Under the pieces are notes generated by a model that saw only the letters and a program-made list of their open reading frames with translations, had not been told where the DNA came from and made no database searches. A stretch of 32,000 bases of DNA from Acaryochloris marina MBIC11017 (GTDB lineage Bacteria > Cyanobacteriota > Cyanobacteriia > Thermosynechococcales > Thermosynechococcaceae), in contig NC_009926.1 in NCBI RefSeq assembly GCF_000018105.1, positions 210,001 to 242,000 on the forward strand. Direction: 5' to 3'. The position numbers were made by a program, and so were the translations under genes. Of the stretch, positions 1 to 32,000 are shown piece by piece; within the stretch, counting starts at the first letter, position 1, and each line of letters starts with the position of its first letter.

Positions 1-190
1 CGTCAGTCAGACCCCACAAGTGTATTTGGATCACCAGGTCTCGGAGGTGTCGGGAGCGCTGAAGTTAACCTGGGATGTGGTGGAGGCCATTTTTCCGGCT
101 GGCTTAATCAAGGAGATGTTTGCCGCCTACTGCGCCCTGCTAAATCGGCTGGCCCAGGAGGATGACCTCTGGCATACCCCCCAGCGACAG
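1..190 (+). other. C-terminal end of a heterocyclization (Cy) domain
   Basis: QTPQVYLDHQ is encoded at nt 8-37, a Cy-family motif. It is followed by ...LKLTWDVVEAIFPAGL... and then the linker into the A domain. The rest of the domain lies upstream of the window. Confidence 0.75.
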
Positions 191-2977
191 CTACTGCTGC
201 CTCACCAACTGAAGCAGATCGAGGCGATCAATGCCACCGATACCAACTTTGTCACCAGCGATTCGGCTCCCCTGCTGCACACGCTCTTCTTTGACCAAGC
301 GATCCGGCAACCGGAACAGATTGCGATCGCAACTCCTGACCGCACCCTCACCTATCAGGAATTGTGCGATCGCGTCCATCAGCTCAGTTATTTCCTGCAT
401 CAACAGGGCATTCAGCCCCAGGATCGAGTGGCGATCGTCATGGCCAAAGGTTGGGAGCAGATTGTTGCTGCCCTTGGTATTCTCAGCTTGGGAGCCGTTT
501 ACATTCCCATCGATGCGGCTCTCCCCCAAGCGCGTCAGTGGCAACTGTTTGCAGAAGCCGATGTCACCTATGCCCTCACCCAATCTGTGATAGACGCGAC
601 GTTAGAGTGGCCCCCATCCCTGCCTCGTATCAGCGTCGATACCCTATCATTCTCATCCATCTCTATTCCATCATCTCCCACATCCCCCACCGATCTGGCC
701 TACATCATCTACACCTCCGGCTCCACGGGCCAACCCAAAGGCGTGATGATTGACCATCGGGGAGCCGTGAATACGATCCTCGACATCAACCAGCGATTCG
801 GTGTAACTTCAGCAGATCGGGTGCTGGCGCTCTCGTCCCTCAGTTTTGACCTGTCGGTTTATGACATCTTTGGCACGCTGGCCGCAGGCGGCACTCTGGT
901 CATCCCAGCAGCGGACGGTAATCGTGACCCAGCTCACTGGCTCAACCTAATTGAGCGGCATCATGTAACGATTTGGAACTCGGTGCCAGCGCTGATGCAA
1001 ATGCTAGTGGAATTCGCGGCAAGTCAACCCGATCGAACGGCAGCAACATTGCGTCTGGTGCTGTTGAGCGGCGACTGGCTGCCGCTGAGCCTACCCGATC
1101 AGATTCGCTCAATTGCGCCCCGATCTCAGGTGATCAGCCTGGGAGGAGCAACCGAAGCCTCTATCTGGTCAATTCTTTACCCGATTAAAGAGGTTGATCC
1201 CACCTGGAGGAGCATTCCCTATGGCCGACCGATGGCGAACCAGCGGTTTTATGTGCTGAATGCGGCCTTGTCACCTTGCCCTGTTTGGGTGACAGGGCAG
1301 CTTTACATTGGCGGCATTGGGCTAGCTCAGGGGTACTGGCGCAATCACGAAAAGACCCAGGCCAGCTTTATGGTTCACCCCCACACTCAGGAGCGGCTAT
1401 ACAAATCAGGCGATCTAGGCCGCTATCAACCTGATGGCACGATTGAGTTTCTGGGTCGAGAAGACTTTCAGGTGAAAGTGAATGGACATCGGATCGAACT
1501 AGGCGAGATTGAGGCTACACTGCTTCAGCATCCGGCAGTGAGACATGCGATCGTAACGACCATTGGTGCCCCTCGTGATCAGCAGCAGCTAGTGGCCTAT
1601 ATCGTGCCCGATTCACCAGCGGCGCTGACTCCTGCCTCTTCTCCATCGTTTAATGCCCAAGTTGAAGCCCATGAGCCTCGCCCACTAGACGGTACGCTCA
1701 CCGATCCAGCCGAACGTCTAGATTTCAAGCTTCAGCAGCGGGGAGTGCGATCACCCGCTCCTAGCCAATCGGGCGTTCAACTGCCCAAGCCCGAATTTGA
1801 TGATGCGCTGGTGCAAGCTTACTGGCAACGCCAAAGCCATCGTCAGTTTCTCGAACAGCCGATTTCATTAGAGGCATTTAGCCAGTTTCTCAGCAGCGTA
1901 CTTCAGATGCAGGTGACGGGCTTGCCGCTACCGAAATACCGCTATGCCTCGGCGGGCAGCCTCTATCCGGTGCAGGTGTATCTCTATCTGCAACCCAATC
2001 GAGTTGAGGATTTAGCCGCTGGGTTTTACTACTACCATCCGGTTGACCATCAGTTGCTGTTGCTCAGCGATTTTGCAGAAGTCGCAGCCCATCGCTATGG
2101 AATTAATCAGGCTGTGTTTGCGGACTCGTCGTTTTCCCTATTTTTAATTGGGCAGTTGCAAGCGATCGCGCCCATGTATGGCGAACTCGCCCGAGATTTC
2201 TGTTTATTAGAAGCAGGGTATATGAGTCAGCTCTTGATGGAAGCCGCTTCTCAACAGGAGATTGGTCTATGTCCCATCGGTACGCTGGATTTTGCAGCGT
2301 TGCGATCACACTTTTGTCTAGAAGATAGCCATATTTTGCTGCACAGTTTTGTTGGAGGGAAAATCGATCCAACTTGGACAAAACAAGCGGCTTCTGTCAA
2401 TCTGACTATTCAGGCTCAAAATCGCAATATTCAAGGTGTACAAAAGACTGATTTACAACTCGAACTGAGTTCTTTCCTACAGCAAAAATTGCCGCGCTAC
2501 ATGGTGCCTTCAGCTTATGTAGTATTGGAGACTTTACCGTTAACGGCTAACGGTAAAGTCGATCGTAAGGCGTTACCCTTATCCGATAATTTTAGTCCTC
2601 CTCAGCAGTCAGTTATCAAACCCCAAACCCAAACTGAACGAATGGTTGCCCGAGTTTGGCAGGAGATTTTACAGCTAGAAACGGCCGGCATTCACGACAA
2701 TTTCTTTGAACTGGGCGGCAATTCTCTATTAATGATTCGCACCCAAGTCAAATTGCAGGAGTTATTGCATCAAGAAATCCCCATTGTTGAGCTTTTTAAA
2801 TCTCCGACTATTCACGCCTTAGCCAGTTATTTAAGCCAGCACTATTCAAGCTCACAGCAGACAGAATCATCGACTAAAAAAGGCGGTCAGCGTGCCCAAT
2901 TACGAGGCGATCGCCAAGCCCTCAGAGACCAGCGCAAACAGTCCCGACAATCTCATCGATCAACCCACCAATCATAG
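1..2977 (+). CDS. NRPS, 5'-truncated by the window edge: ...Cy(C-terminal end)-A(Cys) with embedded Ox domain-T; thiazole-forming module
   Basis: The frame is open from nt 2, so the track start at 20 is only an in-frame GTG. Translation reads VSQTPQVYLDHQ (Cy-domain motif). A-domain motifs are LAYIIYTSGSTGQPKGV, SLGGATEASIWS, LYKSGDLGRY, GREDFQVKVNGHRIELGEIE and LPRYMVPS...NGKVDRKALP. The carrier motif is FFELGGNSLL (Ser codon 2723-2725). Stop TAG at 2975-2977. Confidence 0.93.
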   Translation, partial: VSQTPQVYLDHQVSEVSGALKLTWDVVEAIFPAGLIKEMFAAYCALLNRLAQEDDLWHTPQRQLLLPHQLKQIEAINATDTNFVTSDSAPLLHTLFFDQAIRQPEQIAIATPDRTLTYQELCDRVHQLSYFLHQQGIQPQDRVAIVMAKGWEQIVAALGILSLGAVYIPIDAALPQARQWQLFAEADVTYALTQSVIDATLEWPPSLPRISVDTLSFSSISIPSSPTSPTDLAYIIYTSGSTGQPKGVMIDHRGAVNTILDINQRFGVTSADRVLALSSLSFDLSVYDIFGTLAAGGTLVIPAADGNRDPAHWLNLIERHHVTIWNSVPALMQMLVEFAASQPDRTAATLRLVLLSGDWLPLSLPDQIRSIAPRSQVISLGGATEASIWSILYPIKEVDPTWRSIPYGRPMANQRFYVLNAALSPCPVWVTGQLYIGGIGLAQGYWRNHEKTQASFMVHPHTQERLYKSGDLGRYQPDGTIEFLGREDFQVKVNGHRIELGEIEATLLQHPAVRHAIVTTIGAPRDQQQLVAYIVPDSPAALTPASSPSFNAQVEAHEPRPLDGTLTDPAERLDFKLQQRGVRSPAPSQSGVQLPKPEFDDALVQAYWQRQSHRQFLEQPISLEAFSQFLSSVLQMQVTGLPLPKYRYASAGSLYPVQVYLYLQPNRVEDLAAGFYYYHPVDHQLLLLSDFAEVAAHRYGINQAVFADSSFSLFLIGQLQAIAPMYGELARDFCLLEAGYMSQLLMEAASQQEIGLCPIGTLDFAALRSHFCLEDSHILLHSFVGGKIDPTWTKQAASVNLTIQAQNRNIQGVQKTDLQLELSSFLQQKLPRYMVPSAYVVLETLPLTANGKVDRKALPLSDNFSPPQQSVIKPQTQTERMVARVWQEILQLETAGIHDNFFELGGNSLLMIRTQVKLQELLHQEIPIVELFKSPTIHALASYLSQHYSSSQQTESSTKKGGQRAQLRGDRQALRDQRKQSRQSHRSTHQS
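284..2578 (+). other. Adenylation domain, cysteine-type, interrupted by Ox
   Basis: Hand alignment to the GrsA numbering gives D235 L236 Y239 N278 L299 S301 L322 I330 W331, i.e. DLYNLSLIW(K), the canonical Cys code. It derives from FDLSVYD / WNSVPAL / LLSGDW / SLGGATEASIW. Boundaries are approximate. Confidence 0.85.
1712..2370 (+). other. FMN-dependent nitroreductase-like oxidase (Ox) domain inserted between A8 and A9 motifs
   Basis: About 220 aa (ERLDFKLQQRG...YRYASAGSLYPVQVYLY...GFYYYHP...LLEAGYMSQLL...CPIG...) sit between GHRIELGEIE (A8) and LPRYMVPS (A9). EpoB and MtaD show the same topology. Confidence 0.8.
2630..2830 (+). other. Thiolation (PCP) domain
   Basis: ERMVARVWQEILQLE...HDNFFELGGNSLLMIR...LFKSPTIHALASYL. 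Confidence 0.9.
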
Positions 2978-3021
2978 TGAATCAGAAGATGCTTAAAGAG
3001 CTATATGACAAGCAGCAAAAC

Positions 3022-3050
3022 ATTTTGGATCCCCCCTACCCCCCTTAATC
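3022..3050. repeat. ATTTTGGAT motif abutting a C-rich tract (GGATCCCCCCTACCCCCCTTAATC) in the gene 1-gene 2 spacer
   Basis: Read directly from the sequence. ATTTTGGAT (3022-3030) is the reverse complement of ATCCAAAAT at 3202-3210. The same core occurs in the in-frame A-domain inserts. Confidence 0.6.
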
Positions 3051-3085
3051 TACCGTGTACACACATCTTGATCACTGCCTCTCAC

Positions 3086-3122
3086 CCCCCCTTGCCCCCC
3101 TTAAAAAGGGAGGCAAGGGGGG
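3086..3122. repeat. GC-rich imperfect palindrome (about 15-bp stem with 1 mismatch, loop TTAAAAA)
   Basis: CCCCCCTTGCCCCCC-TTAAAAA-GGGAGGCAAGGGGGG. It lies 109 nt after the gene 1 stop. No U-tract follows (ATCACGGGGGG...), so it is not a classical intrinsic terminator. It may be a stabilising hairpin or a repeat-element core. Confidence 0.7.
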
Positions 3123-3196
3123 ATCACGGGGGGTTGATCGCTGTAACCGATTAACTGTTCGAGCATCTTTTCAGTAATCAAATCATCATAATCACC

Positions 3197-3233
3197 CCAA
3201 AATCCAAAATCAATAAATCCAAAATCAGTAAAT
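3197..3233. repeat. A-rich 7-8-nt periodic repeat CCAAAAT CCAAAAT CAATAAAT CCAAAAT CAGTAAAT, just upstream of the PKS start
   Basis: Read directly from the sequence. It has the same CCAAAATCC core as the 3' arms of the in-frame inserts at 10632-10688. Confidence 0.7.
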
Positions 3234-3256
3234 CAACGTGACTTCATCTGAAAACT

Positions 3257-6200
3257 ATGAACGGTTTAGAAATTGCCATTATCGGTCTGTCAGGGCGCTT
3301 TCCGGGTGCTCAGACGATCGATGAATTTTGGCAAAACTTAAAGCAGGGCGTTGAATCCGTTTCATTTCTCTCGGATGAAGAACTTCTAGCATCAGGAATT
3401 GATGCCGATACCCTCAGCGATCCCAACTATGTCAAAGCTAACGCCATTCTCAGTGATGCCGATGCGTTTGATGCCCAATTCTTTGGCATTAGTCCCAAGG
3501 AAGCAGAACTGCTCGATCCGCAGCAGCGGCTATTTCTTGAACAGAGCTGGACTGCGATCTCACATGCAGGCTATGACCCAGCCACCTATGATGGCGTGAT
3601 TGGTGTCTATGCTGGGGTTGATACCAGCACCTATTTAGTCAACAACCTCTGTCCCACCTATGGCGGCATTGCTGATTTACAGATGTTTCTGGGCAATGCG
3701 GTTGACTATTTGGCCACACGGGTAGCTTACAAGTTGAACCTGAATGGCCCCGCGATAACGGTGCAAACTGCCTGCTCAACCTCACTAGTGGCCGTACATC
3801 TGGCCTGTCAAAGCATCCTCAATGGCGAATGTGATATGGCGCTAGCTGGGGGCGTATCGATCACTGTGCCTCAAATCACTGGATATACCTATCAGGAATC
3901 GGGTATTGCCTCCCCCGACGGTCACTGTCGAGCCTTTGATGCCCAGGCTCAGGGAACTCTGTTTGGCAGCGGGGTGGGGATTGTACTGCTGAAGCGACTG
4001 AGCGATGTGATCGCAGATGGTGACACGATTCACGCGGTGATTAAAGGATCTGCGGTCAACAATGATGGGGCGCTGAAGGCAGGCTACACGGCTCCTAGCC
4101 CCGAGGGACAAACGACTGTCATTAGCGAAGCCCAGGCAATTGCTGGCATCCATCCCGAAACCATCACCTATATAGAAGCTCACGGCACGGGAACGGCTCT
4201 GGGCGATCCGATTGAACTGGCTGCCCTAACTCAGGTGTTTCGCCGCCAAACGAACAAAACCGGATTTTGTGCGATCGGCTCTGTGAAAACTAATGTCGGG
4301 CATCTCAGTGTCGCTGCTGGCATCACGGGGCTGATCAAAACTGTTTTGAGTCTCAAACACCGCCAAATTCCGCCCAGCCTACATTTTCAGCAGCCCAATC
4401 CTCAGATTGACTTTGCCAGCAGTCCGTTTTACGTCAACACGGCTTTGGCTGACTGGCCGACTGGCAATACACCGCGACGAGCGGGAGTCAGCTCCTTCGG
4501 CATGGGCGGCACCAATGTGCATGTCGTGTTGGAAGAAACGCCCCCTGCAATCGCTGCTGCGCCTTCTCGTCCCTGGCAGTTGCTGAAGCTTTCGGCCAAA
4601 ACGCCCTCTGCCCTAGAGCAGGCCACAGCAGAGCTGATTAACCAGCTCAATCAAACCCCCGAGCTAAATCTGGCGGATGTGGCTTATACGCTACAGGTGG
4701 GTCGTCCAGGCTTCAGCGAGCGCCGGATGCTGGTCTGCCAAACCCTCGATCAGGCCGTGCAGGATTTGGAAAACGGAACATTTGCATCAGCTAGTTCGGT
4801 GGATGACCGTGCCGCTCAGCGCCCCATTGTCTTCATGTTCTCGGGACAGGGCACCCAGTACGTCAATATGGCGCGAGAGCTGTATGACTGTGAACCCACC
4901 TTTCGACAGTGGATCGATCGTGGCTCAGACTTGCTCAAACCTCATTTGGGTCTCGATTTGCGCCACATTCTCTATCCCAACTCTGCTCAAACCGAGGACG
5001 CAGCTCAGCAGCTTCAACAAACTGCCGTTACTCAACCCGCTCTATTCCTGCTTGAATATGCCTTAGCTCAGCTCTGGCAAGACTGGGGTGTAGCACCCAC
5101 GGCGATGATGGGTCACAGCATCGGGGAATATGTGGCGGCAACACTGGCAGGCGTGTTCAGTTTTGAAGCAGCGCTGACACTGGTGGCGGCTCGTGGAGCA
5201 CTGATGCAGTCGCTACCCGCTGGTCAGATGCTCTCGCTGCCGCTGTCAGAAGCCGAGGTGCAGCCGCTGTTAGGTTCAGGTCTGTCGCTAGCGGTTATTA
5301 ACGGTGCAGCCGCCTGCGTCGTGTCTGGGGAAACCGATGCCGTGACAGACTTACAGGAAAAGCTAGCGGCACAGGGGGTAGAAGGGCGATTACTGCACAC
5401 ATCCCACGCCTTTCATTCCGCCATGATGGCTCCGATTCTGGATCGCTTCCGGCAGCGAGTCCAGCAGGTCTCGCCCAACCCACCCCAAATCCCCTTTGTC
5501 TCCAACGTGACGGGCACCTGGATTACCCCCCAAGAGGCTACCGATCCGGCGTACTGGGCGAACCATTTGCGGCAGACGGTTCGTTTTGCAGATGGGCTGC
5601 AAACTCTAATGCACGATGCGGCTCCAATTCTGCTAGAAGTGGGGCCAGGCCGCACCCTGACCACCCTCGCTAAACGACATCCCAGTCGTCCGGCAGACAC
5701 GGTTATCTTGTCATCTGTGCGGCATCCGCAAGATGCGAGTTCAGACGCGGCGTTTCTGCTCAATACTCTGGGACATCTCTGGCTGTCGGGCGTATTAGTG
5801 AATGGCGCAGAATTTTACCGCCACGAGTCGAGACGGCGGATACCGCTGCCAACCTATCCCTTTGAGCCACAGCGCTACTGGATTGATCCACCGCGTCACT
5901 CAGCCCACCGCGCTTTGACAGCTCTATCCGATGCCGGATCGAATAACGGAACATCGAAAACTTTCGTCACCCAAAAGTCTGAAATTGCCGACTGGTTTTA
6001 CTTGCCCGCCTGGAAACCCTCGGTTGCACCCCAGGCTCAGTTTGACCCATTAGCAACGACCTGCGATCTGGTGCTCATTCATGACCAAGATCGTGAAGTG
6101 GGAGGGTTCGTAAACGACCTAATCCAACATCTGGAACAGCAAAATCCAAATCTTATCTTTGTGCAACCCAGTACAGCTTTTGCTCAACTAAATGACCGTT

Positions 6201-7915
6201 TCTATACCGTCAATCCCCAATCAAGCGATGATTACCAGACGCTGATCCAAACGCTAGTTAGTCAACATAAACGACTCCAAAAGATTGTGCATCTCTGGAC
6301 ACTTTCAACTAGTGAAAAGCCAAACGGTAACTTTGCCTCAGATTACCTCGCGTCGGATCCAGAATTGGTCCAAAGATGCCAATTTTCCGGATTTTACAGC
6401 CTCCTATTTCTAGCACAAGCACTCGCAAAACAAACCGAGCCAGATGCAAATTCAGATGGCATTCAGATCACGGTCATTTCTAATTATTTGCAATCAGTAA
6501 CAGGAAACGATCCTCTTGCACCCGAAAAGTCACTGCTGCTTGGCCCTATCCGGGTGATTCCCCAGGAGTATCCAACGATTCACTGTCGCAGTATCGACAT
6601 CAATTTGCCATCTCCTAATAGATGGCAAGCCGAAAGACTTACGGGGCAACTGTTGCATGACATTTGCTGTCCGATTACTGAACCGATTATTGCCTATCGG
6701 GGACATCAGCGATATGTACAAGCCGTTGAAAAAATTCGATTAGACGAACCCTCCAAAGAAGATTTTGAGGTGCGATCGCACCTGCGGCAAAATGGGGTTT
6801 ATCTAATCACAGGCGGATTGGGTCACATCGGTTTGACGTTAGCGCGATACCTGGCCGAATCGATGCAAGCCAAACTGATTTTGATGGGGCGTTCAACCTT
6901 GCCAGAAAAAGGTGAATGGCATACCTGGCTATCGACCCATGCTGCATCGGATCGGATCAGCCGCAAAATCCGCCAGATTCAGGCGCTGGAAGCCTTGGGC
7001 GCAGAAGTGTTGGTCGTGTCAGCCGATGTGTCCAATGAAGCGGAGCTGAGGAGTGCGATCTCACAGGCTGAATCTCAGTTTGGTGCAATTAACGGTGTAA
7101 TTCATGGGGCTGGGCTAGTCGGAGCCGAGACATTTAGGGCAATTTCCCAACTCGATCTCGTAACCTGTGAGCAGCAGTTTCAGCCCAAGGTTTATGGCTT
7201 ATTGGTATTAGAAAAGGTGCTGAATGACAAGCCGCTAGATTTCTGTCTACTGCTCTCGTCCCTATCGTCAGTTTTGGGTGGATTGGGTCATGCATCCTAT
7301 GCCGCTGCCAATCTGTTTATGGATGCGTTGACCCATTACCATAATCAGACCCATTCGTCTCCGTGGATCAGCATTAATTGGGATGCATGGAATCAGGATA
7401 GCGACACAGAAAAAATGGCCTTTTTCGGTTCTAGTTTGGCTCAGTTTTCAATTGAACCTGACGAGGGAATTCGGGCACTTCAGCAAATTTTACTGCATCC
7501 AGAACAGAGCCAGGTGATTGTATCCACTGCTGATTTAAGCGCTCGAATTGATCAGTGGATTAGACCAAAAGCAATTGGGAAGAAGCTAGCGCTTGAATCC
7601 TCTCACTCCCATGAAAGACCGACATTGAGTACTGATTATATTCCTCCTGAACATAAGGCGGAAAAAATACTGGCGGATATCTTTCAGCAGGTTTTGGGAG
7701 TTAAACCGATTGGCATTTATGACAGCTTTTTCGATCTGGGTGGAGATTCCATGATCGGAATTCAGCTCATTTCCAAAATTCGTAGCCATTTTCAAATTGA
7801 GCTATCTATTCAACATCTCTTTGAAGCACCCTGTATTGCTGATTTAGCCTTCAACATTGAAGCCCTTTTGATTGAGGATATTCTGGTTGAACCCTTGGGA
7901 ACTGAAAGCCGATGA
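3257..7915 (+). CDS. Type I PKS module KS-AT-KR-ACP
   Basis: 1552-aa ORF. Motifs present are DPQQRLFLE, TACSTSLVAVH, EAHGTGTALGD, KTNVGHL, FMFSGQGTQY, GHSIGEY, HAFHS, YLITGGLGHIG, SYAAAN and FFDLGGDSM. The TGA stop overlaps the next ATG (ATGA at 7912-7915). Confidence 0.95.
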   Translation: MNGLEIAIIGLSGRFPGAQTIDEFWQNLKQGVESVSFLSDEELLASGIDADTLSDPNYVKANAILSDADAFDAQFFGISPKEAELLDPQQRLFLEQSWTAISHAGYDPATYDGVIGVYAGVDTSTYLVNNLCPTYGGIADLQMFLGNAVDYLATRVAYKLNLNGPAITVQTACSTSLVAVHLACQSILNGECDMALAGGVSITVPQITGYTYQESGIASPDGHCRAFDAQAQGTLFGSGVGIVLLKRLSDVIADGDTIHAVIKGSAVNNDGALKAGYTAPSPEGQTTVISEAQAIAGIHPETITYIEAHGTGTALGDPIELAALTQVFRRQTNKTGFCAIGSVKTNVGHLSVAAGITGLIKTVLSLKHRQIPPSLHFQQPNPQIDFASSPFYVNTALADWPTGNTPRRAGVSSFGMGGTNVHVVLEETPPAIAAAPSRPWQLLKLSAKTPSALEQATAELINQLNQTPELNLADVAYTLQVGRPGFSERRMLVCQTLDQAVQDLENGTFASASSVDDRAAQRPIVFMFSGQGTQYVNMARELYDCEPTFRQWIDRGSDLLKPHLGLDLRHILYPNSAQTEDAAQQLQQTAVTQPALFLLEYALAQLWQDWGVAPTAMMGHSIGEYVAATLAGVFSFEAALTLVAARGALMQSLPAGQMLSLPLSEAEVQPLLGSGLSLAVINGAAACVVSGETDAVTDLQEKLAAQGVEGRLLHTSHAFHSAMMAPILDRFRQRVQQVSPNPPQIPFVSNVTGTWITPQEATDPAYWANHLRQTVRFADGLQTLMHDAAPILLEVGPGRTLTTLAKRHPSRPADTVILSSVRHPQDASSDAAFLLNTLGHLWLSGVLVNGAEFYRHESRRRIPLPTYPFEPQRYWIDPPRHSAHRALTALSDAGSNNGTSKTFVTQKSEIADWFYLPAWKPSVAPQAQFDPLATTCDLVLIHDQDREVGGFVNDLIQHLEQQNPNLIFVQPSTAFAQLNDRFYTVNPQSSDDYQTLIQTLVSQHKRLQKIVHLWTLSTSEKPNGNFASDYLASDPELVQRCQFSGFYSLLFLAQALAKQTEPDANSDGIQITVISNYLQSVTGNDPLAPEKSLLLGPIRVIPQEYPTIHCRSIDINLPSPNRWQAERLTGQLLHDICCPITEPIIAYRGHQRYVQAVEKIRLDEPSKEDFEVRSHLRQNGVYLITGGLGHIGLTLARYLAESMQAKLILMGRSTLPEKGEWHTWLSTHAASDRISRKIRQIQALEALGAEVLVVSADVSNEAELRSAISQAESQFGAINGVIHGAGLVGAETFRAISQLDLVTCEQQFQPKVYGLLVLEKVLNDKPLDFCLLLSSLSSVLGGLGHASYAAANLFMDALTHYHNQTHSSPWISINWDAWNQDSDTEKMAFFGSSLAQFSIEPDEGIRALQQILLHPEQSQVIVSTADLSARIDQWIRPKAIGKKLALESSHSHERPTLSTDYIPPEHKAEKILADIFQQVLGVKPIGIYDSFFDLGGDSMIGIQLISKIRSHFQIELSIQHLFEAPCIADLAFNIEALLIEDILVEPLGTESR
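3263..4537 (+). other. Ketosynthase domain, catalytic triad intact
   Basis: The triad is Cys173 (TGC 3773-3775, in TACSTS), His in EAHGTGT and His in NVGHL. Confidence 0.92.
4820..5761 (+). other. Acyltransferase domain, malonyl-CoA type
   Basis: GHSIGE active-site Ser (AGC 5117-5119). HAFH motif at 5405-5416, where methylmalonyl-specific ATs carry YASH. Confidence 0.85.
6794..7381 (+). other. Ketoreductase catalytic subdomain; a KR structural subdomain probably spans about 5970-6790
   Basis: NADPH motif GGLGHIG. K (QPKVYG), S (SSLSSV) and Y (SYAAAN) are all present. There is no LDD motif (AGLVGAE in its place), so I did not call a stereochemical type. Confidence 0.8.
7640..7861 (+). other. 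Acyl carrier protein domain
   Basis: FFDLGGDSMIGIQL, with the Ser codon TCC at 7748-7750. Confidence 0.88.
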
Positions 7916-10900
7916 CGAGTGAACTAAACAGAGACGAAAAAAGAAAGGCACTGCGATCGCGCCTCTCACCTGCTCAGCGGGCGCAACTCGACCAGCGTTT
8001 GCGGGGAGACAGATCGTCTGCGGTCAACGTCAACGCGATCCCTCGCCGTTCGACAACTTCACCGTCGCCGCTCTCCTTTGCCCAGCAGCGGTTGTGGTTT
8101 CTGCAACAGCTCGAACCTGGTCAGGCGTTTTACAACGAACATGCGGCGCTGCGACTGGCTGGGGAACTGAATCTTGCCGCTCTGGAGCACAGCCTGAATG
8201 CGCTGGTTGAACGCCATGAAGTCTTCCGCACCCGCTTTGATATCGTGCATGGGCAACCCGTGCAGGTGATTATCCCTCACCTAGCGCTGTCCTTGGCTCA
8301 AGCCGATCTGCAGACGGTACCAGCAGCCGATCAGGCCGAGGTCGTACAGCGTTTGTCAAGGGAGCAAAGCCACGAACCGTTCAATCTGGAACAGGCTCCG
8401 CTATTACGCTGGCTGTTGATCTGGCTGGATGAGCAAGACTACGTGCTGCTGTTCACCATTCACCACATCATCTTTGATGGCTGGTCGATTGATATCTTGA
8501 TGCGGGAGTTGTCGAGTTTCTATACAACGTTCTCAGCAGCAGACGATTCTGACAGTTCCAATGTCCTGCCTGAGTTACCAATTCAATATACCGAATATGC
8601 GCTCTGGCAACGGCAGTGGTTGCAGGGAGACGTGCTGCAAGCGCAACTAGACTACTGGCGGCGGCAGCTTGCCCAGGCTCCGCCGCTGCTGAATCTACCC
8701 AGCGATCGCCCACGACCTGCAATTCAAACCTATCGAGGAAAAGCCCAGACCTTTCAGCTCTCGCAGCCGATGGCTCAGGCGCTCAAGGATTTAAGTCGGC
8801 AGACGGGTCTGACGTTGTTTATGACGTTGCTGACGAGCTTCAAGATTCTGCTGCATCGCTACACCGAACAGACGGATCTGATTGTCGGTTCTCCGGTGGC
8901 GAACCGCAATCGGGCAGAGGTGGAAGGGCTGATCGGCGTGTTTGTAAATAGCCTAGTGCTGCGTACCGATTTGTCTGGCAATCCAACGGTTGCCGAACTG
9001 ATGCAGCGGGTGCGACGGGTACTGCTGGGAGCCTATGCCAACTCGGAGCTGCCGTTTGAAAAGCTGGTGGAGGAACTCCAGCCCGAACGCGATACGCACT
9101 CCAACCCCCTATTTCAGGTGTCGTTTACGCTGCACAACACGCCCCGGCAGGCGGTTGAGCTATCGGGGCTGACCCTAACGCCTGTAGAGGTGAGCCGCGA
9201 TCGCGCCTTGCTAGATCTGCGCTTGGACATGACAGAAACCGAACAGGGACTAACGGGATGCTGGGAATACAGCACCGACTTGTTTGATGATGATCGAATT
9301 GAGCGGATGAGTGGCCATTACCAGAAACTACTGGAGATGATGGTAGCTAATCAAGCCCAGCACATTGCAGATCTGTCCCTCCTGACTGAATCTGAGTTCC
9401 ACCAGTTGATGCAATGGAATCAGACACAGGCTGACTATCCCCAAGATCGGTGTTTATCTGAGCTGTTCGCCACCCAGGTTGAACAAACGCCAGATGCGAT
9501 TGCACTCATCTTCGAAGACCAACACTTGACCTATGCCGAACTCAATGCCCGAGCTAATCAACTCGCTCACTATCTGCAAACCCTAGGGGTGAAGCCAGAT
9601 GATTTGGTGGGAATTTGTTGCGATCGCAGCCTCGACATGATGATTGGACTGCTGGGCATCCTCAAATCGGGAGGAGCCTATGTGCCGATTGATCCGGACT
9701 ACCCGAGCGATCGCTTGGCCTGGATGATGAGTGATGCCCACCTAGCGATTCTGCTCACCCAACGCTCTCTAACGGATCAGCTACCTCCCCATCAGGCTCA
9801 GGTCGTTGAACTGGATGGGGATTGGCAGACAATTGCCCAGCAACCCCGACACAATCTCGCTAATCTGGCTACGGCAGACCACCTCGCCTACGTCATCTAC
9901 ACCTCCGGTTCAACAGGCAAGCCTAAGGGGGTGCAGATTACTCACCGCAGTCTGGTTAATTTCCTCTGCTCGATGCACAAACAGCCCGGTTTAACTGCGG
10001 ATGACACATTACTGGCTATCACCTCGATTTCCTTTGATATCGCGGCACTGGAACTGTATCTTCCCCTGATTACCGGGGCAAAGGTCGTCGTCGCTAGTCG
10101 TACAGTAGCCGCCGATGGCGAACAACTCAGTGAACTGCTTAGCCGCACAGGCGCAACCATTATGCAGGCCACCCCCGCCACCTGGCGGATGCTGCTGACC
10201 GCAGGCTGGTCTGGACAAGCCGGACTAAAAATGCTCTGTGGCGGTGAAGCCCTGAGTGGCGATCTGGCTCAGCAGTTAATGAACATGGGAACTTCCGTCT
10301 GGAATCTCTATGGCCCCACCGAAACCACCATCTGGTCTACGATTTATCCAGTAAAGAACCAGCCACACAATCACACCGACTCCGAAGTCCCCTTTACCAA
10401 GGGGGATTTAGGGGGATCAATCCCTATCGGCCACCCCATCGCCAACACCCAAATCTATCTCCTCGATCGCCACGGACAGCCTGTGCCTGTCGGCGTTCCC
10501 GGTGAACTGCACATCGGCGGCGACGGACTCGCACGGGGCTACCTGAATCGACCTGAGCTAACGGCAGAACGATTTATTGATTTTGGATTGCCAATTGCCG
10601 ATTTTGGATTAGAGCCAGACTCACAAATCCCTCCAAAATCCGAAATCGTTCGACTGAGCGCTCACGACGAAGTCCAAAATCCAAAATCCGTTCGTTTATA
10701 CAAAACTGGCGACCTCGCCCGCTACCGTCCGGATGGCTCAATCGAGTATCTAGGTCGCCTGGATCATCAGGTGAAAATTCGCGGCTTCCGGATTGAACTG
10801 GGGGAAATTGAAGCCGTCTTGCGTCAGCATTCAGATGTCCATGAGGTGGTCGCGATCTCCCGTCCCGACTTATTCGGAGAGTCGCAGTTAGTGGCCTATT

Positions 10901-13900
10901 TGGTCTGCCAGCCAGAACGACAGGTAGACAGTGGTGAGCTACGCAAATTCTTACGGGCGAAACTGCCAGACTACATGGTGCCTGCGACCTATATGACGCT
11001 GGAGGCTCTGCCCCTGACACCCAATGGCAAGGTCGATCGCAAGGCGCTACCTGCTCCTACACCGGAGTTGCGTATGATCGACGCTGATGCTAGTCCTGCA
11101 AGCCCAATTGAGGACATGCTGGCAGGGGTTTGGGCAGCAACTTTGGGGCTTGAGGGGGTGGGTCGCTACGACAACTTCTTTGAGTTGGGCGGACATTCTC
11201 TGCTGGCAACACAGGTTATGTCTCAGATACAGCGTTTGTTGCAAGTAGAGGTACCGTTGCGGTCGCTATTTGAATCACCCACCGTCGCACAGCTAGCGGA
11301 ACGGGTTGAGGCGGCAATCCAGACCGGAGCCTCCTTAAGTATCCCAGCTATCCAGTCCCGGTCGAATCGGGACGTTGCCCCCCTCTCATTTGCCCAAGAG
11401 CGCATGTGGTTTTTGGCTCAGCTTGAACCCGAAAACCCCTTTTACAATCTGCCGATTGCCGTCGCTCTGGACGGTTTGCTTGACCTCGATGCCTTGGAGC
11501 AAACTCTGACAGAGATTCTGCGTCGCCATCAGGGGCTACGCACCCGCATTGAGACTCGCGTAGGAGTTGCGATCGCTCGGATTGCAGATCCCGTTCCGTT
11601 CCCGCTACGGCGAGTTGATTTGAGCCAGTCCGCCAGCCTAGATCGAGAGCCTGAAATCCAGCGTTGGATTGACACCGCAGCCCGTCAACCCTTTGACCTC
11701 CAGCAGGATCTCCTCCTGCGAGCCACCGTACTTCGCCTGTCGGAGCAGGAGCATATTTTGCTGTTGACGCTGCATCACATTGCCGCTGATGCCTGGTCTT
11801 TCGGACTGCTGGCCAGTGAAATCAGCGCTCTCTATCCGGCTTTCTGTGACGGCAACCCCTCTCCCTTACCGGAACTACCGATTCAGTATGGCGACGTGGC
11901 GGTGTGGCAGCGACAGTGGCTACAAGGGAACGCCCTCCAAACGCAAATGGACTATTGGCGGCAGCAGCTACAGGATGCACCCGCGTTGCTGAACCTGCCC
12001 ACCGACTATCCCCGCCCCGCTGTCCAGACCTATCGAGGGGCACGCTACGGTTTTGAGCTTTCTGCCAGCCTGACGCGATCGCTACATCATCTCAGTCAGC
12101 AGGCAGGCTGCACTCTATTTATGACGCTGCTGGCCGCGTTCAAGCTGCTGCTGGGGCGCTACAGCAACAGTACCGATATCCTCGTGGGAACGCCCATTGC
12201 CAACCGCAATCGGGCTGAGGTTGAAGACCTGATTGGCTGTTTCGTGAATACGCTGGTGCTGCGAACGGATCTCTCCCATCAGCCAACGGTATTGAAACTA
12301 CTTGAGCGGGTGCGAGAGGTAGCTCTGGGAGCCTATGCCCATCAGGATTTGCCTTTCGAACAACTGGTAGACGGACTGCAACTAGGGCGATCGCTGAGTC
12401 ATACGCCGCTATTTCAGGTGATGTTTGTGCTGCAGAACACGCCGCTACCGCAGGTGACGCTGCCAAACCTCCAGATTCATCCGCTCGACACTGGGAGCGG
12501 TACTACTCAGTTTGATCTCACCCTTTCTCTGGAGGAAACGCCTGCCGGACTCACTGGCGTTATTGAGTATAACTGCGACTTGTTTGAGGAAGCGACCATT
12601 ACTCGGATGGCAGGACACTACCAAATGCTGCTGGACGGGTTTGTTGCCCATCCCCAGCGGCCTGTGGCAGAACTGCCCTGTTTGACAACTGCCGAGCAGC
12701 AGCAGCTAGTTGCTTGGAATCAAACCCAGGCCGTGTATTCACAGGATGCCTGTATTCACCATTTGTTTGAAGCCCAGGTTGAACGGATACCCGATGCGAT
12801 CGCAGTTGTTTTCCAGGATCAGCAGCTGACGTATGGGGAACTCAACCAGAGAGCCAATCAGTTGGCCCAGAAGTTGCGATCTCAGGGAGTACAGCCGGAT
12901 GTTCCTGTGGGCATTTGTGTGGAGCGCTCAATCGATATGCTGGTGGCGCTGCTAGGGGTACTGAAGGCAGGCGGCGCGTACCTGCCCCTCGATCCTACCT
13001 ATCCGTCTGAGCGGCTGGCGTTTATGCTGGACGATGCCCAAGTTAAGCATTTGGTTACTCAGTCCGCTCTGTGCGATCGTATTCCTCCCCATCAGGCACA
13101 AGTGGTTTATCTGGATAGACTTGCCACTGAAAACTCTCGACCGGATTCAGGCAATCCAATTCACTCACCGCAGACGGAAAATTTAGCCTATGTAATCTAT
13201 ACCTCCGGCTCTACGGGCAAGCCTAAAGGGGTGATGGTAAACCACCGCTCTCTAGTGAACTACACCGAAGCGATTGCTTCAGCCTATGTTCTGAAACCAA
13301 GCGATCGCGTCCTGCAATTTGCCTCTATCAACTTCGATGTGGCGGCAGAAGAAATCTTCCCGACGCTGGCGCAGGGAGGGACATTGGTCTTACGCACCGA
13401 TGAGATGCTCGATTCAATCCCCACCTTTTTACATCAGGTTCAAGCGTTAGAGTTGACGGTGCTCAACCTGCCCACCGCATTTTGGCATCAGTTCACGGCT
13501 GAACTCGACAGAATGTCAACGACTGTTCCGGATTCCCTACGGCTGGTGGTAATTGGTGGCGAACGCGCTCTAGCCGATCGCGTCCAAACCTGGCATCGAG
13601 TGGTGGGCGAACAGATTCGCCTCGTGAACTGCTACGGCCCAACCGAAGCAACTATCGGCGCAACGCTCTGTGATTTAACCGCCTATGCTCCAACTGAATG
13701 GGCGGGGAACGAATCGGGGGCAACCATCCTCAGTTCTAACGATGTCCCCATCGGCAAACCCATTCAGAACGTCCAAACCTACGTGCTCAACGCCGACTTG
13801 CAACCTGTCCCCATCGGCATTCCTGGCGAACTGTATATCGGTGGCGATGGTCTCGCACGCGGCTACTTGAATCGACCTGAGCTAACGGCAGAACGATTTG

Positions 13901-16071
13901 TTGATTTGAGATTGCCGATATCTAATTCAAAATTCAAAACTCAAAATTCAAAACTCTCCCCTTCGATTTGTTTATATAAAACGGGCGATCTTGTCCGCTA
14001 CCGCCCCGACGGTAATCTAGAGTATCTGGGCCGCATCGACCATCAGGTGAAGATGCGCGGCTTTCGGATTGAATTGGGTGAAATTGAAGCGGCATTGGGT
14101 CAGCATCCGGCGGTGCAGAATGCCGTGGTAGTTGACGACGAGACGGAACTGGGTACCCGCCGCTTGGTGGCTTATGGGGTAGCAATGCCCTATGCCGACC
14201 TGTCGATGCCTGAGTTGCGCCAGTTTTTGACAGAGAAACTACCGGCCTACATGGTGCCTGCGGTGTTTGTGCTTCTGGAAACTCTGCCACTGATGCCCAA
14301 TGGCAAGGTGAATCGCCAGGCACTGCCCGCTCCAGATGCCACCCAGGCGGAGTCTGACGCTACTGTGGCTTCCCCCCGAACACCGACTGAAATCACCTTG
14401 GCTGAGATTTGGGCGCAGGTGTTGTCAGTGACGCAGGTGGGCATTCACGACAACTTCTTTGAGTTGGGCGGCGATTCGATTCTCAGTCTCCAAGTGGTAG
14501 CCAGATCTCATCAAGCCGGACTACAATTCACGCCCAAACAGCTTTTTGAGCATCAGACCATTGCCGAATTGGCGATCGTTGCCCAGACGAAGCACGAAAC
14601 GGAGATTGAGCAGGGATTAGCCACGGGGTCTGTTGGGTTAACGCCTATCCAGCAGTGGTTCTTTGAGCAACAGTTGCCGGATCCCCATCACTTCAACCAA
14701 GCGGTACTTCTAGAAGTGCCGCAGCCACTCGACCCAGGGCTGCTGGAACAGGCAGTTCAACAGGTGCTCATTCACCACGATGCGCTCCGGCTGCGGTTCG
14801 AACCAATAGAGTCCAGCTGGCGGCAGGAATATGCTCCACCTGATTCAGCGCTACTTCTAATCAGGTGGGATTTCTCAACTCTGAGCAAGGCGGAGCAGCA
14901 GGCCGCCTTTGCTACTGCAGCCGCTGAACTCCACACCAGCCTTGACCTATCTAAGGGGCCGCTGCTGCGGGTGGGCTATTTTGATTGGGGAGATCACCTC
15001 TCGGATAGCCTACTGATTGTGATTCATCACTTGGTAGTGGACGGTGTATCCTGGCGCATCCTGCTGGAGGATTTGCAGACGGCCTACCAGCACCTCAGTC
15101 GAGGAGAAACGGTGCAGCTTCCCGCTAAAACGCTGTCGTTCCAGCAGTGGTCGCAGCAACTACAGCAGATGGCTCAAACGGTACTGGACTCATCAGAACC
15201 CGACTACTGGCTGGCACAGCAGTCTTCGACACCGCTGCCTGTGGATATAGTAGGTGCAGAAAAAGCAGGGGCGGAAAATACGGTTGCCTCAGCGGCTACG
15301 GTTCACTGCATCTTGAGCATGGCTGAGACTCAAGCTTTGCTCAAAGAAGTGCCGTCTGTCTACAACACTGAAATAAACGACGTGTTGCTGACTGCCTTAG
15401 TACAAACGTTAACGGCATGGGTTGAGCCTGATGCAGCTATCCATTCACCCACCTTCTTGATCGATCTCGAAGGCCACGGACGAGAGGGTATTACCGCAAA
15501 CCTCAACGTCTCACGCACGGTGGGCTGGTTCACCACCGTCTTTCCAGTGGCTCTAAGCCTTGACCCCAACGTCCATCCAGGCGAAGCGTTAAAGCAGGTC
15601 AAAGAACAACTGCGCCGCATTCCCCATCAAGGGCTCGGCTACAGGCTGCTGCGCTATCTCAGCGAGGAACCAAGCCTCACCGCAGCGTTGAAAAACCTCC
15701 CCCAAGCCAACATTCTGTTCAACTACTTAGGCCAGTTTGACTCTGCGCTGACGGACACTGCCCTATTTCGTCCGCTGTCGGAATCGGCAGGGCCAACTCA
15801 AAGTCCACGCGGTCAACGCAGCCACTGGCTGGAGATCAATTGCTGGGTGAGTGGCGGACAACTGCATCTGGACTGGATTTACAGTCAGGCGCTGCATCAA
15901 TCCAGCACGATGGAAACGCTGGCGCAGCAGTTTATGGAGACATTGCGATCGCTGATTGCCCACTGTCAATCTCCAGACGCAGGTGGCTATACCCCCTCTG
16001 ACTTTTCGGAAGCAGACTTGAGTCAAGATGACCTCGATCGCTTCCTAGCCCACCTCAATCGCAGGAGTTAG
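7912..16071 (+). CDS. NRPS, two modules plus epimerase: C-A(Gly)-T-C-A(unassigned)-T-E
   Basis: 2719-aa ORF. Motifs, in order: SFAQQRLWFL, HHIIFDGWS, LAYVIYTSGSTGKPKGV, FFELGGHSLLAT, SFAQERMWFL, HHIAADAWS, LAYVIYTSGSTGKPKGV, FFELGGDSILSL. E-domain motifs follow: PIQQWFF, HHLVVDGVSW, EGHGRE, RTVGWFT and FNYLGQ. Confidence 0.95.
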   Translation: MTSELNRDEKRKALRSRLSPAQRAQLDQRLRGDRSSAVNVNAIPRRSTTSPSPLSFAQQRLWFLQQLEPGQAFYNEHAALRLAGELNLAALEHSLNALVERHEVFRTRFDIVHGQPVQVIIPHLALSLAQADLQTVPAADQAEVVQRLSREQSHEPFNLEQAPLLRWLLIWLDEQDYVLLFTIHHIIFDGWSIDILMRELSSFYTTFSAADDSDSSNVLPELPIQYTEYALWQRQWLQGDVLQAQLDYWRRQLAQAPPLLNLPSDRPRPAIQTYRGKAQTFQLSQPMAQALKDLSRQTGLTLFMTLLTSFKILLHRYTEQTDLIVGSPVANRNRAEVEGLIGVFVNSLVLRTDLSGNPTVAELMQRVRRVLLGAYANSELPFEKLVEELQPERDTHSNPLFQVSFTLHNTPRQAVELSGLTLTPVEVSRDRALLDLRLDMTETEQGLTGCWEYSTDLFDDDRIERMSGHYQKLLEMMVANQAQHIADLSLLTESEFHQLMQWNQTQADYPQDRCLSELFATQVEQTPDAIALIFEDQHLTYAELNARANQLAHYLQTLGVKPDDLVGICCDRSLDMMIGLLGILKSGGAYVPIDPDYPSDRLAWMMSDAHLAILLTQRSLTDQLPPHQAQVVELDGDWQTIAQQPRHNLANLATADHLAYVIYTSGSTGKPKGVQITHRSLVNFLCSMHKQPGLTADDTLLAITSISFDIAALELYLPLITGAKVVVASRTVAADGEQLSELLSRTGATIMQATPATWRMLLTAGWSGQAGLKMLCGGEALSGDLAQQLMNMGTSVWNLYGPTETTIWSTIYPVKNQPHNHTDSEVPFTKGDLGGSIPIGHPIANTQIYLLDRHGQPVPVGVPGELHIGGDGLARGYLNRPELTAERFIDFGLPIADFGLEPDSQIPPKSEIVRLSAHDEVQNPKSVRLYKTGDLARYRPDGSIEYLGRLDHQVKIRGFRIELGEIEAVLRQHSDVHEVVAISRPDLFGESQLVAYLVCQPERQVDSGELRKFLRAKLPDYMVPATYMTLEALPLTPNGKVDRKALPAPTPELRMIDADASPASPIEDMLAGVWAATLGLEGVGRYDNFFELGGHSLLATQVMSQIQRLLQVEVPLRSLFESPTVAQLAERVEAAIQTGASLSIPAIQSRSNRDVAPLSFAQERMWFLAQLEPENPFYNLPIAVALDGLLDLDALEQTLTEILRRHQGLRTRIETRVGVAIARIADPVPFPLRRVDLSQSASLDREPEIQRWIDTAARQPFDLQQDLLLRATVLRLSEQEHILLLTLHHIAADAWSFGLLASEISALYPAFCDGNPSPLPELPIQYGDVAVWQRQWLQGNALQTQMDYWRQQLQDAPALLNLPTDYPRPAVQTYRGARYGFELSASLTRSLHHLSQQAGCTLFMTLLAAFKLLLGRYSNSTDILVGTPIANRNRAEVEDLIGCFVNTLVLRTDLSHQPTVLKLLERVREVALGAYAHQDLPFEQLVDGLQLGRSLSHTPLFQVMFVLQNTPLPQVTLPNLQIHPLDTGSGTTQFDLTLSLEETPAGLTGVIEYNCDLFEEATITRMAGHYQMLLDGFVAHPQRPVAELPCLTTAEQQQLVAWNQTQAVYSQDACIHHLFEAQVERIPDAIAVVFQDQQLTYGELNQRANQLAQKLRSQGVQPDVPVGICVERSIDMLVALLGVLKAGGAYLPLDPTYPSERLAFMLDDAQVKHLVTQSALCDRIPPHQAQVVYLDRLATENSRPDSGNPIHSPQTENLAYVIYTSGSTGKPKGVMVNHRSLVNYTEAIASAYVLKPSDRVLQFASINFDVAAEEIFPTLAQGGTLVLRTDEMLDSIPTFLHQVQALELTVLNLPTAFWHQFTAELDRMSTTVPDSLRLVVIGGERALADRVQTWHRVVGEQIRLVNCYGPTEATIGATLCDLTAYAPTEWAGNESGATILSSNDVPIGKPIQNVQTYVLNADLQPVPIGIPGELYIGGDGLARGYLNRPELTAERFVDLRLPISNSKFKTQNSKLSPSICLYKTGDLVRYRPDGNLEYLGRIDHQVKMRGFRIELGEIEAALGQHPAVQNAVVVDDETELGTRRLVAYGVAMPYADLSMPELRQFLTEKLPAYMVPAVFVLLETLPLMPNGKVNRQALPAPDATQAESDATVASPRTPTEITLAEIWAQVLSVTQVGIHDNFFELGGDSILSLQVVARSHQAGLQFTPKQLFEHQTIAELAIVAQTKHETEIEQGLATGSVGLTPIQQWFFEQQLPDPHHFNQAVLLEVPQPLDPGLLEQAVQQVLIHHDALRLRFEPIESSWRQEYAPPDSALLLIRWDFSTLSKAEQQAAFATAAAELHTSLDLSKGPLLRVGYFDWGDHLSDSLLIVIHHLVVDGVSWRILLEDLQTAYQHLSRGETVQLPAKTLSFQQWSQQLQQMAQTVLDSSEPDYWLAQQSSTPLPVDIVGAEKAGAENTVASAATVHCILSMAETQALLKEVPSVYNTEINDVLLTALVQTLTAWVEPDAAIHSPTFLIDLEGHGREGITANLNVSRTVGWFTTVFPVALSLDPNVHPGEALKQVKEQLRRIPHQGLGYRLLRYLSEEPSLTAALKNLPQANILFNYLGQFDSALTDTALFRPLSESAGPTQSPRGQRSHWLEINCWVSGGQLHLDWIYSQALHQSSTMETLAQQFMETLRSLIAHCQSPDAGGYTPSDFSEADLSQDDLDRFLAHLNRRS
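8065..9351 (+). other. Condensation domain (accepts the ACP-bound polyketide-thiazole acyl chain)
   Basis: PLSFAQQRLWFLQQLEP, RHEVFRTRF, HHIIFDGWS, IQYTEYALWQ, IGVFVNSLVLR, ELPFEKLV. Confidence 0.88.
9439..11052 (+). other. Adenylation domain, glycine code DILQLGLIWK
   Basis: The code comes from FDIAALE / MQATPAT / LCGGEA / WNLYGPTETTIW aligned by hand to GrsA. The domain lies inside the perfect repeat 9313-11057. Confidence 0.85.
10576..10695 (+). repeat. In-frame MITE-like palindromic insert in the A6-A7 loop (encodes IDFGLPIADFGLEPDSQIPPKSEIVRLSAHDEVQNPKSVR)
   Basis: GATTTTGGATT at 10579-10589 and again at 10600-10610. The perfect reverse complement AATCCAAAATC is at 10678-10688, and TCCAAAATC is at 10632-10640. 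The paralogous A domain at 22946-24463 lacks the segment. Confidence 0.7.
11098..11301 (+). other. Thiolation domain
   Basis: YDNFFELGGHSLLATQV, with the Ser codon TCT at 11197-11199. Confidence 0.9.
11377..12666 (+). other. Condensation domain (LCL-like), C3 motif variant HHIAADAWS
   Basis: PLSFAQERMWFLAQLEP, RHQGLRTRI, HHIAADAWS (11773-11796), IQYGDVAVWQ, IGCFVNTLVLR, HQDLPFEQLV. Confidence 0.88.
12739..14331 (+). other. Adenylation domain, specificity unassigned (hand-derived code DVENVGCIGK)
   Basis: The code comes from FDVAAEE / LNLPTAF / VIGGER / NCYGPTEATIG. The acidic residue at position 239 hints at a polar or cationic substrate, but I do not recognise the code. Confidence 0.8.
13903..13971 (+). 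repeat. Shorter, diverged in-frame insert at the same A6-A7 position (DLRLPISNSKFKTQNSKLSPSIC)
   Basis: GATTTGAGATTGCC resembles GATTTTGGATTGCC. It is followed by AATTCAAAATTCAAAACTCAAAATTCAAAACTC, an A-rich 7-nt periodic tract. Confidence 0.6.
14374..14577 (+). other. Thiolation domain of the E-partner type (GGDSI)
   Basis: HDNFFELGGDSILSLQV. The GGDSI variant is characteristic of carrier domains that feed E domains. Confidence 0.88.
14623..15981 (+). other. Epimerization domain, followed by a COM-donor-like tail (about 15990-16068)
   Basis: LTPIQQWFFEQ, HHLVVDGVSWRIL, DLEGHGREG, SRTVGWFTTVFPV, PHQGLGYRLLRYL, LFNYLGQFD. The tail is GGYTPSDFSEADLSQDDLDRFLAHL. Confidence 0.9.
16063..16067 (+). 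promoter_or_regulatory. Shine-Dalgarno-like AGGAG for the stand-alone C gene
   Basis: AGGAG lies 9 nt upstream of ATG 16077, inside the last codons of the preceding gene. Confidence 0.6.
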
Positions 16072-16076
16072 CGTCC

Positions 16077-25600: not shown

Positions 25601-28093
25601 CCGATTGCCAACCGCAACCGGGCTGAAACCGAGAGACTGATTGGCCTGTTCGTCAACACCCTGGTGCTGCGGACGGATCTGTCGGATAACCCCAACGTTA
25701 CCGAACTCTTGAGCCGCGTCCGAGAGGTAGCCCTGGGAGCCTATGCTCATCAGGATTTACCCTTTGAGCAGTTAGTAGAAGAATTGCAGCCTGAGCGATC
25801 GCTGAGCTATTCTCCCCTCTTTCAAGTAATGTTCGTGTTGCAAAACGCTCCATTCTCACAGGTTGATCTGCCAGAATTGACCCTGACCCCGCTGGAGAGC
25901 GATAGCGGCACAACGCAGTTTGACCTCATCCTCTCACTGACAGAAACGGATGCAGGTCTGATGGGCACGGTGGAATATGACACGGATCTATTTGGGGTAG
26001 GGACGATCGCCCGTCTAGTCGGCCATTACCAGAAACTACTGGAGATGATGGTAGCTAATCAAGCCCAGCACATTGCAGATCTGTCCCTCCTGACTGAATC
26101 TGAGTTCCACCAGTTGATGCAATGGAATCAGACACAGGCTGACTATCCCCAAGATCGGTGTTTATCTGAGCTGTTCGCCACCCAGGTTGAACAAACGCCA
26201 GATGCGATTGCACTCATCTTCGAAGACCAACACTTGACCTATGCCGAACTCAATGCCCGAGCTAATCAACTCGCTCACTATCTGCAAACCCTAGGGGTGA
26301 AGCCAGATGATTTGGTGGGAATTTGTTGCGATCGCAGCCTCGACATGATGATTGGACTGCTGGGCATCCTCAAATCGGGAGGAGCCTATGTGCCGATTGA
26401 TCCGGACTACCCGAGCGATCGCTTGGCCTGGATGATGAGTGATGCCCACCTAGCGATTCTGCTCACCCAACGCTCTCTAACGGATCAGCTACCTCCCCAT
26501 CAGGCTCAGGTCGTTGAACTGGATGGGGATTGGCAGACAATTGCCCAGCAACCCCGACACAATCTCGCTAATCTGGCTACGGCAGACCACCTCGCCTACG
26601 TCATCTACACCTCCGGTTCAACAGGCAAGCCTAAGGGGGTGCAGATTACTCACCGCAGTCTGGTTAATTTCCTCTGCTCGATGCACAAACAGCCCGGTTT
26701 AACTGCGGATGACACATTACTGGCTATCACCTCGATTTCCTTTGATATCGCGGCACTGGAACTGTATCTTCCCCTGATTACCGGGGCAAAGGTCGTCGTC
26801 GCTAGTCGTACAGTAGCCGCCGATGGCGAACAACTCAGTGAACTGCTTAGCCGCACAGGCGCAACCATTATGCAGGCCACCCCCGCCACCTGGCGGATGC
26901 TGCTGACCGCAGGCTGGTCTGGACAAGCCGGACTAAAAATGCTCTGTGGCGGTGAAGCCCTGAGTGGCGATCTGGCTCAGCAGTTAATGAACATGGGAAC
27001 TTCCGTCTGGAATCTCTATGGCCCCACCGAAACCACCATCTGGTCTACGATTTATCCAGTAAAGAACCAGCCACACAATCACACCGACTCCGAAGTCCCC
27101 TTTACCAAGGGGGATTTAGGGGGATCAATCCCTATCGGCCACCCCATCGCCAACACCCAAATCTATCTCCTCGATCGCCACGGACAGCCTGTGCCTGTCG
27201 GCGTTCCCGGTGAACTGCACATCGGCGGCGACGGACTCGCACGGGGCTACCTGAATCGACCTGAGCTAACGGCAGAACGATTTATTGATTTTGGATTGCC
27301 AATTGCCGATTTTGGATTAGAGCCAGACTCACAAATCCCTCCAAAATCCGAAATCGTTCGACTGAGCGCTCACGACGAAGTCCAAAATCCAAAATCCGTT
27401 CGTTTATACAAAACTGGCGACCTCGCCCGCTACCGTCCGGATGGCTCAATCGAGTATCTAGGTCGCCTGGATCATCAGGTGAAAATTCGCGGCTTCCGGA
27501 TTGAACTGGGGGAAATTGAAGCCGTCTTGCGTCAGCATTCAGATGTCCATGAGGTGGTCGCGATCTCCCGTCCCGACTTATTCGGAGAGTCGCAGTTAGT
27601 GGCCTATTTGGTCTGCCAGCCAGAACGACAGGTAGACAGTGGTGAGCTACGCAAATTCTTACGGGCGAAACTGCCAGACTACATGGTGCCTGCGACCTAT
27701 ATGACGCTGGAGGCTCTGCCCCTGACACCCAATGGCAAGGTCGATCGCAAGGCGCTACCTGCTCCCGACCTATCCCGGACGCAGGATGAAATCGTCCCAC
27801 CCCGCAGCCACACCGAAGCGACATTGGCTACCCTCTATACCGAAATTCTTGGGGTAGAGATAATCAGTGTCCATGACAACTTTTTTGAACTGGGGGGACA
27901 TTCGTTACTTGCTACCCGCCTCACCTCCCGTCTGCGCGAAACCTTTGAACTGGAGCTCTCTCTGCGTAGCCTGTTTGAAAAACCGACCATTGCTGAACTG
28001 GCAGAACACATCGACGTTCTCCGGTTGGCGATTGCCCAAGCCCCCATCCCTGCTACTACAACCGAACCGGGTCGAAAGGAAATTGAACTATGA
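18845..28093 (+). CDS. NRPS, three modules: [C-terminal-lobe C remnant]-A(Dab-like)-T-C-A(Gly)-T-C-A(Gly)-T
   Basis: 3082-aa ORF. Motifs, in order: [151 protein letters not shown]. The TGA stop overlaps the next ATG (ATGA at 28090-28093). Confidence 0.95.
   Translation: [3082 protein letters not shown]
19667..21265 (+). other. Adenylation domain, hand-derived code DIWEMTADDK (closest to my recollection of a Dab code, DIWELTAD..)
   Basis: The code comes from SSDISVWQ / VELVPVV / MVTGED / [11 protein letters not shown]. This A domain is the most divergent in the cluster, and its N-terminal core is visibly AT-richer. Confidence 0.8.
21311..21514 (+). other. Thiolation domain
   Basis: [18 protein letters not shown]. 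Confidence 0.9.
21584..22864 (+). other. Condensation domain (LCL-like)
   Basis: [65 protein letters not shown]. Confidence 0.88.
22310..22570 (+). repeat. Near-identical tract shared by two C domains (partner 25511-25771)
   Basis: I saw about 8 mismatches in about 260 nt. Identity falls off on both sides. The tract encodes [86 protein letters not shown]. Confidence 0.75.
22946..24463 (+). other. Adenylation domain, glycine code DILQLGLIWK; paralogue lacking the A6-A7 insert
   Basis: FDIAALE / MQATPAT / LCGGEA / [12 protein letters not shown]. The A6-A7 segment is short ([27 protein letters not shown]). Confidence 0.85.
24116..24460 (+). repeat. A-domain C-terminal-subdomain tract about 96% identical to 10708-11052 and 27416-27760
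   Basis: I saw about a dozen mismatches in about 345 nt. Identity starts right after the insert site (GGCGACCTCGCCCGCTACCG...). Confidence 0.75.
24506..24718 (+). other. Thiolation domain
   Basis: [18 protein letters not shown]. Confidence 0.9.
24794..26059 (+). other. Condensation domain (LCL-like)
   Basis: [65 protein letters not shown]. Confidence 0.88.
25511..25771 (+). repeat. Partner of the 22310-22570 tract (offset +3,201)
   Basis: As for the partner tract. Confidence 0.75.
26147..27760 (+). other. Adenylation domain, glycine; nucleotide-identical copy of 9439-11052
   Basis: It lies inside the perfect repeat 26021-27765. Confidence 0.88.
27284..27403 (+). repeat. Identical second copy of the in-frame palindromic insert
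   Basis: It is part of the perfect repeat. The inverted-repeat arms are at 27287-27297 and 27386-27396. Confidence 0.7.
27812..28012 (+). other. Thiolation domain
   Basis: [18 protein letters not shown]. Confidence 0.9.
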
Positions 28094-28284
28094 AACCGAT
28101 TGAATCATTCTTATCCGATCTGTATCGCCTAGATGTCAAACTGTGGGTCGAAGGGACCGATGACAAACGTCAGGACGGCTCAGAACAGACTCGACTGCGC
28201 TGCAATGCTCCAGAGGACATTCTGACTGCCGACCTCAGCGCCCAGATCTCGGCTCGTAAAGCTGAAATCATTGCCTTTCTCAAT
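28090..28284 (+). other. TubC-like N-terminal NRPS docking domain
   Basis: [22 protein letters not shown]...[30 protein letters not shown] matches the xxLLxxLxxxGVxLWxEGdxLRxxAPxGxLtxxLrxxLxxhKxElixxL pattern as I remember it. Confidence 0.7.
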
Positions 28285-31200
28285 CAGGCTCATGCCGCCT
28301 CCCATTTGTCCCTTCCCGAGATACAAGCGATCGCCCGTCCAGAGCATGTATCGTTATCGTTTGCGCAGCAGCGGCTGTGGTTTCTCGATCAGATGGAACC
28401 CAATAGTCCGCTCTACAACATTCCAGCAGCGGCTCGTTTAACGGGTACCCTGGATGCGATCGCACTCGATCAAAGCTTCAATGCCATCGTGCAGCGACAT
28501 GAGAGTTTACGAACGGCCTTTCAAGCCGTAGATGGTCAGCCCGTTCAGATGATTGTGCCCGAATTAACCGTGCCTCTACAGCGTGTTGACCTCAGTACCC
28601 TTGACAAAGCGGAGCAGGAAGTTCGAGTGCTGCAACTTGCCCAGCAAGAGGCTCAGCAGCCGTTTGACCTCACCCAGGCACCACTGCTGCGAGTCACTCT
28701 GATCCGGCTAACGGATACTGAGCATGTGGTGCTGTTGACGATGCACCATATCATCTCGGATGCCTGGTCAATGGATATTTTGCTGCAGGAGTTAACCGCT
28801 CTGTATGGGGCGTTTTCAGCTGGACAGCCGTCTCCTTTATCAGAGCTGTCGATTCAGTATGCTGACCTTGCGGTCTGGCAGCGCCAATGGTTGCAGGGGG
28901 AGGTGCTAGAGCGGCATCTATCCTATTGGCACCAGCAGTTGGGTGGAAACCTGCCGATTTTGCAACTGCCCAGCGATCGCCCCCGTCCTCGCGTTCAAAG
29001 CTTCCGGGGAGCCAAGCACACCTTTACACTTTCGGCTGAGCTGACGGCAGCCCTCAAAGCCTTGAGCCAGCAAGCAGGTGTCACCCTATTCATGACTCTG
29101 CTGGCCTCGTTCAAGGTACTGCTCCATCGCTACACCGGGCAGGCAGATTTGTTGGTCGGTTCCCCCATCGCCAACCGCAATCGCTCTGAAATTGAGGGGC
29201 TGATCGGATTCTTTGTGAATACCCTGGTGCTGCGGAGTAACCTGGCCGACAACCCGACCTTTCGTGAGCTGTTGCAGCAAGTGCAGCAGACGACTCTAGC
29301 GGCCTATGAACATCAAGATCTGCCGTTTGAAAAACTAGTGGAAGAGTTGCAACCGGAGCGAGACCTCAGTTACAGTCCACTATTTCAGGTCAAGTTTGCG
29401 CTTGAAAATGCACCTACAAGCGATCTCAATCTTGCTGACTTGACAATGAGCTTTCTTCAGTTCGAAAGTTCGACGGCCAAGCTCGATTTGAGTTTGGACA
29501 TGAGCGAAGAGGTGTCTGACACTGGGGCGGCTCGTTTAGGAGGTACCTTCGAGTACAGTACCGATTTATTTGACAAAGCAACGATTCAGGCAATGGCCGA
29601 ACATTTCCAGTGCTTACTGACTGGCATCGTTGCCCATCCCGATCAGTGCATCTCTGACCTGCCGTTGCTAACAGAAGCCGAGCGGTATCAGCAGTTCGTG
29701 ACCTGGAACGATACTCAGGTTGAGTATGCTCAGGACGAATGCTTTCATCAGCGATTTGAAGCTCAGGTTGAACAAACACCCAATGCGATCGCACTCGTTT
29801 TTCAAGATGAGCAGCTCACCTATGCTGAACTGAATCGGCAGTCCAACCAGCTTGCCTACTATCTGCAAAACCAAGGCGTGAAACCTGAGGTTGTAGTAGG
29901 GCTGTGCGTAGAGCGATCACCTGCCATGATCTTGGGACTGCTCGGCATTCTCAAAGCCGGAGGTGCCTATCTGCCGCTTGACCCCACCTATCCGCCTGAG
30001 CGGCTGGCTTTTATGCTGGCGGATGCGCAAGTGCCGCTGCTGGTGACGACCTCCACCTCAGCGACCCATCTGCCTAACCCTACCGCCCAGGTGATCAAGT
30101 TGGATGCCGATTGGCCGACCATTTCTCAGGAACCGGAACACAATCCCAGCAGTGCGGTTACGGTCGAAAACCTAGCCTACTTGATCTATACCTCCGGCTC
30201 AACTGGCACACCGAAGGGCGTTTTGGTGCCCCATGCCGGATTGGTCAATCTAACCGACGACAAGATTCGCACCTGCCAGGTGCGCCCCGATAGTCGCGTC
30301 CTGCAATTTTTCTCGCTCAGCTTCGATGCATCCGTTCCCGAAATTGTCATGAGTTTGGGTTGTGGTGCTGCCCTCCATCTAGCTCCCCCAGAGGATTTGC
30401 TACCAGGGCCGGGACTCCTAAAGCTACTGCGAGAACAGGCCATCACCCACATCACCGCACCACCCTCTGCCCTGACCGCATTACCACCAGCAGACTTACC
30501 CGCGCTGCAGATGGTGTTGGTGGGCGGCGAAGCGCCATCGCCGGAACTGATTGCCCAGTGGTCAAAAGGACGACTGTTCATCAACGCCTATGGCCCCACT
30601 GAAACCACCGTCAACGCCAGCATGGTGCCTTGTGAGGCTGGAGCAGAACCAACCCTGCGACCAGCGGCCAACAAGCAGCTCTATATCCTTGATCGCCATC
30701 TCCAACTCTTGCCCATTGGCGTACCGGGCGAATTGTATATCGGTGGCATCGGCCTAGCACGAGGCTATCTCAATCGGCCTGAAAAAACGGCAGCAGCCTT
30801 TGTGGATTTTGGATTGCCGCTTTTCGATGCTGGATTAGATACGGGTCAGTTATTATCTCCAAACTCCAAAATCCCTAGCGCAGCGCAGCAGAGCCATGCC
30901 TTTGAGGCTATAAATCCAGAATCAACTCGTTTATACAAAACCGGCGACCTAGCCTGCTACCGCCGTGACGGTCATATCAAGCTGCTGGGGCGGCTAGATC
31001 ATCAGGTGAAGATTCGAGGCTTTCGGATTGAATTGGGCGAAATTGAAGCCCGCCTGGCTCAACATCCGGCGGTTCAGGAGAGTGTGGTGATTGTACGCGA
31101 AGATCAACCGGGCGAACGCCGCTTGGTGGCCTATGTTGCAACCAGCTCAGACCCAGCACCCACCACCAGTGAGCTACACCGTTTTGTCGCTAAAACCCTG

Positions 31201-32000
31201 CCCAAATACATGGTGCCTGCGGTCTTCGTGCGACTAGAGGCTCTCCCGCTCAATCCAAATGGCAAAGTCGATCGGCAGGCGCTACCCGCACCGGATACGT
31301 TGCGGCCTGCCCTGGCCGAGACCTTTGTGGCTCCCCGTAATTCGACTGAGACTTGCCTGGTTCAGGTGTTTGCTGACGTGCTTGAGGTCAAGCAAGTGGG
31401 AGTTCACGATGACTTCTTTGAGTTGGGGGGGCACTCTCTGCTAGCCACTAAGCTGATTGCTCGGTTGTTGAAAGATTTTCAAATCGAGTTGGCGATCGCA
31501 GATTTGTTCGAGTCCCCCACGGTTGCCGGTTTGGCTGAACGCATTGAGTCGCTGCGGCAGGCATCTGGTTCTCAATCAGCCTCCCAGGAGGCTACCCATC
31601 AAACTATCGCAGCGTTCCTCAAAGCTGAAGCCGTCCTCGACCCCACCATTCGCCCAGCACCCGGATCGAGTCGGGCGATCGCTCCAGCCTGTGGCATCTT
31701 CTTAACTGGAGCCACCGGATTTCTTGGCGCTTTTCTACTCGCGGAACTGCTGCAACAAACCACTGCCAAAATCTATTGTTTGGTTCGCTCACACTCGCAA
31801 GCATCAGCCCAACACAAGCTGCAAGCTAGCCTGACATCCTATCAGCTCTGGCATGATGCCTGGCAATCTCGCATTATTCCCATCGTTGGCGATTTAGCTC
31901 AACCCCGTTTAGGCCTCACTGAATCGCAGTTTCAGGCTCTGGCTCGTGATGCTGACATGATTTACCACAGTGGCGCATGGGTACACCATGCCTCGCCCTA
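28090..32000 (+). CDS. NRPS termination module, 3'-truncated by the window edge: TubC-type docking-C-A-T-R (thioester reductase)
   Basis: This ORF is missing from the supplied track because no stop occurs before nt 32000. I translated frame 1 from ATG 28090 and found no stop in 1303 codons. Translation begins [22 protein letters not shown]. Later motifs are [121 protein letters not shown] and MIYHSGAW. Confidence 0.93.
   Translation, partial: [1303 protein letters not shown]
28345..29634 (+). other. Condensation domain (LCL-like), C3 variant HHIISDAWS
   Basis: [35 protein letters not shown] (28744-28767), [31 protein letters not shown]. Confidence 0.88.
29722..31290 (+). other. Adenylation domain, specificity unassigned (hand-derived code DAPTLGAVNK)
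   Basis: The code comes from FDASVPE / ITAPPSA / LVGGEA / [11 protein letters not shown]. The domain carries a diverged copy of the A6-A7 insert. Confidence 0.8.
30802..30930 (+). repeat. Diverged in-frame insert at the same A6-A7 position ([43 protein letters not shown])
   Basis: GATTTTGGATTGCC is at the 5' end. It continues ...CTCCAAACTCCAAAATCCCT...AAATCCAGAATCAACTCGTTTATACAAAAC, collinear with the 10576-10695 element. Confidence 0.6.
31336..31539 (+). other. Thiolation domain
   Basis: [18 protein letters not shown]. Confidence 0.9.
31687..32000 (+). other. Terminal thioester reductase (R/TD) domain, N-terminal part only
   Basis: The Rossmann motif is [19 protein letters not shown]. It is followed by [19 protein letters not shown] and [13 protein letters not shown]. 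The domain is truncated by the window end. Confidence 0.85.

Follow-up and report, generated by a model that had tools for sequence, protein, structure and literature searches.

Two identical copies of a glycine-type adenylation segment in one PKS/NRPS cluster of Acaryochloris marina, probably the product of very recent gene conversion

Within a 32,000-nt stretch of DNA from Acaryochloris marina MBIC11017 (the window), a segment of 1,745 nt was found twice, at positions 9313–11057 (+ strand; copy 1, designated tract T1) and 26021–27765 (+ strand; copy 2). Copy 1 lies in module 1 of gene 3 and copy 2 in module 3, the last of gene 6, and the host locus is a cyanobacterial hybrid PKS/NRPS gene cluster. 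Very recent gene conversion within the cluster, in the form of replacement of one adenylation (A) domain by another, is considered to have made the two-copy segment, with a probability of approximately 0.85.

Direct comparison of the assembled sequence showed that 1745 of the 1745 bases were equal, and self-BLASTN and a repeat finder returned the same 1,745-nt pair. The sequence-only reading had described the two segments as identical base for base and had reasoned that scattered mismatches would mean an old duplication; the alignment contained no mismatch, and the 581 encoded amino acids were the same. At each end the very next base is different (9312 vs 26020, and 11058 vs 27766), so that the exact match stops there. 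The abrupt divergence of the flanks reported in that reading was borne out, with ungapped identities of 0.48–0.60 (~50%) on the left, where the C domains are homologous and diverged, and 0.20–0.26 (~25%) on the right, the level of unrelated sequence. Similarity falls to nothing at the right edge because the A-T linkers of the two modules are unrelated. The edges had also been placed correctly, at ..GHYQKLLEMM on the left and at ..KALPAP, followed by T or D, on the right. Both copies start in codon phase 0 of their own genes and stop after base 2 of a Pro codon (CCT vs CCC); therefore, 581 identical residues and one shared Pro are encoded.

Against a background of 76%, the identity between the paralogous modules that resemble each other most, 1745 consecutive matches would arise by chance with a probability of ~0.76^1745, roughly 1e-208, and a chance origin is excluded. 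At the approximately 423 synonymous sites of the repeat, 0 differences were observed, as the claim of zero synonymous divergence required, vs a pS of ~0.66 between the neighbouring duplicated C domains. The similarity thus extends to synonymous sites, which is homogenisation and not purifying selection. Identity was 100% over 1745 nt in the repeat vs 48–61% in the C domains and 47–59% in the T regions.

Gene 3 (7912–16071, + strand) encodes an NRPS with the order C-A(Gly)-T-C-A-T-C, the final C-like domain of which is divergent, and gene 6 (18845–28093, + strand) encodes an NRPS with the order A-T-C-A(Gly)-T-C-A(Gly)-T, in which the first A domain has a Dab-like code, DIWEMTADDK. The repeat opens with the C-terminal ~32 residues of a C domain; these are followed by the C-A linker and then by an entire Gly A domain, with both Acore and Asub and with motifs A1–A10 all intact. 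In Pfam searches, the Condensation domain of gene 3 occupied residues 53–499, and T1 begins at residue 468; AMP-binding and AMP-binding_C occupied residues 52–411 and 498–573, respectively, of the 581 residues of T1. The tract stops 8 residues past AMP-binding_C and 22 residues ahead of PP-binding, which starts at residue 603. The breakpoints of T1 therefore bracket the A domain, and the body of the C domain was not co-transferred. HIP1 sites were present in the repeat, as in the remaining cluster.

The code DILQLGLIWK was found in all three Gly A domains, namely both repeat copies and that of gene 6 module 2. It departs in a single position from two published glycine codes, DILQLGMIWK and DILQLGVI. 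By its motifs and code, the repeated A domain is predicted to be of the glycine-activating type, and the previous assignment of three A domains to glycine holds for all of them.

Misassembly, with chimeric junctions, had been named as an alternative to recent exchange. Logan contigs (k = 31) built from other public read sets of this strain were compared with the window and were 100% identical to it over about 22 kb. Contigs of eight runs ended at 9342 (9313 + 29), 30 nt inside the left edge, and contigs from at least four runs in three accession series (including L092–L095) started at 27736 (27765 – 29); contig L001 covered 13870–22339 and was bounded by two other shared 31-mers. The breaks thus fell exactly where the repeated 31-mers of the window predict. 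Breaks at 9342 and 27736 indicate that the reads hold at least two left and at least two right contexts of the repeat. Both copies are therefore present in the genome, and, as far as junctions and copy number are concerned, misassembly is for the most part excluded, since the branch points at the outer edges recur in independent runs. It is scarcely credible that a single genomic A-domain copy was misplaced in the second module or used for a chimeric join. Nothing beyond the general risk that accompanies repeats speaks for it; the outer-edge breaks in the de Bruijn contigs need two neighbours for the first and last k-mers of the repeat, a complete C-A-T module stands at each repeat site with both host genes in frame, and the sole alternative pairing of the flanks would be a 16.7-kb deletion plus a circle.

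A different possibility is that two very similar copies exist and that their perfect identity was made by the assembler, hiding a few true differences, through multi-mapped short-read polishing of a long-read assembly, bubble collapse, or filling of a gap from a collapsed consensus. An exact repeat of 1,745 nt is beyond usual short-read insert resolution, yet the window is contiguous over both copies, and the Logan contig breaks probe only the edges of the repeat and not its interior. We nevertheless regard this as unlikely: the 100% agreement with independent assemblies over ~22 kb of unique sequence shows that the assembly is accurate elsewhere, and the differences preserved in two further similar tracts (14 in T2 and 5 in T3; see below) show that the pipeline was no general homogeniser. 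Even if this were true, the biology would be the same, namely very recent conversion with divergence well below 1%.

The two further tracts lie in gene 6. The third Gly A domain, that of gene 6 module 2 (22820–24462, + strand), is paralogous to the repeat and mosaic in its similarity to it, with identities of 57–73% in the 5′ part, 80–85% in the middle and 96–97% in the last 351 nt. The earlier description of this domain as clearly diverged accordingly applies to its 5′ two-thirds (~73%) and fails for the last 351 nt (96%). The latter constitute a conversion-like tract, T2 (24112–24462, + strand; A7–A10, Asub), which matched 10704–11054 and 27412–27762 at 96.0% over 351 nt with 14 mismatches (pS = 11/86.8, pN = 3/261). 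The right edges of T2 and T1 coincide, and the left edge of T2 abuts the site of a ~96-nt insertion in the repeat, missing from gene 6 module 2. Another conversion-like tract, T3, is shared by the C domains of gene 6 modules 2 (copy a, 22310–22545, + strand) and 3 (copy b, 25511–25746, + strand); its copies were 97.9% identical over 236 nt with 5 mismatches, the surrounding C domains being ~77% identical, and its pS was 4/63.7 vs 66/99.8 in the adjoining C-domain sequence. Within the same genes pS is thus graded (T1, 0; T3, 0.06; T2, 0.13), which indicates repeated conversion over time and not a single artefact. Judged by this divergence, T2 and T3 appear to be conversion-like events older than T1.

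Orthologous clusters were found in Drouetiella hepatica and in a Coleofasciculaceae MAG (L004 and L005). Their proteins are 60–67% identical to those of the window, i.e., distant. Module 1 of gene 3 is also of the Gly type in both orthologues (code DILQLGLVWK); their gene 6 has only two modules, one C-A-T module fewer than that of the window, and its final A domain bears another code. Neither cluster contained an internal repeat exceeding 87% identity over ~50–150 nt. The orthologues do not share the paired identical A domains and are in this respect incongruent with the cluster in the window. The earlier proposal of very recent gene conversion or domain-unit exchange is thus supported by the absence of synonymous differences, the older tracts and the repeat-free orthologues.

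We propose non-reciprocal homologous recombination (ectopic gene conversion or double crossover) between paralogous modules of the same cluster, in which a whole adenylation unit would have overwritten its counterpart in a module 16.7 kb away. The exchanged unit would run from the GHYQ patch in the last C-domain helix through the C-A linker, Acore and Asub to the NGKVDRKALPAP patch past A10. Both ends of the tract fall in short patches common to all three Gly modules, where similarity between modules drops, modestly at the left edge and totally at the right edge, and it is at such drops that a heteroduplex formed by paralogues, or branch migration between them, should come to a halt. Each module would have kept its own C and T domains, the A protein sequence now being the same, and both modules are predicted to activate glycine.

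The mechanism, the direction of transfer and the prior state of the recipient are what we infer from these comparisons. Transfer from gene 3 module 1 (donor) to gene 6 module 3 (recipient) is favoured, although not proven. Ahead of the left edge, the sequence of gene 6 module 3 is like that of module 2, its tandem paralogue (TIARLVGHYQ), and past the edge it follows gene 3 instead. The replaced domain probably belonged to the same paralogue family and was of the Gly type beforehand; the event would then most likely have homogenised the modules (concerted evolution) with the product unchanged. A search for a sister strain whose two A domains are still distinct found none, so that the direction and the recipient's prior state rest on the orthologues of 60–67% amino acid identity.

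Some points weigh against conversion. The 5′ third of the old recipient, with module 2 as proxy, would have been only 57–73% identical and a poor substrate for homologous recombination, and the exchanged unit takes in the C-A linker and Asub, which are usually spared in natural exchanges (PMC8097286). As the modules are only ~50% identical outside the tract, a classical RecA-dependent exchange must have begun inside the A domain.

The same low similarity lends something to another account, in which the cassette was duplicated by a mobile-element-like or illegitimate mechanism, or the same foreign A cassette was acquired twice, since the flanks are too diverged for homologous exchange outside the tract. 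The A domain also holds insertions derived from dispersed repeats. An in-frame insertion of ~32 residues between motifs A6 and A7 (DFGLPIADFGLEPDSQIPPKSEIVRLSAHDEVQNPKS) occupies 10590–10700 (+ strand) in copy 1 and 27298–27408 in copy 2, and is missing from gene 6 module 2 and from both orthologues. It is built from a dispersed cyanobacterial short repeat, its 56-nt core matching unrelated metagenome contigs (L097–L105) at 93–98% and a Calothrix plasmid at 96%. However, no target-site duplications, terminal inverted repeats or transposase genes were found at the edges in the sequence and the ORF list, which contains NRPS/PKS, C-domain and aminotransferase genes only. Moreover, the edges lie in motifs conserved among all Gly modules with the frame exactly preserved, the presence of HIP1 sites, as in the rest of the cluster, points to native cyanobacterial DNA, and the shape of T2 and T3 is what homologous conversion would leave. 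Such an origin is therefore considered very improbable, and conversion between the modules remains the preferred reading.

More tentatively, and with considerable doubt on our part, concerted evolution may currently be active in the cluster, with the A unit from GHYQ to KALPAP serving as a functional natural exchange cassette and the dispersed-repeat insertions between A6 and A7 limiting the tracts. If true, this would be at odds with the view that a module needs its native C-A linker and Asub-T interface.

A-domain recombination is regarded as the main route by which non-ribosomal peptides diversify. To our knowledge, nearly all documented A-domain exchanges are old, with blurred edges, and have been inferred statistically. 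With zero divergence, the exchanged unit in the window is defined to the base, and the two older tracts in the same genes provide a relative time series. If the recipient module is active, the edges could serve as natural fusion points for NRPS engineering; should both modules prove active, the sharply defined edges would represent a fusion site validated by evolution. The repeat will cause short-read assemblies and genome-mining tools to fragment or collapse the cluster at this point. Homologous recombination between the in-frame direct copies could remove 16.7 kb, comprising four modules and two genes, and this direct repeat would thus offer a one-step route to module loss.

The closest parallel is microcystin synthetase. 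Within a single strain, identity there is 93–97% between the A domains of mcyB1 and mcyC and 27–28% between their C domains, a pattern put down to recurrent intragenomic recombination that replaces the A domain and leaves the C domain in place (Fewer et al. 2007, PMC2174460; see also Shishido et al. 2013, PMC3640908). As in that system, two genes of one cyanobacterial NRPS cluster are involved here, with 100% identity in the A domains vs ~50% in the C domains. Compared with the 93–97% nucleotide identity of mcyB1/mcyC in Anabaena and Hapalosiphon, the window shows zero divergence and unblurred edges. The mcy recombination area extends from A1–A10 into the middle of the T domain, whereas T1 begins ~32 residues inside the C model and stops before T. 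Unlike mcyB1/mcyC, the modules of the window were most likely of the Gly type before and after the event, and no change of product is implied.

In the exchange units described by Baunach et al. (2021, PMC8097286), recombination targets A alone and the conserved core motifs are thought to be crossover points; A-domain recombination within a genome is documented in that study as well. The tract in the window likewise exchanges the A domain and not C plus A together. It differs from an Acore-only exchange, in which the native C-A linker, Asub and Asub-T interface are kept, in that T1 includes both the linker and Asub; T2, unlike T1, is essentially an Asub-only tract (A7–A10). In the wollamide/desotamide NRPS, an A domain was rewritten by another from the same genome after module or gene duplication, and gene conversion and concerted evolution were named as homogenising forces (Booth et al. 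2022, PMC9205934). That case, from Streptomyces, differs in that the donor lay in a separate cluster, the tract is confined to the inside of A and leaves the C-A interface intact, the specificity changed from Orn to Gly, and the parental sequences have already diverged.

GRINS are duplications of >500 bp and >80% identity in assembly-line PKS and are attributed to gene conversion, through which several modules come to share a building block (Nivina et al. 2021, PMC8256042). The present repeat, 1745 bp at 100%, lies well within these limits of length and identity. Mean absolute GC and TA skews, calculated in 150-nt windows with a step of 30 and required to be >0.15 in GRINS, were 0.121 and 0.085 in the repeat, close to the averages of the whole window (0.101 and 0.088); the skew signature of GRINS is thus lacking, and the repeat belongs to NRPS and not PKS modules. 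The case in the window is a further example of a known process, caught at an unusually early stage.

Direct comparison of nt 9313-11057 (gene 3, module 1) with nt 26021-27765 (gene 6, module 3) within the assembled window showed that 1,745 of 1,745 positions were identical and that the exact match could not be extended by even one base on either side, confirming the base-for-base identity claimed in the sequence-only reading. Self-BLASTN, the check it had proposed, returned the same pair as the top repeat, and together with a repeat finder showed it to be the strongest in the window by far. The abrupt divergence of the flanks that it described was also observed, starting from the first flanking base: ungapped identity was 0.48-0.60 over 50-1000 nt on the left, where an old homology between the two C domains accounts for it, and 0.20-0.26 on the right, the level of unrelated sequence. 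Chance origin of the identical run was excluded, the probability of an exact run of 1,745 being approximately 1e-208 even at 76% identity, that of the most similar paralogous modules.

Both copies start at codon phase 0 of their host genes and encode 581 identical residues. Pfam places the gene 3 C domain at residues 53-499. With its start at residue 468, the repeat takes in ~32 residues at the end of that model, then the C-A linker, where WNQTQ (the equivalent of the WNATE motif) stands 34 residues in, and the entire AMP-binding and AMP-binding_C domains. The repeat ends 8 residues past AMP-binding_C, and the carrier-domain model begins 22 residues beyond its end. All A-domain core motifs were present (10/10). 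Motif anchors gave the ten-residue specificity code DILQLGLIWK for gene 6 module 2 as well as for the two copies; DILQLGMIWK and DILQLGVI have been published as codes for glycine. The left edge lies within GHYQ and the right edge within NGKVDRKALPAP, and both patches are common to all three Gly modules (gene 3 module 1, gene 6 module 2 and gene 6 module 3).

The window carries a hybrid PKS/NRPS cluster with all seven genes on the + strand. Gene 1 (A-Ox-T in the window) is complete in L084, a contig of the same strain from the Logan assemblies, where it encodes 1450 aa with the organization TubC_N-C-A-Ox-T. It is followed by gene 2 (KS-AT-KR-ACP), gene 3 (C-A-T-C-A-T-C), gene 4 (a stand-alone C domain), gene 5 (a class-III aminotransferase), gene 6 (A-T-C-A-T-C-A-T) and gene 7 (C-A-T-reductase; full length in L092, another such contig). 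The nearest relatives of gene 5 in a GTDB genome scan were all cyanobacterial, the best being from Drouetiella hepatica (81%). The HIP1 octamer GCGATCGC occurs at 32 sites in the 32 kb, compared with ~0.75 expected from base composition, and two sites lie inside each repeat copy (9620 and 9707; 26328 and 26415). Upstream (L084, 1-9721), the cluster continues with a large PKS, an ER-ACP protein and full gene 1, which has a TubC-type docking domain at its N-terminus and also a C/Cy domain; the C/Cy and Ox domains suggest thiazole formation. Downstream (L092, 355-5999), the release domain at the end of gene 7 is a reductase (NAD_binding_4), and a methyltransferase comes next. The Dab-like module is split, with genes 4 and 5 (16077-18762) standing between genes 3 and 6; the gene 5 aminotransferase probably makes 2,4-diaminobutyrate. 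Gene 6 starts with a remnant of ~210 residues (18845-19550) whose only resemblance is to the C-terminal half of a C domain, at 25-29% identity, and the A domain after it has the code DIWEMTADDK. The last domain of gene 3 (14630-16071), of the Condensation family, shares only 23-30% identity with the cluster's other C domains but 62-64% with its orthologue, and could be a specialised C-like domain, for example one for epimerisation.

Copy number was assessed with Logan contigs, which are independent k=31 assemblies, each of a single public run; those carrying exact proteins of this cluster were used, and they were 100% identical to the window over 9,342, 8,470 and 4,265 nt. All 31-mers present twice in the window were listed for comparison with the contig ends. 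Contig L001, spanning 13870-22339, starts inside a shared 32-mer (13868-13899) and ends inside another (22310-22341). All contigs carrying gene 2 (8/8; runs SRR29694077-91) end at 9342 (9313+29), and 27736 (27765-29) is the first position in contigs from SRR29694083, SRR29694091, DRR194263 and SRR13180898. By de Bruijn logic, such stops need two predecessors of the first repeat k-mer and two successors of the last; therefore, two left and two right contexts with these exact edges are present in the reads of several runs. Misassembly at the junctions, raised earlier as an alternative, is countered by this reproduction of the edges in independent runs. The four flanks can be paired in only one other way, yielding a 16.7-kb deletion plus a circle, and thus the arrangement in the window is the sensible one. 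Polishing may have erased a few interior differences between the copies, but 14 and 5 differences survived in two neighbouring near-identical tracts (T2 and T3, below), which argues against general homogenisation by the pipeline. In an exact-sequence look-up, none of 4 predicted interior fragments was matched, but neither were 2 positive controls known to be in Logan. The full gene 3 and gene 6 products had no record by exact look-up, as would be expected from the break of short-read contigs at the repeat.

A codon-aligned sliding window and mismatch lists revealed three tracts in the mosaic of the three Gly modules. T1 is the repeat itself (1,745 nt at 100%). T2 (10704-11054 versus 24112-24462; 14 mismatches, 96.0% identity) spans A7-A10 (Asub) in gene 6 module 2; outside the tract, the A domain of that module is 57-85% identical to the repeat. 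T3 (22310-22545 versus 25511-25746; 5 mismatches, 97.9%) lies within the C domains of modules 2 and 3 of gene 6; elsewhere, these two domains are ~77% identical. Synonymous differences numbered 0/423 in T1, 4/64 in T3 and 11/87 in T2, compared with 66/100 in adjoining C-domain sequence. This graded divergence therefore points to repeated conversion in the cluster, with T1 as the latest event. The right end of T2 is the same point as that of T1, and its left start is the very point at which the sequences can again be aligned beyond a ~96-nt insertion present in the repeat only, as would be expected if heterology stops heteroduplex extension.

A GTDB genome scan with the gene 5 aminotransferase detected two loci, one in a Drouetiella hepatica MAG (L004) and one in a Coleofasciculaceae MAG (L005), 96% identical to each other. 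Both carry an orthologous cluster with the gene order of the window, and their domains share 56-76% protein identity with those of the window. Gene 3 module 1 is also Gly by code in both (DILQLGLVWK). Gene 6 encodes 1,974 and 1,970 aa, respectively, compared with 3,082 aa in the window, one C-A-T module fewer, and its last A domain has a different code, read as DVSHITLIWK. No internal repeat of >87% identity over ~50-150 nt was found in either locus. Within the window, the C domain of gene 6 module 2 shares 78% identity with that of module 3, and both share ~63-65% with the single orthologous C domain. The T domain of module 3 is the orthologue of the last T domain in the two loci, and that of module 2 is closest to the T domain following Gly in their gene 3. 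Comparison of the modules thus indicates gain of a Gly module in gene 6 first and partial homogenisation later; as read from these sequences, the window lineage gained this module by within-cluster duplication and shuffling and then homogenised parts of modules. Separately, the A domain of gene 3 module 2 (12600-14300) shares ~48% protein identity with L004 5130-6770, compared with 67% and 72% for the flanking C and T domains, which are orthologous, and the codes are DVENVGCIGK-like in the window and DAW..FGLIDK-like in L004. This A domain marks a separate, older replacement between lineages.

The repeat is best explained by ectopic gene conversion between paralogous modules of the same cluster, or by a double crossover between them; the recombination preferred in the sequence-only reading gains support from the edges, the copy number in reads, the older tracts and the orthologues. 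The ends of the conversion would mark the limits of usable homology. If the recipient was already a Gly paralogue, the event would be a homogenisation leaving the product unchanged. Gene 6 module 3 resembles its tandem paralogue, module 2, just before the left edge (TIARLVGHYQ), and gene 3 after it; because of this switch, and because Gly is ancestral at gene 3 module 1, gene 3 is favoured as the donor. This direction is tentative, because the repeat is no closer than the module 2 A domain to the A domain of orthologous gene 3 module 1 (60-63% aa for both). A weakness of the conversion model is that, with module 2 as a stand-in for the old recipient, the 5' third is just 57-73% identical, a poor substrate for RecA-type exchange. 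Two other candidates were rejected: selection as the cause of identity, since synonymous sites are identical, and duplication by a mobile element, since the edges have no element features. Since the two copies lie in direct orientation and share a codon phase, recombination between them would fuse the genes in frame and delete 16,708 bp.

The homologous-protein search with the 581-aa unit gave matches of at most 61% identity and also missed the paralogue in the same cluster. The JGI metagenome scan with this unit detected no close relative, the matches being confined to a dispersed-repeat insertion, and the plasmid collection yielded only two matches, of 52 nt (the dispersed repeat) and 57 nt (a conserved motif). 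The insertion lies in frame in the A6-A7 loop (10590-10700 = 27298-27408), consists of GATTTTGGATT / AATCCAAAATC-type short repeats and encodes DFGLPIADFGL...PKSEI...EVQNPKS. The A6-A7 loop also holds comparable insertions in two other A domains, those of gene 3 module 2 (~13900-13960) and of gene 7 module 1 (~30830-30950). Nine unrelated metagenome contigs (L097-L105) contain stretches that match the 56-nt core of the insertion in the repeat (~10632-10689) at 93-98% identity, a Calothrix plasmid has an unannotated stretch that matches it at 96%, and an inverted 19-nt copy of the dispersed repeat lies in the gene 1-gene 2 spacer (3201-3219). The insertion looks like a dispersed cyanobacterial repeat, tolerated within A domains and co-copied by conversion. 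A second extra stretch, SEVPFTKGDLGGS / SEIPLSKGDLGGS, directly past motif A5 (10381-10441 and 23873-23933), is coded by palindromic CCCCTTTACCAAGGGGG...GGGGGATC sequence; it is found in the Gly A domains of this cluster and is missing from the L004 and L005 orthologues.

The closest precedent is mcyB1/mcyC of microcystin synthetase, in which, within one strain, the A domains are 93-97% identical and the C domains 27-28%, a pattern attributed to recurrent A-domain replacement without the C domain; the recombination area there runs from A1-A10 into the T domain (PMC2174460). Related cases include conversions in mcyA2 (PMC3640908) and an intragenomic wollamide/desotamide event (PMC9205934). According to a broad survey, natural exchanges mostly swap parts of Acore, sparing the C-A linker, Asub and the Asub-T interface (PMC8097286); T1 and T2 depart from this trend. 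By definition, the conversion-associated PKS repeats known as GRINS exceed 500 bp, 80% identity and a mean absolute skew of 0.15 for both GC and TA (PMC8256042). The repeat is within these limits in length and identity, but its skews of 0.121 (GC) and 0.085 (TA) fall short of 0.15, by which it was ruled out as a GRINS. What makes the case valuable is that its edges are exact to the base, that the C-A linker and Asub are part of the unit, and that the tracts form a series of differing age. The repeat is a new and unusually fresh example of a known process, found in a cyanobacterial gene cluster that is still uncharacterised.

Follow-up and report, generated by a model that had tools for sequence, protein, structure and literature searches.

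The first A domain (A1, 9350-11000) of the ORF 7912-16071 carries, between motifs A6 and A7, a palindromic segment that lengthens a surface loop while leaving the reading frame open. The question raised by this locus is what this segment is, how it came to lie in four A domains of one gene cluster and whether it does anything for the enzyme. Coordinates refer to the window, that is the whole stretch of 32,000 nucleotides that was analysed. The segment is composed of the following parts:

10576..10698, + strand: segment encoding the A6-A7 loop of A1, lying between ...TAERF and YKTGD
10579..10613, + strand: left arm, five degenerate heptamers (GATTTTG GATTGCC AATTGCC GATTTTG GATTAGA)
10632..10647, + strand: inner right arm, TCCAAAATCCGAAATC, identified by its inverted pairs; the predicted fold pairs it with 10599-10610
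10648..10672, + strand: spacer without repeats that splits the right arm, 48% identical between the A-domain copies A1 and A6
10673..10688, + strand: outer right arm, TCCAAAATCCAAAATC, or (TCCAAAA)2.4, a tandem repeat of period 7 that pairs with 10579-10589 (11/11)

The loop comprises 41 codons, against 13 in the canonical loop. Its conceptual translation is IDFGLPIADFGLEPDSQIPPKSEIVRLSAHDEVQNPKSVRL, bounded by GELHIGGDGLARGY and YKTGD, and the predicted peptide from 10579-10688 includes IADFGLEPDSQIPPK. The first-pass annotation had described a repeat-derived, palindromic segment in frame, and the inverted arms and the open-frame translation both agree with this description. The left arm contains two exact copies of GATTTTGGATT (10579-10589 and 10600-10610, spacing 21 nt); these copies, their complements and the perfect 11-bp outer pair (10579-10589 with 10678-10688) were recovered at the positions announced. 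By contrast, the nesting of two separate elements was not retained: the left arm is an unbroken run of five heptamers, so that the "nested" repeats correspond to one decayed heptamer hairpin. The arms are built of tandem heptamers, (GATTNNN)n and (NNNAATC)n, which read as DFGFWIL / QNPKSKI, and the period-7 array spans 10673-10689. GATTTTGGATT includes TTGGATT, which fits the heptamer class TDNGATT and its complement.

The repeat is not restricted to the coding region. The 9-mer GATTTTGGA is present in 14 copies in the window for 0.47 expected, a number reached in none of 100 shuffles, and the same heptamer forms an intergenic array:

3197..3236, + strand: array (CCAAAAT)n, with its inverted partner CATTTTGGATC at 3021-3031

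The further copies of the repeat family that had been anticipated are thus found in intergenic DNA of the window and also, as described below, widely in genomes. The hairpin was likewise recovered by prediction: the RNA fold of 10560-10710 reaches -36.5 kcal/mol (z -2.39) and the 120-nt insert folded alone -31.6 kcal/mol (z -2.86), a value equalled in 1 of 200 shuffles. The window's copy is therefore only moderately structured (z -2.4 to -2.9).

The alignment of 149 homologues gives the canonical loop consensus I-P-N/D/H-P-F-S-D-E-P-G-A-R-L. Of the full-length A-domain homologues, the best 120 (none above 67% identity to the query) have a loop of exactly 13 residues in 82 cases and inserts in about four; the canonical 13-residue loop found among the closest homologues is IPNPFSDEPGARL. 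The most similar loops are those of the homologues P0001 and P0030. With the closest homologous A domains lacking the segment, none of the outcomes that would have spoken against the first-pass annotation was obtained. The locus consequently displays a palindromic repeat within a reading frame, a preserved frame and homologues without the insert, the combination by which elements of the Rickettsia palindromic element (RPE) kind are recognised. In the AlphaFold2 model (mean pLDDT 87.5), values below 50 are restricted to residues 380-405, which correspond to the insert, and to residues 301-314 of another loop. The insert, with a pLDDT of about 40, is bounded by the strands 369-372 and 408-419 and is left unaligned against the solved LgrA structure. 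It is therefore predicted to lie outside the folded core, in a disordered and structurally tolerant surface loop, which is in line with the tolerance first proposed for this loop. A literature search on repeats in the A6-A7 loop found nothing relevant.

Versions of the insert occupy one common site in four of the six condensation-linked A domains of the window. Besides A1, these are:

27284..27406, + strand: identical copy in the third A domain (A5) of ORF 18845-28093, established by sequence identity
30802..30933, + strand: diverged homologous copy (A-domain copy A6) in the ORF running off the window's end, encoding the peptide VDFGLPLFDAGLDTGQLLSPNSKIPSAAQQSHAFEAINPESTRL
13900..13974, + strand: short variant in the second A domain (A2) of ORF 7912-16071, reading GATTTGA GATTGCC GATATCT then (AATTCAA)4

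The presence of diverged versions in three further A domains of the cluster shows that the insert does not stem from one recent insertion event. A5 is 100% identical to A1 over the entire A domain, and the spread within the cluster proceeded by A-domain duplication and gene conversion. Since this spread the spacers have diverged, and the arms have kept a higher similarity than the flanks. No conserved peptide emerges: the central part of the insert cannot be aligned between the A1 and A6 copies, and there is no significant protein match. The A6 copy retains the 11-bp outer stem through one G.U pair, its overall fold having a z-score of -0.05, while the A2 variant has lost the hairpin (z +0.67). 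Two of the four versions in the window thus no longer fold. The window's copy is probably old and decaying, with little consequence for the enzyme.

A further domain, of Gly type, had been proposed as the empty site of the insertion. Two features bear on this proposal:

24080..24106, + strand: short loop of 9 codons, VVHSQWGQL by translation, in the Gly-type A domain
24112..24400, + strand: tract starting just after the loop and covering motifs A7 to A9/A10, 96-97% identical to 10704-10990 and to 27412-27700

The Gly-type domain does read FVVHSQWGQLYRTGD at the loop position, and about 300 nt downstream of the site are 96-97% identical to the insert-bearing domain, as had been claimed. The upstream flanks, however, are only 56-84% identical, so that the match does not resume on both sides of the site. 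Furthermore, a short loop of this type (IIHPQWGRL) is also seen in P0122, the foreign homologue closest to it, and the loop HSQWGQL is a natural variant rather than an empty site. With high identity on the downstream flank only, the loop marks the edge of a gene-conversion tract; the boundary of 24112..24400 is such an edge, or that of an exchange of the N-terminal core (Acore) of the A domain. When the metagenome loci described below were tested for recombination junctions at the loop, segments at least 90% identical were found only in the window's own pairs, identity correlations across the loop were uninformative and chimeric loops had no flanks in common with putative donors. The suggestion that the repeat is a recombination hotspot accordingly draws on the window alone.

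A metagenome scan was carried out with AATCCAAAATC located at most 30 nt upstream of the YKTGD codon pattern; being built around the A6-A7 site, it is by itself no measure of site preference. It recovered 56 loci, of which about 35-38 are NRPS A domains with the repeat between NPF(A/S/T)D and G-x-RLYKTGD. Five of the loci (L143, L149, L173, L179 and L133) have stems of 31-32 bp, with -49 to -55 kcal/mol and z-scores of -8 to -13, and their perfect-stem inserts have a GC content of 0.41 against 0.65 in the flanks; these are young copies, foreign to their hosts. Over 600 nt per side, the A-domain flanks of the hairpin loci are only 57-73% identical, and vertical inheritance cannot explain identical hairpins in A domains so diverged. 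The same site also houses other heptamer families (GATTGCA/TGCAATC, GATTTAC and AGGATGA among the examples). A left arm organised as in the window recurs in L164, a cyanobacterial locus, where some 31 of 38 positions agree when the alignment is read by eye and the flanks are 57-64% identical. In-frame heptamer hairpins were also found in the A2-A3 and A8-A9 loops. Several metagenome contigs end inside the loop. The Logan short-read contigs for the window's locus begin about 30 nt upstream of the A2 loop, a position deduced from coordinates.

Outside NRPS genes, the hairpin is a dispersed repeat. The genome scan gave at least 120 loci; among those listed, 70 hairpins have stems of at least 14 bp, and 60 of these belong to four phyla: Cyanobacteria (at least 22), Acidobacteriota (at least 20), Chloroflexota (at least 12) and Planctomycetota (at least 6), these figures describing the matches listed and not a census. 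The majority of the listed hairpins fall outside real genes, and those seemingly in long open frames are mostly upstream of the real start codon, e.g. before rpoC in L080 and L026. The Nostoc version forms a discrete unit, about 95 nt long, whose ends are conserved. Only one match was found among 2.9 million viral contigs, so that phages are no obvious vector.

Taken together, these observations make it likely that the insert is a partly decayed hairpin of a widespread AT-rich family, repeat DNA of a selfish or neutral kind that is tolerated because the loop is permissive. The family would consist of small AT-rich hairpins whose arms are GATT-core heptamers, (GATTTTG)n ... (CAAAATC)n. A copy would have entered, or arisen in, the DNA encoding the tip of the A6-A7 beta-hairpin loop, where it would have taken the place of the turn residues in the canonical sequence ...NPF-S-D-[E-P]-G-A-RL. 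Its survival is explained by stop-free heptamer arrays, by an inserted length that is a multiple of three and by a predicted disordered peptide (DFGL... / ...QNPKS). Whichever of the six frames is read, (GATTTTG)n is free of stop codons; as the inserted length is also divisible by three, the hairpin does not interrupt the reading frame. The insert most likely has no function in catalysis, selection presumably letting the repeat persist only in permissive loops. Side effects would be expected at the level of nucleic acids, where the hairpin may act as a secondary-structure obstacle and as a fragile point at which A-domain cores exchange.

The same hairpin could instead have been produced locally, by slipped-strand expansion of a proto-repeat of the loop followed by inverted duplication, with no import. 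The PNPF codons, about CCAAATCCATTT, resemble CCAAAATCC, and tandem-only loops such as NPF-NNPKSKIQNPK-L exist (L130, L131, L137, L144 and L177), as does the (AATTCAA)4 loop of A2 in the window; in L153 the two arms have grown symmetrically, by 21 nt each, which shows that slippage does occur on such arrays. This origin is nevertheless unlikely for inserts of 41% GC that are identical between A domains of 65% GC hosts with flanks about 60% identical. It also leaves aside that the hairpin is plentiful outside NRPS genes in the same phyla, and that heptamer families unlike the PNPF codons occupy the same site.

A bolder reading sees in these heptamer hairpins selfish palindromes that actively spread across phyla with no known mobilising enzyme, that repeatedly colonise the A2-A3, A6-A7 and A8-A9 loops and whose secondary structure would provide breakpoints favouring Acore swaps at the boundary of Acore with the C-terminal subdomain (Asub). 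We regard it as doubtful. Swaps of Acore diversify non-ribosomal peptides. The conversion edge located right after the loop is the window's one example for the breakpoint part of this reading.

It had also been suggested that the hairpin has consequences for translation. According to an adaptive explanation, selection would maintain an mRNA hairpin that pauses the ribosome or tunes stability, or a loop peptide used for docking or regulation. When the A1 and A6 copies are compared, 45 of 54 positions are identical in the arms against 26 of 56 in the spacers, the flanks being at 0.63-0.75 (Fisher test, p = 6e-5 for arms versus spacers and p = 0.025 for arms versus flanks). This better conservation of the arms, seen in one pair of sequences, could mean selection on the hairpin instead of neutrality; a G.U change preserves the outer stem, and perfect stems persist in many A domains. 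The conservation of the arms may, however, also reflect repeat homogenisation. The peptide, moreover, is neither conserved nor predicted to be ordered, the A2 copy no longer has the hairpin, of which little is left in the A6 copy, and most related A domains work without the insert. The Rfam search of 10300-10900 matched no family at E-values up to 1, and chimeric loops with non-complementary arms occur (L128; L143 at 5005; L173 at 7921). Maintenance by selection is thus improbable.

The first-pass annotation had called the segment "MITE-like". The likeness holds only loosely, for the inverted-repeat arms, the small size (about 110 nt), the stable hairpin and the presence of the arm motif in the window's intergenic DNA, and MITEs are common in cyanobacteria and able to fuse with reading frames (PMC3184786). 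A true MITE, i.e. a non-autonomous transposon mobilised by an insertion sequence (IS), inserted once and absent from the Gly-type domain, is nonetheless highly improbable. The target-site duplication that could have been expected was not found: neither the window copy nor the perfect copies have direct repeats at their borders, the junctions of the perfect copies being ...TTCGCC|GATTTTGG...CCAAAAT|GGG.... The arms are tandem heptamers in variable number and not fixed terminal repeats, and the supposed empty site agrees on one flank only. No transposase is encoded within the window, and the insert showed neither a target-site duplication nor a defined element end. The arm motif is dispersed, but the whole unit was found nowhere else: the metagenome scan with a 29-base pattern fitting both the A1 and A6 copies gave 0 matches, the protein search with the insert peptide alone gave no candidate with three 5-residue words in common, and the HMMER search with the 51-residue insert and short flanks gave 0 matches among 1.84 billion representatives.

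It is barely conceivable that the segment, instead of being inserted, is an old loop extension conserved in this A-domain clade, since homologous nucleotides in four of the six cluster A domains are explained by duplication or conversion (A1 and A5 being 100% identical) and the closest foreign homologues have canonical or short loops without the insert.

If the reading as tolerated repeat DNA holds, these hairpins mark places where an A domain accepts 20-60 extra residues, which would be useful for NRPS engineering, e.g. when placing tags, split sites or grafted domains. Perfect palindromes of 30 bp in very large biosynthetic genes would break short-read assemblies and may promote rearrangement. 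Finally, the occurrence of one AT-rich heptamer hairpin in Cyanobacteria, Acidobacteriota, Chloroflexota and Planctomycetota, with no known spreading machinery, would raise the question of how small repeats propagate.

To our knowledge, no mobilising protein is known for the cyanobacterial STRR heptamers and small dispersed repeats. These repeats, the subject of Mazel et al. 1990 and Elhai et al. 2008, are reportedly very short and highly iterated, and some are said to form hairpins. STRR units (e.g. CCCCAGT) differ in sequence from the heptamers of the insert and are described as intergenic tandem arrays, not as in-frame palindromes. The stem-loop P6b of the Nostoc tRNA-Leu(UAA) group I intron is composed of heptanucleotide repeats with the Class I motif TDNGATT (PMC4476775), and the insert works in a similar way. 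Both P6b and the insert have arms of GATT-core heptamers, and TTGGATT of the insert fits this motif. The length of P6b shifts by gain and loss of repeats, and whole stem-loops have been replaced repeatedly and independently (PMC4476775). However, P6b is non-coding intron RNA of one gene in Nostocales, whereas the insert lies in an NRPS reading frame and not at the P6b locus.

Cyanobacterial MITEs (Nezha and others; PMC3184786) are small, multi-copy hairpins with inverted repeats, sometimes fused to ORFs. The insert is likewise a small hairpin with inverted arms in an ORF, and its arm motif is dispersed; MITEs, however, possess IS-derived terminal repeats and target-site duplications, whereas the arms of the insert are heptamer arrays and no target-site duplication was found. 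The RPE (Ogata et al. 2000, listed in PMC3184786) are palindromic, in frame, translated, tolerated at the sites where they persist and regarded as selfish DNA, as would be the insert. They are known from Rickettsia only, as distinct families with a fixed consensus of 105-146 bp, whereas the present hairpins are heptamer arrays of variable length, with several families at one site and hosts in several phyla. Interrupted A domains, for their part, house an auxiliary domain in the A8-A9, A2-A3 or A4-A5 interval (Labby et al. 2015, as cited in PMC8097286). In both cases surface loops accept additions, and heptamer hairpins are also found in A2-A3 and A8-A9. Interrupted A domains differ in carrying folded functional enzymes, and the A6-A7 loop is absent from the sites listed for them (PMC8097286).

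AT-rich heptamer hairpins, with (GATTTTG)n and (CAAAATC)n arms and a GATT core, recur between the core motifs A6 and A7 of NRPS adenylation (A) domains and are also present elsewhere in genomes. This wider pattern across A domains and genomes is a more interesting result than the copy found in the window, which is an old, decaying example. The window carries a cyanobacterial NRPS/PKS cluster (ORFs with condensation, AMP-binding, PP-binding, KS-AT-KR and aminotransferase domains) and contains 32 HIP1 octamers (GCGATCGC) in 32 kb; HIP1 over-representation is a cyanobacterial marker. The insert (10576-10698) belongs to the first A domain (domain A1) of the ORF 7912-16071, where it lies between the motifs A6 (GELHIGGDGLARGY) and A7 (YKTGD), and its frame translates as IDFGLPIADFGLEPDSQIPPKSEIVRLSAHDEVQNPKSVRL. 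The repeats reported in the first-pass annotation were all recovered, with GATTTTGGATT at 10579 and 10600, TCCAAAATCCGAAATC at 10632 and TCCAAAATCCAAAATC at 10673, as was the perfect 11-bp outer inverted pair. A 9-mer of the repeat occurs 14 times in the window for 0.47 expected. The proposed potential to form a hairpin was confirmed by predicted RNA folding (-31.6 kcal/mol, z -2.86 for the insert; z -2.39 for the wider 10560-10710).

The inverted pairs had been described as nested; the pairs are real, the nesting of elements is not. Divided into heptamers, the left side forms a single array, its five units being degenerate (GATTTTG GATTGCC AATTGCC GATTTTG GATTAGA) and the right side is composed of (AAAATCC)-type units interrupted by a 25-nt non-repeat spacer; the insert is therefore one decayed heptamer-repeat hairpin. 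The unit (GATTTTG)n and its complement are stop-free in all six frames and give, when translated, permuted forms of DFGFWIL and QNPKSKI, which explains the DFGL and NPKS peptides of the insert and allows such a hairpin to sit inside a gene provided that it spans a whole number of codons.

Loops between motifs A6 and A7 in the six condensation-linked A domains, and intergenic heptamer repeats, of the window (window positions)
3021, intergenic: inverted partner CATTTTGGATC
3197-3236, intergenic: heptamer array (CCAAAAT)n
10576, domain A1: 41-codon insert, identical to that of A5
13900, domain A2: 25-codon variant with a terminal (AATTCAA)4
20846, domain A3: near-canonical loop, VANPF...
24080, domain A4 (Gly type): short loop, VVHSQWGQL
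27284, domain A5: 41-codon insert, identical to that of A1
30802, domain A6: 44 codons, diverged homologue of the A1 insert

Between domains A1 and A6, the arms are identical at 45/54 positions and the spacers at 26/56, for an identity of 0.63-0.75 in the flanks (Fisher p of 6e-5 for arms versus spacers and 0.025 for arms versus flanks). The A6 copy retains its outer stem via a G.U pair, with an overall fold z of -0.05, and folding into a hairpin is lost in A2. Domains A1 and A5, which belong to different ORFs, are 100% identical across about 1.65 kb (9350-11000 and 26058-27708), which reflects duplication or conversion at a very recent date or else a collapsed assembly. For the condensation-domain DNA upstream of A5, the resemblance is instead to the Gly module, at up to 98%. 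All three public short-read (Logan) contigs of the locus (L001-L003) start, from their coordinates, at about 13870, some 30 nt before the A2 loop, which suggests that the sequence common to A domains beside the loop breaks assemblies. Both intergenic repeats lie in 2977-3257, the only sizeable intergenic stretch nearby, where, in addition, runs of G and C form a palindrome (CCCCCCCTTGCCCCCCTTAAAAAGGGAGGCAAGGGGGG; 3040-3140) predicted to fold into a strong DNA hairpin.

The segment is not an ancient conserved feature of its A-domain clade, the alternative raised in the first-pass annotation. Close homologues lack it: among the best 120 full-length homologues (at most 67% identity), the loop has exactly 13 residues in 82 and inserts are found in only about four. 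The consensus of such loops (n=149) is I-P-(N/D/H)-P-F-S-(D/A)-(E/D)-P-G-A-R-L. The insert peptide yielded no candidate protein with three common 5-residue words and no significant match among 1.84 billion representatives.

Domain A4 had been considered as an empty-site paralogue whose flanks become about 96% identical after the site. The downstream identity stands: A4 is 96-97% identical to A1/A5 for about 300 nt from the GGCGAC of the YKTGD codons, then dropping again. Upstream of the loop it is 56-84%, and P0122, the nearest foreign homologue of A1 (67% identity), has the same type of short loop, FIIHPQWGRLYRTGD; the A4 loop is therefore a natural variant, and its reading as a vacated or never-filled target was rejected. 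In the window a conversion-tract edge lies at the loop: the pattern bears the signature of a conversion tract over motifs A7 to A9/A10 or, seen from the other side, of an exchange of the N-terminal core (Acore) whose right-hand edge is at this place. NRPS recombination proceeds predominantly by Acore exchanges in which the C-terminal subdomain (Asub) is retained (PMC8097286). The recombination idea is drawn from this single junction of the window, and no further recent exchanges were found among the metagenome loci. On its contig (L180), P0122 is a stand-alone ORF of 550 residues and the cluster is broken up by DDE transposase genes.

A search with the loop and its flanks detected fragments with different inserts at exactly the same place.

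Loop inserts in homologous proteins
P0001: ADFGLRAPSGHLDFGLTAGADPIQNPKSKIQN
P0002: DKETRRQGDKETRR
P0017: LRIG...IRNPRVPIRI
P0030, P0032 and P0084: KDEG...FILHPSSF

Metagenomes were scanned for AATCCAAAATC at most 30 nt upstream of the YKTGD codon pattern, giving 56 loci of which about 35-38 are NRPS A domains. Five of them, from GC-rich hosts (L143, L149, L173, L179, L133), carry perfect hairpins composed of (GATTTTG)4.5, a loop of 4-6 nt and (CAAAATC)4.5, with stems of 31-32 bp (-49 to -55 kcal/mol, z -8 to -13) and a GC content of 0.41 versus 0.65 in the flanks. They are placed between NPF-A-D and G-x-RLYKTGD, where they stand in for the two residues that form the turn in the canonical loop. 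The architecture of L163 is the same, with (GATTGCA)n/(TGCAATC)n units, and L153 and L139 have GATTTAC-type units; two A domains of the L153 contig differ by 21 nt, gained symmetrically on each arm. Over the 600 nt on either side of such identical hairpins, the A-domain DNA reaches only 57-73% identity, so the hairpins cannot be old inherited sequence; judging from these sequences, some process acting on the DNA itself copies, inserts or homogenises them. Other loops have non-complementary arms, each from a different repeat family (L128 3394-3501, L143 5005-5121, L173 7921-8052). The contigs L145, L162 and L163 start with the same 100-nt chimeric loop followed by sequences only about 60% identical, the same cassette thus being seemingly present in at least three contexts. 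The cyanobacterial L164 has an insert organised like that of the window (VDCGLPILDLGLE...PKSKIQNPKS), its left arm being alike at about 31/38 positions (by eye, on the printed alignment) for 57-64% in the flanks. In L151, near 2128, an in-frame stop lies inside the loop repeat (FIDLRFTIDDLQFNRQS*IVNPKSYRTGD), indicating a pseudogene, a sequencing error or read-through.

Outside NRPS genes, the genome scan with GATTTTGGA-N10-40-TCCAAAATC recovered at least 120 loci.

Hairpins with a stem of at least 14 bp among the matches listed
Cyanobacteria: at least 22
Acidobacteriota: at least 20
Chloroflexota: at least 12
Planctomycetota: at least 6

Among the matches listed, the hairpins are mostly extragenic and their GC content is 0.32 versus 0.53 for their loci. 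Apparent long ORFs over them usually correspond to stop-free repeat upstream of the real start codon, e.g. before rpoC. The (GATTTTG)n/(CAAAATC)n repeat is common to the four phyla (L004-L123), including hosts of about 60% GC. Only one viral contig in 2.9 million carries the hairpin. The Nostoc copies (L042, L062, L071, L087, L098, L107, L112-L114, L117, L122) form a discrete element, about 95 nt long, whose ends are conserved (GGGGAGTAAG...TTGAATTGCCCAAT) and which lies dispersed among unrelated flanks.

The AlphaFold2 model of the A domain (43 aligned sequences; mean pLDDT 87.5, pTM 0.83) is of low confidence only at residues 380-405, i.e. the insert, predicted to be disordered, and 301-314. 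The insert protrudes between the strands 369-372 and 408-419, and residues 371-406 are unmatched in the alignment to the solved LgrA structure. The stretch 301-314, also absent from LgrA, corresponds to a second repeat-like insert of the same A domains between motif A5 (NLYGPTE) and PIGHPI (10385-10420; also 23893-23909 and 27109-27125), whose DNA CCCCTTTACCAAGGGGGATTTAGGGGGATC encodes PFTKGDLGGS and whose motif GGGGGATTTAGGGGGAT occurs 3 times for 0.01 expected. With Tandem Repeats Finder, 129 arrays of period 7, 14 or 21 were detected in 28 NRPS-bearing sequences (about 300 kb), 49 of them at most 150 nt upstream of motif A7, a zone representing 2.6% of the sequence, a figure biased by the choice of loci. 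For the other arrays, the surrounding peptides reveal two more recurrent in-frame sites, exemplified for the A2-A3 loop (...VLITDS[IYDLRLTIDDLEQSQTSIVNRKSKIVN]...DADWPTIAQQ...) and for the A8-A9 loop (...RLVAYVV[QGSGVRDQGSG...PDPRSLIPE]LRAFL...).

In-frame heptamer hairpins (A2-A3 loop) and heptamer-repeat inserts (A8-A9 loop), positions on the scanned loci
L128: A8-A9, 5168-5303
L132: A8-A9, 496-599
L133: A2-A3, 6855-6934
L139: A2-A3, 1446-1494
L143: A8-A9, 11792-11931
L149: A2-A3, 4534-4614; A8-A9, 5653-5853
L153: A2-A3, 5560-5608 and 8832-9005
L160: A2-A3, 956-992 and 9319-9350
L173: A2-A3, 1857-1934 and 10686-10753; A8-A9, 11815-11934 and 8267-8345
L179: A8-A9, 5906-5990 and 2575-2652

The A8-A9 inserts follow ...RLVAYVV, precede LRxFL..LPxYM and belong to the families QGSGVRDQGSG / PDPRSLIPE and ETLNAERRT / SSAFSVQRSAL. 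Both loops are also places where interrupted A domains are known to carry auxiliary domains (PMC8097286).

The simplest reading would be a selection filter, in which hairpins would arise or land widely and persist only as in-frame copies in permissive loops, of which the very large NRPS genes would offer many. The insert of the window probably came as a copy from a dispersed family and did not arise locally, and it probably plays no role in catalysis; its hairpin could hinder translation or replication and promote recombination. The name MITE-like, given in the first-pass annotation, fits this palindromic, repeat-derived, in-frame sequence only loosely; identity as a MITE is unlikely, since there is no target duplication, the inverted arms lack fixed termini and the searches found no second copy of the whole unit. 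Our literature search found no description of repeat hairpins in A-domain loops. The Rickettsia palindromic elements are palindromic repeats tolerated in frame, and the insert behaves likewise. Among described elements, the nearest relative is P6b, a stem-loop of the Nostoc tRNA-Leu intron, which consists of TDNGATT heptamers, varies in repeat number and has been repeatedly replaced (PMC4476775); the window insert is built alike, as a heptamer stem-loop.

Follow-up and report, generated by a model that had tools for sequence, protein, structure and literature searches.

A terminal thioester reductase domain as the probable release point of a Dmaq-type siderophore assembly line in a cyanobacterium

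Results and Discussion

The thioester reductase (R) domain at the end of the 32,000-nt stretch of DNA analysed here (the window, C2:210001–242000) is probably the chain-releasing end of a salicylate-primed PKS/NRPS line of about 62 kb that builds a Dmaq-type siderophore, with the released aldehyde being passed to enzymes encoded beside it. The line sits on a 374-kb contig, probably a plasmid, of a cyanobacterium, an origin indicated by the best homologues. Its likely product is a Dmaq-tailed peptide siderophore of the salicyl-thiazoline/thiazole kind, in which the linker Gly, D-Xaa, Dab, Gly, Gly would connect a yersiniabactin/lusichelin-like salicyl-thiazoline-thiazole head with a Dmaq tail of the anachelin type. 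The guess of an aldehyde warhead or imine made in the initial annotation thereby becomes a specific and testable prediction.

The last module and its reductase domain

The first 3911 nt of the last NRPS gene were located in the window (28090..32000, + strand) from the ORF list, the translation, and Pfam matches. Extension of the contig past the window end gave the whole gene, which encodes a protein of 1573 aa with the Pfam architecture TubC dock-C-A-T-R and has its stop codon at C2:242811 (L009:4812), 811 nt beyond the window. The condensation domain (aa 85–533; 28342..29688, +) matched PF00668 with an E-value of 4e-125 and carries a ten-residue motif, the adenylation domain (aa 556–1059; 29755..31266, +) was assigned the pocket code DAPTLGAVNK from Pfam and alignments, and the carrier domain (aa 1090–1152; 31357..31545, +) was recognized by PF00550 and by the Ser in its FFELGGHSL motif. 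Directly after this PP-binding domain, the R domain of this final module begins at aa 1205; its N-terminal 99 aa are encoded in the window (31702..32000, +) and it continues to about aa 1570, as judged from PF07993, TIGR01746, and an alignment with MxaA. An R domain with a GATGFLG motif, rather than a thioesterase (TE), had been placed at the end of the line from the window alone, and the extended contig confirmed that the domain is real and complete. The stop codon is followed by 15 kb in which no TE, NRPS module, or PKS module was found, in agreement with the earlier view that the line ends here.

The GATGFLG sequence is encoded at window positions 31708–31728 (codons 1207–1213 of the ORF starting at 28090) and belongs to an 11-residue NAD(P)H-binding TGxxGxxG motif (aa 1205–1215, window 31702–31734). 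The part of the domain inside the window (residues 1205–1302) matched Pfam NAD_binding_4 (PF07993) with an E-value of 1.7e-32, and the full-length domain matched it with an E-value of 3.1e-70 (236.7 bits, profile positions 1–258 of 258). The full-length domain also scored 381.9 bits against TIGR01746, 'thioester reductase domain' (profile positions 2–370 of 371), for which the curated cut-off is 213.35 bits. Reductive release, as originally proposed, is thus supported by an R domain that is terminal and passes curated cut-offs. Its best solved relative is the R domain of the myxalamid synthase MxaA (PDB 4u7w; E 1.4e-92), and the R region of the myxochelin synthetase MxcG ranks second among its NCBIfam matches, at 296 bits and below the NRPS_MxcG equivalog cut-off. 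The catalytic Tyr and Lys that had been sought beyond the window are present as YxxxK: GGYNQSKW aligns with GGYAQSKW of MxaA, and both residues are kept in eight of eight R orthologues, with L016 having the variant GGYNQCKW. The domain has the TGxxGxxG and GGYxQSKW motifs and the C-terminal substrate subdomain in common with MxaA and differs from it at the canonical triad column, where the Thr of MxaA (VSTVSV) is replaced by Ala1369 (MSATSV), flanked by Ser1368 (−1) and Thr1370 (+1). Among the aligned R orthologues this column and its neighbours read SAT, SAS, STA, STT, or SST.

As a member of this family, the R domain would use NAD(P)H to reduce the peptidyl thioester to a C-terminal aldehyde. 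MxaA carries out a four-electron reduction and its product is an alcohol; over-reduction of this kind would bypass the aminotransferase described below, and the main product would then end in a primary alcohol (tyrosinol or DOPA-ol), with the amine and Dmaq as a minor branch (cf. myxochelin A versus B). The closest solved relative being alcohol-forming argues for this outcome, as does the strong similarity to the R region of MxcG, whose aldehyde is transaminated by MxcL in a pathway that yields both alcohol and amine. However, sequence does not separate two- from four-electron R domains, the linkage to genes for an aminotransferase, a methyltransferase, and a hydroxylase has been conserved, which speaks for selection of the amine branch, and both anachelin and fabrubactin bear Dmaq rather than an alcohol (PMC6562677, PMC12971057). 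An alcohol as the main product is therefore considered unlikely.

Genes following the reductase domain

Inspection of the extended contig for tailoring genes, suggested in the initial annotation, uncovered a methyltransferase, a class-III aminotransferase, and a haem hydroxylase-like gene pair. The SAM methyltransferase gene (299 aa) starts 24 nt past the NRPS stop codon. The aminotransferase (491 aa) lies 1.5 kb beyond it, on the far side of an ISAzo13-like element whose transposase is spread over two frames. Its PLP-lysine motif, YGKVVGGG, is intact, and the enzyme is similar to GSA aminomutases and to the guanitoxin transaminase GntE. Two small ORFs follow, orf154 and then orf200. The product of orf200 matches the C-terminal half (residues 181–362) of the haem 3-methyl-Tyr peroxygenase SfmD (E 3.5e-13), and its relatives, which carry PF27188, are mostly cyanobacterial and in many cases named 'siderophore biosynthesis protein'. 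The conserved upstream neighbour of orf200 in six loci is orf154, which had no detectable similarity to any solved protein; a profile of seven homologues searched against the PDB returned noise (E at least 0.14), so that the reading of the pair as two halves of SfmD rests on orf200 and synteny. Genes for a salicylate synthase, a ligase, a carrier, and PPTases lie downstream of this cassette, MFS and Suc_Fer-like genes are also at the locus, and the same contig encodes five TonB-dependent receptors.

From this gene set we infer the chemical steps, which residue the last A domain accepts, and in which order hydroxylation and loading occur. The terminal A domain is predicted to accept Tyr or DOPA; a literature search found no characterized A domain with the code DAPTLGAVNK. 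Once Tyr or DOPA had been loaded by the last module and the chain released, the C-terminal aldehyde would be converted to a primary amine by the dedicated class-III aminotransferase, and the amine would be N,N-dimethylated by the adjacent SAM methyltransferase. The catechol would come from a two-protein FbnL/FbnM-type haem hydroxylase, and oxidative aza-annulation would close the ring to the Dmaq tetrahydroquinolinium chelator, in line with the proposal for anachelin and the report on fabrubactin. The aldehyde would therefore be an intermediate and not the product. To our knowledge, Dmaq is known from two compound families alone, the anachelins and the fabrubactins, and we know of no reconstitution of the steps after reductive release for the cyanobacterial version. 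Calteau 2014 assigned Red, MT, AmT, and TyrH to Dmaq (PMC4247773), the assignment of the anachelin cluster being itself bioinformatic, and Reitz et al. (PMC12971057) describe FbnL/FbnM as a haem peroxidase of two proteins with which Dmaq synthesis begins. Both papers credit this very gene set with turning a C-terminal Tyr/DOPA into the chelator Dmaq.

The position of the ISAzo13-like element between the methyltransferase and the aminotransferase operon could uncouple their expression. Another transposase gene is found between those for the type II TE and the AraC regulator, and the Dab module described below begins with an orphan half of a C domain. Together these features are compatible with a decaying locus, in which insertion sequences at both ends and in the middle would have silenced or uncoupled the line, leaving no finished product. 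Against such decay, which we regard as quite improbable, both insertion sequences are in intergenic DNA, and every biosynthetic ORF examined is uninterrupted and of full length, its catalytic motifs intact.

Conservation of the release cassette in cyanobacteria

An R homologue was found in seven other cyanobacterial loci, and in all seven the R domain, the aminotransferase, and orf200 or orf154 occur in the same order; four of the seven also have the methyltransferase. The syntenic R, aminotransferase, and small-ORF genes are 39–66% identical to those described here in these loci, which include Anabaena cylindrica. The domain identities, the gene order, and the retention of the cassette beside the R domain are direct observations. 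The pocket code DAPTLGAVNK is identical in six of the seven loci, including both from Anabaena, and the alignment shows that Hyella and two MAG orthologues share it. Identity to the locus of A. cylindrica UHCC 0172 (L012) is 63% for the NRPS, 57% for the methyltransferase, 65% for the aminotransferase, 49% and 63% for the small ORFs, 50% for the MFS protein, and 51% for the Suc_Fer-like protein. Further along, L012 encodes a binding protein and a TonB receptor, as does the published anachelin cluster of A. cylindrica PCC 7122; it has a single module between the PKS and the R module and is therefore not the PCC 7122 cluster as published. Most of the seven loci have no Dab module in view.

The R domain, the aminotransferase, and the hydroxylase pair encoded by two ORFs evidently travel together, passing as one block from one assembly line to another of quite different build. 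Although no new principle is involved, such a cassette is of use in mining genomes and in engineering peptides that end in an amine. As a separate observation, marine relatives have an R domain that is detached and fused to a CmlA-type hydroxylase.

The upstream line and the Dab side chain

Upstream of the last gene, the line comprises two Cys heterocyclization modules (one with an oxidase), one fully reducing and one KR-only PKS module, and then modules for Gly, a D-residue, Dab, Gly, and Gly; KSIII-ACP and Cy-A-T are also upstream. The N-terminus had been assumed to be blocked by a thiazole-polyketide acyl group; that it is capped holds, but the cap is most likely salicylate rather than the thiazole-polyketide portion alone. 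A TE search of the genome gave a single strong match (163 bits), a free-standing type II enzyme of 255 aa at C2:192298–192966, about 46 kb upstream, and two chromosomal matches of about 24–26 bits.

The two-module NRPS that incorporates Gly and then a residue with the code DVENVGCIGK ends in an epimerization (E) domain (14629..16071, +), for which the nearest solved structures are the E domains of PvdL, TycB3, GrsA, and TycA. It is followed by a free-standing C domain (16077..17525, +), assigned by Pfam and its nearest solved relatives to the post-E (DCL) type; these relatives are the C domains of McyB, PvdL, BacC, TycB, and SrfA-C, which we take to be located behind E domains. Next comes an EctB/PvdH-type diaminobutyrate–2-oxoglutarate transaminase (17461..18762, +) for Dab supply, which scored 552.8 bits with TIGR02407 (cut-off 552.2) and 600 bits with NF006733 (cut-off 438). 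The three-module NRPS after it (18845..28093, +) was resolved, using Pfam, pocket codes, an alignment of the PvdL pocket, and an analysis of the N-terminal lobe, into A(Dab)-T-C-A(Gly)-T-C-A(Gly)-T preceded by an orphan C-terminal C-domain lobe, and it would feed Dab-Gly-Gly to the last module. In a phmmer alignment to the PvdL structure, the pocket of the Dab A domain (J_A1) reads DIWEMTADDK, where that of the PvdL Dab domain reads DIWELTADDK (nine of ten positions identical). A literature search for the latter code found nothing, and a comparison of the whole domain with the PDB was uninformative, with LgrA as the top match. The Dab-Gly-Gly-Xaa end proposed initially is nonetheless well founded in the upstream EctB-type gene, the PvdL-like pocket, and the two Gly codes that follow.

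On this basis, the initial annotation had the R domain release a stable peptide aldehyde, either final or trapped by the gamma-amine of Dab in a 14-membered cyclic imine running from side chain to tail. Our recount of the ring size under its assumptions agrees. The terminal R domain with no TE downstream and the predicted Dab-Gly-Gly-Xaa end are in keeping with this scheme, aldehyde processing might be inefficient where the insertion sequence splits the aminotransferase operon from the NRPS-methyltransferase unit, and nostocyclopeptide is a precedent for imine macrocyclization after reductive release. However, an aldehyde end product is at odds with the conservation of an aldehyde-consuming aminotransferase and an amine methyltransferase beside the R domain, in loci that mostly show no Dab module, and with an A-domain pocket identical to that of the Anabaena Dmaq-type module. 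Nor is there support for the Dab gamma-amine as the only nucleophile to meet the aldehyde; the aminotransferase and at least one ORF of the small pair are conserved with the R domain in seven other loci. That this amine is free was itself an assumption: in pyoverdine, a D-residue followed by Dab forms a tetrahydropyrimidine (PMC9569983), and by analogy the Dab gamma-amine may be consumed elsewhere here, for example in such a ring. A stable aldehyde or its imine is therefore very unlikely, and we give the least credence of all to the cyclic imine as a real product or major shunt, for example through uncoupling of aldehyde processing by the insertion sequence. If it did form, it would represent a siderophore closed into a macrocycle through an imine and bearing a salicyl-thiazoline/thiazole head.

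The E domain, free C domain, and A(Dab) were also considered as a specific copy of PvdL modules 3 and 4. This was rejected: the E domain has PvdL as its best solved match, but the free C domain is closer to that of McyB and looks like a generic post-E domain, for which reason the tetrahydropyrimidine is kept only as a possibility.

Comparison with known systems

A close counterpart of the predicted Dmaq siderophore line is the anachelin cluster of A. cylindrica PCC 7122 (PMC4247773), compared here through L012. In both, the terminal dock-C-A-T-R protein with its pocket code precedes a methyltransferase, a class-III aminotransferase, and a pair of small ORFs; further common features are a salicylate starter, KSIII-ACP, and genes of the MFS and Suc_Fer/thioredoxin-like kinds. 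Upstream the two differ, anachelin having Ser-derived Atha with Thr, D-Ser, and L-Ser in place of the two Cys, two PKS, Gly, D-residue, Dab, Gly, and Gly units, and the anachelin-type cassette is interrupted by an insertion sequence here. The fbn cluster for fabrubactin in Agrobacterium fabrum C58 (Vinnik 2021, as cited in PMC12971057) likewise has an adjacent pair of small genes, one of them SfmD-related, tied, as is predicted here, to reductive release and amine formation, whereas the phylum and the remaining scaffold differ.

Other lines share single elements with this one. Myxochelin MxcG (C-A-T-R), acting with MxcL, has a terminal R domain and the same logic of aldehyde to amine by a class-III aminotransferase, but the released residue is Lys and no methylation or catechol-quinolinium formation is known. 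Nostocyclopeptide NcpB also pairs a terminal R domain in a cyanobacterial NRPS with a possible intramolecular amine; there, however, it is the free N-terminal alpha-amine and no aldehyde-processing genes are known to follow, whereas at the present locus the N-terminus is blocked and genes for an aminotransferase and a methyltransferase lie behind the R domain. The leptochelin paper contains nothing on reductive release. The starter set of fatuamide (fat) and lusichelin (lus) is common to this locus and consists of a carrier, PPTases, a benzoate-CoA-ligase-type enzyme, a salicylate synthase, KSIII-ACP, and Cy-A(Cys)-T. Both of these lines terminate in a TE or a C domain, lack the Dmaq cassette, and have different peptide parts; lusichelin also shares the Cys-Ox thiazole module, the AraC regulator, the type II TE, and the MFS gene with this locus.

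A reductase domain at the end of the assembly line

The window spans C2:210001–242000, and the contig was extended past its end to recover the complete last NRPS, a 1573-residue protein starting at window position 28090, for which Pfam searches gave TubC-type docking, C, A, T and thioester reductase (R) domains. The GATGFLG motif (window 31708–31728, codons 1207–1213) is in frame with this ORF. NAD_binding_4 begins at residue 1205 (E 1.7e-32 for the in-window portion), and in the full-length protein profile positions 1–258 of 258 are covered (E 3.1e-70). Against TIGR01746, 'thioester reductase domain' (cut-off 213.35 bits), the last 404 residues reach 381.9 bits, and the solved MxaA reductase (4u7w) matches the R domain with E 1.4e-92. 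The stop codon lies 811 nt beyond the window end, and no thioesterase (TE) or further module, which the initial annotation had named as evidence against its reading, was found after it in the downstream flank (L009, C2:238000–257999). Because neither follows, the initial observation that an R domain rather than a TE ends the line is confirmed. A genome-wide search gave only one strong thioesterase match, to a free-standing type II enzyme at the upstream cluster edge (PF00975, 163 bits; L010:2226–2993 in the upstream flank, C2:190001–210000; C2:192298–192966), ~46 kb upstream; two further matches, on the chromosome, are weak (~24–26 bits). A free-standing type II TE is also present in the fatuamide and lusichelin clusters.

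Of the catalytic triad, also put forward for checking, the SDR-type Tyr and Lys are kept (GGYNQSKW, aligned to GGYAQSKW of MxaA). The canonical Thr column, within VSTVSV in MxaA, is Ala in the MSATSV of this protein (aa 1366–1373, L009:4150–4175, beyond the window end), with Ser at −1 and Thr at +1. Among eight orthologues this site varies (SAT, SAS, STA, STT or SST) around an invariant Ser at −1; five have Ala in the canonical column, with Thr or Ser at +1. A Thr/Ser-Tyr-Lys triad has been reported in all NRPS R domains (review, PMC10510592). Judged from the alignment, the catalytic hydroxyl of this R domain may be shifted from the canonical column.

Module order and predicted peptide

Modules were ordered using Pfam domains, pocket residues and matches to solved structures. 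The line starts with KSIII-ACP followed by dock-Cy-A(Cys-like)-T, and proceeds through a PKS segment (KS-AT-KR-DH, then ER-ACP), an oxidase module (Cy-A(Cys, DLYNLSLIWK)-Ox-T), a further PKS module (KS-AT-KR-ACP) and a two-module NRPS, C-A(Gly)-T-C-A(DVENVGCIGK)-T-E. Next come a free-standing C domain of the post-E kind, an EctB-type transaminase, the Dab (diaminobutyrate) protein, with an orphan C-lobe and then A(DIWEMTADDK)-T-C-A(Gly)-T-C-A(Gly)-T, and the final module, dock-C-A(DAPTLGAVNK)-T-R. No specificity could be matched to the DVENVGCIGK pocket (second A domain of the two-module NRPS, window 13200–14600); its residue, preceding Dab, is predicted to be epimerised because an E domain follows. 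Within 20 kb, no gene for N-hydroxylation of ornithine or lysine was seen.

The transaminase exceeds the cut-offs of both the ectoine-EctB equivalog (552.8, cut-off 552.2) and the Dab-transaminase subfamily model (600, cut-off 438). In the structure-match alignment, the DIWEMTADDK pocket differs at 1 of 10 positions from that of the last PvdL A domain, which loads L-Dab (PMC9569983). Since these two features point to Dab and two Gly modules follow, the predicted Dab-Gly-Gly-Xaa segment is supported.

For the first ~270 aa of the Dab protein (window 18845–19650), the matches are confined to the C-terminal lobe of C domains, and there is no HHxxxDG motif; just upstream are the ectB-like gene and an entire free-standing C domain. 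The lobe looks like either a remnant of a rearrangement that inserted ectB or a docking platform. The last A domain carries a ~45-aa insert between core motifs (window 30760–30900, aa about 890–940) that is absent in all seven orthologues; inserts related to it are present in three further A domains of the cluster (two Gly, one DVENVGCIGK).

Genes downstream of the reductase and their conservation

A SAM methyltransferase (299 aa) begins 24 nt past the last NRPS stop. The spacer between it and a class-III aminotransferase (491 aa), 154 nt in Anabaena cylindrica, is occupied by an ISAzo13-like element (L009:5806–7022, minus strand) whose transposase is divided between frames of 183 aa and 212 aa; this insertion could break the link between the NRPS genes and the operon for tailoring and starter enzymes. 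After the aminotransferase come orf154 (154 aa), orf200 (200 aa), an 87-aa carrier protein, AcpS-type PPTases, a benzoate-CoA-ligase-type enzyme, a salicylate synthase-like chorismate-binding enzyme, a Suc_Fer-like protein, an MFS exporter and ParA/ParB (L009:17156–18939). The starter genes correspond to those in the fatuamide and lusichelin clusters; by this analogy, the chain very probably carries a salicylate cap and starts as a hydroxyphenyl-thiazoline.

The aminotransferase has an intact PLP-lysine motif and is nearest to glutamate-semialdehyde aminomutases and the guanitoxin biosynthesis transaminase GntE, which aminates an aldehyde. orf200 aligns with residues 181–362 of the haem enzyme SfmD (3-methyl-L-tyrosine peroxygenase, 365 aa; E 3.5e-13). 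Its relatives fall into at least 170 protein clusters, mostly cyanobacterial where named; the listed relatives contain PF27188 and are in many cases annotated as 'siderophore biosynthesis protein'. orf154 matched no solved protein, either as a single sequence or as a profile.

Searching species-representative genomes with the last NRPS, and for neighbouring genes by tblastn, resulted in seven cyanobacterial loci with R-domain homologues (52–62% identity): Anabaena sp. WFMT, A. cylindrica UHCC 0172, Symploca sp. SIO2E9, Hyella patelloides, two marine MAGs and one Aphanothece MAG. The aminotransferase and/or small ORFs lie directly downstream of R in conserved order in 7/7, and the methyltransferase is present in 4/7. 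The ten-residue pocket of the last A domain is identical in six of the seven. Identities to A. cylindrica UHCC 0172 are 63% for the full-length NRPS, 57% for the methyltransferase, 65% for the aminotransferase, 49% and 63% for the small ORFs, 50% for MFS and 51% for Suc_Fer-like; further along that locus are genes for a TonB-dependent receptor and a periplasmic binding protein.

A proposed Dmaq-type pathway and its alternatives

A cluster in A. cylindrica PCC 7122 (Calteau et al.) comprises KSIII-ACP, salicylate synthase, ligase, Cy-A-T, PKSs and NRPSs, and its 'Red, MT, AmT, TyrH' genes were assigned to the anachelin Dmaq unit, a catechol tetrahydroquinolinium chelator tail (PMC4247773). In the chemical scheme set out in a review (PMC6562677), a dopamine-like diamine is formed from a C-terminal Tyr, and oxidation with aza-annulation converts it to the tetrahydroquinolinium. 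According to Reitz et al., Dmaq biosynthesis has been established for the fabrubactins, in which the two-protein haem peroxidase FbnL/FbnM, their genome-mining marker, converts L-Tyr to L-DOPA as the first step (PMC12971057).

From domain identity, gene order and co-inheritance we infer each chemical step. The R domain would release a peptidyl aldehyde as a pathway intermediate, which the aminotransferase would convert to an amine for N-dimethylation by the methyltransferase; the orf154/orf200 pair would supply the catechol, and oxidation would close the Dmaq ring. The weak points are the IS between methyltransferase and aminotransferase, orf154 without a solved match, Ala at the Thr column, and the closest solved R domain, that of MxaA, which reduces all the way to the alcohol. 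The R region further resembles that of MxcG (296 bits), whose aldehyde partitions between an alcohol (myxochelin A) and an MxcL-made amine (myxochelin B), and this R domain may likewise yield a mixture.

The initial interpretation, a peptide aldehyde or cyclic imine formed through the Dab gamma-amine, is partly supported. A recount agrees with its 14-atom ring. As the product, however, the imine is disfavoured by the co-conservation of aldehyde-consuming enzymes with the R domain, which extends to loci without a Dab module in view, and by the orthology of the last module, pocket included, to a Dmaq-type module; as a shunt it is possible. Nor need the gamma-amine be free. In pyoverdine, Dab after a D-residue forms a tetrahydropyrimidine (PMC9569983), and here an E domain and a post-E-type C domain precede the Dab module; because McyB, not PvdL, is the nearer relative of this free-standing C domain, a tetrahydropyrimidine is only a possibility. 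The locus as a whole is of a known kind, with a Dmaq-type reductive-release cassette joined to a salicyl-thiazoline/thiazole, Gly, D-Xaa, Dab, Gly, Gly scaffold that had not been described before.

In Symploca, Hyella and one marine MAG, the orthologous R is separate from the NRPS (L013:17042–20140, L014:4710–7859 and L015:17265–20318), in ~1030-aa fusions of a CmlA-type diiron beta-hydroxylase, a TubC docking domain and R, suggesting a trans-acting reductase and a cassette variant with beta-hydroxylated Tyr/DOPA. A further locus (L016:8182–11268) has an R-bearing ORF of like length (1028 aa).

At the upstream edge, a DDE transposase (L010:3746–4939) lies between the type II thioesterase and the AraC regulator and KSIII-ACP. 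Contig C2 is 374 kb and carries five TonB-dependent receptor genes (at about 137, 152, 167, 177 and 276 kb), and this siderophore cluster is probably located on an iron-acquisition megaplasmid.
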